Shown here: positions 1 through 64,000 of the stretch, one piece after another | Position numbering within the stretch: the stretch's first letter is position 1 | Layout: each line of letters opens with the position of its first letter | Made by a program: the position numbers and the translations under genes | DNA from: a virus | Length of the DNA stretch: 64,000 nucleotides | Strand: one strand, 5' to 3' | Virus record (IMG/VR): IMGVR_UViG_3300020129_000672 | Location: 13,211-77,210 of that record | Notes under the pieces: model-generated | Database searches by the model: none | What the model saw: only the letters and a program-made list of their open reading frames with translations | What the model was told of the DNA's origin: nothing

Positions 1-546
1 CTCAAACAAATGGCATTCACCACGTTGATCGCGCGCCACCCACTCAGCCCAATCAGGAAGCTCCAAGCCGGGAGGTAGGGAAATCATCTTGTCCGGCGGT
101 TGTTGCTGACTCCACTCCACGTCTTTTAAGCGCAGCTCGCCCGTCTTCATCCGCTCGATCAACCCTAGCTTGATCAACCGCGCGATTATCAGGTGGACAC
201 TCCGCGGGCTGCGGTAGCCTAGCCTGACCGTCAGATCACGGATCGACGGACTCTTCTTCTCCGTCTGCAGCAACTGCCGCAGCCACCGCAAGACCAGCCG
301 TTCTTTCTGGCTGATCTTCGTCCCGACCGGCAGGTCGATCTCTGGCAGATCGTTCTCTGCCACCTGCTGCTGCTCCTGCCGCACGATCAGCGCCAGATCG
401 GCCCACCGGTAACGCAGGCGAAGGTTGTCCATCATCTGCCTGTCCTGATCCTCCCTCGAGCATTGGAGTTCACCATCGGACAGCCGGGTGAGCGGCGCAT
501 GAATCGCCAGCCAGTCACGCAGGTCGCTAAATCGCCAATCTCTCAT
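1..546 (-). CDS. LexA-type winged-helix DNA-binding protein (3' end runs off window)
   Basis: Not in the ORF track. Manual translation from ATG 546 is open to base 1 and contains ISQKERLVLRWLRQLLQTEKKSPSIRDLTVRLGYRSPRSVHLIIARLIKLGLIER, matching the LexA N-terminal wHTH pattern. No S24 peptidase domain is visible within the window. Confidence 0.75.
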   Translation of the reverse strand, partial: MRDWRFSDLRDWLAIHAPLTRLSDGELQCSREDQDRQMMDNLRLRYRWADLALIVRQEQQQVAENDLPEIDLPVGTKISQKERLVLRWLRQLLQTEKKSPSIRDLTVRLGYRSPRSVHLIIARLIKLGLIERMKTGELRLKDVEWSQQQPPDKMISLPPGLELPDWAEWVARDQRGECHLFE

Positions 547-549
547 CTG

Positions 550-930
550 TTAGAACGGTCCAATGTTGTGCTTCTTCTGGAACGCCAGTTCATTCATCTC
601 GTGAGTTATATGACCGTCCAGCCAGTTGTAATGACCAATCGGTTGATCAGGATCGAGCCGTCCTGTCGCTTCGATCAGACCCTGCACATCCGGCTGTGGC
701 AGTCGCAGGTTCTCTAATTTATCCCACGCTCTGTCTTGGGCGGCCGCCGTTAGTTCTGGATCTTTTACTAACGGTCGGCTCTTGATCTGTCCGCGGTGGA
801 ACCGGTCGGCCAGGAACGTCCGGCAGTTCTGGTTCAACCGCGGGACATCCAGATCGAGCTTAATGGTCGAACCCGTATCGATTCCCCGTCTTATTGCCTC
901 CCGCTGATCGACGTCGAATATGAATTTCAT
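550..930 (-). CDS. hypothetical protein
   Basis: 126-aa ORF; its stop is 3 nt before the next ATG (546); upstream TTGACC-17-GATCTG-7-ATG. Confidence 0.7.
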   Translation of the reverse strand: MKFIFDVDQREAIRRGIDTGSTIKLDLDVPRLNQNCRTFLADRFHRGQIKSRPLVKDPELTAAAQDRAWDKLENLRLPQPDVQGLIEATGRLDPDQPIGHYNWLDGHITHEMNELAFQKKHNIGPF

Positions 931-974
931 CTCCCGTCAGATCGGCCAACCAGCTTGGACGGTCAACGTCCGGC

Positions 975-994
975 CTTTCCTCCCGGGTGGAAAG
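975..994. promoter_or_regulatory. palindromic operator CTTTCC-N8-GGAAAG (copy 1), between divergent promoters
   Basis: ctttcc tcccgggt ggaaag; 7 nt from TTGATC (1002, +) and 8 nt from TTGACC (966, -). Confidence 0.75.
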
Positions 995-1039
995 CACAAG
1001 CTTGATCTACCGCCGGTCAGTCAAATACCTATCAGACTG

Positions 1040-1507
1040 ATGAAACCAATGATGATCATCCCGCCCGACCTGATGAGTGAGACCGACCGCCAGTTGCTGA
1101 ACGACAATGGCATTTGCGTGGTCGTCGCGCAGGATCCTGGCAAGGTTCGGTTTGTCGACCCCCTGCCGGTCGTCAGCAGCCGCAGTCAGATCGAACAGGC
1201 GGCCATCCAGCTGTCACGGAAATTACTAAATCGAAAGGTGTTTAATACCGACTGGAGCGGCGAGAAGGAAGTTAGCTGGATTATTGCTCAAGCGTTCGCT
1301 CAATTATTGACCATCGGTACGCCTCTCTCAGGCGAACCAACCCAAGCTGAATTGGAACAAAAAGTGTATGACGAAACAAAGTTGCAGGAAATGCGGGTGC
1401 TGGCCAAGGAAGACGCACGGGCTGATCACCTTCGTCAGAAGACACTGGCGGCCGAGGCAGTTAAATCACAGGTTAAGAAACTAACTCGAGAAGGAACTGG
1501 TCGATGA
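1040..1507 (+). CDS. hypothetical protein
   Basis: Track ORF 920..1507; start moved to ATG 1040, downstream of the operator and -35; ATGA overlap with the next gene. Confidence 0.65.
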   Translation: MKPMMIIPPDLMSETDRQLLNDNGICVVVAQDPGKVRFVDPLPVVSSRSQIEQAAIQLSRKLLNRKVFNTDWSGEKEVSWIIAQAFAQLLTIGTPLSGEPTQAELEQKVYDETKLQEMRVLAKEDARADHLRQKTLAAEAVKSQVKKLTREGTGR

Positions 1508-1998
1508 ATACCCTGCCACCGACAGAGCCTGATAGGTGGAGTTGGAAAATGCAGTACTGCAAAGACCGCGGAGTTCCACCGGCCAATCCTGCCATCTGGG
1601 AAGAGGCAGAACGAGCATGGCTTGCTAGAACAGCTCCGGCGGCAGATCCGCCTTCAACCTGCCGCACCTGCCGGCCTCAACCGATCGCCCAGCCGGTCAA
1701 GCCACTGACCGACCGGATCAACCTCTACCTGCGAAATCTCTCACCCCACATGCGCGGCCGCCTGGGCGTCCTGCTACTCGACGAGGCGGAGAGTCGGCTG
1801 AAGAACTTGGAGGAGACGGAGCGGCGGTATCAGGAGCTGATCATGCTGGTTGGTCAGAAGGTGGAGGGCGAGACGCGGCACCAGACGGCCGCGCGGTATA
1901 TCACTCAGGCGGAAACTATTTCTTCTGCTGATCAATCAGCCATATCTCCCCACCGGCCAACCATCCCAAAAACCACCGATCCCGTTCCACCGTCTTAG
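1504..1998 (+). CDS. hypothetical protein
   Basis: 164-aa ORF coupled to the upstream gene. Confidence 0.6.
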   Translation: MNTLPPTEPDRWSWKMQYCKDRGVPPANPAIWEEAERAWLARTAPAADPPSTCRTCRPQPIAQPVKPLTDRINLYLRNLSPHMRGRLGVLLLDEAESRLKNLEETERRYQELIMLVGQKVEGETRHQTAARYITQAETISSADQSAISPHRPTIPKTTDPVPPS

Positions 1999-2107
1999 GG
2001 TAATATGGATTATCATCTGACGTCAGGTTATTGCTACGGCCGGCGTCGAATCCTTCTTGATAGATCTCGCGCAACCGTCTTCGACTTGTACTAAGTCGTC
2101 GCTTCAT
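1916..2107 (-). CDS. Rmf/CrpP-fold-like small protein
   Basis: YQEGFDAG...NPY...RWFLGWLAG resembles the ribosome modulation factor pattern (G..AG...CPY...W..GW); coupled to the upstream ORF. Confidence 0.5.
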   Translation of the reverse strand: MKRRLSTSRRRLREIYQEGFDAGRSNNLTSDDNPYYPKTVERDRWFLGWLAGGEIWLIDQQKK

Positions 2108-2295
2108 CAGCCAACGTATGGCTTTAACGCCTCGGGCCCGAACGTCGCGTCGTTATATTCCTGGTCGGGCGTGAACCAACAGCAGTCGACTCGGTACCGG
2201 TCTTCCTCCGGATCGTGCCACACGAGGTCGACCGTCAGTGGCGGCCCACCGCTCTTGAGCTGCACGATGTCACCGGCCTTGAATTGATTGCTCAT
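2107..2295 (-). CDS. YodC/DUF2158 family protein
   Basis: FKAGDIVQLKSGGPPLTV...CCWF...FGPEAL; promoter TGGCAT-17-AATGAT-7-ATG(2295). Confidence 0.8.
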   Translation of the reverse strand: MSNQFKAGDIVQLKSGGPPLTVDLVWHDPEEDRYRVDCCWFTPDQEYNDATFGPEALKPYVG

Positions 2296-2338
2296 CCTGG
2301 CAATCATTGATCGCCATCATCGTCCATGCCAGTTCCAG

Positions 2339-2358
2339 CTTTCCATCCGGCTGGAAAG
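2339..2358. promoter_or_regulatory. palindromic operator (copy 2), between divergent promoters
   Basis: ctttcc atccggct ggaaag; exactly 7 nt from a -35 hexamer on each strand. Confidence 0.8.
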
Positions 2359-2402
2359 CCCGGGCTTGATCAGCCTCGATCACTACCACAACAGTGCGGC
2401 TG

Positions 2403-3173
2403 ATGACGATCAGCGAACTCCTTCCGCCCTTCCGGCCCTACCGGCTGCAGGACGATCAGACCAGGCGCCAGGCCCACCACGATCTGCAACAGCTGGCGGC
2501 CCAGGCCGATCTCCAACAGCTGACCCTCCCGGCCGACCTGCACGACCGCCTGGTCAGGCTGTGGATCCGCTTCACACCAGAGGCGGAAGAACAGCAGGTA
2601 CTGGCCGACCTGATGGACTGGCTGGAGCAGGCGCTGCGGAATTATCAACCGGCGGTTCATCCAGCCACACCAGCGGCCGCTCCGCGCGACCAGAATGAAC
2701 AGGAAGAAATATTATTGGCCGCTGAATTAACTGAAGTATGGAATCGGGCTCTTCGTGAGTCTAGTACTCTCACTCCATGTCCTTTTGGCGGTAATGACGA
2801 TCAGGCCTGGCTGGCGGTCGCCCGGACGGTCTTGAAGCGCGAGCATAATCAGGTGTTCGCACTGAAACTCGAAGACATTTACGAAACGGGTAATGACCGA
2901 CAGTCGGGTGTTCGAATGATTGCCATAGAGCGCGCACGTCAGATCGAACAGGAGGGCCATACGGAAGAGAGGGATGACCAATACGATCATCAGCAATTAA
3001 CCAATGCAGCAATTGCTTATGCCAGATCAAACTTAGCCGGACAAGGTATTGGTCAGGCCCATTGGCCATGGCAGCCATCGACGTTCAAGCCAACCACTTC
3101 GATTCGCAACCTTGTTAAGGCCGGAGCGTTGCTGGCGGCTGAGATCGATCGGCTTCAACGATTAGCCAAATGA
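2403..3173 (+). CDS. conserved phage protein (C-terminal ERxRQxxxEG...WPW...RNLVKAGALLAAEIDRL domain)
   Basis: The C-terminal motif is common in phage early genes; TTGATC-18-AACAGT-7-ATG. Confidence 0.75.
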   Translation: MTISELLPPFRPYRLQDDQTRRQAHHDLQQLAAQADLQQLTLPADLHDRLVRLWIRFTPEAEEQQVLADLMDWLEQALRNYQPAVHPATPAAAPRDQNEQEEILLAAELTEVWNRALRESSTLTPCPFGGNDDQAWLAVARTVLKREHNQVFALKLEDIYETGNDRQSGVRMIAIERARQIEQEGHTEERDDQYDHQQLTNAAIAYARSNLAGQGIGQAHWPWQPSTFKPTTSIRNLVKAGALLAAEIDRLQRLAK

Positions 3174-3562
3174 GCAACCACCGGCACGCTTATGGCTGGT
3201 CGGGCCATATCATCACTTCGACCGATGAGACTGACAGCAACCAACACCATAACCTGGTGGCCGTCCCGCCCGATCTGTTCAAGGCTCTGGCTGACGCCTA
3301 CTATGAGGACACGCTGGACGACCGGGTGGAGGTCAAACAGCTGGGGGTTACTAATAGCGACACAATCTTCCTCGCCTGCGGATCTTCCTTCAGTGATGGG
3401 TTTACCTACTACGGAACGGTCTTTCAAGAAGCCGAATCCCGGTCAGCTCCGGGCCCTCAATCGGTAGATCATGACACTGAATACCTCAAGGCGATGAAAG
3501 ACGTGTATGGGATTGATCTTCCGCCCTGTCAGTTGATGATCGGTTGTTCGTCTGAACATTAA
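3170..3562 (+). CDS. hypothetical protein
   Basis: 130 aa; ATGA overlap. Confidence 0.65.
   Translation: MSNHRHAYGWSGHIITSTDETDSNQHHNLVAVPPDLFKALADAYYEDTLDDRVEVKQLGVTNSDTIFLACGSSFSDGFTYYGTVFQEAESRSAPGPQSVDHDTEYLKAMKDVYGIDLPPCQLMIGCSSEH
3545..3558. promoter_or_regulatory. possible Verrucomicrobia-type SOS box
   Basis: TGTTC-GTCT-GAACA, 8 nt upstream of ATG 3567; only one copy noticed. Confidence 0.35.
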
Positions 3563-3566
3563 TTAG

Positions 3567-3818
3567 ATGATTAATATGAAGAACGATATCAAGATCGAAC
3601 ATCATTCCAGACAAGTAATCGAGAATCGCTTGTTGACCGCGCTTGAAGAAGACGACAGCAAGGTCGCCATCCTCTGTAACCGGGAAGATCTGGAGCTCAT
3701 CATCTCCGGCCTGGTCTCTCTTCGTGGGCAATCAAATTGTCGACCGATCGACCGGCAGAAGGCCGATGAGTTTGTTAGAAACCTCGACCGCCTGCTGGTT
3801 GGAGCCTTTCAACGATGA
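3567..3818 (+). CDS. hypothetical protein
   Basis: 83 aa, in operon. Confidence 0.6.
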   Translation: MINMKNDIKIEHHSRQVIENRLLTALEEDDSKVAILCNREDLELIISGLVSLRGQSNCRPIDRQKADEFVRNLDRLLVGAFQR

Positions 3819-4063
3819 GCGAAGATCAGGAATTGCAAGACGCACTTGAGCTGTTGAAAAAAGCAGCCCGATCGTTGGGTGAGCATTTTGATTCTGTTCA
3901 GATCTATTGTACCCGTCACATTCCGGACGAAGGAGCAGAGTCATTTAACTTTGGAATCGGTAATTGGTATGCCCGGTACGGTCAGGTCGCTGAGTGGATG
4001 ATCAAGCAGGATGAAGATGCGCGGCTGCGGGTGAGGAAGGACGATCAGGAGGAGGAAGATTAA
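3815..4063 (+). CDS. hypothetical protein
   Basis: 82 aa; ATGA overlap; GIGNWYARYGQV motif. Confidence 0.65.
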   Translation: MSEDQELQDALELLKKAARSLGEHFDSVQIYCTRHIPDEGAESFNFGIGNWYARYGQVAEWMIKQDEDARLRVRKDDQEEED

Positions 4064-4064
4064 T

Positions 4065-4280
4065 ATGACGGACCAACGTCGCCAAGAGTTGTTCCGCGAA
4101 TCGATGTACTGGCGATCGTGCCAGACCGACCTGCTGACCAAACAGGGTTGGATCCGGCTGGAAGAAGGGGAGTCACTCTACGCCCCCTACCTCTGGCGTG
4201 ATCCAACGACCGGCCTGATGTTTGGGCTTGAGCAGGCGTTCGAGATTGAGCTTCAACGCGCGGTTCAATTGGCTGGGTAA
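4065..4280 (+). CDS. hypothetical protein
   Basis: 71 aa, directly after the previous stop. Confidence 0.55.
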   Translation: MTDQRRQELFRESMYWRSCQTDLLTKQGWIRLEEGESLYAPYLWRDPTTGLMFGLEQAFEIELQRAVQLAG

Positions 4281-4326
4281 TCCACCCCCGTTGACCACCC
4301 GACCCTTCGGGCTTAACTTGGAGCTG

Positions 4327-4710
4327 ATGCAAAAACTTGTGCTCCGACTCTTACGTCAAGCGGCGATCGATCGTCGAATATTGATGGACCTGTTGGAGCG
4401 CGAGCATCATGAACGAAAGAAAATTATGAGTGCACTGACTAACCTTACCGAATCCATCTCCGCCCTTTCGACCTCGGTCGATAACGCGGTGGCCGCCTTG
4501 GCCGCCCAACCGTCAAACGATCCGGCGATCCAGGCGGCGGCCGACCAGGTGACGGCCCTGACCGCCCAGTTGGACGCCGCGGTCAACCCGCCGGTCGTCA
4601 CCCCGCCCCAACCGCCGGTCGTGCCCCAACAGTCGCCACGCACCCCCGCGCCGGCCCCCCGGTCGGTACTTGGCCAGGGCCATCCTCGGCCGATGAGCAA
4701 CCGCCGCTAA
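4327..4710 (+). CDS. coiled-coil/Pro-rich hypothetical protein
   Basis: TTGACC-17-TAACTT-7-ATG(4327); Ala/Leu heptads followed by a Pro-rich tail. Confidence 0.6.
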   Translation: MQKLVLRLLRQAAIDRRILMDLLEREHHERKKIMSALTNLTESISALSTSVDNAVAALAAQPSNDPAIQAAADQVTALTAQLDAAVNPPVVTPPQPPVVPQQSPRTPAPAPRSVLGQGHPRPMSNRR

Positions 4711-4747
4711 ATTGACGACCGGGCTTTCACCGGCGACCATCGGTCCC

Positions 4748-5365
4748 GTGAAAGCCCTTCCCCTGCTGTTCCTCGTCGTCATCTGCCTGCTCGCCCGACC
4801 GGACGGCCTGAACCATCATGGAGCCCTCTGGCAGCCTCGTACAGCCTCGATTCCGCAGGAGACCACCAACTGGGCGGTCCTGACCGGTTGCACGCTCATA
4901 TCGAACAGGAGCAACGACGGAGATAGCTTTCACGTCAGAGCTCAAGGAACCGACCGGATGTTCAGGCTGATCGGCGTTGATACGCTGGAGACCGATTGGC
5001 GATACCCCCAGCGTGACCTCGAGCAGGCCGCACATTTCCGGATCAGCACCAATCTGGTCGTCCAGTACGGTCGGCAGGCGCAGCAGCTCACAAGGAACCT
5101 GCTAAGCAGCGGCACCTTCACCGTCTACACCCGGTGGGCTGATGCACTGGGCGCCGGCCGACAACCGCGGTACCAAGCTTGGGTTGTTCTGGCCGACCGA
5201 CGGGAACTGGGGGACGTCCTTCTTCAATCTGGTCTTGCCCGTGCACATGGCTACCGAGCGGACAATCCACTAACTCATCAGTCGGCCGCGGATGAGCAAC
5301 TAAAATTGCTCGGTCTGGAGCGCCGAGCGATGACCAACCACGTTGGAATATGGAAAATAAATTAA
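4748..5365 (+). CDS. exported thermonuclease (SNase family)
   Basis: Hydrophobic N-terminus; DGDSF, RLIGVDTLE, LLQSGLARA, A..NHVGIW; TTGACG-17-GACCAT-7-GTG. Confidence 0.85.
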   Translation: MKALPLLFLVVICLLARPDGLNHHGALWQPRTASIPQETTNWAVLTGCTLISNRSNDGDSFHVRAQGTDRMFRLIGVDTLETDWRYPQRDLEQAAHFRISTNLVVQYGRQAQQLTRNLLSSGTFTVYTRWADALGAGRQPRYQAWVVLADRRELGDVLLQSGLARAHGYRADNPLTHQSAADEQLKLLGLERRAMTNHVGIWKIN

Positions 5366-6114
5366 TCTGCTGCACGCCCAAGAGCCTGCACCCGTCAGTT
5401 CAAATCGCGGCCGCCACCCGGGCGATCGAGGTCAACCCGGTTAACGCCAACCTCGGCCTGGCGCTGACCCTTCCACCGATGCATCTGGCGCTCTTGACCG
5501 GCCGACTCTGGCCGTCAACGGGCGTTCGTCTCACCGTCTCGTTCTTGGACAACCCGGAGGCGGCACTTAGGAGCAGGATCCTGCTGCACATGAATGCCTG
5601 GAACAAGACGGCGAACATCGAGTTTACTGAGACGGCCAAGGATGGTCAGGTTCGGATCGCCCGGACGGTCGGTGAAGGCTATTGGAGTTACATCGGGACC
5701 GACATCTTGCACGTGCCGCTGACCGAACAGACGATGAACCTCGAGGCGTTCACCATGCAGACGCCTGATAGCGAATTTCATCGGGTGGTCAGGCATGAAA
5801 CTGGCCATACTTTGGCGGCTGAGCATGAACATCTTCGACGAGAGTTCGTGAAGTTGATAGACCGAACGAAGGCTATTAAATACTTCATGCGGACCCAAGG
5901 ATGGACGCGCGCGGACGTCCTATCTCAGGTGCTGACTCCCCTGGAAGACAAGCAACTGACAGCCACACCGATGGCCGATCAGCAATCGATAATGTGTTAC
6001 CAAATTCCGGGCGCGATCACCCGATCGGGCAAGCCCATCATCGGCGGCCTCGACATCGACGACCAGGATTACGCGCTGATGGGCCGGATCTACCCAAAGA
6101 CGGTTTCTACCTGA
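5350..6114 (+). CDS. astacin/M12A-like zinc metallopeptidase
   Basis: HETGHTLAAEHEH zinc motif, WSYIGTD, SIMCY Met-turn. Confidence 0.85.
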   Translation: MENKLICCTPKSLHPSVQIAAATRAIEVNPVNANLGLALTLPPMHLALLTGRLWPSTGVRLTVSFLDNPEAALRSRILLHMNAWNKTANIEFTETAKDGQVRIARTVGEGYWSYIGTDILHVPLTEQTMNLEAFTMQTPDSEFHRVVRHETGHTLAAEHEHLRREFVKLIDRTKAIKYFMRTQGWTRADVLSQVLTPLEDKQLTATPMADQQSIMCYQIPGAITRSGKPIIGGLDIDDQDYALMGRIYPKTVST

Positions 6115-6122
6115 TTGGAAAG
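6103..6122. promoter_or_regulatory. palindromic operator (copy 3)
   Basis: gtttct acctgatt ggaaag, then 7 nt, then TTGTTC-17-GACCGT-7-ATG(6166). Confidence 0.7.
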
Positions 6123-6165
6123 CTAAGGCTTGTTCTAACAAGTCAATTGGTCGACCGTCGCCTGG

Positions 6166-6603
6166 ATGAGAGAATCAATTCAGGACGTTGCCCGCCAGTA
6201 CGCCCGGACGTTCACCATCATCCAGCACGCTCCGCGGTTGCCCTCCGCGGAGGAGTTTGCGCGGGCGAAAGAACTGACGGCGGCTGATCAGCAGGCGCTC
6301 GACCGGGCGAAGCTCAGGCGCCAACAGCGGGCGGACCGAAAGGCCGCTCAGGTTGAACGTGCAATTGATGGATTAATTAAGATGGTGACGCTCAGGTGGA
6401 AATGCCAATGCGCCTATGGTGCTCCGTATTGGCAGACGCTTGATATTTTTGAGAGCGATGAATGTGGCGCAGAGATTGAAACCGAGGAACATCCTGATGA
6501 AGTGGATCAACAACTTTGTTCCGTCGAATGCTCTCGGTGTCACAACATACTTAATCAGCATGACGACAGTCCAGAGATCGTTAAACCAAAAGGAAGCCAA
6601 TGA
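6166..6603 (+). CDS. hypothetical protein with possible C-terminal zinc ribbon
   Basis: CxC...ECG...ECSRC. Confidence 0.65.
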   Translation: MRESIQDVARQYARTFTIIQHAPRLPSAEEFARAKELTAADQQALDRAKLRRQQRADRKAAQVERAIDGLIKMVTLRWKCQCAYGAPYWQTLDIFESDECGAEIETEEHPDEVDQQLCSVECSRCHNILNQHDDSPEIVKPKGSQ

Positions 6604-7133
6604 AATCAGAACAGGTGGTTAAAGAGCTGGCGTACGGGACGGCCGTCATGCTGATCGTTCTGTTTGGCGCGGCGATCATTGTTCAGTTCCTGCCTAATCC
6701 AGCGCGCGAGACCGGGCAGGCTCGGGTGGTGGAGGGCAGAACGAACATCCTGCAGTGGACCAATAATGTCCCGGTTGTGGTGGGCAGTAATATCTATAAC
6801 CGTGATGATCTGCTTATCAAAATCACTCCGAAGTTCAAACTGTTCGTCACTGATCAATCGGCCACCAATGAGCATTTTGTTAACTCTTGGATGGCCATTC
6901 AGAACGGCGCCACCAATTGGTTTTTGGCCGAAGAGTTTTGGCTGGAGACCGCGCTGGTGACCCGGACCATCACACTCGACCTTGGGCTAGGTCAGATCGA
7001 GATCGACCGAACACACCTTAACCGGACTGAATGTCCGTTAAACAGCGAGACACGCTTGATCTACCTCACGGACTACACGAACTTGGTGATCCAACTTCCG
7101 GATGGAAGTCAGCTAACTATCTCAAAACAATGA
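6600..7133 (+). CDS. membrane-anchored Thr/Asn-rich protein
   Basis: N-terminal TM helix; repeated TN dipeptides. Confidence 0.7.
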   Translation: MKSEQVVKELAYGTAVMLIVLFGAAIIVQFLPNPARETGQARVVEGRTNILQWTNNVPVVVGSNIYNRDDLLIKITPKFKLFVTDQSATNEHFVNSWMAIQNGATNWFLAEEFWLETALVTRTITLDLGLGQIEIDRTHLNRTECPLNSETRLIYLTDYTNLVIQLPDGSQLTISKQ

Positions 7134-7855
7134 AACCATCGAGCGTCTTAAACTCCCTGCTCACCATTAGCGGCATATCGCTCATAAGTTTCGGTCTTGG
7201 ATCGCTCACCGTCTCAGTCATGGACGCATATCATGAGGTCCACCGAAACAGAATGAATGCCTGGCTATCGTTATCACAGTCGAACGCTCTTCCATCCGCC
7301 CATACCGAGACTCAGATCGTCCGGTTCGAGCCACCAACCAACCTCCTAACACCTACGATTGATCCGTACACCAACAGTTTACTTCCAACCCCGCCACCGG
7401 CCTTCACCTTCGACCCTCGGCAGCAGACGCTCGATGACGTGCAAGACTGGTATGTCATAGTGATCGATCCAACGACCGGCCAGGTAATGCATGTCTTGCG
7501 CGATCTCCCGACCGGCCGGCTGATCATCGCCGATATCGACCAGAACGGGGGGAGCACCAATATGCCCGAATATGTGACGGTCCGCGAGTTCAGGTCGACC
7601 AACGTCCAGGCGGCGGTCAAACCCCTGACGGTCCAACCACTGGTCGTTCTCCGCCGGGAGGTGGTGACCAACCGGATTGCCGCCCATACCGAGAGATCAC
7701 CGCCGGTCAAAGAGGTGTGGGAAGGTCTAGAATTCTGGATCCAACACGCTGATACCCTGCTTGTCCCGGCCCAAAACGAGGTAGTCACCAACTGGGTGAT
7801 CGGCCTGCTGGTTGACGGCCGGCCGATCGAGCTCCAAACCTTGGTCCAGAAATGA
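7130..7855 (+). CDS. membrane-anchored Thr/Asn-rich protein
   Basis: ATGA-coupled start at 7130; TM helix; VVTN repeats. Confidence 0.7.
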   Translation: MKPSSVLNSLLTISGISLISFGLGSLTVSVMDAYHEVHRNRMNAWLSLSQSNALPSAHTETQIVRFEPPTNLLTPTIDPYTNSLLPTPPPAFTFDPRQQTLDDVQDWYVIVIDPTTGQVMHVLRDLPTGRLIIADIDQNGGSTNMPEYVTVREFRSTNVQAAVKPLTVQPLVVLRREVVTNRIAAHTERSPPVKEVWEGLEFWIQHADTLLVPAQNEVVTNWVIGLLVDGRPIELQTLVQK

Positions 7856-8169
7856 ACCTGACACTCGACGTCATCCTCTGGCAGGAACACCGGCGGACCG
7901 GCCCTATCATTCTCGCCCAGGGCCTGCAGTACGACCTATCGGCCTCAGGGCCGACCCTGCCGGCCGTCCAACAGGCGTTTGCCCAGCAGGTGTTCAAGCA
8001 ACTGGCGTTCGACCATATGCTGGGACAGCCGGCCTTCTGGGATACCGCCCAGGCTGCCCCCAGATACTGGCATATGCTGCGCGACTGTCCGGCCCGGTGG
8101 CAGCTGACGATCGTTCCCCCACCCGAAGATTCCACGGGAGAGGAAAGTTGGAAGACCGAAGCTGGTTGA
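7852..8169 (+). CDS. HicB-like fold protein (no toxin partner seen)
   Basis: ILAQGLQYDLSASGPTLPAVQQAF resembles the HicB N-terminal pattern. Confidence 0.45.
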   Translation: MNLTLDVILWQEHRRTGPIILAQGLQYDLSASGPTLPAVQQAFAQQVFKQLAFDHMLGQPAFWDTAQAAPRYWHMLRDCPARWQLTIVPPPEDSTGEESWKTEAG

Positions 8170-8199
8170 CCGCCCTCTTGACCGTCCGAAGATCAGCCG

Positions 8200-8418
8200 G
8201 TGATTCAACTCTTATACCGACAGTTCGTGATCAGGATTCAGCCGGTGCATGGCGGATTCGACTGGTTCGCCTACTCGATGGCCGCCAGCCCGGTGTCTGT
8301 CACCTTCAACTACAACGGGGCGGCGAAGAACCCACCGTTTGGCACCCAGCAACAGGCGGAACGGGCGGCCCAGTATGTGATCGATCAGTGGATTCGGCCG
8401 GTCGGAACTGCCAGCTGA
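8200..8418 (+). CDS. hypothetical protein
   Basis: TTGACC-16-GAAGAT-6-GTG. Confidence 0.55.
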   Translation: MIQLLYRQFVIRIQPVHGGFDWFAYSMAASPVSVTFNYNGAAKNPPFGTQQQAERAAQYVIDQWIRPVGTAS

Positions 8419-8767
8419 CGACCGTCCAGCCGGGGTAAGTCTGCTGGATCCGGCCGTCCACACGGGTCTTCAGCCGTGGATCGTCCGCCCGGCCTTTGAA
8501 ATGCAGATGACCCGTCCGCCGGTCTTGGAGGCGAACCACCACGTAGTCGACGACCAGCCACTGCTTTTTAGGCCGCTGGCTGACCGTCTGGGGCGTTTGT
8601 CTTGGCTGGTCCTCCCAAGGTCGCCACTCGGCAATCAACTTCATCTGGCGGTGGCTTAGCGATGGATTGGCCAACCGGCAGGTCAGACCATCGTGAAACC
8701 GCACTTCGACCGCCCCCTGGTGTTTCCAGAACGGCCGGTCCGGCTGATTCTTCTGCCAGGCATGCAT
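8306..8767 (-). CDS. hypothetical protein
   Basis: TTGACC-17-GACGAT-6-ATG on the minus strand; 3' end overlaps the convergent gene. Confidence 0.55.
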   Translation of the reverse strand: MHAWQKNQPDRPFWKHQGAVEVRFHDGLTCRLANPSLSHRQMKLIAEWRPWEDQPRQTPQTVSQRPKKQWLVVDYVVVRLQDRRTGHLHFKGRADDPRLKTRVDGRIQQTYPGWTVVSWQFRPAESTDRSHTGPPVPPVAGCQTVGSSPPRCS

Positions 8768-8803
8768 CGGCAGATCGTCAGGGCTGGCCGATGGTGGGTC
8801 AAC

Positions 8804-8823
8804 CTTTCCACCCGGATGGAAAG
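8804..8823. promoter_or_regulatory. palindromic operator (copy 4), between divergent genes
   Basis: ctttcc acccggat ggaaag. Confidence 0.75.
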
Positions 8824-8865
8824 AACGGGCTGGCGGTCAAAACCCAAAAGGCAGACAACTCTGGG

Positions 8866-9282
8866 GTGAATAATATTGAACCGGCAGCAATCGGGCGACT
8901 GGCCGCAGAATCGGTATCGCATATCAATGATCCGTCGGAGCTGCGAAAGATCATCGGCCAACAAGCTGAATCTTTGAGTAATTATATTCGTGAACTAACG
9001 GAGATCAAAAAGCAGCCGCTGATCACGCCGGATAATAAGCAACAAATAGCCGATCAACTTCAACTAGAACTCCATCAAGATTTTTGTCTGCGAGTTGGCC
9101 AAGCATTGATCGATGGAGTTAATGGGATTGATATTCTGCGTTTCAAGGAAGCCTACGAAGGATATGATGAATTGCGTGAACAGCAGGAATGCCTGGTCGG
9201 CCGACGGATGATCGTAATTGAATCGATAGCGGAGGCTCGTAATCGAGATTGCGCTCCGGCTCAAAAAGAGCCACCCTTCTGA
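8866..9282 (+). CDS. hypothetical protein
   Basis: Track ORF 8602..9282; likely start GTG 8866, downstream of the operator. Confidence 0.55.
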   Translation: MNNIEPAAIGRLAAESVSHINDPSELRKIIGQQAESLSNYIRELTEIKKQPLITPDNKQQIADQLQLELHQDFCLRVGQALIDGVNGIDILRFKEAYEGYDELREQQECLVGRRMIVIESIAEARNRDCAPAQKEPPF

Positions 9283-9311
9283 TCAGCCCGCAGGAAGCTG
9301 TAGAATTTAAG

Positions 9312-9387
9312 GACCGGTCGTAGTCTCCTCCGGTCTGGGCGGTCGGCGGGGGTTCACACTGGGTTCAACCACGTCGGCCGCCATTTT
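9312..9387 (+). ncRNA. candidate small RNA (hairpin plus terminator-like hairpin)
   Basis: TAGAAT at 9301; gaccgg/ccggtc stem with loop TCGTAGTCTCCT; 11-bp stem 9338-9348/9372-9382 followed by ATTTT. Confidence 0.4.
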
Positions 9388-9388
9388 C

Positions 9389-9586
9389 ATGAAGAGGCCA
9401 CAGCCAAAGATCGACCCCGACCGCCGGTACTTCCAAGTACGGTGCGCCCGCTGTTGGTCGCCCATGCGGTTCTCCGCCCGGTCTGACGGCCGAGGCAATT
9501 ACTTGCGGTGCGAGCGCGATCCGGCCTTCTGCCAGGCTCAGCCGATCAATCCGCTTAGAAAAAGAGATGACCCTGAGTGGTATTAA
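9389..9586 (+). CDS. small zinc-ribbon protein
   Basis: CARC...LRC...FC. Confidence 0.55.
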   Translation: MKRPQPKIDPDRRYFQVRCARCWSPMRFSARSDGRGNYLRCERDPAFCQAQPINPLRKRDDPEWY

Positions 9587-9625
9587 ACTCTTGATCGGCT
9601 ATCAGACGGCTATAGCCTTCCGAGG

Positions 9626-9967
9626 ATGACACTCGATGAAATTAAAAAACTGATTAAACTCCATGTTGGTGAATTTGTAGAGTTCACTCCAACGAACGAT
9701 CATTCAATTACTTCTTTAGCTCTAGAGTTTGAAAAACAGATCAACCTGACAAAGCACCAGGAACAGGTGCGGCTTGTCGCGGTCTTCAAAATCTGGCTCG
9801 AAGGGCTGTCGAACAAATTTGCCGGTGACGGCAACATGGATGCCTATAACATCCTGAATTATATTTCAACCCGGGTGGAGCTCATTCTGGGTGGCCTGCA
9901 ACAAACGACGGTCGAAGCCCAAGAGATCCCGACCCGGCCGACCTTGCCAGCCCCTCCTCAAGGATGA
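9626..9967 (+). CDS. hypothetical protein
   Basis: TTGATC-16-TAGCCT-7-ATG. Confidence 0.65.
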   Translation: MTLDEIKKLIKLHVGEFVEFTPTNDHSITSLALEFEKQINLTKHQEQVRLVAVFKIWLEGLSNKFAGDGNMDAYNILNYISTRVELILGGLQQTTVEAQEIPTRPTLPAPPQG

Positions 9968-10332
9968 AAGCCCTGCACGCCACGCCCCCGCTCTACCAGC
10001 GGATCCAGTTCCTGCAGCTGCCGGAGGCCGAACAGGCGCGCCAGCGGTTCCACAACCTGGTGCGCCTTCGTTGTTGCCCCGTCTGTGCCCGGCAGGCTGG
10101 CCCAGACGGACCGTTCTGCCCATTTCACCAATTCAGAGTGGCCGAACTGGAGCGCGAACGCCATGAGCGGCTCCGGCTGGCCGGCCGTTGCCAAGTCTGT
10201 GAGAGGCAGATGCGCCACCGCTCGTGCCCAGAGTGCAATCGAACGAGCCGAACGATCGACAGCTACCACGGGCTGCCCGTCGCCCCGTCCGTCCTTGAGC
10301 AGCTGATGCGGCAACAGGCGGAGGAGAGTTGA
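9964..10332 (+). CDS. Cys-rich zinc-finger protein
   Basis: CPVC...CPFH...CQVC...CPEC; ATGA overlap. Confidence 0.7.
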   Translation: MKALHATPPLYQRIQFLQLPEAEQARQRFHNLVRLRCCPVCARQAGPDGPFCPFHQFRVAELERERHERLRLAGRCQVCERQMRHRSCPECNRTSRTIDSYHGLPVAPSVLEQLMRQQAEES

Positions 10333-10357
10333 CAACCGGCGATGGGAAGCCGACAGT
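10329..10357 (+). promoter_or_regulatory. promoter of the large non-coding RNA
   Basis: TTGACA-17-GACAGT; no start codon follows. Confidence 0.6.
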
Positions 10358-10566
10358 CAGCTCGTCAGTTTTACGACTGACTGTGCCGACTCCCGATTCA
10401 TTGCTCGCCGCATTAGATCTCCATTGGCACGTCCGGCCCGGGTGAGAAATCGCCCGGGCCGAATCATTTTCTTGACCCTCACTGTTTCGGAACGACTCAT
10501 CCGTCGGCGAGCAAGGTGAATAGGGAGTATCAAAAACCCCATTATTCACCTGGCCGGCCCTCGGCT

Positions 10567-10596
10567 CTGCCAGGAGACTTGGCAGGTTCTTTGACA
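10567..10596 (+). promoter_or_regulatory. boxB-like hairpin plus boxA-like antitermination motif
   Basis: Hairpin ctgccaggagacttggcag immediately followed by GTTCTTTGACA. Confidence 0.45.
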
Positions 10597-11315
10597 GGCG
10601 GTTGTCTGTCGGTCGGTCAATCCAGCTCGGACGGGTACCGGATTTCCGGTCAGGTTGGTAGCTAGTGACCTGTTGCTGGCCTCAATTATTTGGAGCCCGT
10701 ACGGGTTGGATTGACCGACCAGGCAGGTCTGTGTGACGAACGGTCAGGCGCCGAAAGGTGCCACGGCTGACTTAAAATTAGTCGGAATACCCTATGATCG
10801 TTCGTCACACAGACCTGCCAGTAAGTTAGGTCGGCCGCCCGAGGTGGCGCGCCGGCTGACTCCTTCCCGCTGTAGCACCAGGGTGTGTAACGATCAGCGG
10901 GAGTCACGTAGAGTGATCCACCCAGTCGGGCGAAAGCCCACAACGGGCCAGAGATGAGACGGTGTCCGGGCGAATAAGAACTTGAAGGAGCGCCCGCAAG
11001 AATCTGGTCCACCCGCGAAAGCAGCGAGACCCCAGCATTGGGGCACGGATCGAAGGCTGTCCGAAAGGGCGGCAGTTCGAGTTGAATCAGCAAACAAGTC
11101 CCAGAGACAACCAACAGTCAGAGAATGGGTGAGTACGGTGGCGGCGCTAGCGGGCCGGGAGTAATCCTACCTGTATGCTTGGGATGTTTCCCGCCATCAG
11201 AAGACCAGGAACCTACCACCAGGGATTTTGAGGACAAATCCCTAGGCCAACCGCGTGCGTCGTACGGCTCGAAGTCGATCCGGCAGCAAGGGAATGAGAG
11301 TAGAGGAAAGTTTTT

Positions 11316-11792
11316 ATGTGTAGAATTCAGTTAACCAGAGGAAAGTTTGCCACTGTTGACCAGCGTGACTTCGATTACCTGAATCAATTTCGTTGGTACT
11401 GTTTAGAGATGGATCACACTAATTACGCCGCACGATCGGTTAAAGATCCAGAAACAGGGAAATGGCAATTGATCCTGATGCACAGAGACATTTTAGGGGT
11501 CGACCGATCCATTAAGATCGATCACAAAAACGGAAATGGACTTGATAATCAGCGAAAAAATCTGAGGCCAGCTACCAGTTCACAAAATGGTTGTAACAGG
11601 TTAAAATCACGCTCGAACAAAAGCGGATTCAAGGGGGTCTATTGGCATAAAAGGATCGGAAAATTTAGGTCTGAAATAAGGCTTTTAGGAAGGCGATTCC
11701 ATCTTGGTTACTTCAATACGGCGCTATCTGCTCACGCTGCTTATTGCGAAGCGGCCAATCGTCTCCATGGAGAATTTGCTAGAACATCGTAA
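11316..11792 (+). CDS. HNH homing endonuclease with C-terminal AP2 DNA-binding domain
   Basis: IQLTRGKFATVD, LMHRDIL, IDHKNGNGLDNQRKNLR, NKSGFKGV, HLGYF, A..LHGEFA; lower GC than flanks. Confidence 0.92.
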   Translation: MCRIQLTRGKFATVDQRDFDYLNQFRWYCLEMDHTNYAARSVKDPETGKWQLILMHRDILGVDRSIKIDHKNGNGLDNQRKNLRPATSSQNGCNRLKSRSNKSGFKGVYWHKRIGKFRSEIRLLGRRFHLGYFNTALSAHAAYCEAANRLHGEFARTS

Positions 11793-11962
11793 CCGTAATC
11801 AGGGTGATCAGCCTGATGGGTAATCCACCCCATTCCATGGTCAGCCAAGATAGCGGAATATCTGACCGCTATGATGTTCAACATGTATCTCGGAATCATG
11901 CTGGCGCTGACGATCGTCGTCGGCCTGACTGATACGATGGAGGCGCTGACAGTCGATTGATC

Positions 11963-11982
11963 TGTTCCATCAGGATGGAAAG
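11963..11982. promoter_or_regulatory. palindromic operator (copy 5)
   Basis: tgttcc atcaggat ggaaag, then 7 nt, then TTGAAC-16-GATGGT-7-ATG(12025). Confidence 0.7.
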
Positions 11983-12024
11983 GTTGGCCTTGAACGACCA
12001 GCCAGAAAGGCGATGGTCGGGCTG

Positions 12025-12564
12025 ATGAAAACCAAGTTGATCACCGCTCTTCGCCAATCAGCGGCGGCTGTTCGTAACCAGACGTTTGGCTATGAATGGT
12101 CGAACATGAAGTCCTGCAACTGTGGAGTCGTTGCCTGCGCGCTGCTGGGTTACGACCAGGAAAAATTAAATACCTCTCTTCCAACTAAGCCGCAATACAA
12201 CTGGCTGAAATTTGTTGGTGAATATTGCCCAGTTACGGGCCTGCCAGAACATCTGGTTTTGCGAGCGATGACCGATGCTGGCCTTTCTCCGCGCGATATC
12301 ATTGAACTTGAGGCGATGAGCAATCAACAGGTTTTGGCCCGCATGCCCGTGCAATACCAGACGAAGATCGTTGGCGGTTGGTGGGCGATGTTGTTCGGCC
12401 GTACGCGTGAAGTAAAACAACCTCGGCCGTTTCATTACACCAATCGTCAAGATCTCGTGCTGTACCTTGAGGCCTGGGCAGACCTGTTGGAGGAACAGGC
12501 GGATCCTCTTCGTCAGCCGGCCCGTCGGGACGATCCATTCATGCAGGCGATAGGGAGAAATTAA
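12025..12564 (+). CDS. hypothetical protein (CNCG motif)
   Basis: YEW...SCNCG...YCP.TG...YLEAWADLLE. Confidence 0.7.
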   Translation: MKTKLITALRQSAAAVRNQTFGYEWSNMKSCNCGVVACALLGYDQEKLNTSLPTKPQYNWLKFVGEYCPVTGLPEHLVLRAMTDAGLSPRDIIELEAMSNQQVLARMPVQYQTKIVGGWWAMLFGRTREVKQPRPFHYTNRQDLVLYLEAWADLLEEQADPLRQPARRDDPFMQAIGRN

Positions 12565-12575
12565 TCCACAACAAG

Positions 12576-12899
12576 ATGAAACGACAACTGACCGGCCGCT
12601 GGCTGGCGCTTAATCTGCTGACCGTCTGGAATCTTCTTCTGGCCTTTCTGGTCGCCAAGGGTGATCTGGGACTGCTGCTGGTCTTTGCCTCCGTGGCGGT
12701 CGTTCAGCGCCTGACCGTCGGTCGGTGGGTGGCTGACAGTTACAAGTGGCTCGCAACATTCGGTGACAGTGCTCGGCTTGCGACCCTCCTTCAGATTCGG
12801 TCGGATGAACGTGGCGATGTCCAAACACCCCCATCCGAACAGTGTGTTGAAGACCGTTCGGTGGCCGCCAACGACAAGAATGCGTTTGGTCACCCATGA
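12576..12899 (+). CDS. membrane protein
   Basis: Two hydrophobic segments. Confidence 0.55.
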   Translation: MKRQLTGRWLALNLLTVWNLLLAFLVAKGDLGLLLVFASVAVVQRLTVGRWVADSYKWLATFGDSARLATLLQIRSDERGDVQTPPSEQCVEDRSVAANDKNAFGHP

Positions 12900-13330
12900 A
12901 CACCTTCCGTCTGACCATCCTGCTGACGGCCGCCCTTCTGGTCGGGCTGGTCCTGACCATCATCGGACGCCCCTCTCCGGCCGCCCGGGGGCTCATTCTG
13001 TGGCGACGGCTGACCAATCCCTATCTCCACCGCCATTATGGGTCGTGCGCCCGCTGTGCGCGATCCTGGGACGTGCTGGGCACCAACTATCACACAACTG
13101 TCTACTGGCGGGGCCGGCGGGAGATCGGCCGCTCAGAACCAACGGAGGTCGGCAATTTTGCTACCATGGACTTGGTGGTCCATCTGACGGAGAAGGGGGC
13201 GGCTCCATTGTGCCAAGACTGTTGGTTGGCGCTTCGAACGGGTCCGGCACGGCTTCCTTATTATCTCCCAATCTACGCGACGGATCCAGAATTCCCGGCC
13301 GTCATGACCGCCGTATTGGCCGAACAATGA
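12896..13330 (+). CDS. membrane-anchored Cys-containing protein
   Basis: N-terminal TM; CARC...CQDC. Confidence 0.65.
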   Translation: MNTFRLTILLTAALLVGLVLTIIGRPSPAARGLILWRRLTNPYLHRHYGSCARCARSWDVLGTNYHTTVYWRGRREIGRSEPTEVGNFATMDLVVHLTEKGAAPLCQDCWLALRTGPARLPYYLPIYATDPEFPAVMTAVLAEQ

Positions 13331-13713
13331 ACATCTCCGATCTTCCGACCGTCGCCGGCCGTATGGAATGTTCGAACGCTGAGTTTGAGCACCGGTGCTT
13401 GGCCCACCTCGAGGAGGAACAGCAGAAGCTGTTGCCCGATACGGCGCTGATCGCCCTGCTGTGCGACGCCGTGCGGTGTGTCAGGGAATACAGCGAGGCA
13501 ATGCAGGGGCAGCCGTTGGAGCTGATGCCGACCCAGTTTGTTGATCGGAACAATCGGCCAGAGATGACCGTCAATTGGATGACTGATTTGGTTCGGATGT
13601 CGGCTTATCGGATCCACCAGGTGATCGGCAGCAACATTCAGCATTATCGGACGCCGACCGAGCAGGAGCTGATGGTGGTCGTCCAGAGGGCAATTGAGAG
13701 GAATAAGTCATGA
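13327..13713 (+). CDS. hypothetical protein
   Basis: ATGA-coupled start inside track ORF 12763..13713. Confidence 0.6.
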   Translation: MNISDLPTVAGRMECSNAEFEHRCLAHLEEEQQKLLPDTALIALLCDAVRCVREYSEAMQGQPLELMPTQFVDRNNRPEMTVNWMTDLVRMSAYRIHQVIGSNIQHYRTPTEQELMVVVQRAIERNKS

Positions 13714-13931
13714 TTGTCTCGGCCGATCAAAAACCGCCGGTCGGTGGAATGGGCGGGTCGATCCACGATTGGGAGCGCGGGCTCGATCCGTGGCATGCTC
13801 AGGCCTTCCCCGCCCATCTGGCAGATCGGGCGCCCAATCAGGCAGAGCGCAAGGGTGGATGGTTTGCCCTCGATTACTGGAAGAACGAGATTGGTTTTAT
13901 TGCCGACGGAGACGCCTATGATCAAAGTTAG
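13710..13931 (+). CDS. hypothetical protein
   Basis: 73 aa; ATGA overlap. Confidence 0.5.
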   Translation: MIVSADQKPPVGGMGGSIHDWERGLDPWHAQAFPAHLADRAPNQAERKGGWFALDYWKNEIGFIADGDAYDQS

Positions 13932-14397
13932 AAAATCACCAACGGCCGATACACGTACCTGCGATTTTGCGAACGTCACCCGGCAGACGCTTGAGGCTTC
14001 GAGCTGTCAGCACATCGCGGATGTCGTTCAGGCCCTGGCATTTTTTCAGACTTACCTGACCAAGGCGGCAGGCGTTCACGACCAAGATAAGCTGACGGAC
14101 ATTGAATGGTTCCACCGCGACTTCATTACCGGCTTCAAGCAGACTGGGTGGTGGGATAACCATCGTCAGATCTGGCGCCACCACCTGAATAATACCGACG
14201 GCATTCCGCCGGACGTAAACCTGCTGGACGTTCTGGAATACGTCGCCGATTGCGTGATGGCCGGGATGGCTCGGTCGGGCTCGGTCTATGAGCTGAAGCT
14301 GCCGCCGGAATTATTGGAACGAGCGCTGAAGAATACGGTCGAGCTGCTGAAGGCTCAGGTGGTGGTCGACGATTCGGTTGAGACCAGTACAACCTAG
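13918..14397 (+). CDS. HD-superfamily (DUF5662-like) phosphohydrolase
   Basis: QH...VHDQDK...H...RHH...LDVLEYVADC. Confidence 0.65.
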   Translation: MIKVRKSPTADTRTCDFANVTRQTLEASSCQHIADVVQALAFFQTYLTKAAGVHDQDKLTDIEWFHRDFITGFKQTGWWDNHRQIWRHHLNNTDGIPPDVNLLDVLEYVADCVMAGMARSGSVYELKLPPELLERALKNTVELLKAQVVVDDSVETSTT

Positions 14398-14417
14398 CTT
14401 TCCACCCGCCTGGAAAG
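14398..14417. promoter_or_regulatory. palindromic operator (copy 6)
   Basis: ctttcc acccgcct ggaaag, then 7 nt, then TTGATC-18-TAAGCT. Confidence 0.75.
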
Positions 14418-14463
14418 CCCGCTATTGATCAACCCTCCGGATTCGGACTAAGCTGGTCCGGCT

Positions 14464-14640
14464 ATGAACTTGGTCGATCAAGCCCGATTGGCCGTCTGGC
14501 GCCGGCAGAGTATCCGTGCGCGTTCGGCCCCGTCTAAACCGCAACCACGAGTGTCGGTGATGAAAATCCTGTTCATCAACGGTCGTCCGTGCTTTCAGCC
14601 GACGGTCGACCAGATCCAACAGTTCTCGCTCAGTGAATGA
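14464..14640 (+). CDS. small hypothetical protein (58 aa, below track cut-off)
   Basis: ATG 9 nt after the -10 of the operator-linked promoter; MNLVDQARLAVWRRQS...FSLSE. Confidence 0.5.
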   Translation: MNLVDQARLAVWRRQSIRARSAPSKPQPRVSVMKILFINGRPCFQPTVDQIQQFSLSE

Positions 14641-14679
14641 CCGGTTTGACATCCAACCAGACAGGCCTATCAGTCTGCT

Positions 14680-14776
14680 GCACCTGGCGCCTGAGAATCG
14701 TACGGTTGCCCGCAGTTTGAGTTGTTTAAGTGGTTTCATCTGAATTGGCCGGGGTGACGAGTGTCATCCCGGTTTT
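14680..14776 (+). ncRNA. candidate small RNA
   Basis: TTGACA at 14646 with TATCAGT at -10 spacing; no CDS; ends in the terminator at 14749-14776. Confidence 0.4.
14749..14776 (+). terminator. intrinsic terminator
   Basis: ccggggtgac gagt gtcatcccgg tttt. Confidence 0.7.
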
Positions 14777-14784
14777 CCCCTTTT

Positions 14785-15066
14785 ATGAATCGTCGTCGCC
14801 TCTTCAAATCCCTGGCCGCTCTGGCCGTCACTCCCTGGCAATCGTTTGTCTGTTCTGGCCCGTTACGTCGAATGTTCTGGCTTCCGCCCATATGCGAGGC
14901 GCGTTACATCGATCTGGTCGTCGGCAAGCGATTGGAAGATATAAAAATGGCAGATTTGAAGATTGGAGACCTGTCAGAGATCTACCAGGAGGATGATGGC
15001 AAATGGCGGTTGATCGGTCATTGGTCTCCGGACGATCACTCGATCGTCTGGAAGTCAAACATTTGA
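14785..15066 (+). CDS. small protein with twin-arginine (Tat)-like signal
   Basis: MNRRRLFKSLAALAVTP. Confidence 0.6.
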   Translation: MNRRRLFKSLAALAVTPWQSFVCSGPLRRMFWLPPICEARYIDLVVGKRLEDIKMADLKIGDLSEIYQEDDGKWRLIGHWSPDDHSIVWKSNI

Positions 15067-15095
15067 CGGCCCGCCCGCCAGACCGAAGGTCGGCC

Positions 15096-15168
15096 GTGCA
15101 GGAACTGATGGAATAGTCTCAGTGTTGTACAGACCAGCCGCCGGGGAACTTGAGGCCCCGGCGGTTTT
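15096..15168 (+). ncRNA. candidate small RNA
   Basis: TTGACG-16-GAAGGT promoter; hairpin gtgcagga-actga...tcagt-gttgtac; then a terminator. Confidence 0.4.
15137..15168 (+). terminator. intrinsic terminator
   Basis: gccgccgggg/ccccggcggt stem followed by TTT; lies between convergent genes. Confidence 0.7.
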
Positions 15169-15173
15169 GGCCG

Positions 15174-15530
15174 TCAGAACGTGATCTTCTTCGTCGCCGG
15201 CAATCCTTGTTGGCGCATCTGTAGGGCGGTCATGATTCCGGCGTATCCCACGGTGTCCCGGCCGTTATCGAGATTCCCATCGTTGTAGGCAAAGCGAACA
15301 AGTTTGGTGGCTGCCATACAGGCCGAGATGTCGATCGCCGTGATCGGTGCCTTTAACTTCTTCTTCAGCAGGATCGACCAGACGATCGCCAGGTCAGCCA
15401 GCTGATATTCCGGTTCTCCATGCTCGGCCGTTCGGTCGCGCAGGATCAGCTCAGCCGCTTCAGCCAGCACATGGCTGCGGAGTTCGCTGGGGGTGGATAC
15501 GACGGGCTTGGCAGGTGTTTCTTGAGGCAC
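15174..15530 (-). CDS. DUF6378-like phage protein
   Basis: VLAEAAELILRDRTAEHGEP...LAIVWS...MAATKLVR...DN..D..GYA; TTGGAC-18-GAATGT-6-GTG. Confidence 0.75.
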   Translation of the reverse strand: MPQETPAKPVVSTPSELRSHVLAEAAELILRDRTAEHGEPEYQLADLAIVWSILLKKKLKAPITAIDISACMAATKLVRFAYNDGNLDNGRDTVGYAGIMTALQMRQQGLPATKKITF

Positions 15531-15537
15531 GGGCCGA

Positions 15538-15557
15538 CATTCCACCACAATGGAAAG
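15538..15557. promoter_or_regulatory. palindromic operator (copy 7), overlapping a promoter spacer
   Basis: cattcc accacaat ggaaag. Confidence 0.6.
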
Positions 15558-15658
15558 GTCGTCCAAAATCTTTCTTTCCAACCGCTACGCCGGTGGCTAA
15601 ACCACTGACCGCACTTCGGTGCATTTAACAGATCTAAATATTATTAACCGTTATTACC

Positions 15659-16369
15659 ATGTTTAACACCCGTATTAGCCCGCCACGTGAACACGTTCCT
15701 CCGGGACTTCAAGTTGGCCGCTTCACCGCCCTGATCGACTGTGGAACTCAACAGGAATCGATTAAGGGGAAAACCAAGGAACTACCGATCCTTAAAATCT
15801 CCGCCGAGTTTCCGGCGCACGTTTACAAAACAGGCGAACTCAAAGGTCGGCCGTTGGTCATAACCCGCAAGTTTACCAACTCGATGAGCGAGAAGGCTAA
15901 CCTCTATCACTTTATCGCCGGTTACCGCGGTAAGGACTTCAACACCGAAGAGGAGATCAAAGCGTGGTTGCAGGACACGTTTCATACGTTGGTTGGGCGG
16001 GTGGCGAAATTCACCGTCGTCCACAAGACGCTGGCAAAGGGAGACATTTTTTCGACCTTTGACTCCGCCGCTCAGGAGGCTGGTATGGTTTGCCCTCCGG
16101 CGATCAACAAGCCGGTGCTATTCAGCATGTCGGACATTCGGATTTGGAATCCGTCAACGGCCGAGCGGTCGATCCTGCCCGAGCCTTACAAATCGATCGT
16201 CGCCAAATACGGTACGATGCTTGAAGTTTTCAAGGGCCTGCACGAAAAAGCTCAGGAGTACATCAGCCAAAGCCCGGAGTTCAAAGCCATCAACGCCGGT
16301 CGTTCGATCGACCGTTCGGCCGTTCAGGCTGATGCGCCATTATCAGGCGACGACGACGTTCCGTTCTGA
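15659..16369 (+). CDS. phage single-stranded DNA-binding protein
   Basis: PPG...IDCGTQ...SEKANL and acidic aromatic tail GDDDVPF; first gene of the replication operon. Confidence 0.7.
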   Translation: MFNTRISPPREHVPPGLQVGRFTALIDCGTQQESIKGKTKELPILKISAEFPAHVYKTGELKGRPLVITRKFTNSMSEKANLYHFIAGYRGKDFNTEEEIKAWLQDTFHTLVGRVAKFTVVHKTLAKGDIFSTFDSAAQEAGMVCPPAINKPVLFSMSDIRIWNPSTAERSILPEPYKSIVAKYGTMLEVFKGLHEKAQEYISQSPEFKAINAGRSIDRSAVQADAPLSGDDDVPF

Positions 16370-16403
16370 ACCACCCAGACCTCAACTCAAACTTCTTCCT
16401 AAG

Positions 16404-17969
16404 ATGCTTAAATCTCTTGGCGTACGAAACCTCAAAGGACTGTCCGGAGACTACACCTTTACCGCCCGCGTGGTGATCACCGGCGAGGACAACGGGGTGG
16501 GCAAGACCGCCCTCTTGCAGGCGGTGGTGCTCGACATGTTCGGCCACCTGCCGGAGCTGGGTATGCGTCCGATCGACACCCGGGAACTCTCGTCCGGCGA
16601 GGTGATGGTCGTCATGAGCCAGCACACGGACTGGACGGCCACTCAGAAGTGGGGGAAGAAGTATGAGTCGACGTTCGTTCCTGAGAGTCACCTGCATCTG
16701 CCGGTTGAGATGGTGAGTCTCGGGAACTTTTTCAAACTCTCACAGCTCGACCAGGCACGGGCGCTCCTCCGGTGCTCGACTGATCGACCCCAACCAGCCG
16801 ATGTGTTCTTCAACATTAAGACCGAGCTGATGAGCCACGGCTTGGGCAAGGACGAGCTGAAGCTGGCTGAGCAGTTCAATCCCGCGGCCTTCCTTGATAA
16901 CGAGGGCGACTGGCTGTCGGACGTCGTCGACCTGGCGAAGGCTCGGGCGGCCAACCTGAAGCAGCAGATCAAGGGGGCTAAAGCCGCCACCAGCGAGTTG
17001 GTGACCCAAACAACCTCTCAGACGGCTGATCAGGCGCCGACCGATCTCCAGCCGCAGATCGATGAAAAAGATCGCCTCCTGTCAGATATACGCAAAAGTG
17101 TGACAGAGCTGACGGCACTCAAGCAGACGGCAACCACCAGCCGTCAGCAGATCATCAAATCGGGGACCGAGCTGTCGGCCGAGATCGAACAGCTGAAGCG
17201 GCAGCCCCAGCAACCGGCCTGCCGGGTCTGTGGCGGGCCGATCGACTGCCCGACCTGCCGGAAGGCCAGTCTGGACCTTCCGGTCGTTCCTGAGGCAAAA
17301 TTGAAGCAATTGGAGCAGTTACGGCTGGACGCCCGGGCGCAGAAGGCGCTGATCGATGAGCGGACGAAGGATATCGAGGCGATCGCCGCCTCTGAGCAGC
17401 AGGTGTTGGCCGAACTGGCGGACCTCCGTCAACGCCAAGCCCTATGGCATCAGGCGCAGGGCAAGCGGGTGGCGGCCGAGCAAGCTCAATCAACGACCGG
17501 TACCCAAGAGCTCGAGCTGAAGGTCGTTCAGTTGTTCGTCGACCAAGCGGCGGCTAAGATCGGCCAGATCCTCAACCAGTCGCTGACCGCCAGCCTGGCG
17601 GTCGCTAATCAGTTGGTGAATCCCGTGCTGGGGTTTGACCTGCAGTATCAGGATGGCCGATTCGGCTATCTTCGCCGAGGCCGATTTGTCGGCTACGCCA
17701 CTCTTAGCGGATCAGAGCGGGCGGTCATGACGGCCGGGATCGGCATGGCCCTCACATCCGACTCGCCAGAGCGGATCCTCCTGCTGGACGAGCTGGGGAC
17801 AATGCGGGTCGGGACGAAGAAGAAGTTTATCGACACTGTCGGCCGGCTGATCAAAGACGGGGTGATCCACCAAATGATCGCCACCACGCCACAGGTCTCG
17901 AAGCAGGAGCTCGATTACTACGCCGCTCAGGGCGTTCAGGTGATCGATCTGAAGGGACGACAGCCCTAA
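16404..17969 (+). CDS. Rad50/SbcC/SMC-like ABC ATPase
   Basis: Walker A GEDNGVGKT, coiled coils with central CRVC/CPTC, signature LSGSE, Walker B LLLDELG. Confidence 0.85.
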   Translation: MLKSLGVRNLKGLSGDYTFTARVVITGEDNGVGKTALLQAVVLDMFGHLPELGMRPIDTRELSSGEVMVVMSQHTDWTATQKWGKKYESTFVPESHLHLPVEMVSLGNFFKLSQLDQARALLRCSTDRPQPADVFFNIKTELMSHGLGKDELKLAEQFNPAAFLDNEGDWLSDVVDLAKARAANLKQQIKGAKAATSELVTQTTSQTADQAPTDLQPQIDEKDRLLSDIRKSVTELTALKQTATTSRQQIIKSGTELSAEIEQLKRQPQQPACRVCGGPIDCPTCRKASLDLPVVPEAKLKQLEQLRLDARAQKALIDERTKDIEAIAASEQQVLAELADLRQRQALWHQAQGKRVAAEQAQSTTGTQELELKVVQLFVDQAAAKIGQILNQSLTASLAVANQLVNPVLGFDLQYQDGRFGYLRRGRFVGYATLSGSERAVMTAGIGMALTSDSPERILLLDELGTMRVGTKKKFIDTVGRLIKDGVIHQMIATTPQVSKQELDYYAAQGVQVIDLKGRQP

Positions 17970-18014
17970 ATTATGAGACGATCCGGCTGTCTTATGACAC
18001 GAACAGCCTGATCC

Positions 18015-19817
18015 ATGCAACAAACGATCCGAATTATGCAAACCTCAAGAACTCTCACGGCCGAGCAGGAGCGGATGATCTCCTGCACTAAGCTCAGTCG
18101 AGTCGCCCTGGCCGGGCCCGGCAGCGGTAAGACCACAACGATTGTCGAACTCGTCAGCCGTCTATCGCCGGACGAGGCGAAGAAAACAGCCCTCTTGACG
18201 TTCACCCGGGCCGGCGCGGGCGAGATCAAGCGCCGCCTCCCGCCCGGCACACAGCTGATGTTTAGCGGCACAACCCACGCCTATGGTCTGTGCCTGCTCA
18301 ACCGAGAGGGTACGCGGATCGGTCTTCGGCAAAAACTTCAGGTGATTGATGAAGACAGCGAGGCCGACACGCTGAATGACGCGATTCACGAGCTGTCGTA
18401 CAAGGGTGAGCTCGATCTGGTGAAGAAGGAGATCGAGCGCAATCCCAAGGCCTTCAAGTTTGACCGACCGCTGGCGCGTGAAGACGCCTACCGGGTGGCC
18501 TTGCTCTACCATCAGAAGCTGTTTGAAGGCGGTCAGCTCGATTTTGACTCGATCCTGACCTACACGGTGGCGCTCCTTCGGTCTGGAAAAGCTAGCTGGC
18601 GGCCAGAGCTTTTGATAGTTGATGAAGCACAGGACTCGGCCGAGATAGAGTGGGATATCTACCGGCTGATAAAGGCGCCGAGAATTGTTTTTTGCGGAGA
18701 CGTTGACCAGTCGATTTATGAATGGAGGGGCGCATCTCCGGCCGATCTCTTGGACCTAACAAAGCATCCGGAAACCGGGTTGCATTTGTTGACGCTCAAC
18801 CACCGATCGGGTCCTGAATTGTGCAAGGCAGCGACCTCCTTGATCAGCAACAATCGCGATCGGCACAACAAGCCGGTCGTGTCTGTTCGGCAACCGGAAG
18901 GTCGGGAGATTCACGAGGTGGCGCTCGATGACCGAACGAAGGAGATGCAGTACGTTCTTCAGTGGGTGCGCGAACGGTCGGACAAGGATGTGGCGGTTCT
19001 CTGCCGGTGGAACGATGGGCGGAAGGAGATCAAGGACATGTTGGAAAAGGCGGGCTTGAAGGTCCAAGGAACGGCCGAACGTCCTAAACGATTGTCGGAG
19101 GCCATCGCCTACGCGTCAGCCTGCGGTGACCCGGCGAATGATCAGCTGGTGTTTCACGCCATCCGGACCAAACGAGGGAAGAAGACCGCGACGTTGATCA
19201 AGCAGCAGGCACGGGCGCAGGCCCGACCGATTGCTGGTCTGCTGCAGGACGAACCAATCCCGTTCTTTCCCCGTGGGTGGTGCAAGGTCCAAGGATTGTC
19301 TGTTAACGTCACCACGACCGGCCCAGCTGCCTTGGCGGCCTTCCTGATCGCAACCCATCATCTGTCGGACTTCGGCCAGGACGTGGCGGACCTCGCGCGG
19401 AAGGTCCTGCAGCTGGCGACCGATACGACGGATCTCGCGGAATTCGCAATGATGTTGCGGGAGGAGATCGACGCTCAGAAGGAACAGGGAATTTGGGTTT
19501 CGACCGTCCATCGCGCTAAAGGACTTGAGTGGGATTACGTGCTCCTCCCGTTCTGGACCCAAGGACTGTTCCCGCGGAAGAACCCAACCGAGGAAGATCG
19601 ACGGACGGCCTTCGTCGCCCTTACACGGGCCAAACTGGAGGCGTACATTACGTGGACGCGGTCAACTCCCATGTGGGGCGACGTGCGGGCAACCACCCGT
19701 AGCCAGTTCATTCGCGAGATGAACGTGCCGGTCAATCCGACGGGCGAGAAGCCTACTCCAGTGACTGCCAGCCCCGTCCCAACCGTCGTGGAGAAAGGAC
19801 CGGACGATGAATTCTAA
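18015..19817 (+). CDS. UvrD/Rep/PcrA SF1 helicase
   Basis: AGPGSGKT, LTFT, VDEAQD, GDVDQSIYEWRGA, NHRS, TVHRAKGLEW, VALTRAK. Confidence 0.95.
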   Translation: MQQTIRIMQTSRTLTAEQERMISCTKLSRVALAGPGSGKTTTIVELVSRLSPDEAKKTALLTFTRAGAGEIKRRLPPGTQLMFSGTTHAYGLCLLNREGTRIGLRQKLQVIDEDSEADTLNDAIHELSYKGELDLVKKEIERNPKAFKFDRPLAREDAYRVALLYHQKLFEGGQLDFDSILTYTVALLRSGKASWRPELLIVDEAQDSAEIEWDIYRLIKAPRIVFCGDVDQSIYEWRGASPADLLDLTKHPETGLHLLTLNHRSGPELCKAATSLISNNRDRHNKPVVSVRQPEGREIHEVALDDRTKEMQYVLQWVRERSDKDVAVLCRWNDGRKEIKDMLEKAGLKVQGTAERPKRLSEAIAYASACGDPANDQLVFHAIRTKRGKKTATLIKQQARAQARPIAGLLQDEPIPFFPRGWCKVQGLSVNVTTTGPAALAAFLIATHHLSDFGQDVADLARKVLQLATDTTDLAEFAMMLREEIDAQKEQGIWVSTVHRAKGLEWDYVLLPFWTQGLFPRKNPTEEDRRTAFVALTRAKLEAYITWTRSTPMWGDVRATTRSQFIREMNVPVNPTGEKPTPVTASPVPTVVEKGPDDEF

Positions 19818-20148
19818 AAAACCTCCAGTCAGCCCAGAAGAGCAGGAGCGTAAGGACAAGCACGTTCAATTCACCAAGGCCTTTGTTGAGGCCTTTCAAG
19901 AGCAGTTCAGCCAGCCGTATGTCCATCAGGGAGCAAAAGACGGCAGCCCGCTCAAGGCATTCATCCTGGCCGCCCCGGCCGTTACGGTCGACCGTTGGAC
20001 ACAGGTGGCGCGCGCGACGTGGAACAGTCCAAACCGTTGGCAGCGGGAGAACGTGGTGACGATCGCCATGCTGTGCAGCCAGTGGAATCAGGTGGCGTCA
20101 AAGGTTCAACCGGCAGGCCAAACCCCAACCGACGACCGATGGATCTAA
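19807..20148 (+). CDS. hypothetical protein (possible initiator fragment)
   Basis: Directly upstream of the DnaC-like loader. Confidence 0.6.
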   Translation: MNSKKPPVSPEEQERKDKHVQFTKAFVEAFQEQFSQPYVHQGAKDGSPLKAFILAAPAVTVDRWTQVARATWNSPNRWQRENVVTIAMLCSQWNQVASKVQPAGQTPTDDRWI

Positions 20149-20152
20149 TCCA

Positions 20153-20779
20153 ATGCTATGTCGCTATTGTCGGACGGCCGTCGGTGGCGGTCAACCGTGC
20201 TGCCGGCGGTGTGTCGCCCTCCACGAGGCTGCCTGGGAGACCATTCTGGACAGGCGCTCGATCTACCGCGAGACCGATCTGAAGGTTCTTCAGATCAAAC
20301 ACCCACACCTTATGACGCGCTACAGCGATGTCTTGGCCTACAACCATCACTCGGATAAAGGACTGGTTCTGCACGGTGATTCCGGGACGGGCAAGACCCG
20401 CATCACCTGGCTTTTGATGCGGCGCCTTCATGATGACGGAGTGCCGGTCGGTGCAATTTCTGCACCAGCCCTTGGCGAGGGCCTTTCTAACTCAGCGTTT
20501 GACGGCGAGATGACGGACTGGATCGTTCAGCTCTCCAACTGTGAGGTGCTGTTTATTGATGATCTGGATAAGCTGGTGGCTACCCCACGGGTTCAGCAGG
20601 GGCTTTACACAGCGATTGAGCACATGACGTCGACCGGTCGGAAGTTGGTGATTACAACCAACCTGACGGGCCCGGCCTTCCGTCAGCGGTTTGATCCAGC
20701 GATCGGTCCGGCGATCGGGCGGCGGATCGGCCAGTTCTGCCGGCAGATCAAATTCTGGAACGTGGAGGAGGCCCAATGA
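20153..20779 (+). CDS. DnaC/IstB-like AAA+ helicase loader
   Basis: N-terminal Cys pairs, GDSGTGKT, LFIDDLDK, ITTNL, RR. Confidence 0.9.
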   Translation: MLCRYCRTAVGGGQPCCRRCVALHEAAWETILDRRSIYRETDLKVLQIKHPHLMTRYSDVLAYNHHSDKGLVLHGDSGTGKTRITWLLMRRLHDDGVPVGAISAPALGEGLSNSAFDGEMTDWIVQLSNCEVLFIDDLDKLVATPRVQQGLYTAIEHMTSTGRKLVITTNLTGPAFRQRFDPAIGPAIGRRIGQFCRQIKFWNVEEAQ

Positions 20780-22092
20780 TTGTCCTTCCCCCGACCGCCC
20801 CAGACGCCGAGGCCGGTGCTCTTGGCTGCATCCTGCTCGATCCTGATCAGGTGATCCCAAAAGCTCGACAGGTGTTGACCACCCATCAGATGTTCCACGA
20901 CGAGCGTAATCAACAGATCTTTCGAACTGCCTTGGCAATGAACAGCGCCGGTCAGTCGATTGATCTCATTACGTTCAGTCAACGTCTGCAGGACGAGAAG
21001 AAGCTGGATGATATCGGTGGTCGCGGGTATCTGGCGGCCTTGCAGGACACAACGCCGTCGCCTGCCAATTTTTCCTACTACGCTGATATTTTGATCGAGA
21101 AATATCGTCTGCGCGAACTACTCGAACGGGCGAATGAGATTACAGAGATGGTTGCTCGTAGCCAGTCGGCGGCCGAAATTTTTGCCCGGTGGTCGGACGT
21201 AGCGGTCGAGCTGTCGGGCGCCGCCCCTTCGAAGTCGATAAAGGAGTTGGCAACCGAGGCATATGACGATCTCATGGCGTCGGCCGAGCGGGTTCAAAAA
21301 GGTGGAGCGATTGGGCTTAACATCGGGATCCGGTCGGTCGACCAAAAGACCCGGGGCCTGATGTCGAAGGAACTGGTGATTCTGGCCGCTCGGCCCGGTC
21401 TTGGAAAGACCAGTGCTCTGTTGAGTGTCGCGCGCAACATCGCGCTGGCCGGTGGGCCGGTTGCCTATCTGTCGTTTGAGTCCGACACGGACGAGCTGAC
21501 CAAGCGGCTGATCGGTATCGAGTCGATGATCGACCAGCAGCGGCCAGAGCTGTGGGATGAGGCGGATCACCTGCTGCTCAACCAGTCATCGACCAGGATT
21601 GGAAAACTGCAGATCCATATGCGGTTCCTGCCGGACGCTCGGATCGACCAAGTGTGCGCCCTGGCGATCGCCCTTAATAATCAGCACGGCCTCAAGGCCC
21701 TCCTCCTTGACTCGCTGGGAATGATTCCCGGTACGCGCGACCACTACCAAGACAAAGATCGGGTGAATGAGGTGGTGGCCTATCTTCACCGGTTAAAGAG
21801 CAAGCTCAATATCCCGATCATCGCCGCCCATCATCTCAATCGTGAGGCCGAGACGGAGAAGCGGCCGAAGCTGCGGCACCTGGGCCAGACGGGTGATGTC
21901 GAGAAGTACGCGAATGTCGTGGTCTTCCTCCATCAACCGGGGGCCGATCAGAACAAGCTTCATCTCCCGACCGTCAGCGCCAGTTGGATTGTGGAGAAAC
22001 GGCGGGGGGGTGAGACCGGAGACTGCGATGCACAATTTCGGCGTTATTGTGGGCGATGGGAGGACCTTCCGCTCGATCACGCCAATAGTTAA
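20776..22092 (+). CDS. dnaB: DnaB-like replicative helicase
   Basis: DnaB N-terminal domain (AEAGALGCILL, IGGRGYL), AARPGLGKT, HLNR, EKRRGGETG; several motifs diverged. Confidence 0.9.
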   Translation: MIVLPPTAPDAEAGALGCILLDPDQVIPKARQVLTTHQMFHDERNQQIFRTALAMNSAGQSIDLITFSQRLQDEKKLDDIGGRGYLAALQDTTPSPANFSYYADILIEKYRLRELLERANEITEMVARSQSAAEIFARWSDVAVELSGAAPSKSIKELATEAYDDLMASAERVQKGGAIGLNIGIRSVDQKTRGLMSKELVILAARPGLGKTSALLSVARNIALAGGPVAYLSFESDTDELTKRLIGIESMIDQQRPELWDEADHLLLNQSSTRIGKLQIHMRFLPDARIDQVCALAIALNNQHGLKALLLDSLGMIPGTRDHYQDKDRVNEVVAYLHRLKSKLNIPIIAAHHLNREAETEKRPKLRHLGQTGDVEKYANVVVFLHQPGADQNKLHLPTVSASWIVEKRRGGETGDCDAQFRRYCGRWEDLPLDHANS

Positions 22093-22111
22093 TAGATAAC
22101 ACAAAATTAAA

Positions 22112-22372
22112 ATGACAGTTGATCAGGAAATTATCGCGGATAAAGAACTTCGCCGTGATACCGACGCAATCATTCAGCGAGTTAAGGCGCTTCCGTCAAC
22201 CCGGGAGCGTTCGCTGACTATCACCAAGCTCCAAGAGGGCGTGATGTGGCTCGGTATGGACTTGAAGCGTATTAATGATGCGGCACCCGGGGCGGTAGCA
22301 AACCCATACCCGAACAGTAAAGATCCATCGAACACGAAGATTGAACCAACGGCGGATAATCTAAAGCTGTAA
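22112..22372 (+). CDS. Acb2/Tad1-like helical-hairpin protein (putative immune-signal sponge)
   Basis: LPSTRERSLTITKLQEGVMWL matches the RExSLAITKLEEAxMW pattern. Confidence 0.65.
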   Translation: MTVDQEIIADKELRRDTDAIIQRVKALPSTRERSLTITKLQEGVMWLGMDLKRINDAAPGAVANPYPNSKDPSNTKIEPTADNLKL

Positions 22373-22413
22373 ATCCATCCAGTGGGATCAAACCACTTAA
22401 CCAGAATCAAACA

Positions 22414-22908
22414 ATGAGCAGCAAAATACAGCCCGCCAGTTGGGCGGCCGCATACGAAGCGTGCTTGGCGCAGATCCAGGCACTCTTGGAGGAACACAGC
22501 AAGGCGATGGCTAAAGACTGCGACAACAGTCCGGTCAATCGATTGAAGTTCACGGTCAAGGGTGAGCTCGATCTGAGCGCCAAGGCCCATCACATCGAGC
22601 TTGATCTGAGTTACGAGCCGGTGGTGGTGAAGCAGAAGGACACGCGGTCGATCCAAGGAGAGGATCCGGACCAGCTTCGGCTGTCGTTGTCTGGCGCGCC
22701 CGGCATGCCGCTCGAACCTGAGACAAAGAAGCCGAAGGCTGAGCCGGCTAAAGTGCCGCCCGTTCCGCCTCCGCCTGTCACCCCGCCTCCGCCACCGGCA
22801 GCGGTGGATGACGATGAGGATGCTTGGGGATCACCGCCGAAGGTTACTCAACCAACAGCGGTGTCCGAGCCCGAGGCGCCAAAGGGAAAGAAAAAGAAGG
22901 CCAAGTGA
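22414..22908 (+). CDS. hypothetical protein with Pro/Lys-rich tail
   Basis: 164-aa ORF in operon. Confidence 0.65.
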   Translation: MSSKIQPASWAAAYEACLAQIQALLEEHSKAMAKDCDNSPVNRLKFTVKGELDLSAKAHHIELDLSYEPVVVKQKDTRSIQGEDPDQLRLSLSGAPGMPLEPETKKPKAEPAKVPPVPPPPVTPPPPPAAVDDDEDAWGSPPKVTQPTAVSEPEAPKGKKKKAK

Positions 22909-23306
22909 CGGTCTGGCCGGTCGCGCACGAGCCCCTGCGGTTCGAGGTCGGCAGCCGGAGTCGACCAGACTTGAAACATCTGGTCGACCTTGGGGCCGGT
23001 CGGGGCTGGTGTGGGTGTGAGGATTTCTCGATCAACATCATGCGGGAGATCCAGCAGGGGGCATCCCACCGGCCGTGCCGGCATATTGAGGCGGCTACCA
23101 GGTGGCACCGCCAGCTGCTCCTCATGTGGTTTACATCGGTGTTGAATATTAAACTCAATGAAAAAGAAGGCTCATACGTCGGTCGGCGGCTCCAGCAAAT
23201 CGCGTTCGCCCAGGCGCGCGTTGTGGGTCAGCGCCTTCCCAAACCAACGACCGACGTCGATCAAGGGCGGCTGCCAGTCAGGCAAGCGCGCAAATACCAT
23301 CTCTGA
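22905..23306 (+). CDS. SWIM zinc-finger protein
   Basis: GTGA-coupled start; WCGCEDF...PCRHI. Confidence 0.7.
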   Translation: MTVWPVAHEPLRFEVGSRSRPDLKHLVDLGAGRGWCGCEDFSINIMREIQQGASHRPCRHIEAATRWHRQLLLMWFTSVLNIKLNEKEGSYVGRRLQQIAFAQARVVGQRLPKPTTDVDQGRLPVRQARKYHL

Positions 23307-23583
23307 GATGAAGCGCCACTACTTGGTGGCGCGAAAGCAGTTTCTGAAGGATAATCCATATTGTTGGTGTACAGCTCAGCTTTATTTATTAGGGCAGGAA
23401 TGTCACAAGGTTAGCCGAGACGTTCATCATATACGTGGACGACTTGGTCCATTATTGATCGATCAAAGGTTCTGGATGCCAGTTTGTAGAGAGGCTCATG
23501 ACTGGATTGATCGGAACCGTAATAAAGCCCGTCAATTCGGATGGCTAGCGCCAGTGGGAGAATACAACACTTTACCACGATGA
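23158..23583 (+). CDS. HNH-like nuclease
   Basis: PYC...DVHHIRGR...VCREAHDWI; start may instead be 23308. Confidence 0.7.
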   Translation: MKKKAHTSVGGSSKSRSPRRALWVSAFPNQRPTSIKGGCQSGKRANTISEMKRHYLVARKQFLKDNPYCWCTAQLYLLGQECHKVSRDVHHIRGRLGPLLIDQRFWMPVCREAHDWIDRNRNKARQFGWLAPVGEYNTLPR

Positions 23584-24173
23584 ATGTCGTGGCATGGGAC
23601 CCAGGGGCGTCTGGTTCATTTGCATGGGAATCGGGCGGCAAATTGTTTACTCGAAAGTTTCCGGATGATCTGGAAAACTTGTCCAAGCTATTATATTCCA
23701 TATTGAGTAACCCATTGTCGGTATTGGTATATGAATCTCAAACTGGCTTCGCCGGCACGCGCAACAGCGCGCCCGCCATGTTCTCTTTCGGCTGTTCCTA
23801 CCAATCTCCGCTGAGTGCCATCGCGATGCTTAACGTCATCCGGGCTCATAATCGGATTCCAGATATAGATTTTATGGCGTTCACTCCCGTCGAGTGGCAA
23901 TCGATGTTAGGGATCGACGATCGAAAGCAGAAGAAGGAGCAGAAGATTTCTAAAAAGAAGTGGGATGGTCCGATCGATGACTACGATTCATATTGCCGAG
24001 CAGTGGATGCTCGGAACCAGCCACTCAAACGAGCGTGGAAGACTGCGCTGTATGATCGGGCGGTTGAGATCTATCGAGGTCGCAATCTCGCTCAGCCGAT
24101 CACGATGTCGAACTGCGATGCTCTATTGTTGCTGGAATGCGGTCAGTTGGCCATTCGCCTAAGACTATTTTGA
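23580..24173 (+). CDS. RuvC-like Holliday junction resolvase
   Basis: VAWDPGASG, YE, FSFG, TPVEWQ, CDALLL. Confidence 0.8.
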   Translation: MNVVAWDPGASGSFAWESGGKLFTRKFPDDLENLSKLLYSILSNPLSVLVYESQTGFAGTRNSAPAMFSFGCSYQSPLSAIAMLNVIRAHNRIPDIDFMAFTPVEWQSMLGIDDRKQKKEQKISKKKWDGPIDDYDSYCRAVDARNQPLKRAWKTALYDRAVEIYRGRNLAQPITMSNCDALLLLECGQLAIRLRLF

Positions 24174-24437
24174 ATGAACTTACCACAGGTCGGCAATTTG
24201 GCGGTCAGGTCCTACCCAAATTCCACTAAACGCTGGATGATCGTGATCATCACCGGTGCGGGCGAGAACGTCCTGACCTCCCGTGATTACCAATTGCATC
24301 AGTCGAACAACCCCGGGCAGTATCCGGCCATCAAGTCGGTCGAGCGGGCGACCGAGCTGATGAACGACTGGCATCGGGCGCTCCAAGCTCAACCAAAGAC
24401 GAAGTCCAAAGGTCAGCGTCACCAGCCCTCGTCCTGA
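24174..24437 (+). CDS. hypothetical protein
   Basis: 87 aa, abuts the previous stop. Confidence 0.55.
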   Translation: MNLPQVGNLAVRSYPNSTKRWMIVIITGAGENVLTSRDYQLHQSNNPGQYPAIKSVERATELMNDWHRALQAQPKTKSKGQRHQPSS

Positions 24438-24808
24438 TCTGGAAGGTTCTCCCGCAGCCAGCACTTCTTCTTCGGCAACCGGGCGGCCAGGCGGAGGTTG
24501 CACCAGCAGCCTAACTGTTGATCGCTCTGATCATCCACGAACTGCCCGGGCGTGCCGCAGAAGCCCCGATCGTTCATCCAGCAGTCGTCACAGACGGCCA
24601 ACCGTCGGACGGTCTCCGGTGTGTCACGCGTTAGGAACGCCCGTACGGCCATCAGGGAGGCCCTTAGGAGGCTCGTACAGGCGTCTTTCACCCCCCACCG
24701 CGACTTCCATGCCCTCCACACTGTCGGCGTGCTGGCGGCCGCCCTAAGCAATTCTAGTGATGGTTGTCGCCTGAGGAGTGAGTGGGATGCTAAAAATTCC
24801 GATTTCAT
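24419..24808 (-). CDS. Cys-rich hypothetical protein (start uncertain)
   Basis: RLAVCDDC...C...GCWC...KC; directly downstream of TerL. Confidence 0.6.
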   Translation of the reverse strand: MKSEFLASHSLLRRQPSLELLRAAASTPTVWRAWKSRWGVKDACTSLLRASLMAVRAFLTRDTPETVRRLAVCDDCWMNDRGFCGTPGQFVDDQSDQQLGCWCNLRLAARLPKKKCWLRENLPDQDEGW

Positions 24809-26222
24809 ACATCAGCATGTAGGTCAGTGCGTCAAAAATATGCTTCAGCGGATCTTTCGGGTCGATGTCGCCGTCAGAGTCGGTTTCGATCTGTTCCAGC
24901 ATTTGGATGATGCAGGTGCAGCGCGCGCTGATGAACAGCCGATTGTTGTTCAGCATCCGCTTCAGCAGCTCCTGCCGTTTGAACACACTGCCTGCCCCCT
25001 TCTTGATCCCCTTGAGCAGGATCCGACCGTCGGTTCCCAGGCGAATTTCTCTGGCGACCGAGCTGTCGGCGGCCGATGAATAGTTGAGGGACGAACTGTC
25101 GGACCAATGGCGCCAACGGAGGTAGGGAGTATTTTTGCCCTCCATGTGATTTTCCCAGAAATCCATTTTGGACGCAAATTCCCGCCCAAACCGGCCGGCC
25201 GAATAGTTGACGCCCGTTCGGACATGCTCGTCGATCACGTAGATCTGCTGCGTGCCGTCTTCGACCATCACTTTGCAGCCGATGACCGCCGCGTGATTCA
25301 TCGCGTCCCCCATGTCCCAGCCGGTCGGGAATTCCGAACAGCCCTCGGGCGGCATCAGGGCCGACCTCATCCGCGGATCGGACGGCGCGAGGTCGCCAAT
25401 CACGTGGTGCTCCGCCCGGAACTGATCTTTGAAGGCCGTTCCCTCCCGGCTGGCCACCCATTCACCGCGGTAGTTCCGGGCCAGCTCGATTTCATCGTGA
25501 CTGTTGTTCTCCCGGATGCTGTCTTTTACCGACTGCGGAATGAACTGATTGTCCTCCAGAGTGAACGCCACTTCCATCAGGTGGGGCTTTATATCCGGTG
25601 GGTAATTGCCATCCCGGTCGCGCAGGAATTTTTGGTACAGCCAGCTCTTTCGGCCGGTCCGGGGTGGATTGCAGTCGAGGAAGATCTCGTGCTTGTGGTC
25701 CGGGATATGCCAGATCCGGAGCTGATCGCTCAGCTTGTTCAGCACGTCCTCGCTGTCCCACCGGTCGGCCTCCACCAGGTAGAAGCCGCTGAATCGACTG
25801 TCCTTGAACTTCTCGACCGCCCGGTCGGTCTCCAGCGTGTGGAGCTGCACCTCGGATTGGCCGCCATGCTTGTTCCAAATCCGAAAATACCGCATTTTAG
25901 TGTCACGTACGAACGATGGTCTGACCGCGTATTCGCATCCATCAAGCTCCTTGAACCATTGGTCCTCGAGGATCCCATAGGGCCCAACAATATCGTCCCA
26001 AACACCGTTGACCGACAGCTTCAATCCTTTCACGACCACGCCAAACACCGCGCCATTATTGAGCCAGCAGTGGTTGATCACCATATTCTGGATCGTATTA
26101 CTCTTGGTCGATCGCCTAGGACCGTGCAGAAGGGTGATTCGTCGGTGGTTTAGGTAGACCTCAATTCCCTTGTCTGACATGCGGGGCACCCAAAACCGCT
26201 GCTTGTTCCGGCTGATAATCAT
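24744..26222 (-). CDS. terL: terminase large subunit
   Basis: Walker A-like HGPRRSTKS, Walker B-like FYLVEAD, DCNPP, DN..I, GEW, nuclease motifs GWDMG, WSDSS, HIFDALTY. Confidence 0.9.
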   Translation of the reverse strand: MIISRNKQRFWVPRMSDKGIEVYLNHRRITLLHGPRRSTKSNTIQNMVINHCWLNNGAVFGVVVKGLKLSVNGVWDDIVGPYGILEDQWFKELDGCEYAVRPSFVRDTKMRYFRIWNKHGGQSEVQLHTLETDRAVEKFKDSRFSGFYLVEADRWDSEDVLNKLSDQLRIWHIPDHKHEIFLDCNPPRTGRKSWLYQKFLRDRDGNYPPDIKPHLMEVAFTLEDNQFIPQSVKDSIRENNSHDEIELARNYRGEWVASREGTAFKDQFRAEHHVIGDLAPSDPRMRSALMPPEGCSEFPTGWDMGDAMNHAAVIGCKVMVEDGTQQIYVIDEHVRTGVNYSAGRFGREFASKMDFWENHMEGKNTPYLRWRHWSDSSSLNYSSAADSSVAREIRLGTDGRILLKGIKKGAGSVFKRQELLKRMLNNNRLFISARCTCIIQMLEQIETDSDGDIDPKDPLKHIFDALTYMLMYEIGIFSIPLTPQATTITRIA

Positions 26223-26258
26223 TGCGAATCCGGCCGGACCGTACCATCATGATGGCCG

Positions 26259-26669
26259 ATGAGCACGACAGATTTGGGAGTAATGCCCGAAAAGAAAGGG
26301 CCAATGTGTTGTGACGACCAGCCCAAAGGTCCATGTTACCCAACTGTCTGCCTGCGAGATGAGGCGCTTGATAAGTTCCTCGAGTCGATGCCGGACCTGA
26401 AGGGCGAACTCCCACCGATTGAAGATACCATCAATTGCCGGGCGACGTTCGAGGTCAGTGGAATGTCGGACAATGAGTACGGACGATCGCTTGATCTGAA
26501 GCTCATATCGGTCGCCGACGTATCGGTCGATGCGACAGATCCGACGGCGGATGAGCCGGCTGAGGGCGAAACGGCGGATGAGCCGACGGATAAGTCCAAT
26601 ATTCCGGCCAAGACCAAAACTCCACCAATCAATCAGCCGGCCAAGAAATCCGCGTCGGGCGGCTACTGA
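26259..26669 (+). CDS. acidic head-module protein (possibly capsid staple-like)
   Basis: First gene of the late operon; YP..L.DE.L.K...SLDL pattern. Confidence 0.45.
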   Translation: MSTTDLGVMPEKKGPMCCDDQPKGPCYPTVCLRDEALDKFLESMPDLKGELPPIEDTINCRATFEVSGMSDNEYGRSLDLKLISVADVSVDATDPTADEPAEGETADEPTDKSNIPAKTKTPPINQPAKKSASGGY

Positions 26670-26672
26670 GCT

Positions 26673-29066
26673 ATGGGTCTGATCGCGGCGCTGAAGGAGA
26701 AGGGTTACGACCCGAAGAAACTTCAGGCGATATTTGAAAACAAGAAGCTTGGCAAGGAAACCAAGGGCGATCTGGCACTGACGCAGAAATTGATTGAGCG
26801 TCATCGAGGGTTGATCAGGGACGGTCTGGACCAGAATTGGCAGTCGGCCAGGCATTGGCGGGCGATTGACGATGCGTATGACGCCGGCCAGGAGCAGATC
26901 ACGGTGTCGATCATGCGGGGTCTGATCGGCAAGAAGCCAGATTCAGAGGAAGTACTTTCGGCGATCAAGCACTGGAAGCTCGATAGCATGCTGACCTGGA
27001 CGGGTGAGGGGGTTAACCGAAAGGCCGTTCTGGATCTCCCGATCTTCTTCAACATTTTCGTCCCCCTGACCGCCGCCTACACGAAGGTCAGGTGGGCAAA
27101 GCTCTGGACCGATCGCGATACGGTTCCGCTTTACAAATATTCGCCCACCAGCTCGACCGTCGAGGCGAAGCTCGCTTGCCAGGTGGTGACCGATCAGGTG
27201 GCGTTTGCGGCGGAAACCATGCAGTACCGTGTGATCGAGCGGGAGGTCATCCTGCCGGCCTTGCTTTACTCCTACGCTTGGACGATGCCACGGTCGGACT
27301 GTGTGGTGGAGAAATCGTTGTGGAAGGGCAAGGGGGCGGTTGAGGAGTACATCACGCGTGAGGGCATCGACTGGATGGTCGTTCACCCTGCCAAGTCGTT
27401 CTTTGATCGGTCGTACCCACTGAGTTCGATCAACGCTGATTGCGGGATCCGGTGGTTCGGCAATTGGACGGTTGTGGCCTTCAGTTCGATCGAAAACAAT
27501 GAGGCGTATTGGAATAAGGACACGATCTCGGTCTACAGCGGGGAGCAGGCCAACACGTGGGTGCGGCCCAGCGAGTGGAAGGTCTATCAGCAGTTTTATC
27601 CCTGCACGCTTAAGATGCCTGACTGTTGGTCGAACGAATTATCGAACTCCCGGGACGCCGTTTATTACAACCAGTCGATTACCGACCATGGTGTACAGAT
27701 CATCAATTTCTTCGATAAGCTGGTGCCGTCCCAGTACGGGCTCTACGCGTGCGACACGCCGGTCTGGCACCACTTTATTTACGCCGGGGATGGAACGGTC
27801 ATCCATTGCGTCCCGGTCGCCTACACGCCCGGGACGGTTGATCTCTACGACTACGACACCAACCGCGCGCGCAACACCTCGCTCGCCCAGGAGCTCCTGC
27901 CGTTCCAAGATCACATAAGCAATCTCCTTACCCAATATCTGCTGAGCGTTAAGCAGAATCTGGCGAACCTGACGTTCGTCGATCAGCGGCAGATTCCGCC
28001 GGAGACGATCGACAAGGTGGAGAATCTCGCGAAGTCATCTTACGTCGGGATGAACCTCATCCGGTACAACCGGCTGGACTTTGATCAGATGGGGGCGACC
28101 GCCACTCAGGCGATCACGCCCCTGGCATTTCCGAAGCACAACACACAGGAGATCGTTCAGGCGATCAACACCACGATCTCGATCGCCGAGCGGATGCTCG
28201 GGTTTTCCCCACAGGAGATTGGTGCGGCCGCCAGCCACGAGCAGTCGGCGACCGAAGTGGCGGTCATCAGCCAAGGGACGTCCACCAGGCTGGCCCTTAC
28301 CGGGTCGTTCATTGACGACGGTCGATCGGCCCGTCAGAAACGGGCGTACGACGCGTGGCTTGAGTATTCGGAGCGGGAGATCAGCCAGACCCTATCAGGC
28401 ATGCAGCCGCTGCATATCAAGGCGCTGAAGGATATGGGATTTACCGTCACCGAAACGCCGGGCACCGATCTGGTGAAGATCGAAGGCAGCCGGGAGTTGG
28501 TGGACATCGATTCGTTCACCCAGACACGGGCGCCGCAGGACCGGTTCAACGACTCGAAGGTCGCCATCGCGATGATCCAGGCGATCCAGATGTTGATGAG
28601 CAACCAGCTGATTGTTGAACGGTTTGGCGTCGACTTCTTTGTCCGGCGGTTTAACGAGATCCTTGAATTTTCTGGCGTACCCGGTGATTGGCGGTTTGAT
28701 CTCGACAACGCCAAGGGCGCCCAACCGTCTCAGCAGCAGATGATGCAGCAGGTCACTCAGTTCATCGAGCAGGCGTTGCAGAAGAATAACCAGGCGATCA
28801 CCGGAGAGCTGCAGCAGGTGATTAATTCGACGGGTGAACATTTCAAACAGACGGACCAGCAGGTCTCTTCACTTGCCCAGGCGACGGGCGGTAAGTTGCA
28901 GGAGCAGCAGCAGATATTGGCCGCCCTGCTCGATCAGGTTCGGGGGATCATTCAACCGCAGTTCTCACCCCAGACGGCGGTTGTCCCCGCCCCGCCGGTC
29001 GAACTCCCACCACCGCCCGAGCCGGCGCTTAATCCGCCCGTTGGCCAGCCGGTAGCTCCTGTGTGA
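26673..29066 (+). CDS. portal protein
   Basis: 797 aa; head-module position; SATE motif; Gln-rich C-terminal coiled coil as in P22-like portals. Confidence 0.8.
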   Translation: MGLIAALKEKGYDPKKLQAIFENKKLGKETKGDLALTQKLIERHRGLIRDGLDQNWQSARHWRAIDDAYDAGQEQITVSIMRGLIGKKPDSEEVLSAIKHWKLDSMLTWTGEGVNRKAVLDLPIFFNIFVPLTAAYTKVRWAKLWTDRDTVPLYKYSPTSSTVEAKLACQVVTDQVAFAAETMQYRVIEREVILPALLYSYAWTMPRSDCVVEKSLWKGKGAVEEYITREGIDWMVVHPAKSFFDRSYPLSSINADCGIRWFGNWTVVAFSSIENNEAYWNKDTISVYSGEQANTWVRPSEWKVYQQFYPCTLKMPDCWSNELSNSRDAVYYNQSITDHGVQIINFFDKLVPSQYGLYACDTPVWHHFIYAGDGTVIHCVPVAYTPGTVDLYDYDTNRARNTSLAQELLPFQDHISNLLTQYLLSVKQNLANLTFVDQRQIPPETIDKVENLAKSSYVGMNLIRYNRLDFDQMGATATQAITPLAFPKHNTQEIVQAINTTISIAERMLGFSPQEIGAAASHEQSATEVAVISQGTSTRLALTGSFIDDGRSARQKRAYDAWLEYSEREISQTLSGMQPLHIKALKDMGFTVTETPGTDLVKIEGSRELVDIDSFTQTRAPQDRFNDSKVAIAMIQAIQMLMSNQLIVERFGVDFFVRRFNEILEFSGVPGDWRFDLDNAKGAQPSQQQMMQQVTQFIEQALQKNNQAITGELQQVINSTGEHFKQTDQQVSSLAQATGGKLQEQQQILAALLDQVRGIIQPQFSPQTAVVPAPPVELPPPPEPALNPPVGQPVAPV

Positions 29067-29359
29067 CGCAGCCAGAGGTAATTCTGGTGACGCCCGAAAT
29101 GCGGGGGCGGATCATCGAGATGTGGCGATCACAGCCGATGGAGGCGCTTATCCGGTCAATGCGGTTGAGGCACGAACTGTTGATGAGGCAGATCGTTCAA
29201 GAATGCGCGACGGCTGCTCATGGTATAGCTCAGGCCGGTATTCAGGGAATTCCACCAACCACCGGTGGACCATTTCGAACCGCTGCGCTGTTGCTCCTGG
29301 CGATCGAGGCGATCGAGCGGGAGGCAACGGGTGAACAAATAATCCTAAAACTAGTATGA
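29063..29359 (+). CDS. hypothetical protein
   Basis: Coupled between portal and scaffold. Confidence 0.6.
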   Translation: MTQPEVILVTPEMRGRIIEMWRSQPMEALIRSMRLRHELLMRQIVQECATAAHGIAQAGIQGIPPTTGGPFRTAALLLLAIEAIEREATGEQIILKLV

Positions 29360-30837
29360 GTGAAGAAACAACATTAGCCGCCCCACCGGCGGCATCAACA
29401 ACCACCACCGCCGCGTCCAAACCAGATCAGGCAGCAACACCGCCCGATCTGTTGGCGACGATTGCCGCCCGGATGACGGCTGTTCGGAAGACGCATAATC
29501 TCTCAGACTCCGTTACGCCGGAGAAAAAGACGGAACAGCCGAAAGAGCCGCCAAAGGAGGAGGCCAAACCAGAGGCAAAGACCGAGGCTAAGATTGAGGC
29601 CAAGACGGAGGAAAAACCTGAATCAAAGACGGAAGAAAAACCGGCGGTTAAGCCGGAGCCGAAGCCAAAGGACGAACGGCCGCCGCGGCGCCGGACGCAT
29701 CACACGGTGGCCGAGCCGCGGGTGGACACCAACCAGGTGGTTAAGGACGTCGTGGCGCAGGTCGTTCCGCAGGTGATCAAAGCCAGCCAGCCCAAGCCGG
29801 AGCCAAAGGAATCGCCGATCCCCGAGATGTTTCGGCATGATCTCGATCTCTACGAATCGCTCGAGCGGGTGTATCCCGATAAGTACGGGGGTGACAAACT
29901 GACTCGGGCGCTCGCTGATTCGGCTAAGCGGATCGATCTCTATCGTGACCGGTGGGAGAAGGAGAATCCGGATCAGCCGTTTGTAGAGGCCGACCACCAG
30001 GACGAGATCGACAAGCTGCTACCGCCCATCAGTTCGCGCGAGATCGCGCGCGCACAGTCGGAGCTGACGACCCGGCAGCTCCAGGAGTCTCAGCGGGAGA
30101 AGCAGCAGGAGACCACCCGGGTGGCTCAGAAGGAGGAACGTCAGCAGAAGATCACCCAGACGGCCGGCCAGGCGGCCGGTGAGTTCCGACGAGCGATCGC
30201 CACGGCGGTCGATCCGGAGATGGAGCAGGCGCTTAAATCGGGCGACCAGCAGAAGATCAATGAACGCCTCGAGGCCGAGCCGCTGGCCCATATGGTGGGT
30301 GATCAGGTGGCGCGCCGGTTCGAGCCACTATATGCCCGGGCGGCCGTGATGTTCACTCCCGAAGGAGGGCCGACGATTGATCCGGCGACCAACCCAGTGG
30401 ATGGCCATATCCTGAATGAGCTGCTGCCGCAGATGGAGGACTATCTGGACGGTCGACAGATCAATGGTCGTCCGTACGTTCCGATGCAGGAGTATCTGGA
30501 GATGAATCCGCGGGAGCAGCGCCGACACTCAACCTTCAGCCGCGAGCTGATGTTGGACTACATTAAGGCGCTGGCGGCCGGTGAAATTACGCAGCTGAGC
30601 CAGAAGGTGGGACTCAAGCCGCGCACTAATGGTCAGCCGAATGCGAGTAAAACATCGCAACCGGCTGAAACCAAGGAGGAGAAGAAAGCGGAGGAAACAA
30701 AGGCCAGTTCGGCCAGTGGGGTGGGATCTCCCGGTGGTGGACCTGCGTTATCAACCGGCTCGGCCGCCCCGTCGAGCGCCAGAAATTTGCGGGCAAAGTT
30801 CATATCCGGCGCATTGGGAAGTACGATGGCGGCGTAA
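29356..30837 (+). CDS. capsid scaffolding protein
   Basis: Charged, low-complexity, helical; directly upstream of the major capsid gene. Confidence 0.65.
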   Translation: MSEETTLAAPPAASTTTTAASKPDQAATPPDLLATIAARMTAVRKTHNLSDSVTPEKKTEQPKEPPKEEAKPEAKTEAKIEAKTEEKPESKTEEKPAVKPEPKPKDERPPRRRTHHTVAEPRVDTNQVVKDVVAQVVPQVIKASQPKPEPKESPIPEMFRHDLDLYESLERVYPDKYGGDKLTRALADSAKRIDLYRDRWEKENPDQPFVEADHQDEIDKLLPPISSREIARAQSELTTRQLQESQREKQQETTRVAQKEERQQKITQTAGQAAGEFRRAIATAVDPEMEQALKSGDQQKINERLEAEPLAHMVGDQVARRFEPLYARAAVMFTPEGGPTIDPATNPVDGHILNELLPQMEDYLDGRQINGRPYVPMQEYLEMNPREQRRHSTFSRELMLDYIKALAAGEITQLSQKVGLKPRTNGQPNASKTSQPAETKEEKKAEETKASSASGVGSPGGGPALSTGSAAPSSARNLRAKFISGALGSTMAA

Positions 30838-30840
30838 ATT

Positions 30841-32613
30841 ATGCCAGCCATAGCCGTACCTGTAACGGACGACATCTTCGCAAAGTGTATCCCCAATTAC
30901 TCGTTGGGGACCAAGATGTGCACCGGTCTGACGTTGACCGAGCTGTCCCCGACGACCGTTGATGAATGGACGGCCATCTATACCGACGAGAGCGGTAAGT
31001 GGCGGTTGATGGGAGCGCTGATCGAAAGCGATTTCATCGGCCGATCGTGCCAGACCCGGCAGAATACGCTGTGGGATTGGATCAGTCAGACGGCCCGGGC
31101 GTGGGACAGCAAGCGACTTTCGATCAGCGGTGTCGACCGCGGGATTCGCGAGGTCGCGCCGTATGTGAAGATGGGCCGCAAGGGCATCATCAATAACAAT
31201 TACTGGTCGGTCACCAACGGGGCGGCCGGCGGTGGTACGAGTCCGAATAACAGCAGCACCTACACTCATCACTTTGATCTGACGAGCCAAACGGGTATTC
31301 CGCCGGGGGATGTGGGCGAACAGTCGGGGTGGTTTACCAACAAGATCCCGATCTACATCCGTGGCAAAAACACCGGCAGCGGCGTGGTAACGACCACCGA
31401 GTGGGAGATCTTGGATTCTGACGTGCTGAACGACACGACGGTCCGTGTCTACTGCATCGACAAGAACACTGCGAGCTTCCTCTCCAGCGGCCATCTTCAG
31501 GTGCCGATCACCGGTCTGGCCATGCGCGGCACCCCGCGTGTCAGCGACTACGAAAGCTATTGCGCGCAGGTGCCGGGCATCAATCCAAACCAGCAGGCGC
31601 TGTTCTGGATCGATAGCACGCGTTGGACACTCTGCGTCGATGAGGAGATGGAGAAGCTGATGGCGATGATCCGGGACAATAACCCGCTGTACAAACAGTA
31701 TGGCGATGTTCCGTCGGTCGAGCTCAACCGGCAGATCCTCGAGGACTTTCAGAATCGGTTGGTCAACCAGTTTTTCTGGGGCAAACCCCTGCCGAACCAG
31801 ACGGCCGAGCTGTGGAAGAATCTCGATCTGATCAAGACGCCGGACGGCGCGATCGTCACCGACTTCTTCGACCTTCCGGATACGCTTGGTCGCAACATGG
31901 GTCGTCGCGCGGCGGCCGTTGGGATGTACGAGCAGCTGGCGGAGTGCAGTCGGATCAAGGATCTGGGCGGCCTGGCGCTGAACATTCCGGAACTCCTGGG
32001 TGAGCTCTATCTGATCTGGCGAACCCGGATGGATAATCGGGTGGACGCCAGCGTGATCGAGCTGGTGACGTCTACGTCTTACGCGCCGCTTCTGCGTCAA
32101 GGGTTCTTTAACTACATGCAGTCGAAGTACAACGGGGCGATGCGGATTAATTTCGACGGCAGTGACATTCTGAAGCCTAAGCGCCTACCCGGTGGCTTTA
32201 CCTTCAGCGAGATCGATGTCGATTACCCGGCGGGTGTGACGGTCCGGATCGTCACCAGCCTGGCGTTTGACGATTTGTTGGACGCCCATGTGCGAGCCGC
32301 CTCCGGCTTGGAAGACGCTGGTCGCTGGGTGTTGATCCTCGACATCGGGAACTCGATGTACATGTCGGTCCTGGAGAGCAACACGGTGACCAACAGCTCG
32401 GGCGATCTTTCGGTCTTGAGTCAGCTCAACCAGACTCTGCTGTGCACCATGAAGGTGCCGAAGAAAAAGCAGACGATGAAGAGCATGAAGTACACGTTCG
32501 TCAACGAATGCCCGGGCGCCTCGCTCTGGATCGAGGGGATCGCCAACCAAGTTCCGGAGCATTGTGCGCCGGTCGGGGACGTGACGGATTTGGCGGGCTC
32601 GCTCAGCGACTAG
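30841..32613 (+). CDS. major capsid protein
   Basis: 590 aa after the scaffold and before a strong terminator; long helix ending FFWG. Confidence 0.75.
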   Translation: MPAIAVPVTDDIFAKCIPNYSLGTKMCTGLTLTELSPTTVDEWTAIYTDESGKWRLMGALIESDFIGRSCQTRQNTLWDWISQTARAWDSKRLSISGVDRGIREVAPYVKMGRKGIINNNYWSVTNGAAGGGTSPNNSSTYTHHFDLTSQTGIPPGDVGEQSGWFTNKIPIYIRGKNTGSGVVTTTEWEILDSDVLNDTTVRVYCIDKNTASFLSSGHLQVPITGLAMRGTPRVSDYESYCAQVPGINPNQQALFWIDSTRWTLCVDEEMEKLMAMIRDNNPLYKQYGDVPSVELNRQILEDFQNRLVNQFFWGKPLPNQTAELWKNLDLIKTPDGAIVTDFFDLPDTLGRNMGRRAAAVGMYEQLAECSRIKDLGGLALNIPELLGELYLIWRTRMDNRVDASVIELVTSTSYAPLLRQGFFNYMQSKYNGAMRINFDGSDILKPKRLPGGFTFSEIDVDYPAGVTVRIVTSLAFDDLLDAHVRAASGLEDAGRWVLILDIGNSMYMSVLESNTVTNSSGDLSVLSQLNQTLLCTMKVPKKKQTMKSMKYTFVNECPGASLWIEGIANQVPEHCAPVGDVTDLAGSLSD

Positions 32614-32640
32614 GCATTTGTCGGTGTTGTTTGATTCACC

Positions 32641-32675
32641 ACCCGGCCGCCGCCGCAGCAGCGGTCGGGTTTTTT
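32641..32675 (+). terminator. intrinsic terminator after capsid gene
   Basis: acccggccgc/gcggtcgggt stem followed by a T-run. Confidence 0.75.
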
Positions 32676-32679
32676 GCAG

Positions 32680-33024
32680 ATGACGACTTGGAATACTGGT
32701 TTTAATCCGACTCGCATTGTTCCAACGAACATATGCGGGGAGAATACCGTGCAGTTTCCGGGTATCGTCGTGTGGGGCAACAGTTCAGTCAGGATTCCGG
32801 ATGGCCGGTTTGGAGTTTCGTACGCCTATGGATTTGGTACGGCTCCCGGATCGACCGGAAGCTTTTCAATCGTCAGTGGCCTACCGCCTGGCATTAGCAT
32901 TGATTCGGGAGGAAATCTTTCAGGCACCCCGAGTGGCAGTGGTCTCTATACGTTTGATGTGACGCTAACAAACGCTGCGGGCACGCACACCGTTCCGGTC
33001 GAACTTTTGATTAATCCGCCATGA
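32680..33024 (+). CDS. putative Ig-like (He_PIG-type) virion protein
   Basis: SGLPPGISIDSGGNLSGTPSGSGLYTFDVT. Confidence 0.75.
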   Translation: MTTWNTGFNPTRIVPTNICGENTVQFPGIVVWGNSSVRIPDGRFGVSYAYGFGTAPGSTGSFSIVSGLPPGISIDSGGNLSGTPSGSGLYTFDVTLTNAAGTHTVPVELLINPP

Positions 33025-34073
33025 GCACCCCTTTTATTCCCATTCCACGACCGCCGAACACTCAAAACTGTGAGGATGGAATTTACGCCGGCACCCTGCC
33101 GAGTCAGATCTGCAACCCGGATGTCATTTGCAATCTCCGGTGTATTGATGTGGTGATCGATGATCGTCAGGAGTTTGATACGCCGCTCAATGGTGGGGTC
33201 TACAGTTACACCATTCAGAAGACGCGCGGTAGTAGTCCGATTGTGTGGACGATTACGACCGGTGCACTCCCGGCCGGCCTGGCGCTCAACGCATCAACCG
33301 GAGCGATTACAGGGACGGTGACTGAGACGGAAGATAACACTGGATCGGTCGAGTTCACGGCCACTAATTGCGATACCGGAACCAGCACCATCACCTGGGA
33401 ATGGACGGTTGGTGGATGTACTGCACCGTCCGATCTGTTGCCGGCGTCGGGTGATATTGCTCAGCCGGTGGTTGGTGTGGACTATACGGTTGCGTTCACC
33501 GCCAGCGGCAGTGGTCCTTTGGTGTTCACCGTTACCTCTGGAGCGGCTGGTCTAACAGCGGCCGGTATTACGCTGGCGCCGGACGGGACACTCACCTGGG
33601 CGGGGGCGGATGTTGATACGGCTGAGCATGTGTTTGAGGTGACGGCCACCGGGCCCTGCGGATCGGTCGCTGAGACATACACAATTCAAGGGACTGAGCC
33701 GGTGACGCCGAAGACTCTTCGTTGGGGTAACCTCGCCTATCCTGGAGCTCCGGCAGCGGCACCGACATTCGTCGAGGGCGACTTTATTAGCGGTGGTCCG
33801 CTATTCAGCGACTACACTGAGGCGGGCGCAACGGCGGCCGTCACCCGCGTTGGATCCTACATCTTCCCGTCGATCGCCGGTACGCGTCAAGTGATGTGGA
33901 TCGCCGACAGTCTTTTGGTGGGGACCGAAACCTTCATGGTTAGTGGTCTTCCATGGGGACTCGACCCGGGAGATAACACCTATCTCCAATCACTGACGAT
34001 CGCCGGGGTGGCCGGAAAGGTATTTTTTACCAGCGATCGCAATGGCGGAAGCTATACCGTAGATGTCACATAA
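33021..34073 (+). CDS. virion protein with two Ig-like domains and a C-terminal adapter-like domain
   Basis: GALPAGLALNASTGAITGT; C-terminal domain is paralogous to 34063..34581. Confidence 0.75.
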   Translation: MSTPFIPIPRPPNTQNCEDGIYAGTLPSQICNPDVICNLRCIDVVIDDRQEFDTPLNGGVYSYTIQKTRGSSPIVWTITTGALPAGLALNASTGAITGTVTETEDNTGSVEFTATNCDTGTSTITWEWTVGGCTAPSDLLPASGDIAQPVVGVDYTVAFTASGSGPLVFTVTSGAAGLTAAGITLAPDGTLTWAGADVDTAEHVFEVTATGPCGSVAETYTIQGTEPVTPKTLRWGNLAYPGAPAAAPTFVEGDFISGGPLFSDYTEAGATAAVTRVGSYIFPSIAGTRQVMWIADSLLVGTETFMVSGLPWGLDPGDNTYLQSLTIAGVAGKVFFTSDRNGGSYTVDVT

Positions 34074-34581
34074 GGGGTTCAAAATTCTGGTCGCCCTGGC
34101 GGCCTTGTTGCTGGTTGCCGCCGTTCCGCAAAAGACGGTGGTGATTCCGCCGGTTATTACCGTCACGCCGGCGACAGGCGCACCACCAACCCAAGTGTCG
34201 GTCAAACCGACGACCATAAGGTGGGGAAATTATCTTTGGGCCGGCGCGCCCGATGCGGCCCCGAAATTCGTGGAGTTTGATCTGGCAGGCCGAAGTCCGT
34301 TGTTCGTCGATTGGAATCGGTCGGTGGCGACCAATCTGGTTGGAGACTATCTTTTCAAGTCAAGGCGGGGAGCCCGTCAGGTGTTTTGGGTGGCTGATCA
34401 GTTGCTTAAAAATCGACAAACCACATTTACCAGCAGTGGATTTCCCGTCGGGTTTGATCCCGGGGACGATCAGGCACACCAATCGCTGACCATTCAGAAA
34501 GTGCCGGGTAAGGTCTACGTAACGTCCGATCGCAATGGCGGGAGTTATGTGGTGAGTGTAAAGCAAACACCTAATCGATGA
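34063..34581 (+). CDS. signal-peptide-bearing paralog of the preceding C-terminal domain
   Basis: MSHKGFKILVALAALLLVAA; shared RWGN...RQV.W.AD...DPGD...QSLTI...GKV..TSDRNGGSY.V.V. Confidence 0.75.
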   Translation: MSHKGFKILVALAALLLVAAVPQKTVVIPPVITVTPATGAPPTQVSVKPTTIRWGNYLWAGAPDAAPKFVEFDLAGRSPLFVDWNRSVATNLVGDYLFKSRRGARQVFWVADQLLKNRQTTFTSSGFPVGFDPGDDQAHQSLTIQKVPGKVYVTSDRNGGSYVVSVKQTPNR

Positions 34582-37316
34582 AGACCGTTCGTCTGTTCTT
34601 TTTTTTTCTCCTGATTTTTCGGGCGTTTCCGCAAGCGACTCCCCCGCAGTATCCCTATCCTGATCCGCTTCCAATTTCGGGCGACATCCCGTCCCTCCAT
34701 AGCCTCAAGGTAACGAAGGCTATCACCCCTACGGCCTATGAGGATGAGCGGCCGGTCGTGTGGGATGATTTTGTTGGTGGTGGTTATCACACGTGCCTCA
34801 ACGGAACAGAGCGCGATAATATACTGCAGGGCCGCCGGAAGGAGGGGATGCTCGTTTGGGTGGCGTTCGACAATCATACATACCGTTTGGCGTCGGACCT
34901 GACGACCTGGACCGATCTGGGGATCCTTGCCGCCGGTGGGAGTGTCACCACGATCTACACCGGAAACGGCACATTGGCAGGAAACAGAACGATCACCGGA
35001 TCGAACTTCAATCTCGATCTGGTTGGGCTTGGAAATTTTAGCGCGCTGGCCAATACATCGATCACACTGGCGGCGCCGACCATCACGCTCAACGGTGGGA
35101 GTTTTACTCGGATCAACAACAGCGGGCCCTATCCCTTTCTGTTCGCCGCCGCTCCGTCAGTCGCCGGATCAACCCATCAATTGCTGGCCCGCAATCCTTC
35201 GACCGGGGAAGTGACATTCACACCCGACGCAACGATCGGTGGGTCGTCCGGTGTTTATCGCGGCGTGACGTCTGGGACGCCCGGATTTTGGGTGGCCGCC
35301 ACTTCTGCACTGACCCCTCCCTACAGTAGCGCCAGCCAGCCGCCAGAGGCCACTGTGGCGGTCCTGAAGTTCCCGTCCAACTCGGTTGGCAACGATACGC
35401 TCCAGTTGGGCGACAGCACGACCGGCATCGCGATCAAGCGAAAGGACGGAAGCGCCGTTCAGGCGGATGACATCACGGCCGGTCAGTACATTCTGTTTAC
35501 CCGGGCGGGCACCCTATCTGGCGCCCACTGGACGTGCGAGTCGTGTGGCCAGGGAGGATCACCCTCACCGGACGTCAACGGCGTGGTGTCGGTCGATACC
35601 ATTTCGGAGCTCATCAATTCGACGGCCAACGTGGTTATCACTCGCGGGTACTACACCATAGGTGACGGCGGTCACGGAGCTTATCGGCTGGATACTGCGG
35701 CGGTTGACGCTACGAACACGGTGACGACCTTCGAGGCGGCGACCGGTCGGTACTTCCTGATGCAAAGTGGATCGATCAGCGCCTTGCAGGCGGGGGCGCC
35801 GACTGATGGAACGACCGATGCCGGTCCGTACCTTCAGGCGCTGCTCGATGCCTGTCCGAACCTGACGGCTCGGATTGATCCCTTTCCCTACCGGGTAGTC
35901 GGACAGCTGAACCCACCAGATGACGTCAAGGTGATTGCCCGCGGTGCGACTCTCACGATCGAAACGACGTCTGAGTGCGGAGTGGCTGTCAGTTCTAATT
36001 TCATCTGGGACGGCGGAACGGTCGTTGATGCTGCTCAGGACGGGGGATCGTCCGATAATGTACACTGTCCGTTTCGATTCGGGGATTATAGCGGAGTATC
36101 CAATGCTGGGGTCAGCAATTCGACGATCCGAAATGTTACTTTTTACTCAACTGGCTATGACGGAGTCGGGGCGCTTGTCACTCAAAATAGCCATAACATT
36201 ACGATTGAACATTTTGAAATCCCGAACAACAGTTCGATGGGTGGCGGGATCGAAGTGCACTGGGGATATGTGACGTCCGGAAATGCCGCGTTAGGTACCA
36301 GGCACCCGCATGGAGTGAAGGTCAGCCAGGGACATATTGGAAACCTCACTCACTCCGATTCGGCCGGTCTGATCGTCTCCGCCAGTTACAGCCTGCAGTA
36401 CGACAATGTGACGATCGACCAGTGCCGGTATCCGATCTTTGCCGTCTGTGGTGATTTTGGGTTTCATTACTCGGGCTTTCAGGGGCAGCAACTTGGTTCG
36501 GTTGTATATCGGACTGTCACCTGTCTCGATTCATTGTTGGCCGGTGCGTACGTCCGAGGCTTGGATTCCGACTCGATTCAGCGGACGGTCAATTACGTGA
36601 TCGACAGCTGCACTCTAATCGGCCCGAACGCCGGGGCCGGTTTGGGCGGCCTGTATCTCGATAACGTCCGGAACCTGACGGTCCAGAACTCGGTTATCTC
36701 CGTTCATCAATATGGGACGGTCCTGACCAACGGGTGTTCAAATATCGGTCTGATCGGAAATCTTTTCACGACCAACGCACTGGGTGGGATCGTCCTATCT
36801 GACCCGAGTAGTAGTGGGGTGACCGTCAGGGGTAATCGGCTGCAGAACAATTGTGCCAGCCTGAGTGGCACTAATGCGGCGGCCATCAGAATCGTTGCTG
36901 GCAGCAACCACCGGATCATCGATAACGACATTGGAAACCCAATTACCGAGGCCAACCAGGAGGTGGGCATTCTGTGTATTCCGCCGGCCAGCAACATTAC
37001 GATTACGGGCAATAACGTGATCAACGTGAAGGGTGGAGGAGTTAGCGAAGGTTACTATCTTGGTAATGCTGCAGACTTTGGTCATCTCTGGCTAGTATCT
37101 GGAAATCAATCCAACTCAACTACTCTGATGGCCGTGCCGCAGAATCTCCCGTTCTTGGTCAGGGGTAAGTACCGAACTTTTGCGGGCACCACCACACCGA
37201 GCGTTGGGACATTTATCAAGGGAGATCGTGTGGAGTTCAATGAAGCGACTTCTACGCCGTTTGCCATTATCTGCACGACTGGCGGATCAAGCGGGAGCTG
37301 GGCAACAATTTACTGA
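34578..37316 (+). CDS. tailspike/depolymerase (beta-helix) with N-terminal signal peptide
   Basis: MKTVRLFFFFLLIFRAFPQ; ER..I.QGRRKEGMLV domain; RGYYTIGDGGHG; DGTTDAGPYLQALLD and right-handed beta-helix repeats. Confidence 0.8.
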   Translation: MKTVRLFFFFLLIFRAFPQATPPQYPYPDPLPISGDIPSLHSLKVTKAITPTAYEDERPVVWDDFVGGGYHTCLNGTERDNILQGRRKEGMLVWVAFDNHTYRLASDLTTWTDLGILAAGGSVTTIYTGNGTLAGNRTITGSNFNLDLVGLGNFSALANTSITLAAPTITLNGGSFTRINNSGPYPFLFAAAPSVAGSTHQLLARNPSTGEVTFTPDATIGGSSGVYRGVTSGTPGFWVAATSALTPPYSSASQPPEATVAVLKFPSNSVGNDTLQLGDSTTGIAIKRKDGSAVQADDITAGQYILFTRAGTLSGAHWTCESCGQGGSPSPDVNGVVSVDTISELINSTANVVITRGYYTIGDGGHGAYRLDTAAVDATNTVTTFEAATGRYFLMQSGSISALQAGAPTDGTTDAGPYLQALLDACPNLTARIDPFPYRVVGQLNPPDDVKVIARGATLTIETTSECGVAVSSNFIWDGGTVVDAAQDGGSSDNVHCPFRFGDYSGVSNAGVSNSTIRNVTFYSTGYDGVGALVTQNSHNITIEHFEIPNNSSMGGGIEVHWGYVTSGNAALGTRHPHGVKVSQGHIGNLTHSDSAGLIVSASYSLQYDNVTIDQCRYPIFAVCGDFGFHYSGFQGQQLGSVVYRTVTCLDSLLAGAYVRGLDSDSIQRTVNYVIDSCTLIGPNAGAGLGGLYLDNVRNLTVQNSVISVHQYGTVLTNGCSNIGLIGNLFTTNALGGIVLSDPSSSGVTVRGNRLQNNCASLSGTNAAAIRIVAGSNHRIIDNDIGNPITEANQEVGILCIPPASNITITGNNVINVKGGGVSEGYYLGNAADFGHLWLVSGNQSNSTTLMAVPQNLPFLVRGKYRTFAGTTTPSVGTFIKGDRVEFNEATSTPFAIICTTGGSSGSWATIY

Positions 37317-37319
37317 GCC

Positions 37320-38024
37320 ATGAGGATTTTCTTTCTTGCCGCATGGCTGACTGCTCAATCGGTGCTGGCCGACTGGAAGTCTGACTTGGTCGTTTACTGG
37401 ATGACAGGTCACCCGTCGATCGCCATTACGTCGTCCAATATCTTTGGCATCGAGCACGCGGCCGGATCGTTCACCGGCGTCAGTATCGGCGATCAGACGG
37501 GCCCACTGTCCGGCCTGTGCACCGGGTTCGTCACCGACGGTGTTTGTGGCGGTAGTGTTCAGAATTGCACGTGGACCAGGCGATACCGCAATTCAACCAA
37601 CGACGCATTTCTCTACCGAACGTGTCGTCCGCTTTCCAGTGGTATCTCCTACGTGGCGACCAACACTGTTCCGGGCACGCCTGTTCAATGGTTGTCAATC
37701 GTCGATCGCGTGTGGTACACCGGAACGGTCTTTGGCGACTGTTGTGGTTTTCCCTACACGTTTCCTGACGGGATGGTTGCCTACTACGGCGTACTCTATT
37801 TTGACGGCCACATGCCGGTGGCTGGCGACAGCGATAGTCCGTTGTTTGCCCGGAACCAGGATGGAGTTCATTGGGACTTTGCTGGCGCGGTGGCCGGTAC
37901 TGACAGCGGTCATGTGGTGGCGTACTTTCTGTGGCCGGAGGGAGTTCAGTACCGACCGTCTTCACCGGCTGTCATTTCAAATGTTGGTCTATCGCAACTT
38001 TTCAACTCTGATCCCGATCGTTAA
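37320..38024 (+). CDS. exported hypothetical protein (possible trypsin-like fold)
   Basis: Signal MRIFFLAAWLTAQSVLA; GDSDSPLF resembles GDSGxP. Confidence 0.55.
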   Translation: MRIFFLAAWLTAQSVLADWKSDLVVYWMTGHPSIAITSSNIFGIEHAAGSFTGVSIGDQTGPLSGLCTGFVTDGVCGGSVQNCTWTRRYRNSTNDAFLYRTCRPLSSGISYVATNTVPGTPVQWLSIVDRVWYTGTVFGDCCGFPYTFPDGMVAYYGVLYFDGHMPVAGDSDSPLFARNQDGVHWDFAGAVAGTDSGHVVAYFLWPEGVQYRPSSPAVISNVGLSQLFNSDPDR

Positions 38025-38028
38025 ATTT

Positions 38029-38412
38029 ATGGACCAACCAATACCCGCGCCACTACCGCCATCACCGATTCCGCCTGGTACGCCAACGTCCGATGTAATC
38101 AGGTACCTGATTGGATCGAGCAATTTAGGAAGCTCGATCAAGAGTATCCTGGTGGCGATTGTTGTTGCCTGGTTCGGGTCGGACAAGACCCGGTCGTTCT
38201 GGAACAACACGAGCCTGACGGCCGTGACCGACAGCCACGTTGCTCTGGCGACGAATGTGCTGGACCGGCTTGACCGGATGGAGACACTGATGGCTCGTCC
38301 GCGCACCCAGGGAGGAATGGGGGTGGATCTGACGGACCCGCGGAACAGCCGGCCTGGACCGTTCTACCCACCGCTGCCATCAACCAACCGCCTGCTTCGA
38401 AAGGTTCCGTGA
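38029..38412 (+). CDS. single-TM membrane protein (holin-like candidate)
   Basis: ATG 38029 inside track ORF 37444..38412; SILVAIVVAWF. Confidence 0.55.
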   Translation: MDQPIPAPLPPSPIPPGTPTSDVIRYLIGSSNLGSSIKSILVAIVVAWFGSDKTRSFWNNTSLTAVTDSHVALATNVLDRLDRMETLMARPRTQGGMGVDLTDPRNSRPGPFYPPLPSTNRLLRKVP

Positions 38413-38415
38413 CCG

Positions 38416-38730
38416 ATGGCTCCGCCCGTCAAACAAAACACCAATGTCGTTATCACGACGTTGATCTTGGCGGCGTTTATTCCAACGCTTTCTTCGATTG
38501 CGACTTATATTCAGAGCCGGGCATCGGCCGCTACGGTTGAAAAAGTACACGAGCTGGTGAATAGTAAGAGCGATGCCCAGACCGCTCAGATTAAGGAACT
38601 CATTCAGGCCAACAAAGATCTGGCATCCAAGCTGGCGGTGCTTGAAGAACGGCTTAGGCCGATACCGGAATCGACCAAGACTACGACTTTAACTGACGAG
38701 CAATTAAATCGCCTGATAAATAGAAAGTAA
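38416..38730 (+). CDS. TM plus coiled-coil protein (holin-like candidate)
   Basis: N-terminal TM followed by a coiled coil. Confidence 0.6.
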   Translation: MAPPVKQNTNVVITTLILAAFIPTLSSIATYIQSRASAATVEKVHELVNSKSDAQTAQIKELIQANKDLASKLAVLEERLRPIPESTKTTTLTDEQLNRLINRK

Positions 38731-38734
38731 TTAT

Positions 38735-38911
38735 ATGTCTCTAGGATTATGCTTTTGGATTTTGATGATGTTATGGCTTGTGTTTGGACTTTGGTCTAAC
38801 TGGCCAGCCACTGGATCATCTGGAATTCGACCGTTGGGTGGAACCTTGTTACTATTTTTTGTAATTTTTATACTTGGATGGGCTCAATTTGGGCCTCCTG
38901 TTCATCGGTGA
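38735..38911 (+). CDS. small two-TM membrane protein (58 aa, below track cut-off)
   Basis: MSLGLCFWILMMLWLVFGLWSNWP...GGTLLLFFVIFILGWAQFGPPVHR. Confidence 0.75.
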   Translation: MSLGLCFWILMMLWLVFGLWSNWPATGSSGIRPLGGTLLLFFVIFILGWAQFGPPVHR

Positions 38912-38913
38912 CT

Positions 38914-39753
38914 ATGACCGGAATATACATGATTAGGAATACGATGAGCGGTAGACAATATGTCGGATCTGCGTTGAACATACATCAACGGTGGCATTCT
39001 CATCGATCTTTGCTTTCCAAAGGAAAGCATCACTCGGTTACTTTGCAGCGTTCATGGATAAAACATTCTCCCGAGGCGTTTTTGTTTGAAATATTGGAGC
39101 AGGTTGAGGATGCCAACCAACTTGTTCCTCGTGAGCAGTTCTGGATCGACAAACTTAACTCAGCTTGCCCGCGTACTGGATTCAATATATCACCAACGGC
39201 TGGAAGCCCGCTTGGAGTAAAGCACTCTTTTGAAACTCGTGCCAAGATGTCAGCAATTAGAAAAGGAGTAAAGTTTGGGCCACAAAGCGACGCTCACAAA
39301 GCCGCGTTGAGAAAGTCGAGACTTGGAACAAAGCATTCGCTTGCAACTCGATGTAAAATGTCAGCAGCGCGAAAGGGTGTTCCAAAACCTCCGTTTAGCG
39401 AGGATCACAAAGCTGCAATGAGCTTAGCAAGGTTACGGTACGAAAGCGATACGGGAAGAACGGCTATAAGAAACAAATCGGATCATATGCGTGAGATGGT
39501 TAGGGCATCTAAAATTAAGCGTTATTCCACACCAGAAGGGATTGAAGAATTAAGATCTATGGCCATAAAACGGTGGGCAATTAAAAGATTATCAGGAGAA
39601 CCGCTTGGCCGTCCGATGTCTGATGAAACAAAGCTTAAATTAAGCATTGCTGAGAAAGGAAAAATGACAGACCAACACAAAGCTGCAATCGCGGCAAGCA
39701 ATCGAAGACGATCAACTTCAAATCACGCATTCGGTCCACCGATCCATAACTAA
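38914..39753 (+). CDS. GIY-YIG homing endonuclease with NUMOD3-like repeats
   Basis: TGIYMI...YVGSA...R...H; REQFWI; FNI; HSFETRAKMS, HSLATRCKMS, MSDETKLKLS; AT-rich. Confidence 0.92.
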   Translation: MTGIYMIRNTMSGRQYVGSALNIHQRWHSHRSLLSKGKHHSVTLQRSWIKHSPEAFLFEILEQVEDANQLVPREQFWIDKLNSACPRTGFNISPTAGSPLGVKHSFETRAKMSAIRKGVKFGPQSDAHKAALRKSRLGTKHSLATRCKMSAARKGVPKPPFSEDHKAAMSLARLRYESDTGRTAIRNKSDHMREMVRASKIKRYSTPEGIEELRSMAIKRWAIKRLSGEPLGRPMSDETKLKLSIAEKGKMTDQHKAAIAASNRRRSTSNHAFGPPIHN

Positions 39754-39842
39754 GTTGGTCCGCTATCGGACCGATATGCTATTGAATGAAAAGCTTTTCC
39801 TCAGATTCGAAAAGCAACATACTGTCGGTACTAATCGATGGT

Positions 39843-40130
39843 ATGGCGACGAATAAAAAAATGACGGCCAGCCACCGGGCGTTTGTCTGGCTGGCGCTTG
39901 GTTCATTGATCGGTGGAATGATCGATGTACGAGGTTCGCTCGCGCCGTTGGCCAAACTGCCGCTTGTGCTATCGACCTTGGAGGAACACACGGCCGAACT
40001 GAAGGAACTCCGAAAATTACGGGAGGAAGACCATCGGGCGTTGGAGGAGGTTAAGGATATTTTGCGGCGTAACAAGCTGGCGGCCGGCCAGGATGAAAAA
40101 GGCCTATCAACCGTTAAATATTCCGAATGA
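39843..40130 (+). CDS. TM plus coiled-coil protein
   Basis: FVWLALGSLIGGMI followed by a coiled coil. Confidence 0.55.
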   Translation: MATNKKMTASHRAFVWLALGSLIGGMIDVRGSLAPLAKLPLVLSTLEEHTAELKELRKLREEDHRALEEVKDILRRNKLAAGQDEKGLSTVKYSE

Positions 40131-40251
40131 AGACCAAGAAGTTAAAGAAGCGTCGACCGGCTGTTCAGCGGGATATCCCAAAGCCGGTTCAACCTGGAAC
40201 GATTCCGCCGTCGACCCCGATTGATCCGGATAATCCTAAGAAAGAAATTGT

Positions 40252-43200
40252 ATGAAAGCTAAATATCTATTTTTAATTTCAATGCTGCTGATGACCGCAC
40301 TGACGGTCGTTGGGCAGATCACGCCACCGCAGTACCCGTATCCGGATCCGCTGCCGGCCTCTGGTGATATTCCTAATCTTCACAGTCTGAAGGTGACAAA
40401 GGCGCTGAGCACAACCGCCTATGAGGATGAGCGTCCAGTGGTGTGGGATGATTTCATTGGTGGTGGTATGCGATCGGTCGGTTCGACGAACGAGCGGAAT
40501 GCGATTGTTCAAGGTCGACGGAAGGAGGGAATGATGGTGATGGTGAAGTCTGTAAGTCCGGATACCAATGCTTTTGGACTTTACATGCTTCTGAAGGGGA
40601 TCAGCAACACCAATTGGTACAAGATCGCTGACATCACGACGACCAACGGTTTTAACATACCGTCCCTGAAGTCGGTGAATATCTTTAACAGCGACGGTCA
40701 GTTGACGACCAACCGATTGCTGAGTGGCGTTGGGACGTATTCGCTGGGTCTGGCGGGACTCACGGGGTTCAACACGTCGGCCGATAGTTCTCTAATACAG
40801 GCAAACAACCAGAATGTGGTTGGGCTTAATAACCTGACACTAGCGTCGCTCGATCAACTTGATTTATTGGCGCCAAACATATCGATCACCAGTTCGAACA
40901 GTTTTTTGTCGCTCGACCATAACTCAACAACGGTCGGTGCCTATGGTACTAATGGTCTGATTATATTAACTCCGGCAGTTCATGCGACTACCGCCACTGC
41001 CGGGCAGGTCCTGACGTTGATCGACACGAATGGGATTGCTGATTTTGCAACGATCACCGGTGGAACAAACGTCTTTAACATCACGTACACCACGAACTAC
41101 GTGAATGATAACTTCGCCAACACCGACCTGACGTTCACGGGGAACCGGACGCATGATGCGGCGGGGAATAGTTTAGCTATTGATAACATTTCTACTCTTC
41201 AATTATTTGGATCAAGTTTGGCTCAAATTAGATTTCCTTTTATTCAAGTAGACTTGTCCGGAGGAGGAGAAGGAGAAGGATTGTCAATTGCTAATTCTCC
41301 AAATATATCAATAGATGGAGATGGAATGTTCAACGGAGGATTTTTTGTTGGGTCTGGTACTCCAATGTATGGAATAACTCTCGCCAGTAGTGGCGATGTT
41401 ATTTCTCTTGACGTCGATACAACGCAAGGAATAGCATTTAAGAACAAGCAAATCCATGATGGTGTCGCCACTCTAGGTCAGGTTTGGACACTAACGAACG
41501 TCACTACTGGGAAAGGTGTTTGGGCCAACCCGCCCGCCGGACAGAACTTCGCGAATGCGGATTTGACGGCGACTGGTGATAGATACCACGATTTCACTGG
41601 GTATCGCTTAACAATTAACAGCCCTCGCGGTTTTTCAGTAAATTCTATTGATGACACTTTAAGTATTGGTTCTAACTACGAATTAGATATTTCAACTCCA
41701 GATGTTAATAACACAGCGTTGGTTGGCCAATACCTTCAGCTTCAAACTGCTGACGCGGGTGCTGTGGAATACCAAACCATCTACTTCAAAGGCACCGCAA
41801 CCGACTCCGGTGGCGGAGCGTTCGTTGCCGCAACGGCCTCAATCGTTCCGGCCTACAACGATTCGTCTGATCCGCCGGAGTTCATGCAGTTCTACATGAA
41901 ACCGACGTCCGATGCGGTGGCTGATAGTCAACTTCAATTAGGTGACAGTGGAAGTCCTCATTACATAACACGTAAGGATGGCGTGACGCACCTGGCTGAT
42001 GGTGATTTCAAAGCTGGCGCGACGATCATGTTGACGATGGTCGATAGTGGGGCAGGCGCTCATTGGGTGTGCGAGAGTTGTGGAGGTGGCGGTGGACAGA
42101 ACATAGCCAACGCCAATCTTACATTTGATGGTTCTCACACAACCGATGCTGCCGGTTATGATTTCAGCTTAAATAATGTCGCTAATCTTAGTCTTGGAGG
42201 TTCTAGCTCAATATCTGCATCTTTGGGCGGAGGTGTTCAAGCGCAAATTAGCAGTTCGGCCGCGCAATTCCTAATCGTTACAAATACCATTCAGATGAAT
42301 ACTCTGACTGGAGACATATATATGGTAGATCAGGATGTATATGGCGGTAGTTCAACTAATGGAATGGTGTTGACGATGATTGATCAAACAACCGGTAAAG
42401 TGGGATTTAGGAATGCGTCTGGTGGCTCATCAACTAATTTTGCAAACGCCAACCTCACAGCGACCGCCAGCCGGGTCCACGATTGGGCGGGCCACAATCT
42501 GACGATCGAGAATCTGCTGTCGTTCACGATGAGCGATCTTACTGGATCATACATTCAGGTCGGGCCCGCCATTTATCTTTCTAACGGAGCTGGCACGAGC
42601 TTTATCAACATGACGGACAGTGAGACGGAGATTGGTGGAACCAGCACGAACGGTATCAGGCTATTTTCCAAGGGGGTCAATAATGCCACGGTATCCACCA
42701 ACTGGGTGTGGACGTTGCTGAACGCCGCGACGGGCGCCGGTGAATGGGTGGCGGGCAGGAATATGTTCGATGCAAATGGAACACTGGCGGGGAATCGCGT
42801 GGTTTCTGGCGGTGGTCATAGCCTTACCTTCCAAACCGCGCTCTCTGATTTTAATGTGCTGGCGACGAATGTCATTTCCCAGGCGAGCTTGAACAACACG
42901 ATTAATGGCGCATTGATCGGGATGACCGCCAGTTCGTCGGTGACGGTCAATACGCCACTTTTCACAATCAACAACAGTAGCGCCGATGACTTCCTTTTTA
43001 CCTCGACGCCTAATGACGGTACGGACGCCGATCATACGCTCGAACGAAACCCATCGACGGGCGAGGTGCGGTGGAATACCGGCCGGTTTGTCTTTCCGCG
43101 GACGGGCGTCCCGTCGGTCGCCGCCGGTACGGGTGCTGGTACTGGGCCGACCGTTACGCTCGTCCGTCAAAGTGATTCGGCGTTCACCCTCAGTGTCATT

Positions 43201-43431
43201 CCCGGATCGACGCCGGCTGTCAATGCGACGGTTGCGACCGTGACGTTCGCCAGCGCCTATGCGGCGGCCCCTCATTGGTCGCTGGCGGCCGGTAATGCAG
43301 CGACCGCTCTACTGTCGGGCAACAGCGCCTGCTACGGTCAATCGACGACCACCACCTTTGTGTTGAAGAGCGGCCCGACGGCGCTTACTCAAAGTACGAC
43401 CTACCTTTTTGAAGTGATAATCGTAAAGTAA
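40252..43431 (+). CDS. long tail-fibre/adhesin-like protein with N-terminal signal peptide
   Basis: MKAKYLFLISMLLMTALTVVGQ; N-domain near-identical to that of 34578; repeats N(F/I)ANx(D/N)LT...; shared fibre module LQLGDS...RKDG...D..AG. Confidence 0.8.
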   Translation: MKAKYLFLISMLLMTALTVVGQITPPQYPYPDPLPASGDIPNLHSLKVTKALSTTAYEDERPVVWDDFIGGGMRSVGSTNERNAIVQGRRKEGMMVMVKSVSPDTNAFGLYMLLKGISNTNWYKIADITTTNGFNIPSLKSVNIFNSDGQLTTNRLLSGVGTYSLGLAGLTGFNTSADSSLIQANNQNVVGLNNLTLASLDQLDLLAPNISITSSNSFLSLDHNSTTVGAYGTNGLIILTPAVHATTATAGQVLTLIDTNGIADFATITGGTNVFNITYTTNYVNDNFANTDLTFTGNRTHDAAGNSLAIDNISTLQLFGSSLAQIRFPFIQVDLSGGGEGEGLSIANSPNISIDGDGMFNGGFFVGSGTPMYGITLASSGDVISLDVDTTQGIAFKNKQIHDGVATLGQVWTLTNVTTGKGVWANPPAGQNFANADLTATGDRYHDFTGYRLTINSPRGFSVNSIDDTLSIGSNYELDISTPDVNNTALVGQYLQLQTADAGAVEYQTIYFKGTATDSGGGAFVAATASIVPAYNDSSDPPEFMQFYMKPTSDAVADSQLQLGDSGSPHYITRKDGVTHLADGDFKAGATIMLTMVDSGAGAHWVCESCGGGGGQNIANANLTFDGSHTTDAAGYDFSLNNVANLSLGGSSSISASLGGGVQAQISSSAAQFLIVTNTIQMNTLTGDIYMVDQDVYGGSSTNGMVLTMIDQTTGKVGFRNASGGSSTNFANANLTATASRVHDWAGHNLTIENLLSFTMSDLTGSYIQVGPAIYLSNGAGTSFINMTDSETEIGGTSTNGIRLFSKGVNNATVSTNWVWTLLNAATGAGEWVAGRNMFDANGTLAGNRVVSGGGHSLTFQTALSDFNVLATNVISQASLNNTINGALIGMTASSSVTVNTPLFTINNSSADDFLFTSTPNDGTDADHTLERNPSTGEVRWNTGRFVFPRTGVPSVAAGTGAGTGPTVTLVRQSDSAFTLSVIPGSTPAVNATVATVTFASAYAAAPHWSLAAGNAATALLSGNSACYGQSTTTTFVLKSGPTALTQSTTYLFEVIIVK

Positions 43432-43438
43432 CCACACT

Positions 43439-43720
43439 ATGAAAAAACTGATCATTGCGTTTTGTGCTGCTCTGTTGGTCGTCGCCGTTAGGGCGGCAGA
43501 TACCGCGGTTGAAACCGTACCACCCCGACCGAAGGTCGTTCGATCGGCGCCGAATAAGGTGGAACTGCCGGTCACCCGTGCGGAGTTCAATGCGCTGAAG
43601 GCGGAGGTCGCGCAATTGAAGGCCGCTAGCAGGCGACCGACCGTTGCCGTACCACCGGCACGGACGGCCAGGACCAATCAGGTGGCGGTCCCACGTAAGC
43701 CGCCGGTCAGCCCTCCTTGA
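43439..43720 (+). CDS. small exported coiled-coil protein
   Basis: MKKLIIAFCAALLVVAVRAA. Confidence 0.65.
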   Translation: MKKLIIAFCAALLVVAVRAADTAVETVPPRPKVVRSAPNKVELPVTRAEFNALKAEVAQLKAASRRPTVAVPPARTARTNQVAVPRKPPVSPP

Positions 43721-43724
43721 ACCT

Positions 43725-43892
43725 GTGCCGATCAAGTCACAGAAGGAGTGGAAGTTTCTGGCGGTAAATCACCCAGATGTGCTGCACAAGCTGCAGCAGG
43801 ATCAGCCGGTGGTTTATTCCAAACTGCCGGTCGCGGTCGGCCAGAAGGATCGGCTCAGACCGCGGTTGAAGGCCTGGCGCAAGCGACGTTAA
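43725..43892 (+). CDS. small conserved phage protein
   Basis: (M)PIKSQKEWKFLAVNHP...KLP pattern. Confidence 0.55.
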   Translation: MPIKSQKEWKFLAVNHPDVLHKLQQDQPVVYSKLPVAVGQKDRLRPRLKAWRKRR

Positions 43893-43928
43893 TTGCCTTC
43901 AGGTTGGGCAGGCCCTACTGTTTCAAGC

Positions 43929-44249
43929 GTGAAAAGAATTTTAATCGTCCTCGGCCTGACCGTCTTTTGTGGCGGATGCTTTTCTGGTTGCGCGACCGGC
44001 AGTGCCGCCAAGTTGGTTAAGGCATTAGCAAACGATCCGGCCGGCTATTCGCTGAACGTGGATACCCCGTGGGGCAAAGTTCATTTGGTTCGTGCCAACC
44101 CCGGAAGCAATACTCCACCATACAGATTGAGCCCGGATGGAGGGGTTCAAGTGTTGGAGAATATCCAAGGAGCAGCGCCCGCGACGTCCAACAACGACGT
44201 GTTGATGCAGGCGATTCAGCGGATCCCGGTTCAACCACCAGTTCAGTAA
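43929..44249 (+). CDS. lipoprotein
   Basis: KRILIVLGLTVF...FSGC lipobox; TTGCCT-17-TACTGT-7-GTG. Confidence 0.7.
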   Translation: MKRILIVLGLTVFCGGCFSGCATGSAAKLVKALANDPAGYSLNVDTPWGKVHLVRANPGSNTPPYRLSPDGGVQVLENIQGAAPATSNNDVLMQAIQRIPVQPPVQ

Positions 44250-44252
44250 CCG

Positions 44253-44768
44253 ATGCCGACCGACACCGAACAGCAGAAGCCGACGGAGAGCGAACGGCGG
44301 ATCACCCGGGTGGTCGACCGCGGGATGCAGATGATCGTCTCGATGGCGAACAACGGCCGGGCCCATCGTCAGGCGTCGGGCACCGTCAGTGATCTCAAGA
44401 TCGGCATCTGCGTCGATGTGATCAGCAACTTTCGAGATTTGTACCAGAAGGCACTGCGGGAGTTGAATAAAAGCACTGATCACGAGACCAAGCGCGCGTA
44501 CTTCAAGGTCGCCCACCATTCGCTGGAGGCCATAACAGAGGCGGTGGAGGTCATGCCGGATATCGATGGCACTCCGCCCCTACCAGCCTCCCCAGTTCCG
44601 ACGGAGGATAAGGCGGTAAAGAAACGCCGACAATTTTCAGCCGCTGAGCCGGTGGATCAAACCCAGGTACCGGTCAGGCTGACGAACATAACGATCAATA
44701 ATCATGCAAGAAACGGCAGAGCAATCAAGCCAGTCGATGGAACGAGCCAAACCATCGACGGAGAGTAG
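44253..44768 (+). CDS. hypothetical protein
   Basis: 171 aa in the late operon. Confidence 0.6.
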   Translation: MPTDTEQQKPTESERRITRVVDRGMQMIVSMANNGRAHRQASGTVSDLKIGICVDVISNFRDLYQKALRELNKSTDHETKRAYFKVAHHSLEAITEAVEVMPDIDGTPPLPASPVPTEDKAVKKRRQFSAAEPVDQTQVPVRLTNITINNHARNGRAIKPVDGTSQTIDGE

Positions 44769-45381
44769 ACCACGGTTCTACTTTCTGCGGACGGGCGACC
44801 GGTCGGTCGTTTACAACGGAAAGCCCGTACCGTTCGTGAAGATCGGTGACGACCTGTCGTACTACATCACGGAAGACCAGCAGCTGGCGGACGGCCTACG
44901 TCAGGCGTACATCAAGCGGCTTCTGGCGGGTGTTGAAGAGGTGACGCGCGAGGTCTGGGCGGAAAAAAAAAGAATGGCTATCGAGCGGCAGTTCGAGCGC
45001 GATCGATCGTCACAGCAGCCGCTCAACCAGGTGCGGCTGCAAGGCAAGGTCGACCCGTTCGTGGGATCAGCCCGCCCCGCCGCAAATGTTGCGGGGGTTA
45101 GGCCCCGGCTGTCGACCGTCGTGCCCGACCCAAAGAACCCCACGCAGGAGAAGATCGCGCGTGACACCGCTCACGTCGTGGTGCCGCCCCCAACGAGTGC
45201 CGTCCCCAAGGCGGAGCTGATTGCACCGGCCGGCCCGTCGGACGTCGTGGCAGGCCCGCCAGGGCCCTTGCCGGCCCCTTCTGTACCGCTACCTAAACCA
45301 CCACCTGCTCCCCCAAAGGGCCAGAAGACGGGAAAGGTTCCAGCCAAAGCGGTGGTCAAGGCGGTGGACGATGAGTTCTGA
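44704..45381 (+). CDS. hypothetical protein, Pro-rich C-terminus
   Basis: 225 aa. Confidence 0.6.
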   Translation: MQETAEQSSQSMERAKPSTESRPRFYFLRTGDRSVVYNGKPVPFVKIGDDLSYYITEDQQLADGLRQAYIKRLLAGVEEVTREVWAEKKRMAIERQFERDRSSQQPLNQVRLQGKVDPFVGSARPAANVAGVRPRLSTVVPDPKNPTQEKIARDTAHVVVPPPTSAVPKAELIAPAGPSDVVAGPPGPLPAPSVPLPKPPPAPPKGQKTGKVPAKAVVKAVDDEF

Positions 45382-45418
45382 CCTTCCTACGTTTTGATCT
45401 GCTTCCTACATTTAACCC

Positions 45419-46186
45419 GTGACCTACCTAGATTTACTTCAGCTGGTAAAGCCACAGGTTTGGCCGGAGGAGATTGCGACGAACCTGATCGCGCAATTCC
45501 GCCAGGACTTTCGGACCGCCTTGGTCGACCTGCAGGGGAATGTCAAAATGCTGCAGGTCGGTCAGTCGGACACCAAGGATTTTGGTAGCACCTTCTGGCG
45601 GTGTAACGCCACCTATCTGTACATTCCGCCGCTCGTGCGGTTCTCCCGCGTTCAGATCGTGGATCAGACAGATCCGGATCCAAAGATCTGTTGTGTTACC
45701 CGGGCCGACCCGGTGTCGGCCGATCGGATGGAGTGTCATGAGCGAACGTGCCGAACGCTCGTTCTGCCCGATACGGGTGAGCCTAACAGTGATGGGTTTT
45801 ACACACCAGATCCGGCGCTTGATCCGACGGTTGATCCATCGAGCTACGAGACGGCGATCGTCAACGGCAACCTCGCGATCTGGCCGGCCATCCCGAGCAC
45901 TAAAGGAGTGCAATATTCGTACTCTGGGGTGAAGCGTACTTGGCTTGATGCCGACCCATTGCCTGATCTGTGGGTGATCGACAACGAGTGTGACCCGGAG
46001 ATCATTGACTACATCTGCTGGTTCTTGCGGCGGATCAAAGACCGGTGCGACCTCGCGAAGTACCAGACGGCTGATCGGGAATTTGTCGCCCGTCGGCAGA
46101 ACATGATGAGCGATCTGGCGCGGGACGAGAAATGGCGGTTGGATCTCCTGCGTCCGTGTGCCATCAGTTGCCCCAATAGTTGCTAG
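45419..46186 (+). CDS. putative head-tail adaptor
   Basis: MTYLDL start and IWPAIP motif typical of podovirus adaptors; position; TTCCTA-17-TACATT-6-GTG. Confidence 0.55.
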   Translation: MTYLDLLQLVKPQVWPEEIATNLIAQFRQDFRTALVDLQGNVKMLQVGQSDTKDFGSTFWRCNATYLYIPPLVRFSRVQIVDQTDPDPKICCVTRADPVSADRMECHERTCRTLVLPDTGEPNSDGFYTPDPALDPTVDPSSYETAIVNGNLAIWPAIPSTKGVQYSYSGVKRTWLDADPLPDLWVIDNECDPEIIDYICWFLRRIKDRCDLAKYQTADREFVARRQNMMSDLARDEKWRLDLLRPCAISCPNSC

Positions 46187-46189
46187 CTT

Positions 46190-47131
46190 ATGCCAGTTCC
46201 AGACGGAGCCCTACCACCGGTCTTCACCGGCCCGCTTAACCCAAGCAGCGACATCTGCGATGCGTTCACCCGGTTGATCGGCCTGCGTGAGCAGCTGGGG
46301 ATTCTCATCAGCTGGATGTTCAAGGACGATGGGACGATCAATGACGGTCTCAATGCCGAGCTCTACAAGTGGATTTACGGCCCACTGACAGCCAGCGGGA
46401 CGGGCGGGGAGTATGTACTGACATCGACCCTGCCGTACGCCAATCCCTACACGATTAACTACCCGGGTCGAATCGTCTTCTTCATCGCCTCGCACGACTC
46501 GCCCGACAGTTCGGTCGGCAGCACGATCAAGCTCTATCTGATTGACCCACTGCCGTTGCTCAACCTTTACGGCGTGTCGCTCGAGGCGGGTGATATTCGA
46601 AACGGCCAGGTGGTGGGGGCGATTTTTGACGGAACGAACTGGCGGGCGTTTACCAGCATCAGCCGGATTTCGCTCGACCAGCTTGAGGGTGGAGCAGAGG
46701 GTGATTTTCTACGCAGCCGAGATGTTGGCGGAAAACAACACGTGGTGTCGGAAGGGTATTACCGAACGCCCGATGATGGACTGGTGGCAGTTCCGGCCGC
46801 CGGATCGGCCGCGACGTTCTCGCATGGGTTCTCCAAGAAGCCGTTGTTCTACGGTGTGGATCTGGTCTGTATCGCGACCGATCTTGGATACTCGGCCGGG
46901 ACCGGACCGGATGATGCGGACGAAGTTCAGGTGGCAGCCACCTCTTATTTTGATTCAACCTTCAATGATCAGAATTCGCCTACCATTTCCGTCAGCCCGA
47001 CGACCATCCGGATGATTCAACGGCCGGTCGGTCAGCCAAATGCTTTACGGATCGCCAACAAGACGACGGGCGCCCAGTCGGAGATTGATCCAACTAAATG
47101 GAAACTTCGCGCCTGGGCAGTCGCACGATGA
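46190..47131 (+). CDS. tail fibre-like protein (no signal peptide)
   Basis: L.AGDI.NGQVV.AIFDGTNW fibre module; C-terminal HG...DLGYS.G...KWKL domain. Confidence 0.65.
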   Translation: MPVPDGALPPVFTGPLNPSSDICDAFTRLIGLREQLGILISWMFKDDGTINDGLNAELYKWIYGPLTASGTGGEYVLTSTLPYANPYTINYPGRIVFFIASHDSPDSSVGSTIKLYLIDPLPLLNLYGVSLEAGDIRNGQVVGAIFDGTNWRAFTSISRISLDQLEGGAEGDFLRSRDVGGKQHVVSEGYYRTPDDGLVAVPAAGSAATFSHGFSKKPLFYGVDLVCIATDLGYSAGTGPDDADEVQVAATSYFDSTFNDQNSPTISVSPTTIRMIQRPVGQPNALRIANKTTGAQSEIDPTKWKLRAWAVAR

Positions 47132-47134
47132 TCT

Positions 47135-50100
47135 ATGCCATGCGGGAAGGAGATCACGAATGAACCTCTGTTGGGCGGGCTCGATCTTCGCAACCAACGG
47201 GGAACCGGTCGGCAGCAGGATTTTGAGCTGCTGCTGAATGTCGATGGGTCGGCCGAAGACGGGTACTTTCGCGGCAGTGGCTGGCGCCGTTACCTCTACG
47301 ACCAACTTTGCCCGGGCGGGACGATCATCACCCCGCCACCAAGCTTTGCCATTTGGTCAGGCCGGGTTGGGTTGGATGCGGCCGGCACGTGGATTACCGA
47401 TGAGTCGTCACTGCTGGCCCCCCAGTTCCTGTTTTGGGGTGGGCTCGAGCAGAGCAAGCTGGCGACCGTCACGCAGGATACACCGGCCGGTAACTTCGCG
47501 TTCACCACTCCGGATGGTGCGGCACTGACCGTCACTTATTCCGACTCGATCGTCGTTCAATCCGGACCATGGAGCCTTCCACTGTCGATCCAGCAGTTCG
47601 ATGACACGGCGCTTGGTCGACCACTGTCGGTCGACATCCAGTACACGACGCTCCTCCGGACGGCCCCTGCGGTGGAGAATCTGGATGGCGGGGCCCAGAC
47701 GGTGACAATCGGCGCGACCGGCACGGTTGATTTCAGCTACCCGTCGACCGACGTCCTTGATTCATTACCATCAACCGCAACGGTCAACGTCCCGCTCCTG
47801 GCGTACGACGGGGTGACGGACGACGCCGAGACATCCGGCTTCACCCAAAGCCCATCGATCGCCCACAATGAAACGCTGAGTACAACCCTCACCAGTTCGA
47901 GTCCCGAGTGGCCGGATCTGATTGGCCAGACGTCCGCTGTGTTCGGCGCCGCTGGAAGTGTCAGCCCTATCGGATCGTCCAGTCCGGGCCCGACCAATCT
48001 TGATCTGCACTTTGGCGAGAACGGGGTGGGCGCTCAGATGGATCTGACGTGGCACTACCGGCCGTTCGTCGGCTACTGGATCTACTTGATCGACGACCTC
48101 GCCCAATGGCACCCCACGTCGTTCAAGCTGCTGTCGGACGACAGCAACCTTCCGATGGCCAGCCTGGCCGATCTGGGCGGGCCGGCGGTAAACAGGGGAG
48201 AGATCAATGGATTTGGCTACGAGGTGGTGCAGGATTTTGGGAGCGGCGTGTTCAAGCTCTTTCGTTCAAAATTTCAACTGACGGACGGCTCGGACGACAC
48301 GGTGGTTGTGACCGGCACCAGCCCGGGTCCAACGACCTCCACCACCCCCGGCTCGTACGGCAATCAGGATCTGCACGATCAGATGTGGCAGTCGCGGCAG
48401 GTGGTGGACATCAGTCCGGAGGTCGTGCTGGCCAACCCATCGGCCGGCAGTAGCCCCTGTCTGGAGTGGAAGATCCGGCTGAAGGCCAACCGTTATGCCG
48501 TGCGGATCGGTCATCTGTATCTTCGGCTCGAGTATCAGTCGGGGGCTGGCAATGGCTTCAAAGAGGTGGACATCGTGGTGGCGATGACGACCGCCGTGTG
48601 GCTGACGTTTGCCCTGCCGGGTGACGCACACGATATTCACATCACCCGACTGTCCGGCCTGATCGATTCGAAGTTCACCCAGACGGCGACGACCATCGAC
48701 TGCGGGGCCAGTACGATCATTGAGAGTGGAGATGATGCGTGCAGCCCGTATTTGCCGTATGAACGGTCAGAGATATCCCTGCTGAAGAGCGTCACGAGCT
48801 CGAGCAAGAAGCGTCGGCTGTTTGCCGGTACGCGTGACACGCTGTTCGTCAACGACGATCTGGCGGGCAACTGGCGGGTGATCGCCGATGGGTTGGGCGG
48901 TGAGTGTGGGGCGGAGGATAAGGATACCAGCCTGTCGTTCAAGGTCGAGACGCTGGGAGACATCGCGATCTTTACCAACGGCCTTGATCTGGTTTTGGAG
49001 TTTCAACTGAACGATCCACCGCTGGGGGCCCTTCAGTGGTCGGCCGATTATGTGGCGGACCTCCAGGCGCTGCGGATCACCTCCGCTAAAGTCATAGGGA
49101 AGTACCAGGGATTTATCCTGCTGGCGGATATCACGCAGGACGGCCGGTCAAAACCCGGGACGATCATCTGGAGCGACTACAACGATGCTCGGTCGTGGGT
49201 GCCGGGCGGTAACTCAGCCGCCGGCTTTCAGGACTTTGGACGGGGTGAGATCGTCCTGGCGATTGAACCGATCGGTGGATCGCTCAGGGTCTACACCAGC
49301 CAAGCGATCTACGACGGTCGGTTGGTCGATGGTCCAGCGATCTTTGCCTTCGATGAGATCCACCGGTTTGAGGACGATGAGGCGTCGGTCCTGCGGTATC
49401 CCAACACGTTGGTCAATGTCGGGAACGTCCATTACTACCTGGGGGTCGACAGCATTTACAGCACGACCGTCTACGATCGGGCACCTCAGCGAGTGGAATG
49501 GATGTATGTGGCGGCCGGCGCAATCTTTGTCGGCCTGCCGGCGGTGGTCGTCCAGGGCCTGCCTGATCTCGCCAGTTACGGACCGGTCGATAAAGGGCGG
49601 TGTCGCCTGCCGGTCGGTGGGTTTGATGCACTGCACGGTGCCGTCTGGTTCAGCTGGCCGACCACCACACAGGGGTCGAATGATCTGACACTTGTGCTGT
49701 GGCCGCGGTATCATAAGGCCAGCCTTATCAACCAGGGGTTCACTGCTTTTACCAACCACCGGCCGGACCGGATGATGACGCTCAGGGATTGGGAGGACCG
49801 ACAGGGAATCTGTTCGGCCAACGATCAGCTGCTGCCAAAGGAGGGGGCGGCCTGTGATGCCGGTAACGAGATGGTGGCCTACCCCTATTTGTACAACGCG
49901 ACGGAGAGCACGGCCCTGCCGATGGATCCCGCCAGCGCGATCGCCGCCATGTGCGGTCAGTGTCTGGAAGACCTGTGCGCCGATTGTGATGCTGACAGTC
50001 GGTTCCTAATGGCGATCACCGGTGACGATATATCGATCAAAGAGTATACCGGGTGCGGCGTACGGGAGGCTCTGACCGGTCACATCGTTCAGCCGTTTCC

Positions 50101-50488
50101 TGCCCTGTCAGTCGGTTGCTACGAGAATCGCGGTTACCTGTCGGTCCTCCAACGCCGGCTCTTTCGGTACGGGACGACGAATGATAAGGAGTGTAGTGGG
50201 ATGAAGCTCAACGTGTCGTCCGATGGCTTAACCATGATGGTCGGGCAGATCGGGATGACCGACTGTGCGGACACCACCAGGTGGTCCTTGCCGTTCACCC
50301 GACAGGTCTGCGACTCGAACCTGACGGTCATCACCGATCCTCTCGCCTCAGGCGCGCGGTTCAAGGACGGCCAGTATTTCCCGTTCTATGAGCGTGGGCA
50401 GTTCGTTACCTGTCGTATTTATGTCACGGGGTTGGACGGTTGTTTCCGGATCAGCGCTTCGACGCTTAAACTGATGGAGGTCTGTTAA
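47135..50488 (+). CDS. putative tail nozzle/stabilisation protein with inserted domains
   Basis: 1117 aa; beta-propeller-like segments (IFTNG, IIWSD, W...NSAAGFQD, YYLGVDSIY). Confidence 0.6.
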   Translation: MPCGKEITNEPLLGGLDLRNQRGTGRQQDFELLLNVDGSAEDGYFRGSGWRRYLYDQLCPGGTIITPPPSFAIWSGRVGLDAAGTWITDESSLLAPQFLFWGGLEQSKLATVTQDTPAGNFAFTTPDGAALTVTYSDSIVVQSGPWSLPLSIQQFDDTALGRPLSVDIQYTTLLRTAPAVENLDGGAQTVTIGATGTVDFSYPSTDVLDSLPSTATVNVPLLAYDGVTDDAETSGFTQSPSIAHNETLSTTLTSSSPEWPDLIGQTSAVFGAAGSVSPIGSSSPGPTNLDLHFGENGVGAQMDLTWHYRPFVGYWIYLIDDLAQWHPTSFKLLSDDSNLPMASLADLGGPAVNRGEINGFGYEVVQDFGSGVFKLFRSKFQLTDGSDDTVVVTGTSPGPTTSTTPGSYGNQDLHDQMWQSRQVVDISPEVVLANPSAGSSPCLEWKIRLKANRYAVRIGHLYLRLEYQSGAGNGFKEVDIVVAMTTAVWLTFALPGDAHDIHITRLSGLIDSKFTQTATTIDCGASTIIESGDDACSPYLPYERSEISLLKSVTSSSKKRRLFAGTRDTLFVNDDLAGNWRVIADGLGGECGAEDKDTSLSFKVETLGDIAIFTNGLDLVLEFQLNDPPLGALQWSADYVADLQALRITSAKVIGKYQGFILLADITQDGRSKPGTIIWSDYNDARSWVPGGNSAAGFQDFGRGEIVLAIEPIGGSLRVYTSQAIYDGRLVDGPAIFAFDEIHRFEDDEASVLRYPNTLVNVGNVHYYLGVDSIYSTTVYDRAPQRVEWMYVAAGAIFVGLPAVVVQGLPDLASYGPVDKGRCRLPVGGFDALHGAVWFSWPTTTQGSNDLTLVLWPRYHKASLINQGFTAFTNHRPDRMMTLRDWEDRQGICSANDQLLPKEGAACDAGNEMVAYPYLYNATESTALPMDPASAIAAMCGQCLEDLCADCDADSRFLMAITGDDISIKEYTGCGVREALTGHIVQPFPALSVGCYENRGYLSVLQRRLFRYGTTNDKECSGMKLNVSSDGLTMMVGQIGMTDCADTTRWSLPFTRQVCDSNLTVITDPLASGARFKDGQYFPFYERGQFVTCRIYVTGLDGCFRISASTLKLMEVC

Positions 50489-50493
50489 CGACG

Positions 50494-50682
50494 ATGGCCA
50501 CCCAGAATTCCAATGCGAGCCGGATGATTCCGCCGCAGGTTCCGCGGCTCAAAGAATTCCCGCCCTTCCCGACCCTTGAGGAATCGTGTCCGGATCTGGT
50601 CCGGCGTTTCCCGGAGTTGCGGGAGTTTGATCGACGGGCTAAGCAGTGGATCGAACGGATCAAACAGGGAAATCAAGTCTAA
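50494..50682 (+). CDS. small hypothetical protein
   Basis: 62 aa filling the gap. Confidence 0.5.
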   Translation: MATQNSNASRMIPPQVPRLKEFPPFPTLEESCPDLVRRFPELREFDRRAKQWIERIKQGNQV

Positions 50683-50718
50683 GTTGCTTCCGTCTTTCCA
50701 ACCAACCATCATCTCATC

Positions 50719-51750
50719 ATGTCGAGCGTATTCAATCTCGGGGGAGTCCTCGGCGCAATCTTCCCCGGGAAGGACCAGCAGATCTATTACAGCAATGCGC
50801 TGAAGGATCTGCAGGATCGCCTGACCGCCCAGGGCGGGACCAACCTCGACCAGAACAATGCGTCGCTCGCTCAGTTCGGAACCGACGTCGGGGCGGCACG
50901 AACGAACCTCCTGGGCCTCACACCGGGTGATCAGGCGCTGTACGGCGGGATTGCCGCCAAGCTGGCGGCCAGTAATCCGATAGCCGACCGTGGAGCGATC
51001 GGTCAGCAGAACATTGGACTGTTTGATCAGCTGGCTAAACGGATTGGCAGTGAGACGTCGTTGGCCGACAAGATTCAATCGGCTCGCCTGGGTTATGGCG
51101 AGCAGGGGCCAAGCACTTACGGTCAGACGTTGATCGCCGATCGGACGCAGAAGAATCTGGCACCCGCCTTGGCCGGCCTATTCAACGATCTGAGCGGGCA
51201 GACGAGCAATTTGGCGGCCACCCGGCGGGCCGACTACGGAGGAGCCGATGCTGCTATCCAAGCCCGGGCGGCCGTACCGACCCGCGTGCTGTCGCTCGAC
51301 CTCGCGCCGATCCAGGCGCGGAACGATACGCTGGGCGCGCAGCAGAATCTGGTTGGTCAGGGGGTGGGCAACATCAAGGCCGACACTGCAGGCTTCAAGC
51401 ATATCGACAACAAGTTCGTTGGCGCGACCAAGGCGATTGACACGAGTCTCAACTCGGCGCTCGACACCTACCTGTCGCTCTATGGTGGTGGTTTGATGGG
51501 CGGTGGTGGAGGGGCGGGCGGTGGTGCTGGCGGTATGCTTGGTGGATTGATGGGCGGTGGAGGTGGATCGGGTGGCGGCAATAACGGCCAGCTCGTACAG
51601 CTGCTTACCCAATTGATGGCCAGCCGTAATGGTGGTGGCGGTTATGGTGGCGGTTATGGCGGCGGTTATCTGTCAGGTATCAATCAGCCCTATACTGGAG
51701 CTGGATATTCCGATCCGTCTGGTGGGTATGTTCCGTACGAAGGAGGATGA
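50719..51750 (+). CDS. putative ejection/DNA pilot protein
   Basis: Gly/Ala/Gln-rich; GGVLGAIF N-terminus; follows the nozzle gene. Confidence 0.6.
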   Translation: MSSVFNLGGVLGAIFPGKDQQIYYSNALKDLQDRLTAQGGTNLDQNNASLAQFGTDVGAARTNLLGLTPGDQALYGGIAAKLAASNPIADRGAIGQQNIGLFDQLAKRIGSETSLADKIQSARLGYGEQGPSTYGQTLIADRTQKNLAPALAGLFNDLSGQTSNLAATRRADYGGADAAIQARAAVPTRVLSLDLAPIQARNDTLGAQQNLVGQGVGNIKADTAGFKHIDNKFVGATKAIDTSLNSALDTYLSLYGGGLMGGGGGAGGGAGGMLGGLMGGGGGSGGGNNGQLVQLLTQLMASRNGGGGYGGGYGGGYLSGINQPYTGAGYSDPSGGYVPYEGG

Positions 51751-51753
51751 TTT

Positions 51754-52923
51754 ATGGCCGTACTTTATTCTGATACTTTCGGCGGGCTCGGCGCGGCCGA
51801 CATCGCGCAGCAGGATGCGGCGACCCGCAACCAGGCGCAGCAATTGGCATTCCTCGTCAACTTAGCGAACCAACGGAACCTGGCCGAACAGACGGCGAGC
51901 AAAGAACGGTTGGGCAATCGCGGTTATCAATCGGAGGATCTTCGGACGACCACCGGGGCTGACACTAGTCGGTACGCGACGGACGCTCGGGCGGAGGAGG
52001 CGAAGAATCAGTACATCTTGAACACCGTGCTGGCGCAGAATGCGGCCAACCGTGGAGCGACGGCCGATCAGATTGCTTTCCAGACGGCGGCTGAGACGGC
52101 GCGCCATAACATGGCAACCGAAGCTCAGGGAGCGGCTTTGCCCGGTCAGCAGATAGACTTAGAAAAACTGCGATTGGAGGCCGCTCGACAGATGGCGATT
52201 GCTGGTGGGAACCAGCGGTTGGCGGAGGACAATCTCAAGTACGGTGGTCCGATGGGGCAGCTGAAGATGTTGCAGGATCAGGCGGACACCGCGAAAGAGC
52301 AGCAGGTGGCGGATACTATAAACACTACGGTCGATCAGAATCACCACTGGGCGATCAATCCATTTACGGACAGTGATGCTGCTAAAAAGACGGCCCTCCA
52401 AAAGTTGATTAACGATAATAATCTCGGAGACCGGCTGGCGATTATTGTTGGCGAGAACGGAACACCAAAGGCGGTATCTCGAAAGTTGATGGGGATACTT
52501 CCAACGACCACCGGCCAACTTGGCGGATCTGATGTGGGTCTGAACGCTCAAGGCAATGACGCGGCCAACCCCGGGGCCGGCCCTCAGGCCAATCCCGCGC
52601 CATCGCCCACACTGCTCAATGCACCGGTCCAACCAGCAGCGGCCGGGAATCCGACGCTCAATGCTCTTCGTCGATTATTCAGTCTGCCGCCTAATGGTCT
52701 TCAGACTAATGTTGTTCCTGGTCGCCCGGTCGTGCCCGTGGCGGCGGTCGCTCCAACGCCCATCCCGCGGGCGGCCGACGGGTCGTACTTGATCTACGAC
52801 ACAAAGGGTGTACTGCGATCGACGCCCAGCCTGGCTGAAGCGTTGGCCTATCTGAAGACCGGTTTTACCATCACTCGTCCGCAGTTGCAGCCGAGCGTGC
52901 AGGACATTCCGCAGAACCAATAG
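51754..52923 (+). CDS. putative ejection protein
   Basis: Ala/Gln-rich helical; AETARHNMATE motif seen in pilot/internal proteins. Confidence 0.6.
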   Translation: MAVLYSDTFGGLGAADIAQQDAATRNQAQQLAFLVNLANQRNLAEQTASKERLGNRGYQSEDLRTTTGADTSRYATDARAEEAKNQYILNTVLAQNAANRGATADQIAFQTAAETARHNMATEAQGAALPGQQIDLEKLRLEAARQMAIAGGNQRLAEDNLKYGGPMGQLKMLQDQADTAKEQQVADTINTTVDQNHHWAINPFTDSDAAKKTALQKLINDNNLGDRLAIIVGENGTPKAVSRKLMGILPTTTGQLGGSDVGLNAQGNDAANPGAGPQANPAPSPTLLNAPVQPAAAGNPTLNALRRLFSLPPNGLQTNVVPGRPVVPVAAVAPTPIPRAADGSYLIYDTKGVLRSTPSLAEALAYLKTGFTITRPQLQPSVQDIPQNQ

Positions 52924-52930
52924 ACGTCAA

Positions 52931-55900
52931 ATGACGACCGCCGCCGATTCGGTTGGATCACCGGTCGGTGATCAGCCAGTTCCATTACCGCCCTTCCCGG
53001 GGACCGATACCGCAACGCCCCTTCCGTCACTCAGCGCCGAGCAGTTGGCGACCGCTCTGTACGGCTATCAGAAGCCGCCACCGCAGGAACGGCCGATCCC
53101 ACTTCCGCCGATCACGCAGCCGACCAAAACAATTGCCGATCAACAGGAGGTCCTCCAACCACCGCGTGACATCGGATTTGCCGATCGCTTAGGGGCGGCC
53201 ATTCGTGAGGCAGCCAGTCCGTTGATCGGCCAGACGCCGGTCCAAGCCGCCCAGGCAGAGACGGCGCAACAGCGGCTGCTCCCTGAATTTCGCGGCGGCC
53301 GATCACTGGCGCAAGTTCAGGCTGAGACGTACAGCCCTCAGGGTGACGTGTTGCCTGATCGCACCAAGGCACCACTCACCAGCTCGTTCTACCGCGGCGG
53401 CCGGCAGTTGGAGGACACCGGTCTGGCGCTCGCCCAATGGCTGGCAACGATGGCCGGCATAGAGACGCCCGCTATAGACGCGCAGAAGGCGTACAACGCG
53501 CAGAAGATCAGTGAGAACCCGCCGCTCATTCACGGACCGGATGAGGTTCGGAACCTCAGTGACGCTCTGACGTACGCGCTGGAACAGGTGGGGCAGAACG
53601 CACCAACCGCCGCCCCAGGAATGGTTGGTGGATTTGGCGCTGGTCAGATCGCGGCACGGACGGCCGGTAAGATCGGAGCTGAAGCGTTGGCCAACCGAGT
53701 GGCGGCCGGCCAGGCGATTGGCGCGACCGGCGGAAGCATCGCACAAGAAGTCGGGAGTATTTTCAGCGACGCGACTCAGGACAACCCGGCTGATCGTAAT
53801 CGCCTGACCGCCCTACTGTCGCTCGCACACGGTATTCCGGCCGGCCTGCTCGATGCGGTGGGGGAGAAACTGGCACTCGGTCGGCTGCCGGGTGGGCACG
53901 AGGTAGCTAGTGGCCCGCTCGAAAACTTCCTGAGCTCGAAAGGCAGCAGGTCGTTCTTTGTCAATGGGGTGGCGCGACTTGGTGACGCCGGGCTCGAGCA
54001 GTTTGTGACGCAGGCGCCGACCGAATATTTCCAGACGTTGATCGAACAGTCGGGCAAAGCGTCGTCCGATCTGTTGGGTCAGGATAAGTTTTGGGCCCAG
54101 TACTTCGATCAACTAACGAGCCCTGAAGCGCAGTCAGAACGCGCACAGGCGGCACTCGGTGGAGCGATCAGTGGTGTTGCTACCGGTGTGGCGTTCCAAC
54201 TGCCGGGTGTGGTGGGGAAGATTGCTGACGGTCGGGCGGCCGAGCGGGCGGTCAGCAACATTCGCCAAGAGCTCGATCGTCAGGCGTCCCAGCCAAAGCC
54301 TGAGACGGCTGGCACGCCCACCCAGTTCCAGACCGCCCCGGCGAGTGCCACCCTTCCTGTCGCTTCGGCTCAATCGGGACTGACGGCCGAACAATCGACG
54401 TTCGGGACCGTAACACCGGTCGATCAGGTGATCTTGCGTAACCGCTTTGACCAAGCAGTGGCGGCTGATCAGGCAAGAGCCGCTCAACCGGTCGCGCCGG
54501 CCGGTCCTCAAATCGAGACCGCCCCACCGACGGCCCTCCCTGATTTCAGCCAAGGTGCACCAGCCATCATGTCGTTGCTCGATCATCCGGTTGAGCAACT
54601 CCAACGAACGGCCGATCAGCAGGAGGCTCAAACTCCAGCTCCCCCCTCAGCCCCTCCCCTCCCGGGCTCGATCGAATACCAGGCGGCGATCAGGCAGGCC
54701 CGCCAGAACGCTCAGACTGCCACGCCGGCGACCGATCAGCCGGCAGTCGTGCCCAACATACCACCCGCCCGGCCGGTCGCTCAGGCGGTCAGCCAGGGGC
54801 CACAGGCGGCCATCCCGGCCGCTCCCTCACCGGCACCCGTCAGGCAGAACCAGGTAAAGCAGCAGGTGGCGAACGATCAGGCGTCGACCGTCAGGGCCGA
54901 ACAATCACCGGCGGTGGCGACCGATACCGAAGCGGCTGTCACGTACTTCCAACAGAATCCACAACACGCCCAGGCGGTGGCCGACTACATGGCGGTCGGT
55001 GATTACCGGGCGGCGGTTGATCGGGCGGTTGAATCCCTGCCAGAGACGGGTGGTGATGGTGATAGCTTTGTTCGTCAGCAACTGCAGGACCGGCTCTTTC
55101 AGTATGTGGTGCGTAAGAAGGATCAGGCGTTTAGCCAGAAGGGCGATCGGCCGACGCTCAAGACCGGCCCCGGCGGATTCCCGCTGAAGCAGGAGATCAG
55201 TCGGGCGGTCAAAGACTTTCTACGGAGTGAGCCGGCGCAGAACATCACGGCGGAGAACAAAGTAAACCTGACGGCCGACGTCACGGAAGGTCGGCGCTCA
55301 GCGGCTGAGACGCTGGCGGCCAAAGAGAGTCGGCCGGTGTTGACCGACGAGCTGAAGATCCGTGACCGCCTCCTCCAAGGCCTGACCGCCGGCAGTGTCG
55401 AACAGCTGGGACACGACGTGGTGGCGCAGAATGTTATTGGCCGAATGACCGGCGGTGGGACGGTCAACCTGACGACCGCCGGTACTGACACAGTGCCATG
55501 GCAGGCGGTGTCAAAGTGGGTGGCGACGAACGAGCGGTCGGTTCAGCAGAAGCTTCACAAGATTATCACCCAGCTACAGGCTGATCATGATGTTTCTTAT
55601 ATCAGTCAGAGCCTGATCGCCGCCTATGCCAATGCGCTGACCGGCACCGGTCGGGGGATGACGATCGATCAGGTGCGGCAGGCGGTGACCTCCACCTTCG
55701 GTCGGCTGCCACCGAATGTCCTGATCGTGAACGACCGGACGCTCGCCAGCCGAACGGGCGAGCCGCTGAAGGGAATGTACGTCGGTGGCCTGACCGACCG
55801 AATTGTTCTCAACGCGGCAAACCTCAACAACCCGCTGGATGCAACGATCGCCCTGCTGCACGAGACGCTCCACCGAGCGTGGGACTTGCCGGCCGTTCAG

Positions 55901-58900
55901 ACGGCGGTTACCAGATTGATGGAGGCAGTGAGCGGTCGAATCCAAGGGTACGACCCAGCGACCGTCCGGGAGGAACTGGCGGTCCGCGGTGCGACCGACC
56001 AATGGCAGTCCGATCAGCAACGTACGTTGTGGAACAAACTGGTCGACACCGTGTGGTCGGCCGTACGGAAGATCTTCGGCGCCGAACCGACACTCGTTGA
56101 GTTACGGCGTCAGCTGGTGGCCCGCGCCATTCGGTCGATCAACGGTGAGACCGTTACTCCTCGTGGAGTCATTCGGTATTACAATGGATTCCAAATTCAG
56201 AAGCAGGAGGATCTGGCCCAGGCGTTGTCGGCGCCCAACCTGTCGACCGAGCAACAGACGGGGATCACCCAAGTGGCGGGGGCGGTCAATCAGACTGTCC
56301 CACCGGCGGTCGCCCAGCAGCTCGACCAGTGGGCGAAGCACAAGCTTCAGCCACTTCCGGCTGGCCTTACTCCCGCCCAACGGCAGGCGATTGTCGCCAG
56401 CAACTCAACCCTCCGGACCGAACGGACGGTCAGTCAGATGCTTCGACCGGTGCTCGACATCTCGCGCCTGCAGGTTCAGCCGGTTGAGATCTCGGGCGTT
56501 CAGATCGGCGCGCGAGACATTGCGGCGAACGTCGTGCTCGAAACGGCCAATCGGATTGAGACGCTCAGACATTCGTTGGAGGCCGAGCTGCCGCAGGTGC
56601 AACAGCAGCTGAAGGACGCAACGGACAAGAAGGGTCAGGTCACACTCCTGACCGCTCAGGCTGACATGGCGAATGGCCTGGCGGCCGACCTGCTGGAGGC
56701 GGCGGAGGAATCGATCGACGCTCAGAGCCGGCTCGGTCCGTCGATCCCGGCCGCCCAACGGCAGGCGGTCGATCAGCTAAAGCTTCAGCTCGGCCTGCTA
56801 CAGAAGCGGGCACCAACGAGCGTCGGTCCGGCTCTTCAATGGGTGGCCGACCATCGGCCGATCGGGGCCGATCCAGTTCAGTGGTTGCTCCAACAACGCA
56901 CCGCCGGCTGGCCGGCCAATCCGGGCGGTACTGCCCCGATGAGCCCCCTGGTGTTCGACTACCTGGCAAGTGGCTGGAAGCCGGCGCTGAACAACCGGAC
57001 GGCCGAGATCGATCGGCTGACCCAACTGGCGGCCGACAAGGAATGGGCCCGCCAAGTGATCTCCGACACCGCTGATTTCTACCGCTCGCTCGGCCACGCG
57101 GTGAAGAGCGCGGTGACCGCCCGGCAGTTCGCCGAGGCGTATGGAAAATGGAAGGCCCAGGCTAAAGGACTGATCGACCAGGTCAGGGAGTACAACGGGG
57201 AAGTCCGTCGGGCGACCGATCGGATGGACGCCATTCAGTTGGCGATCCAGAAGATGGATGAGATTCAGACCAGTCCGGAATACAAAGACCAATGGGCGCA
57301 GGCGACCAACCAACTGGACGCCCGGCAGAAATCCAACTTGGAGGGTGGGGCGATCACCGACTTCTCGCAGGAGAATGGTGACTGGATTGTCAGGTCTCCA
57401 CTGACCGGTGAACAACTCCGGCTGCAGCACGGATGGAATGAGCAGGCGATTCAGAATAATGCCGATCTGGCTGAACGACTGATCAAAGAGATCAACGACT
57501 GGCAGGCGACCGGGCCGAACAACCCACCGCTGGAGAACATGTACGGCCGCCTCCGGGCCGAACTGCAGGCAGTATGGACCGGCTCGATCGTGACGATGAA
57601 CCTGACGGGGATGGTCACGCCCGTGTACTTCACCAAGGAATTCTCAATGTCACTGCCGGCCAACCTTACACTGTTCGCCGCCACCGGTGTGGCAAAGGTT
57701 GCGCGCGGCGCACTTAGGGCGATCAGCAGCGTGACTGGTCAGATGGTGGGGCGGGATCTCATTTACTCAACGGTCGGCGGGGTAGCCGGGCGGATGCTCG
57801 TTCGTTACATGACACGACCGGACCATGTGCGGAACGCCATCAACGCCGCGCGTGATCACAGTCGGTACGGTGCACATGCGATTGACCAGTCACTTTATCA
57901 AGGGGCGGTCAGGCATGGTCTCACTCGGGGGCTGACCAACGGTCAGGCGGCCGCCCGGTACAACGACAACGTGGTGAACTTCGTTCTCCGCAACGGCCAG
58001 TATATCGGCAAGGCGGCCACCCGGGTGGGCGACATCACACCGACGGGTGAGACGATCACTCAGGCGGACATTGATGCGGCGTGGAAGCATAAGCATTATC
58101 ATGACGCGATCCACAATTCAGCCAAGGCCAGTCAGGGTGGAGTCATGGAGTTTGCGCCGTTCCTGACCAACACCGAGAAGTGGTTCAGACGAGCGCTCGA
58201 CTGGGGGATGATGATGCAACGGCGGGTCGGTCACTGGGGTGGGCAGTTCATCACCGAATGGGAGGTGGCACGTAAGGCTGATCGAGAGGCGGTAGGACCG
58301 GGCGCTAGGGCAAATGCCATTCAGCTATTGGAGTCCAATCCCAACCACTTCACGCAGGCGGTGAATGGCATGGCCGAGTCGGTGGGCAACGAGTACCAGC
58401 TGACGGACAAGGTGCAACAGCAGGCGTTGGCCGATCGTTATGCGCTGCCGCCGGCCAGTCGGTTGTTCCACAACATGGAGGACTTCCGGAGTTGGATGGC
58501 CGATCGCCGGGAGGCGATCATCAATGCCAACCTGTTGCCCGGTCAGCCGGCGACCAGCCAGGCGGAGCAACGAGTGGAGGCCGAGCGGATCCTGGTGGAC
58601 GATCTTGATCGAGCCACCCGCCTGTTGGGTGATCAGAATTCAAACGGTGCGGAGTCGGACAGCCGGGTGATGGGCGTCGGTCAGCCATCGGTCTCGAGCT
58701 TGACCGGCAGTTCGTCGTTTACCCGGCCGCGGGGAAATCAGGTGGCACCCAACACGTTCTACGATTACACGCTGGGCCAGGAGGCTGATCGCCTGCGGTA
58801 CAATGCGAGTGCCATGCGGTACTACCAGAAGATGGAGATCGACGCCTTGGGATCGGTCATCAAGTCGATGGAGCTAGAACGGCAGCGGCAGGAGAAACTG

Positions 58901-61099
58901 TGGGAGGACTTCCAGACCGCACGAGCGGCCTCACCGTTGGGCCCGATTGATCGTCTGCTGTCAGGTCGTCGGCAGTTCAAGATCGAGCAATACCGGGCGG
59001 TCAAGGCCGGGCAGTCTCTTACGACCCTTCAGGCGATCACGACCGTCCTGAACGATCTGAGGGCGGTAGACCGGGGCATGCGGTCGGCCATGGCGAGTGC
59101 CGACATTGAGGACAACCAGCTGGTGCGCGTCCTCTCGCAGTTCGAGGTCATCACCAGCCTGATCAAACTCGCGAGCCTGCCCGTGCAGTTCACCAACCAA
59201 CTTGGGGCGAGTCAGATCGGCCCGCTGCTCAGCGACTTCGCGCGCGCCAGAGGGAAGTTCGGGATCTTCAACAGCCTGGCGGTGATGAGCCGGCAGTTTG
59301 GTCAGGTGGCAGCCAGCTACTACCGGACGGCCATTCATCTGGCGCTCGGTCACGAGTGGAGCCCGATGAAGAACTTGCTGACCGCCCATCCTGGGGTGTT
59401 CGTCGGTCTGGCCAGCCATCTGACGAGGCAGATAATGCAACGTCAGGCGGACATCGATTTCCTGGCCAACCAAGCAGGCACCCATCCGCCCCCGACGTTC
59501 AAGGAGGCGGCTGGGCGTCTGTGGTTTCAAGTCACGACGCTGTCGAAGACATCGGGCCGGGTGACCGACCGGCCGACCAATGCGTTTGAGGCGCTGACCA
59601 ACTGGGTGTTGTTCCCCGGTGCGCTGAACAAACTTCTGGCCAGTTACTTTCATTCGAATGTCGACGCCATGGGGCTGCGAACACAGGTTGCCATAACCCA
59701 ATCAACTCTAGCAGGGATCAGAGGGGCGGTCATCAGGGCCTACCAGATGCGGGAAAGTGCGGGCGTCCCGCTCGGTCAGCCACTGACCTACCAAGAGTTG
59801 CAGGAGAATGGTCAGACCGGGATGGCCTATCTGCGTGACATCTTCAGCCCGGCCGGTCGGCTCGAACCGGTGTTCGAAGACTTCTACACGCGGTATAAGG
59901 CGGCGACTGATAAGGATTCGGTGCCACTCCTGCGGCCGGGCGTTGATCGCGATGTGGTGACGCGAATTCTCAGCCACGGCAATATCATCAACGACAGCGG
60001 AAAGGGTGAGGGGGCGAAGGGCAAGGGCATGAAGGGAATGGTCAAGACGGCGGCCAGCCGGTTCAGCAGCTTCCCTATTCACTTCACGGCCATCCTGCCC
60101 CAAGCAGCCTACCGCGACGCGCGGGATCACGGTCAGCTGTCGAAAGAAGCCTATCACTTGGCGACCGCCCTGGGTTTCATGGCCATCATGGTCGCCCTCT
60201 CGGCGGTGAACCTGACGGGTAGTCAGTGGTCGCGCGAGTTGATGACCGGCAAAGTCCCGTCGACTCCGACAGCCGTCAACCTCCTGTCGAGCGGTCAGCC
60301 GCTGGACTTTGCCAAAGTCTTTTACCTGGGTGGTACGAGTCTGATGTTGCCGATCTATAGCGATTACATCTCAAGCGCCATCAGCGGGCAGCAGCAGCGC
60401 AATCCGTTTGACCTGACGTCGATGATCCCTGGCGCCGGTGCACTGGCGTCCGTCGGTAAGATGATTACGCAGGTCGCCCAGTCGGGTGATCTGTATTACC
60501 CGACCGTCGGGTTTCTCAAAAGCCAGAGCCCGCTGTTCGAGGCGGTGTACAACCGAACGGCCGGCGCGGCCGAGCTCGATCAACTGAATGCCGCGCGGGC
60601 CTTTCGGTCGGCCGCCCCGTCTGACATCTCGATCCGTCAGCCGGATGGCGGGACGGTCAGGTTGACCACCCAGAGTCCGGACATAAGGGATGCGCTGCGG
60701 GCGGCTGCAACGGGCGATCAGCAGGCGTTTAACAAGGCGGTTGACTCGGCAGTAGCAAAGGTGGTGGCGGCCGGCGGTAGTCCGCTGACAGCTCGGAAGA
60801 AGATCCTTCAATCAATCCAAGCTAGGTCGCCCGAACGCTCGGTCTTCGGTCGTACACTCTTGCCAGACGAGATGGTCCGAGTAGAGGCCCGCATGACCGG
60901 CAGTCAGCTGGCGGCCGTCCGGGCCGTGCGAGAGATCAGTGCTCGCATTGACAGTTGGACGGGCGCCAAGCACAAGGCACCGACGGGTAAGAGACTGGCC
61001 GGTGGATCAGCCACTGGCTTGACCGCCCGGCTTGGCCCGAGCCTGCCGCGGCTTAGACCGCCCAAGCAGCTTCGCCCGAAACTGGCGGCTGCACGCTAG
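52931..61099 (+). CDS. giant internal virion/ejection protein with zincin-like HExxH
   Basis: 2722 aa; last late gene; KGMY...IVLNAAN...LLHETLH...EELA. Confidence 0.7.
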   Translation: MTTAADSVGSPVGDQPVPLPPFPGTDTATPLPSLSAEQLATALYGYQKPPPQERPIPLPPITQPTKTIADQQEVLQPPRDIGFADRLGAAIREAASPLIGQTPVQAAQAETAQQRLLPEFRGGRSLAQVQAETYSPQGDVLPDRTKAPLTSSFYRGGRQLEDTGLALAQWLATMAGIETPAIDAQKAYNAQKISENPPLIHGPDEVRNLSDALTYALEQVGQNAPTAAPGMVGGFGAGQIAARTAGKIGAEALANRVAAGQAIGATGGSIAQEVGSIFSDATQDNPADRNRLTALLSLAHGIPAGLLDAVGEKLALGRLPGGHEVASGPLENFLSSKGSRSFFVNGVARLGDAGLEQFVTQAPTEYFQTLIEQSGKASSDLLGQDKFWAQYFDQLTSPEAQSERAQAALGGAISGVATGVAFQLPGVVGKIADGRAAERAVSNIRQELDRQASQPKPETAGTPTQFQTAPASATLPVASAQSGLTAEQSTFGTVTPVDQVILRNRFDQAVAADQARAAQPVAPAGPQIETAPPTALPDFSQGAPAIMSLLDHPVEQLQRTADQQEAQTPAPPSAPPLPGSIEYQAAIRQARQNAQTATPATDQPAVVPNIPPARPVAQAVSQGPQAAIPAAPSPAPVRQNQVKQQVANDQASTVRAEQSPAVATDTEAAVTYFQQNPQHAQAVADYMAVGDYRAAVDRAVESLPETGGDGDSFVRQQLQDRLFQYVVRKKDQAFSQKGDRPTLKTGPGGFPLKQEISRAVKDFLRSEPAQNITAENKVNLTADVTEGRRSAAETLAAKESRPVLTDELKIRDRLLQGLTAGSVEQLGHDVVAQNVIGRMTGGGTVNLTTAGTDTVPWQAVSKWVATNERSVQQKLHKIITQLQADHDVSYISQSLIAAYANALTGTGRGMTIDQVRQAVTSTFGRLPPNVLIVNDRTLASRTGEPLKGMYVGGLTDRIVLNAANLNNPLDATIALLHETLHRAWDLPAVQTAVTRLMEAVSGRIQGYDPATVREELAVRGATDQWQSDQQRTLWNKLVDTVWSAVRKIFGAEPTLVELRRQLVARAIRSINGETVTPRGVIRYYNGFQIQKQEDLAQALSAPNLSTEQQTGITQVAGAVNQTVPPAVAQQLDQWAKHKLQPLPAGLTPAQRQAIVASNSTLRTERTVSQMLRPVLDISRLQVQPVEISGVQIGARDIAANVVLETANRIETLRHSLEAELPQVQQQLKDATDKKGQVTLLTAQADMANGLAADLLEAAEESIDAQSRLGPSIPAAQRQAVDQLKLQLGLLQKRAPTSVGPALQWVADHRPIGADPVQWLLQQRTAGWPANPGGTAPMSPLVFDYLASGWKPALNNRTAEIDRLTQLAADKEWARQVISDTADFYRSLGHAVKSAVTARQFAEAYGKWKAQAKGLIDQVREYNGEVRRATDRMDAIQLAIQKMDEIQTSPEYKDQWAQATNQLDARQKSNLEGGAITDFSQENGDWIVRSPLTGEQLRLQHGWNEQAIQNNADLAERLIKEINDWQATGPNNPPLENMYGRLRAELQAVWTGSIVTMNLTGMVTPVYFTKEFSMSLPANLTLFAATGVAKVARGALRAISSVTGQMVGRDLIYSTVGGVAGRMLVRYMTRPDHVRNAINAARDHSRYGAHAIDQSLYQGAVRHGLTRGLTNGQAAARYNDNVVNFVLRNGQYIGKAATRVGDITPTGETITQADIDAAWKHKHYHDAIHNSAKASQGGVMEFAPFLTNTEKWFRRALDWGMMMQRRVGHWGGQFITEWEVARKADREAVGPGARANAIQLLESNPNHFTQAVNGMAESVGNEYQLTDKVQQQALADRYALPPASRLFHNMEDFRSWMADRREAIINANLLPGQPATSQAEQRVEAERILVDDLDRATRLLGDQNSNGAESDSRVMGVGQPSVSSLTGSSSFTRPRGNQVAPNTFYDYTLGQEADRLRYNASAMRYYQKMEIDALGSVIKSMELERQRQEKLWEDFQTARAASPLGPIDRLLSGRRQFKIEQYRAVKAGQSLTTLQAITTVLNDLRAVDRGMRSAMASADIEDNQLVRVLSQFEVITSLIKLASLPVQFTNQLGASQIGPLLSDFARARGKFGIFNSLAVMSRQFGQVAASYYRTAIHLALGHEWSPMKNLLTAHPGVFVGLASHLTRQIMQRQADIDFLANQAGTHPPPTFKEAAGRLWFQVTTLSKTSGRVTDRPTNAFEALTNWVLFPGALNKLLASYFHSNVDAMGLRTQVAITQSTLAGIRGAVIRAYQMRESAGVPLGQPLTYQELQENGQTGMAYLRDIFSPAGRLEPVFEDFYTRYKAATDKDSVPLLRPGVDRDVVTRILSHGNIINDSGKGEGAKGKGMKGMVKTAASRFSSFPIHFTAILPQAAYRDARDHGQLSKEAYHLATALGFMAIMVALSAVNLTGSQWSRELMTGKVPSTPTAVNLLSSGQPLDFAKVFYLGGTSLMLPIYSDYISSAISGQQQRNPFDLTSMIPGAGALASVGKMITQVAQSGDLYYPTVGFLKSQSPLFEAVYNRTAGAAELDQLNAARAFRSAAPSDISIRQPDGGTVRLTTQSPDIRDALRAAATGDQQAFNKAVDSAVAKVVAAGGSPLTARKKILQSIQARSPERSVFGRTLLPDEMVRVEARMTGSQLAAVRAVREISARIDSWTGAKHKAPTGKRLAGGSATGLTARLGPSLPRLRPPKQLRPKLAAAR

Positions 61100-61411
61100 G
61101 TCCGACTGCAGGTGCATCAGCGGTCGCTTCGAACGACCGACACTCCGCCGGAAGTACGCAACCTCCCGCCACCGGTTCTGCCGTGTCACCCCGCACGCCT
61201 GCTGGAACCTCACCATCTGATCGACCGTCAGGGTCGCCCAACTGTCGAGCAGGCTCAACCGGGCGAAGGTCTGTGGATGCATTCCGGCGCGCCCTGCCAA
61301 TTCGGCTAAAGTAAGTGGCTGGTGCCGGTGGTCGCGCTGGCGGGCCAGCATACGACACACCCTGGGACTTATGAGATCCAGCCACTCGAGCAAGCTTGGT
61401 CCGTGCTTCAT
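61007..61411 (-). CDS. XRE-like HTH protein
   Basis: LTLAELAGRAGMHPQTFARL. Confidence 0.6.
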   Translation of the reverse strand: MKHGPSLLEWLDLISPRVCRMLARQRDHRHQPLTLAELAGRAGMHPQTFARLSLLDSWATLTVDQMVRFQQACGVTRQNRWREVAYFRRSVGRSKRPLMHLQSDLACSRQFRAKLLGRSKPRQARAKPGGQASG

Positions 61412-62267
61412 CTACCGCCATAGTTAGATCCTCCACCGTGTTTTTCGAATAATCAATTATCAGATCAAGCCCAGAGTGTCCGACCATCCGGGCGATCAGG
61501 ACCGGACTGGTGCCGGCCCGGATGTGGCGGGTGATGAACGCCCGCCTGAAACAGTGGGTGCTATTACCCTTGCCGATTCCGGCCTGCCGGAAGAACGGGG
61601 CTAGCTGTTGGTTTAGTTGGATGCGCTGAAAATGGCTGTTGATCGAGTACCGTTGGAAGACCGGGCCCGTTCGGTCCTCCCGCTCGACCAGCAGTCGGTG
61701 GAGTTCACCCCCGCGCTCGAACGGCACGATGTATCCGTGCTTCGACTTCTGCCGCTGGGCGCTGATCACCAGCCGGTCGAGATCAATCTGTTCCCACCGG
61801 AGTTGCAGGGCGTCGATGGCGGCCAACCCGCATTCCCACATCAGGGTGATGACAAGCCACCGGTCGGGCTCGAACTTGGATGTCCCGGCTCGGCTGTAAT
61901 GATGACGGACGTGCGCCATCTGATCGAACGACGCGACCTGCATCTCGCTCGTCTGTCTGATCTTCCGTCCAACCTTCAGACCGACGGCCGGTGATTTACC
62001 CGCCAGATGTTGTAGGACGAACCGCAGGCTGATGACCGCCCGGTCGGCCCGCCGTTGATCGTACCGGGTCATCACCTGCGCCACGTATTCCTCGAGTCGC
62101 GCGCGATCTACCCGCTGCCGGCCGTTCCAGGCGATGAAGGCCTCGACGGCCAACCAGTGGTAGATCCGCTGGGTTTCGGGCAGGACGATCTTCGCCGCGG
62201 TTAACCATCGTTGCATCAGCCGATCGAACTCCCGGGAGTCGCCGCTCCAGCTAGTTTTGGTTTTCAT
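61053..62267 (-). CDS. tyrosine recombinase/integrase-family protein (first catalytic Arg replaced)
   Basis: ECGLAAIDALQLRWEQID, QKS, HCFRR, VGHS, DY. Confidence 0.8.
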   Translation of the reverse strand: MKTKTSWSGDSREFDRLMQRWLTAAKIVLPETQRIYHWLAVEAFIAWNGRQRVDRARLEEYVAQVMTRYDQRRADRAVISLRFVLQHLAGKSPAVGLKVGRKIRQTSEMQVASFDQMAHVRHHYSRAGTSKFEPDRWLVITLMWECGLAAIDALQLRWEQIDLDRLVISAQRQKSKHGYIVPFERGGELHRLLVEREDRTGPVFQRYSINSHFQRIQLNQQLAPFFRQAGIGKGNSTHCFRRAFITRHIRAGTSPVLIARMVGHSGLDLIIDYSKNTVEDLTMAVDEARTKLARVAGSHKSQGVSYAGPPARPPAPATYFSRIGRARRNASTDLRPVEPARQLGDPDGRSDGEVPAGVRGDTAEPVAGGCVLPAECRSFEATADAPAVGPSVQPPVSGEAAWAV

Positions 62268-62279
62268 TTGTGATTCGGG

Positions 62280-63053
62280 TTAACCGTCGTAGCAGCCGCA
62301 TGGAATTTCCGGCGCCGGCTCGGTCGATGATTCGATTTCACTAAGCAACGACGACCAAGCAAACTTACGACCCAAACCTTTGATCGATGTGAGGTTTGCG
62401 TTTGATTCCATGGCGAGCGCTCGCTGGAATAATTCAGGATAATCTTTCGCTAGCATCCTGATGTTGGGCTTGGTTGACGACGGGCAATAGAAGCAGGCGG
62501 ATTTTAGAATCGGCAGCCCCTCGATTTCGCAGATTTCAACGCAGTCCTCACGGTAGACCTGCCACTCAATCAATGGGTATCGAAACAGATACCGATTGTC
62601 GGACGATATCTTGGCCCGGCGTTCTTCGCCCGCGTCGTAGCCAATGAACTTAGTGATCTTCTGGCCGGTCTTCCACCAATCGATCGCCGGCTTCCAGTTG
62701 GCAAAGAACCGGTTCTGAGGACGTATCTTAAACTTCTCGGAACAGGATTTGAAACCGTAGGCAATGCTCGGTAGCGATTTTGTTCTGAGACAATTCTGCT
62801 CCAGGTTTTCCCCACCGAACGTCTTACTCTCCTGACGAACAGTAATTATGGCAGGCATCCCATTAGCAACACACCAGTCACTGACCTTCTGCACGCCGGT
62901 AATTGTTTCAGGTCGCTCTCCTCCGGTGTCAGCGAATAAGATTAGGCGAGGGATTATTCCACGCCTCTTCATCAGCACTAACATTGCGGTTGAGTTAACG
63001 CCACCACCGTAGGCTACGACAATGAACGTGTCGGTCTCTGTTTGAGTTTTCAT
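62280..63053 (-). CDS. PAPS reductase-family (PP-loop) protein
   Basis: AYGGGVNS, FADTGGERPET, C..K.K..P, YPL, KSACFYCP, CGCYDG. Confidence 0.85.
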   Translation of the reverse strand: MKTQTETDTFIVVAYGGGVNSTAMLVLMKRRGIIPRLILFADTGGERPETITGVQKVSDWCVANGMPAIITVRQESKTFGGENLEQNCLRTKSLPSIAYGFKSCSEKFKIRPQNRFFANWKPAIDWWKTGQKITKFIGYDAGEERRAKISSDNRYLFRYPLIEWQVYREDCVEICEIEGLPILKSACFYCPSSTKPNIRMLAKDYPELFQRALAMESNANLTSIKGLGRKFAWSSLLSEIESSTEPAPEIPCGCYDG

Positions 63054-63304
63054 CTTGGGATAATTGGAATGGGATTCATCCGTGGACCGATCGACCACGG
63101 GAGGGACAGGATGGTCCGGCCGTCGATCAAGGTCACGACGTTTGAGCGGTGGACAACCACCCACTGGCGGTCCCACGCGACCTTCAGCGTAGGATCTTCG
63201 TAGACCCACCGGCCGCCCCCGGCGTCGCGACCGATCAGGCAGGACAGCCAGATGCCTCTAACCCGATCGGTCGGGTATAGGCCTTTGAATATTTGCTCTT
63301 TCAT
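63050..63304 (-). CDS. hypothetical protein
   Basis: ATGA-coupled on both sides. Confidence 0.55.
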   Translation of the reverse strand: MKEQIFKGLYPTDRVRGIWLSCLIGRDAGGGRWVYEDPTLKVAWDRQWVVVHRSNVVTLIDGRTILSLPWSIGPRMNPIPIIPR

Positions 63305-63603
63305 TGTTTGATTATTGTTACCGTTCCTCGCTGAAGTCCGAACTGCCGGGCCCGCCGGTGATCGGCGATGAAAACATCCCATCGCTTTCCGTCGAAACGC
63401 TGGGCCGTGCGGTCGTCGACGCTGAACGTGTTGGTCAGCAGTCCGGGGATCCTGACCAGGACGATCGTGCCGAGTGGGACTGATCTCGGTCCAGCCAGTG
63501 AAATTCCTTCAACCGGCGGACGACCACTGGCGGTCAGGCCTGTGCGATGCCGGCCACAGCAGCAAGCGGCGGCACAAAATGCACTGAAGATGACGTTGGT
63601 CAT
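63301..63603 (-). CDS. 3D-domain (MltA-like) protein
   Basis: SAFC...CCG...TASG...PLGT...VDDR...DVF...ARQFG. Confidence 0.8.
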   Translation of the reverse strand: MTNVIFSAFCAAACCCGRHRTGLTASGRPPVEGISLAGPRSVPLGTIVLVRIPGLLTNTFSVDDRTAQRFDGKRWDVFIADHRRARQFGLQRGTVTIIKQ

Positions 63604-64000
63604 GTGGTGATTTTATTTTGAGTTAAGTGTGAGAGGACCAATGCGCGGGCGAACCCGCATGGTACGGCATTACCGATCTGCTTCACCTGCTCTGTCTTAT
63701 TGCCCGTGAACTTGTAGTCGACGGGGAATCCCTGGGCGCCCGCCAGTTCTGACGGTTTTAACATCCGGAACTTGATGTCCAACCGGTAGGTCTCACCGTC
63801 GATCACGACCTCCGGTTGGACCAGTCCGTATCGGTCCTTCGTCGTCAATGTATCGAACGGAAGATCGATGCTACGGCTGCCGCCCGTTCGGTTGTACTTC
63901 ATCAGGTAGGGTTCGACCAGCGCGATCGCCCCATCGCAGCTGACGGTCGGGCACGGTTCACTCACCGGCCGCAACCGACCTGTGCTTTGCTGTGGTAGCA
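63600..64000 (-). CDS. C5 cytosine DNA methyltransferase (C-terminal part; 5' end outside window)
   Basis: Motifs IX/X: FRMLKPSELAGAQGFP.DY.FTG...VKQIGNAVP. Confidence 0.9.
   Translation of the reverse strand, partial: LPQQSTGRLRPVSEPCPTVSCDGAIALVEPYLMKYNRTGGSRSIDLPFDTLTTKDRYGLVQPEVVIDGETYRLDIKFRMLKPSELAGAQGFPVDYKFTGNKTEQVKQIGNAVPCGFARALVLSHLTQNKITT

What the first reader, a model, noticed from the sequence alone, without database searches (positions are those of the whole stretch)
10364..11872. Giant structured ncRNA that appears to carry an HNH-AP2 endonuclease gene inside its 3' domain
Seen: a promoter (TTGACA-17-GACAGT) opens ~950 nt with no credible CDS in an otherwise gene-dense genome. 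The stretch holds a 19-bp and a 25-bp helix with G-U pairs (which favours + strand RNA), nested multi-branch stems and four GAAA tetraloops. Pairings continue across the HNH ORF: gaccaggaa (11203-11211) with ttccatggtc (11833-11842). The loop of the terminal hairpin atagcgg-aatatctga-ccgctat (11850-11872) is complementary to tcaga at 11197-11201, which would form a pseudoknot. Known: GOLLD and ROOL are large phage-associated RNAs of this size and style. My recollection that GOLLD ends in a similar pseudoknotted hairpin is approximate. Inference: a GOLLD-like or new large RNA has been invaded by, or works with, a homing endonuclease placed in a tolerant loop, like intron-encoded endonucleases but without recognisable intron motifs.
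Basis: partly seen in the sequence, partly recalled or inferred. Interest (0 to 1): 0.85.

Follow-up and report, generated by a model that had tools for sequence, protein, structure and literature searches.

The report
Orphan structured phage RNA beside endonuclease
A gene-free stretch of about 0.7-0.95 kb in an uncultured 77-kb phage very probably encodes a folded non-coding RNA of no known family, and the small DNA-cutting enzyme gene after it is an ordinary mobile passenger next to the RNA, not part of it.

Summary
Three are far beyond chance. The 10333-11315 stretch has no credible coding frame. It holds the two longest inverted repeats of the window, helices of 19 and 25 bp. It also holds four GAAA-capped hairpins, all on the + strand; the whole 77-kb genome has only five. 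Mismatches in the robust helices are G-U on the + strand, so this is + strand RNA structure.

The strong signal covers only about 10383-11090. The last 190 nt before the HNH gene fold no better than shuffles. The pairings and the pseudoknot said to bridge the HNH ORF are at chance level.

The HNH-AP2 gene is intact. It is foreign by GC and codon usage. It belongs to a free-standing homing-endonuclease family found in about 1900 phage records, and none of 80 relatives has this RNA nearby.

Rfam gives no hit to GOLLD, ROOL, HEARO or group I/II introns, and the phage has no reverse transcriptase.

No homologue of the RNA or of its upstream genes was found, so covariation could not be tested. The scan has noted other large phage RNA candidates elsewhere, but none resembles this sequence. 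Verdict: a plausible new orphan large RNA; the nested-endonuclease idea is not supported.

The parts
10329..10357 (+). Promoter-like site: TTGACA, 17 nt, GACAGT. The -35 box overlaps the stop codon of the upstream gene. Predicted start is near 10364.
   Evidence: Read. Not called by the consensus scan. -10-like hexamers of the same type follow other -35 boxes of this phage. Function is inferred.
10364..10430 (+). Two 5' helices: 10364-10381 (7 bp) and 10383-10389 / 10424-10430 (7 bp).
   Evidence: Pair probabilities 0.97-0.98.
10434..10461 (+). 12-bp G+C-rich hairpin capped by GAAA, with one U-G pair. A weak U-run follows, so it is terminator-like.
10514..10551 (+). 9-bp hairpin with an inner G/C stem. 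It closes the 5' domain 10396-10565, which has z -5.3.
10566..10596 (+). 8-9-bp hairpin followed by GTTCTTTGACA. This can be read as a terminator tail, a second TTGACA box, or a boxA-like word. Unresolved.
10586..11126 (+). Predicted long-range closing helix, 10586-10607 with 11105-11126 (10 + 8 bp), enclosing the core.
   Evidence: Ensemble probability at least 0.96. Helices of this size arise in 18.5% of shuffles, so it is not significant alone.
10611..10720 (+). Arm H2a: a 19-bp plus 5-bp stem carrying a three-hairpin tip.
   Evidence: z -6.9 on the + strand. Probability 1.00. Second longest inverted repeat of the window.
10722..10819 (+). Arm H2b: a 25-bp stem with one G-U pair, carrying a GAAA-capped hairpin (10747-10762) and an A/U-loop hairpin.
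   Evidence: z -10.8. Probability 0.99. Longest inverted repeat of the window.
10824..11092 (+). Cluster of short hairpins, including GAAA-capped 10928-10939 and 11050-11080 (the latter with two G-U pairs).
   Evidence: Fold signal is only weak, z about -2.1 to -2.2.
11127..11315 (+). Spacer or leader before the endonuclease gene. No fold signal. Contains the gene's ribosome-binding site.
   Evidence: z +0.8 to +1.0. 12-nt word AGAGGAAAGTTT at 11302, repeated at 11337.
11316..11792 (+). Free-standing HNH-AP2 homing endonuclease gene, 158 aa, intact and of foreign composition.
   Evidence: Pfam AP2 1e-9 and HNH_3 6e-5. phrog_99 4e-37. Invariant D69, H70, N82 and N91. GC 42%. Codon score -0.15.
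11793..11872 (+). Tail after the endonuclease gene, with the 7-bp hairpin 11850-11872. No link to the upstream RNA was shown.
   Evidence: Local z -2.3. Cross-ORF pairing at chance level.
11874..11963 (+). Possible 29-codon hydrophobic small ORF. It is not part of the RNA.
   Evidence: Codon score +0.43 but very short. No obvious ribosome-binding site.
11965..12010 (+). Operator-like palindrome TTCCA-N6-TGGAA plus a TTGAAC box. This marks the start of the next transcription unit and bounds the non-coding unit.

Best explanation
The stretch 10329 to about 11126 is a dedicated non-coding RNA unit of the phage's early region, read on the + strand. It probably starts at the promoter-like site at 10329-10357.

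The RNA folds into three parts. The first is a 5' domain with a GAAA-capped 12-bp hairpin. The second is a pair of rod-like branched arms with 19-bp and 25-bp stems. The third is a cluster of short hairpins, two of them GAAA-capped.

Inferred mechanism:
- The GAAA loops dock into the minor grooves of the long helices and compact the RNA into a stable particle.
- That particle acts in trans early in infection, like other large phage RNAs of unknown role.
- The two long stems are of RNase III length, so the mature product may be cut from a longer precursor.

The HNH-AP2 gene at 11316-11792 is a separate, recently acquired free-standing homing endonuclease. It landed in the non-coding space downstream and is probably expressed by read-through. 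It is not nested in the RNA fold.

Shown: absence of coding, strand-specific structure, the foreign nature of the endonuclease gene, and no membership in a known family. Inferred: the transcript ends, tertiary docking, processing, and any function.
For: - No coding signal. All ORFs in 10333-11315 score negative on the phage's codon usage and have no Pfam or PHROG match.
- Exceptional folding. z is -11.5 for the whole stretch. By domain, z is -5.3, -6.9 and -10.8 for 10396-10827. The stretch holds the top folding outlier of the 64 kb and its two longest inverted repeats.
- Strand specificity. Four GAAA-capped hairpins lie on the + strand and none on the - strand; shuffles give a mean of 0.09 and 0 of 1000 reach four. 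These are four of only five in the whole 77-kb genome. No 1-kb cluster of four occurs in about 2 Mb of other loci.
- Three of the four mismatches in the two long inverted repeats are G-U on the + strand; the fourth is a G-A mismatch. The two GAAA-capped hairpins 10434-10461 and 11056-11073 hold three more G-U pairs. The + strand gains about 27 kcal/mol more over its shuffles than the - strand does.
- The unit is bounded by a promoter-like site at one end and by the next operator and promoter at 11965.
- The endonuclease is separate. Its GC is 42% against 58% and its codon score is -0.15. Its family occurs in 1904 phage records, in several copies in some. Eighty relatives have no similar RNA nearby. 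There is no structure across the ORF.
Against: - No homologue of the RNA was found, so there is no covariation evidence at all.
- The 3' half, 10828-11126, has only a weak fold signal, z about -2.
- The closing helix is not significant.
- Two terminator-like hairpins inside the unit could break it into shorter transcripts.
- Uninterrupted helices of 19-25 bp are RNase III substrates, so one intact large RNA may not persist.
- GAAA loops are also common on plain stable hairpins and terminators.
- The promoter's -10 hexamer is weak.
Confidence: 0.45

Rival explanations
1. The stretch is a composite cis-acting early-region spacer, not a trans-acting giant RNA. It would hold the terminator or attenuator of the upstream operon (10434-10461 and 10566-10586), RNase III processing hairpins (H2a, H2b) like those between the early genes of T7, and a leader for the endonuclease and downstream genes.
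For: - There are two terminator-like hairpins on the + strand.
- Stems of 19-25 bp are of RNase III length.
- The strong fold signal sits in a few local hairpins, and 10828-11315 is weak or null.
- No terminator lies between the structures and the endonuclease gene, so they are probably co-transcribed.
Against: - About 1 kb of pure spacer is costly in a gene-dense phage.
- Four GAAA-capped hairpins and branched tips on both arms exceed what processing sites need.
- The endonuclease is a recent arrival, so the structures were not built as its leader.
Confidence: 0.25
2. One reading: one RNA of about 1.5 kb whose 3' domain closes around the HNH-AP2 ORF, either as an intron-like tolerant loop or as an RNA-nuclease module.
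For: The quoted complementary words exist at the stated positions. No terminator separates the RNA from the ORF.
Against: - The quoted pairing is worth -10.4 kcal/mol. The best flank-to-tail duplex is matched by 35% of shuffles and by 54% of other real segments.
- The flank joined to the tail has z -0.85, and the flank alone has z +0.8.
- Relatives of the endonuclease stand alone without such an RNA.
- The ORF region's composition is foreign.
Confidence: 0.05
3. A self-splicing group I or group II intron carrying a homing endonuclease and interrupting a phage gene.
For: HNH endonucleases are often intron-encoded in phages (general knowledge). GAAA tetraloops are typical of such introns.
Against: - No Rfam hit to group I, group II or any ribozyme at E<=10, even on short pieces.
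- The genome has no reverse transcriptase.
- The upstream ORF ends at its own stop codon, and downstream there is at most a 29-codon frame.
- There is no structure across the ORF.
Confidence: 0.03
4. A DNA-level element that uses the inverted repeats as cruciforms or protein-binding sites, such as a replication origin, a recombination site, or miniature inverted-repeat mobile elements.
For: The two longest inverted repeats of the window lie side by side. The - strand also folds well, z -8.
Against: - The signals are strand-specific: G-U pairs on the + strand only, and GAAA caps 4 to 0.
- There are no iterons or direct-repeat families.
- The arm 18-mer has no second copy in the phage. It gave only single chance hits in IMG/VR and in species-representative genomes, so no repeat family is seen.
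Confidence: 0.07

Closest known systems
GOLLD (Rfam RF01998) and ROOL (RF03087), large ornate RNAs of phages and prophages that form RNA-only multimers (10.1101/2024.12.08.627333)
   Same: Carried by a phage. Several hundred nucleotides long with many branches. No coding capacity and unknown role. Rich in tetraloop-capped hairpins.
   Different: No covariance-model match, even at E<=10. No neighbouring tRNA genes. Two long uninterrupted stems. No relatives are known, so conservation is untested.
Free-standing HNH-AP2 (HNH_3 + AP2) homing endonucleases of phages (PHROG 99)
   Same: The ORF 11316-11792 has both domains and the invariant D-H...N...N residues. It has foreign composition and an intergenic position.
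   Different: Nothing unusual in the gene itself. Its cleavage target is unknown; it could lie in the RNA gene of phages that lack the endonuclease.
HEARO / IscB omega RNA (Rfam RF02033), a structured RNA next to an HNH-domain ORF
   Same: A large structured RNA directly upstream of an ORF with an HNH domain.
   Different: No model hit. The protein has 158 aa with only HNH_3 and AP2, and no RuvC part. Its relatives lack any such RNA.
Pre-rRNA design: boxB-boxA leader plus a leader-trailer helix cut by RNase III (PMC10250234)
   Same: A hairpin is followed by a boxA-like word, GTTCTTTGACA. A predicted 18-bp helix joins sequence just after it to sequence 500 nt downstream.
   Different: The helix is not above chance. 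The word can equally be a terminator tail or a -35 box. The boxA consensus is recalled from general knowledge and the host is unknown.
RNase III processing hairpins of the phage T7 early transcript (general knowledge)
   Same: Long hairpins in an early, co-directional transcript, placed between genes.
   Different: The T7 sites are single hairpins of about 60 nt with an internal loop, each sitting between coding genes. Here about 1 kb is gene-free, and the stems carry branched, tetraloop-capped tips.

Membership tests
GOLLD RNA (RF01998) | Match to the family covariance model | tested here: not met
   No hit at gathering score or at E<=10 on 1.9 kb and on sub-pieces.
ROOL RNA (RF03087) | Match to the family covariance model | tested here: not met
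   no hit.
Group I intron (RF00028) | Conserved catalytic core (P3-P9) recognised by the model | tested here: not met
   No hit at E<=10. The call without the ORF could not be run, because joined sequences cannot be submitted.
Group I intron (RF00028) | Interrupts a host gene whose exons join in frame | tested here: inconclusive
   The upstream ORF ends at its own stop, and downstream only a 29-codon frame follows. The upstream protein has no relatives to compare ends with.
Group II intron (RF00029 and D1-D4 models) | Domain V/VI model match and, usually, an intron-encoded reverse transcriptase | tested here: not met
   No model hit. No RVT_1 match in the 77-kb genome, while the control genomes did give matches.
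HEARO / IscB omega RNA (RF02033) | Model match, plus an adjacent IscB-type protein (RuvC + HNH, about 400-500 aa) | tested here: not met
   No model hit. The ORF has 158 aa with HNH_3 and AP2 only.
Free-standing HNH-AP2 homing endonuclease | HNH_3 and AP2 domains with intact catalytic residues | tested here: met
   AP2 scores 39 bits, above the cut-off. HNH_3 scores 23 bits, just below its 24.8 cut-off. phrog_99 4e-37. D69, H70, N82 and N91 are invariant among 9 sequences.
Free-standing HNH-AP2 homing endonuclease | Mobile: patchy distribution, foreign composition, intergenic position | tested here: met
   1904 phage records across many hosts, all below 60% identity. GC 42% against 58%. Codon score -0.15. 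Single copy in this genome.
Free-standing HNH-AP2 homing endonuclease | Cleaves the endonuclease-free allele near its insertion site | not testable with these tools
   No endonuclease-free relative was found. This needs a cleavage assay.
Structured non-coding RNA (generic) | Helices kept by compensatory changes in relatives | not testable with these tools
   No homologue was found in any collection reached.
Structured non-coding RNA (generic) | Transcribed as a stable RNA | not testable with these tools
   No sequencing run could be listed.

The most novel reading that the evidence does not exclude
The founding member of a new class of large phage RNAs of at least 0.7 kb. It would be compacted by GAAA-tetraloop docking onto two long arms. 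It would be made as an rRNA-style unit, with a hairpin plus boxA-like leader, a leader-trailer helix, and stems of RNase III length. It would also serve as the homing target of the neighbouring HNH-AP2 endonuclease.
Probability: 0.12. Interest if true: 0.7.

Novelty: new variant of a known kind. Interest (0 to 1): 0.42.

Why it matters
Large folded RNAs without a known job, such as GOLLD and ROOL, are among the least understood products of phage genomes. Every new, unrelated example widens the set in which function can be sought. This one is compact, strongly strand-specific and sits in an early transcription unit, so it is easy to synthesise and probe. The case also gives a practical lesson. 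A homing endonuclease gene next to a structured RNA is most simply a passenger that landed in non-coding space, and complementary words across such a gene should be tested against shuffles before a nested design is proposed.

Tried and rejected
SEARCHES FOR HOMOLOGUES OF THE RNA, ALL EMPTY
- blastn against INPHARED phages. Against plasmids there was one 45-nt chance hit.
- nhmmer and blastn against 80 loci of endonuclease relatives, 65 metagenome loci of downstream-gene relatives and 32 loci of DUF5662 relatives.
- Five records of the nearest structural relatives, by BLAST and by covariance model R1.
- R1 over 750 kb of loci gave only the self hit.
- Exact 18-mers gave one chance hit in IMG/VR, three single chance hits in species-representative genomes and none for a second word.

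SEARCHES FOR RELATIVES OF THE NEIGHBOURING GENES
- Both upstream proteins are orphans among 5.8 billion proteins.
- The helicase has no close relative in IMG/VR.
- The closest relative of the downstream gene (L091, 40% identity) lies in a gene-dense stretch with no gap.

TOOLS THAT GAVE NOTHING OR COULD NOT BE USED
- The look-up of sequencing runs: none was listed and no RNA holder was listed.
- Rfam with the ORF removed could not be run, because joined sequences cannot be submitted.

IDEAS REJECTED
- CsrA-type sponge: GGA motifs are not enriched.
- Retron or group II element: no reverse transcriptase.
- Host-derived repeat element: no second copies.
- Unusual base composition as evidence: the region is not a composition outlier.
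- Leader-trailer helix as evidence: not significant.
- A cluster of three GAAA hairpins in L123 proved to be A+T-rich coding DNA.

Full report
CONTEXT

The window is bases 13211-77210 of a complete 77,210-bp IMG/VR phage record. Its direct terminal repeats are 127 bp. Nearly all long ORFs are on the + strand.

The phage is very isolated. It has no match in INPHARED for the RNA region or for a 590-aa late-region (probably structural) protein. The nearest IMG/VR contigs share 38-40% identity in that protein. Both genes just upstream of the finding are orphans among 5.8 billion proteins.

THE OBSERVATION

The stretch 10333-11315 lies between a 122-aa zinc-ribbon-like ORF that ends at 10332 and the HNH-AP2 ORF at 11316-11792.
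- Every ORF of 30 aa or more inside it scores negative on a codon-usage log-odds trained on 13 long genes of this phage. Neighbouring real genes mostly score positive.
- None of these ORFs has a Pfam or PHROG match.

Folding:
- The full 981 nt fold at -456.7 kcal/mol, z -11.5, on the + strand. The - strand gives -417.5 kcal/mol, z -8.0.
- In a scan of 213 windows of 300 nt, window 10501-10800 is the strongest outlier. It is 45 kcal/mol below its shuffles, against a window mean of -4.2 with sd 6.6.
- By domain, z is -5.3 for 10396-10565, -6.9 for 10604-10728 and -10.8 for 10715-10827. It is only -2.2 for 10828-11100 and +0.8 for 11125-11315 (repeated with ensemble diversity).
- The 19-bp and 25-bp helices are the two longest local inverted repeats in the 64 kb.

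STRAND AND RNA NATURE

Hairpins with a stem of at least 4 bp closed by a GAAA loop occur four times on the + strand of the region, at loops 10446, 10753, 10932 and 11063. None occurs on the - strand.
- Dinucleotide shuffles give a mean of 0.09, and none of 1000 reaches four.
- The whole 77-kb genome has five on its + strand.
- About 2 Mb of unrelated loci have 0.12 per kb, with no 1-kb cluster of four.

Three of the four mismatches in the two long inverted repeats are G-U on the + strand. They would be A-C on the other strand. The fourth is a G-A mismatch. The two GAAA-capped hairpins 10434-10461 and 11056-11073 hold three more G-U pairs. These points argue for a + strand RNA fold and against a purely DNA-level palindrome.

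WHAT IS NOT SUPPORTED

- The pairing said to bridge the endonuclease ORF is 9 bp with a bulge, worth -10.4 kcal/mol.
- The best duplex between the 191-nt flank and the 88-nt tail is equalled by 35% of shuffled tails and by 54% of 126 other real segments.
- Joining flank and tail gives z -0.85.
- The 5-nt pseudoknot was not scored; it is too short to stand above chance on its own.
- The predicted long-range helix 10586-10607 / 11105-11126 is stable in the ensemble, with probability at least 0.96. However, helices of that size arise in 18.5% of shuffles, and a looser duplex test is also null.

The confident structured part is therefore about 10383-10827. A plausible extension runs to about 11090, on the strength of two more GAAA hairpins.

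THE ENDONUCLEASE

- The 158-aa ORF has AP2 (1e-9) and HNH_3 (6e-5) domains and matches phrog_99 at 4e-37.
- The D-H...N...N residues are invariant in an alignment with eight relatives.
- Its GC is about 42% against about 58% around it, and its codon score is -0.15. It is therefore a recent foreign arrival.
- Relatives occur in 1904 phage records of many hosts, all below 60% identity, with up to six places in one genome. This phage has one copy.
- Eighty IMG/VR loci with relatives show no sequence like the RNA or the tail, and no GAAA-hairpin cluster.

It is an ordinary free-standing homing endonuclease beside the RNA.

KNOWN FAMILIES

Rfam 15 gives nothing at gathering score for the whole window. 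At E<=10 it gives only hairpin noise from microRNA and snoRNA models, both for 10200-12100 and for two sub-pieces. GOLLD, ROOL, HEARO, group I and II introns, RNase P and ribozymes are thus not matched. The window has no tRNA or tmRNA gene. The genome has no reverse transcriptase.

SEARCH FOR RELATIVES

Flanking-gene routes were tried in four ways, none of which gave a locus with a similar RNA:
- the downstream 183-aa protein;
- the upstream proteins;
- the DUF5662 neighbour;
- the helicase.

Exact-word scans and a covariance model found only chance hits or the sequence itself. Covariation and expression therefore remain untested.

Earlier notes of this scan describe other large phage RNA candidates in other genomes, but none resembles this sequence.

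READING

The most economical account is a dedicated non-coding RNA unit. It is bounded by the promoter-like site at 10329 and by the next operator and promoter at 11965. A homing endonuclease gene has inserted into its non-coding downstream space.

Two terminator-like hairpins and the RNase III-length stems leave room for a rival account, in which the stretch is mainly cis-acting: termination, processing and a leader.

The word GTTCTTTGACA after the hairpin at 10566-10586 resembles boxA of rRNA leaders. That consensus is from general knowledge; the element order is given in PMC10250234. The word can equally be a terminator tail or a -35 box.

SCORES

Observation: partly confirmed. First interpretation: partly supported. 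Novelty: a new variant of a known kind, namely a large phage RNA outside all catalogued families. Interest is moderate, because the RNA is an orphan and the most striking claim, a nested endonuclease, fails.

Noticed in passing
window 10586-10596: GTTCTTTGACA directly after a 9-bp hairpin resembles the boxA word of rRNA leaders. It also contains a perfect TTGACA and a U-rich terminator tail. It occurs exactly once in the window.
   Followed up: partly
window 11302-11313 and 11337-11348: An exact 12-nt direct repeat, AGAGGAAAGTTT. One copy is the ribosome-binding region of the endonuclease gene. The other lies inside its codons 8-11. It may be a trace of the insertion event or a self-regulatory site.
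   Followed up: no
window 11874-11963: A 29-codon hydrophobic ORF with the best codon-usage score of the neighbourhood (+0.43). Its start codon overlaps the 3' arm of hairpin 11850-11872. It may be a real small membrane peptide.
   Followed up: partly
window 975, 2339, 8804, 11965, 14398, 15540: A recurring palindrome, (C)TTTCCA-N6-TGGAAAG, is followed after 7 nt by a TTGATC/TTGAAC box in four of the six copies (975, 2339, 11965, 14398). It looks like an operator-promoter module of the early genes. The -10 regions are weak by sigma-70 rules.
   Followed up: partly
window 10683-10692 and 10773-10781: The tip loops of the two long arms are pure A/U, although the RNA has 58% G+C. Both contain the self-complementary word AAUU, so they are candidates for a loop-loop (kissing) contact within or between molecules.
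   Followed up: no
window 4480-4820: A G-rich - strand segment across a gene junction folds with z -4.1 on the - strand and -3.3 on the + strand. It includes a strong hairpin near 4700. It is probably a terminator or regulatory hairpin.
   Followed up: partly
window 52931-61099: A 2722-aa ORF with no Pfam match lies at the end of the late region of a 77-kb phage with 127-bp terminal repeats. It could be a virion-packaged giant protein.
   Followed up: no
window 13714-14397: The DUF5662 protein is 54-75% identical to proteins in 32 otherwise unrelated IMG/VR phages with GC from 37% to 73%. It is a strikingly conserved, widely exchanged early gene of unknown function.
   Followed up: partly

Follow-up and report, generated by a model that had tools for sequence, protein, structure and literature searches.

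The usual layout of particle-bound receptor-binding proteins is a conserved N-terminus with varied C-termini, and the assembly of tailed phages is taught as wholly cytoplasmic; we know of no mechanism that joins periplasmic proteins to tailed-phage particles. A missing signal peptide has even been used as an argument that a fibre-like gene belongs to the phage (PMC6199706), and literature searches found no paper describing signal peptides on tail fibres. The tailspikes gp49 of Acinetobacter phage Fri1 (6c72), K2-2 TSP of Klebsiella (8iqe), and TSP2 and TSP3 of CBA120 share a right-handed parallel beta-helix body and a modular N-terminal part with the tailspike described here, P0003. They differ from it in being cytoplasmic and in having known particle-binding N-domains, and none matches it at the sequence level. 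The Tat signal exports folded protein. Such a signal is carried by WceF of Pantoea stewartii (6tgf), a trimeric tailspike-like beta-helix enzyme that acts on the polysaccharide of its own cell (PMC7949094), though the WceF gene is bacterial and belongs to an EPS cluster, the signal is Tat instead of Sec, and fibre modules are absent.

In Bacteroidota, signal-peptide leaders are followed by Gln at position +1, the Q-rule (PMC5837995). Phage-encoded Q-rule proteins have been reported, including those of Porphyromonas gingivalis phages, which share the leader and the Gln at +1 with P0003 and with the fibre described here, P0005, though their function is left unassigned there and tail parts go unmentioned (PMC10367356). 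A cultured comparison is Cellulophaga phage phi18:3, a podovirus of Bacteroidota (Pachyviridae), whose gp085, gp086 and gp087 each begin with a leader and then Q, have their genes immediately before those for small membrane proteins and an endolysin, and are listed on the basis of MS/MS as virion proteins (NC_021794.1); nine other MS/MS-recorded phi18:3 virion proteins that were examined have no leader. In contrast to these likenesses, no similarity in sequence could be detected between gp085-087 and P0003 or P0005, and gp085-087 have neither the Pro-rich linker nor the core domain described below. As signal-plus-Gln proteins recorded in virions they give indirect support to docking of P0003 and P0005 on particles, and they could also be co-purifying contaminants; no comment on their leaders was found in the literature.

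The window analysed here, 64,000 nucleotides in length (positions 13,211 to 77,210 of IMG/VR record IMGVR_UViG_3300020129_000672), makes up most of the complete 77-kb genome of an uncultured tailed phage. Signal-like N-termini across this genome cluster at 34063-43720, and the block with the signal-bearing genes has a GC3 of 0.32-0.68 against 0.70-0.79 in the head and tail genes. The tailspike, the fibre and a further fibre in the tail gene block are laid out as follows.

34578-37316, plus strand: tailspike P0003, 912 aa, beta-helix
34578..34631, plus strand: P0003 signal peptide, residues 1-18, predicted cleavage before Gln19
34632..34703, plus strand: Pro-rich linker Q-x-(T/V)-P-x-x-Y-P-Y-P-x-P-L-P-x-x-G, P0003 residues 19-42 (24 residues), conserved
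34704..34931, plus strand: core N-domain, P0003 residues 43-118, folded part ~62-118 (AF2 pLDDT ~90)
35265..35558, plus strand: fibre shaft module, P0003 residues 230-327, ending HWTCxSC, common to P0005 and weakly to P0007
35865..37067, plus strand: right-handed parallel beta-helix, P0003 residues ~430-830 (Pfam, AF2 model, Foldseek)
40252-43431, plus strand: fibre P0005, 1059 aa
40252..40314, plus strand: P0005 signal peptide, residues 1-21, predicted cleavage before Gln22
40315..43431, plus strand: mature fibre P0005, with linker, core domain, ~5 repeated shaft modules and a beta-rich C-terminal end
46190..47131, plus strand: P0007, 313 aa, signal-less tail fibre in the tail gene block

The observation in the first-pass annotation that P0003 and P0005 start with a signal-like peptide was borne out, the two leaders having 18 and 21 residues, a basic n-region and Gln as the next residue. 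The P0003 leader has K2 and R5 followed by 9 hydrophobic residues and that of P0005 has K2 and K4 followed by 16, hydrophobic stretches that are below membrane-anchor length. Positions -3/-1 are V/G in P0005 and A/P in P0003. Most homologues carry G, A or S at -1, a position where the Pro of P0003 is atypical for signal peptidase I and, as a feature of the predicted site, would count against export of P0003. The P0003 ATG overlaps the stop codon of the preceding gene, and no alternative start codon was found for this protein, the first 60 codons holding no further in-frame ATG, GTG or TTG and the next ATG being residue 91, a start that would lose most of the conserved domain.

Conservation of the leader was followed in a homologue search of 1.8 billion proteins, from which 36 clusters, pairwise less than 50% identical, were aligned. 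A hydrophobic leader ending directly before the aligned Gln is kept in 34 of the 36, which goes beyond chance, with a mean pairwise identity of 22% in the leader and 47% in the adjoining linker. A leader that is free to vary, keeping only charge, hydrophobicity and length, behaves like a targeting signal and unlike a structural contact. In evolutionary terms the case for export signals on the fibres and tailspikes of this family is strong, and given that homologues retain the signals and that the true starts are not further downstream, these N-termini are best read as leading to export, P0003 and P0005 being probably exported. The closest P0005 homologue, P0024 (1067 aa), likewise begins with a leader and then Q, and a survey of related phages brought out two syntenic phages that carry two signal-bearing fibres each in the same slot, their capsid-position protein (our assignment) being ~41% identical to that here. 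One further contig only in IMG/VR has the signal-bearing form, and no match to P0005, to the 1117-aa tail protein or to the capsid-position protein was found in cultured phages. About five close homologues with the linker begin without a leader, which was counted against export and docking. The C-termini vary among the homologue clusters, with a beta-helix in 12/36, a pectate-lyase-like fold in 6/36 and GH28 in 2/36, and this combination of a conserved N-terminus with varied C-termini supports the reading of the family as particle-bound receptor-binding proteins. For the destination of the exported proteins, folding in the periplasm with attachment at lysis and display or secretion by the infected cell had both been offered at first; export holds as the best reading, but nothing supports display at the surface or passage through the outer membrane, no T9SS C-terminal sorting domain (Por_Secre_tail / CTD) being found in the 36 family members with Pfam or with NCBIfam at E 0.1.

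The N-module that P0003 and P0005 have in common is 65% identical over residues 2-96 (BLASTP E 4e-40), in keeping with the near-identical domain reported behind both signals. However, this domain is mostly a trimerisation-like fold used by other phages without a signal, and the element tied to the signal is the 24-residue YPYPxPLP linker, which occurs only alongside a signal or a fused N-domain. In the structure model the folded part of the core domain appears to resemble a trimerisation unit, a match of moderate quality: the trimerisation domain of collagen XV/XVIII (multiplexin; 3n3f, 3hon), a ~55-residue fold that is matched whole-domain, gave a Foldseek probability of 0.93-0.96 but E 0.2-0.5, and VIA Z-scores of 6.9 and 6.0 over 53-57 residues, so that with middling scores (Z 6-7, E 0.2) and an identity of 13-16% this is a resemblance that does not imply kinship. 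In a viral structure library the matches of the core domain are tail fibre and structural proteins. The same domain is present in more than 100 other phage proteins, where it begins at residue ~5 without a signal, and among these are gp60 and gp61 of Cellulophaga phage phi18:1, both MS/MS-recorded virion proteins, as well as Bacteroides phage SJC03_82, Dickeya phage JA29_146 and phrog_23630. In all of these the core domain (ERDAI...RRKEGMLVYV...Y.L...W) opens tail-module proteins with variable C-termini, but neither the leader nor the Pro-rich linker is present. Because its leaderless members include the phi18:1 virion proteins, the core-domain family is a virion fibre family. L003 has the linker and core placed behind a leaderless protease-like domain, which shows that a free mature N-terminus is not obligatory.

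Further along, P0003 and P0005 share two modules, the fibre module (P0003 236-327 and P0005 522-614, 46% identical, BLASTP) and a second one (P0003 126-212 and P0005 838-939, BLASTP). The fibre module had also been seen in P0007; while its presence in P0003 and P0005 stands, this further link is weak, with no BLASTP match and a profile alignment of E 0.007 over 76 columns. The positional homologue of P0007 in L003 has a Phage Tail Collar domain (E 5.8e-13). Pfam (Beta_helix, E 1.2e-10, residues 674-822), the AF2 model and Foldseek agree in identifying P0003 as the beta-helix tailspike that it was first taken for, the Foldseek matches being AlgE epimerase A-modules, phage tailspike depolymerases and WceF (E 1e-7 to 1e-5), and its beta-helix is modelled as a putative polysaccharide depolymerase. 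A PDB sequence search gave no match to any solved structure. The O-glycosylation sequon D(S/T)(A/I/L/V/M/T) shows no enrichment, at 0.77 and 0.28 per 100 aa where other virion proteins have 0.26-0.63, and the signal-bearing proteins are indistinguishable from cytoplasmic virion proteins in Cys content.

The genes around the tailspike and the fibre are the following.

33021..34073, plus strand: P0001, 350 aa, without signal peptide, Ig-like He_PIG domain (Pfam E 3e-11)
34063..34581, plus strand: P0002, 172 aa, ~22-aa signal peptide, Pro-rich spacer, domain in common with P0001
37320..38024, plus strand: P0004, 234 aa, signal peptide and putative trypsin-like serine peptidase (homologue alignment, protein atlas)
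38029-38412, 38416-38730 and 38735-38911, plus strand: three small membrane proteins, read from the translations
38878..39753, plus strand: GIY-YIG/NUMOD3 homing endonuclease, in a low-GC island
39786..40130, plus strand: 114-aa protein with a hydrophobic segment and a coiled coil, resembling L003:12382-12690
43439..43720, plus strand: P0006, 93 aa, N-terminal hydrophobic segment, coiled coil and Pro-rich tail, i-spanin-like
43929..44249, plus strand: 106-aa lipoprotein candidate, GTG start, lipobox F-S-G-C, o-spanin-like

Signal peptides had also been assigned by the first-pass annotation to the neighbours at 34063, 37320 and 43439, and for the first two the assignment is supported by homologues. 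P0002 shares its domain (residues 47-166) with the C-terminal ~120 aa of P0001 (228-350) at 54% identity, and its homologue P0160, at 70% identity, keeps the leader with no Gln after it. Trypsin-like (S1) peptidases conserve a catalytic His and the serine of a G-D-S-G-x-P motif. In P0004 and seven homologues His46, Ser171 (G-D-S-x-S-P) and four Cys are invariant and the leader is kept in six of the seven homologues, a combination that fits an oxidising compartment; the atlas model of P0004 falls with trypsin-like clusters (score 0.96, TM 0.6-0.66), which serves as a lead only, and no Pfam match at E 0.01 and no PDB sequence match were found for it. The product of 43439, P0006, reads better as a spanin than as a signal-bearing protein, given its N-terminal hydrophobic segment, its coiled coil and the lipoprotein ORF that follows, and the two reading frames together read as a two-component spanin-like pair, neither matching a family model. 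The three small membrane proteins, likewise without a family match, are candidates for holin-like or lysis-type functions, judging from their translations.

From signal-peptide anatomy, conservation, domain architecture and gene neighbourhood, which can be read directly, we infer export, cleavage, periplasmic folding and above all docking. P0003 and P0005 would be trimeric tailspike- or fibre-type receptor-binding proteins made as Sec preproteins, from which signal peptidase I would cut off the leader of 18-21 residues, exposing a Gln that would then be cyclised to pyroglutamate, as in Bacteroidota. The periplasm would be where both fold and form trimers, with the small N-terminal domain as the nucleus, and the signal-bearing trypsin-like protease P0004 and P0002 would be co-produced with them, all among holin- and spanin-like genes. 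Once the inner membrane has been breached by the holin, cytoplasmically assembled particles would meet the periplasmic trimers, and in the favoured scheme these would dock on the tail via their mature N-terminus, the conserved YPYPxPLP peptide. That P0003 and P0005, after export, dock on particles at lysis is put forward tentatively, at somewhat less than an even chance, and the unremarkable Cys content and O-glycosylation sequon density would count against it. In its general form, with tailed phages of Bacteroidota building their particles in two compartments, heads and tails in the cytoplasm and Sec-exported, pyroglutamate-trimmed fibres or spikes clipped on through YPYPxPLP after the holin breach, the proposal must be called unlikely, if conceivable. 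If docking at lysis is true, the final step of virion assembly lies outside the cytoplasm and has gone unrecognised, which bears on the prediction, expression and engineering of receptor-binding proteins, for instance through oxidative folding and a pyroglutamate end.

The same proteins might be exported yet never bound to particles, P0003, P0005, P0002 and P0004 forming a late periplasmic set directed at the infected cell's envelope. Nascent capsule, EPS or O-antigen would be the substrate of the depolymerase and envelope proteins that of the protease, with easier lysis and release, removal of receptors from debris, or a block to superinfection as the effect. This is a possibility to be taken seriously, though a doubtful one. 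The signal-bearing genes lie mixed with holin- and spanin-like genes within a single block of distinct composition, and two more distant relatives, L008 and L009, have signal and lipoprotein genes scattered throughout the late block; moreover, the tail block already encodes a canonical signal-less fibre, P0007, with the Collar domain of its counterpart in L003, so that the particle need not contain the signal-bearing proteins. Exported enzymes are also on record, WceF with its Tat signal (PMC7949094) being trimeric, tailspike-like and bacterial, and ~5% of prophage CAZymes bearing signal peptides (PMC13507307). Attachment to a common partner, however, predicts the layout found here, an N-terminal linker and domain under strict conservation ahead of C-termini that vary freely, a layout for which a free enzyme has no need, and P0005 is a long repetitive fibre in which no enzyme domain was recognised. 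Neither Pfam nor NCBIfam revealed an outer-membrane export signal, and the phi18:3 analogues are on record as virion proteins. Should P0003 and P0005 stay free, phages of such hosts would carry a lysis-tied periplasmic toolkit of depolymerase and protease.

An improbable alternative dispenses with export: the hydrophobic N-terminus would be a propeptide or assembly element, buried in the tail or cut by a phage protease such as P0004, and would mimic a signal peptide. Predictors do call signal peptides on phage capsid proteins that are later cut by prohead proteases (PMC10367356), the P0004 gene lies directly 3' of the tailspike gene, and L003 has a protease-like domain where the leader would be. 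Against this, the leader varies freely in all but charge, hydrophobicity and length, the aligned Gln matches the signal-peptidase rule of the host, and P0004, with its own leader and conserved Cys, would itself sit outside the cytoplasm. An artefact of annotation, with starts really downstream or ORFs not expressed as drawn, is suggested by the mechanical gene calls and by starts without Shine-Dalgarno motifs, but is largely refuted and very improbable in view of the single P0003 start in 60 codons, its ATG overlapping the upstream stop, and the leader in 34/36 clusters.

Export and docking as favoured here involve a host that is probably a member of Bacteroidota. Shine-Dalgarno motifs precede 18% of starts against 13% at random, and this absence of enrichment fits Bacteroidota without being specific to them. 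GTDB genomes, scanned for patterns of the N-domain and of the capsid-position protein, yielded no relative, hence no prophage copy and no host name, no tRNA gene was found, and the integrase and P0004 look-alikes were uninformative as host hints. The Q-rule appears to be a weaker host marker than at first sight, since the leader of P0160 is not followed by Gln and cleavage of P0004 and its homologues is more likely before DW, giving no clear fit to the rule. The Gln after the leader may partly be a trait of the family.

The tailspike and the fibre both begin with the basic and hydrophobic signal-like peptide ascribed to them in the first-pass annotation:

34578-37316, + strand: P0003, tailspike of 912 aa; 18-residue leader, then Gln
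40252-43431, + strand: P0005, fibre of 1059 aa; 21-residue leader, then Gln

Each leader combines a basic n-region with a hydrophobic stretch of 9-16 residues, not long enough to serve as a membrane anchor. The near-identical domain reported to follow both leaders was likewise recovered, the proteins being 65% identical over the ~95 residues after the leader and sharing two more shaft modules, while the fibre module supposed to link both with the signal-less tail fibre at 46190 (P0007) is weakly supported. A full HMMER search with P0003 residues 1-125 against 1.8 billion representative proteins returned 297 matches, among which ~40 clusters (mutually <50% identical) align from residue ~5 and keep the whole arrangement of leader, Pro-rich linker and small folded core domain. 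Conservation of the leader in homologues, on which the earlier reading had been made to depend, was found in 34 of the 36 aligned clusters, the hydrophobic leader ending just before one aligned Gln and position -1 being mostly G, A or S. This 36-cluster alignment gives mean pairwise identities of 22% for the leader, 47% for the 24 residues that follow it (consensus Q-x-T/V-P-x-x-Y-P-Y-P-x-P-L-P-x-x-G) and 41% for the folded domain. Judged from the alignment, a stretch constrained in character and free in sequence, beside a strongly conserved peptide, has the look of a targeting signal.

In Bacteroidota, signal peptidase I substrates as a rule carry Gln at +1, a mean of 71% of them doing so (PMC5837995). 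The host is probably a member of this group. The Gln is conserved in the P0003/P0005 family and in proteins of Cellulophaga phage phi18:3. Clear adherence to the rule is not seen in two cases: the P0002 homologue P0160, whose leader is not followed by Gln, and the P0004 family, in which cleavage probably falls before DW. Porphyromonas phages have been reported to encode Q-rule proteins whose function is unknown (PMC10367356).

Of the steps in the proposed mechanism, Sec export with cleavage before Gln has the best support and is, on sequence evidence, probable. Sec would export P0003 and P0005 and the leader would be cleaved before Gln; the holin would then open the inner membrane, and trimers would dock on particles built in the cytoplasm. 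Export followed by docking is put forward tentatively, being favoured by the layout of conserved N-terminus and variable C-terminus, the kinship to virion fibres and the phi18:3 record. Within the signal-bearing family the C-terminal part differs between members (beta-helix in 12/36, pectate-lyase-like in 6/36, GH28 in 2/36), and none of the 36 members has a T9SS sorting domain. More than 100 further matches align only from query residue ~43, starting at their own residue ~5, and thus carry the core without leader or linker. In cultured phages this leaderless core occurs in tail-module proteins of Dickeya and Erwinia jumbo phages, in Bacteroides phage SJC03_82 and in gp60 and gp61 of Cellulophaga phage phi18:1, the last two marked as virion proteins by MS/MS in the GenBank record. 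The core fold (residues ~62-118, pLDDT ~90) aligns along its entire length with the collagen XV/XVIII trimerisation domain, at moderate scores (Foldseek probability 0.93-0.96 but E 0.2-0.5; VIA Z 6.9 and 6.0). A further match is to the N-terminal end of ORF18 from Geobacillus virus E2 (Z 5.9), and its viral-library matches are tail fibre and structural proteins. We read it, given these moderate scores, as a putative trimerisation nucleus typical of virion fibres.

In phi18:3, gp085, gp086 and gp087 begin with a leader and Q (...GYSQ, ...VSAQ, ...LNAQ), are encoded directly upstream of small membrane proteins and an endolysin, and carry virion or tail protein annotations 'based on experimental MS/MS proteomics'; nine other MS/MS-recorded phi18:3 proteins examined lack a leader. 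Although they share the leader-Q start with P0003 and P0005, they show no sequence similarity to either, and the trait therefore recurs independently. Our literature search found no paper remarking on the leaders of phi18:3 virion proteins; absence of signal peptides has been used as a mark of phage origin (PMC6199706).

Alternatively, the proteins might be exported but remain free as envelope-acting enzymes tied to lysis, receptor removal or exclusion, a possible though more doubtful fate. It draws on the lysis-gene neighbourhood of the signal-bearing genes, on the conventional fibre already present and on the precedent of WceF, a bacterial tailspike-like enzyme with a Tat signal (PMC7949094). 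P0003 has a Pfam Beta_helix match, and its AlphaFold model from 36 homologues shows a long parallel beta-helix (residues ~430-830); among solved structures, the folds closest to it are AlgE epimerase A-modules, numerous phage tailspike depolymerases and WceF. The counterpart of the signal-less P0007 in syntenic relatives carries a Phage Tail Collar domain, from which it follows that the particle also bears a conventional fibre. That the leader is a propeptide involving no export is improbable, and an annotation artefact is scarcely credible. A downstream true start of P0003 was sought and none exists within the first 60 codons, the ATG overlapping the stop codon of the gene before.

The signal peptides proposed for the neighbours at 34063 and 37320 stand, the leaders being kept in homologues, whereas the N-terminal segment of the third, at 43439, reads as a spanin membrane segment. 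P0002 (34063-34581) consists of a leader, retained in its 70%-identical homologue, and a domain also present at the C-terminal end of P0001, a leaderless protein with an Ig domain. P0004 (37320-38024) has seven homologues with an invariant His46, a G-D-S-x-S-P serine and four Cys, six of the seven keeping the leader, and a protein atlas groups it with trypsin-like peptidases, as a lead. Members of this family of small predicted trypsin-like peptidases end in LFNSDPDR or a close variant in all but one case, several lying on phage-sized contigs of 37-56 kb. In P0006 (43439-43720) a membrane segment is combined with a coiled coil and a tail rich in Pro, and a lipoprotein ORF with a lipobox comes next, starting at 43929; we read the two as a putative spanin pair, which would make the P0006 'signal peptide' ordinary. 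The stretch between the two fibre genes encodes three or four small membrane proteins along with a GIY-YIG homing endonuclease. The endonuclease (GIY-YIG/NUMOD3) occupies the window's lowest-GC stretch (38735-39753; GC 0.45, GC3 0.39) and overlaps a two-helix membrane ORF of 58 aa at the latter's 3' end. Across 32674-44249 GC3 is 0.32-0.68, below the 0.70-0.79 of head/tail core genes, as would be expected if this region were mosaic and exchanged horizontally. The motif M-x-x-x-F-(I/L)-P-(I/L/G)-P followed by Cys-rich residues opens leaderless proteins encoded after the capsid-position gene (33021-33080; L003:4651, 5107 and 8590), where it precedes He_PIG Ig-like domains; these may form a head or tail decoration family with a common anchor.

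The whole IMG/VR virus record (77,210 bp, with a 127-bp direct terminal repeat), of which the window covers bases 13211-77210, is rated complete and encodes a large terminase (Pfam Terminase_3), DnaB- and UvrD-type helicases and an integrase, with the head-to-tail gene block on the + strand:

30841-32613, + strand: 590-aa protein in capsid position, assigned by the analyst; no family match

No cultured phage has a match to this protein or to the tail protein of 1117 aa, so the lineage is an uncultured one. No tRNA genes were found in the genome, its genes show no upstream enrichment of Shine-Dalgarno motifs, and pattern scans of GTDB species genomes found no relative and no copy of the N-domain family. 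The integrase lies with a PAPS-reductase-like gene at the right end (61053-63209, - strand), and the phage may be temperate. At the end of the tail block, a 2722-aa ORF (52931-61099) with zero Cys and no Pfam or PHROG match may, by position, encode an ejected internal protein.

Syntenic relatives are one metagenome contig (L003) and one IMG/VR contig (L006/L012), with capsid-position proteins ~41% identical. Both hold, in the same slot, two signal-bearing fibres (477 and 810 aa) and a leaderless 309-aa protein with a protease-like domain (motif GGDSSSP) ahead of the same linker and core. This 309-aa protein (L003:6202-7131; also protein P0036), whose protease-like N-domain is reminiscent of P0004, ends right after the core in L003, and the next gene opens with a leader and the same module. 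More distant relatives (L008 and L009, 31%) are without this fibre family and still have genes for signal-peptide proteins and lipoproteins in their late block. In L009, the N-terminus of one protein (11181-13115) matches 45419-46186, in adaptor position; this protein contains a calcineurin-like metallophosphoesterase domain (E 2e-12), and the genes after it encode a lipoprotein of 453 aa and a leader-Q protein of 315 aa.
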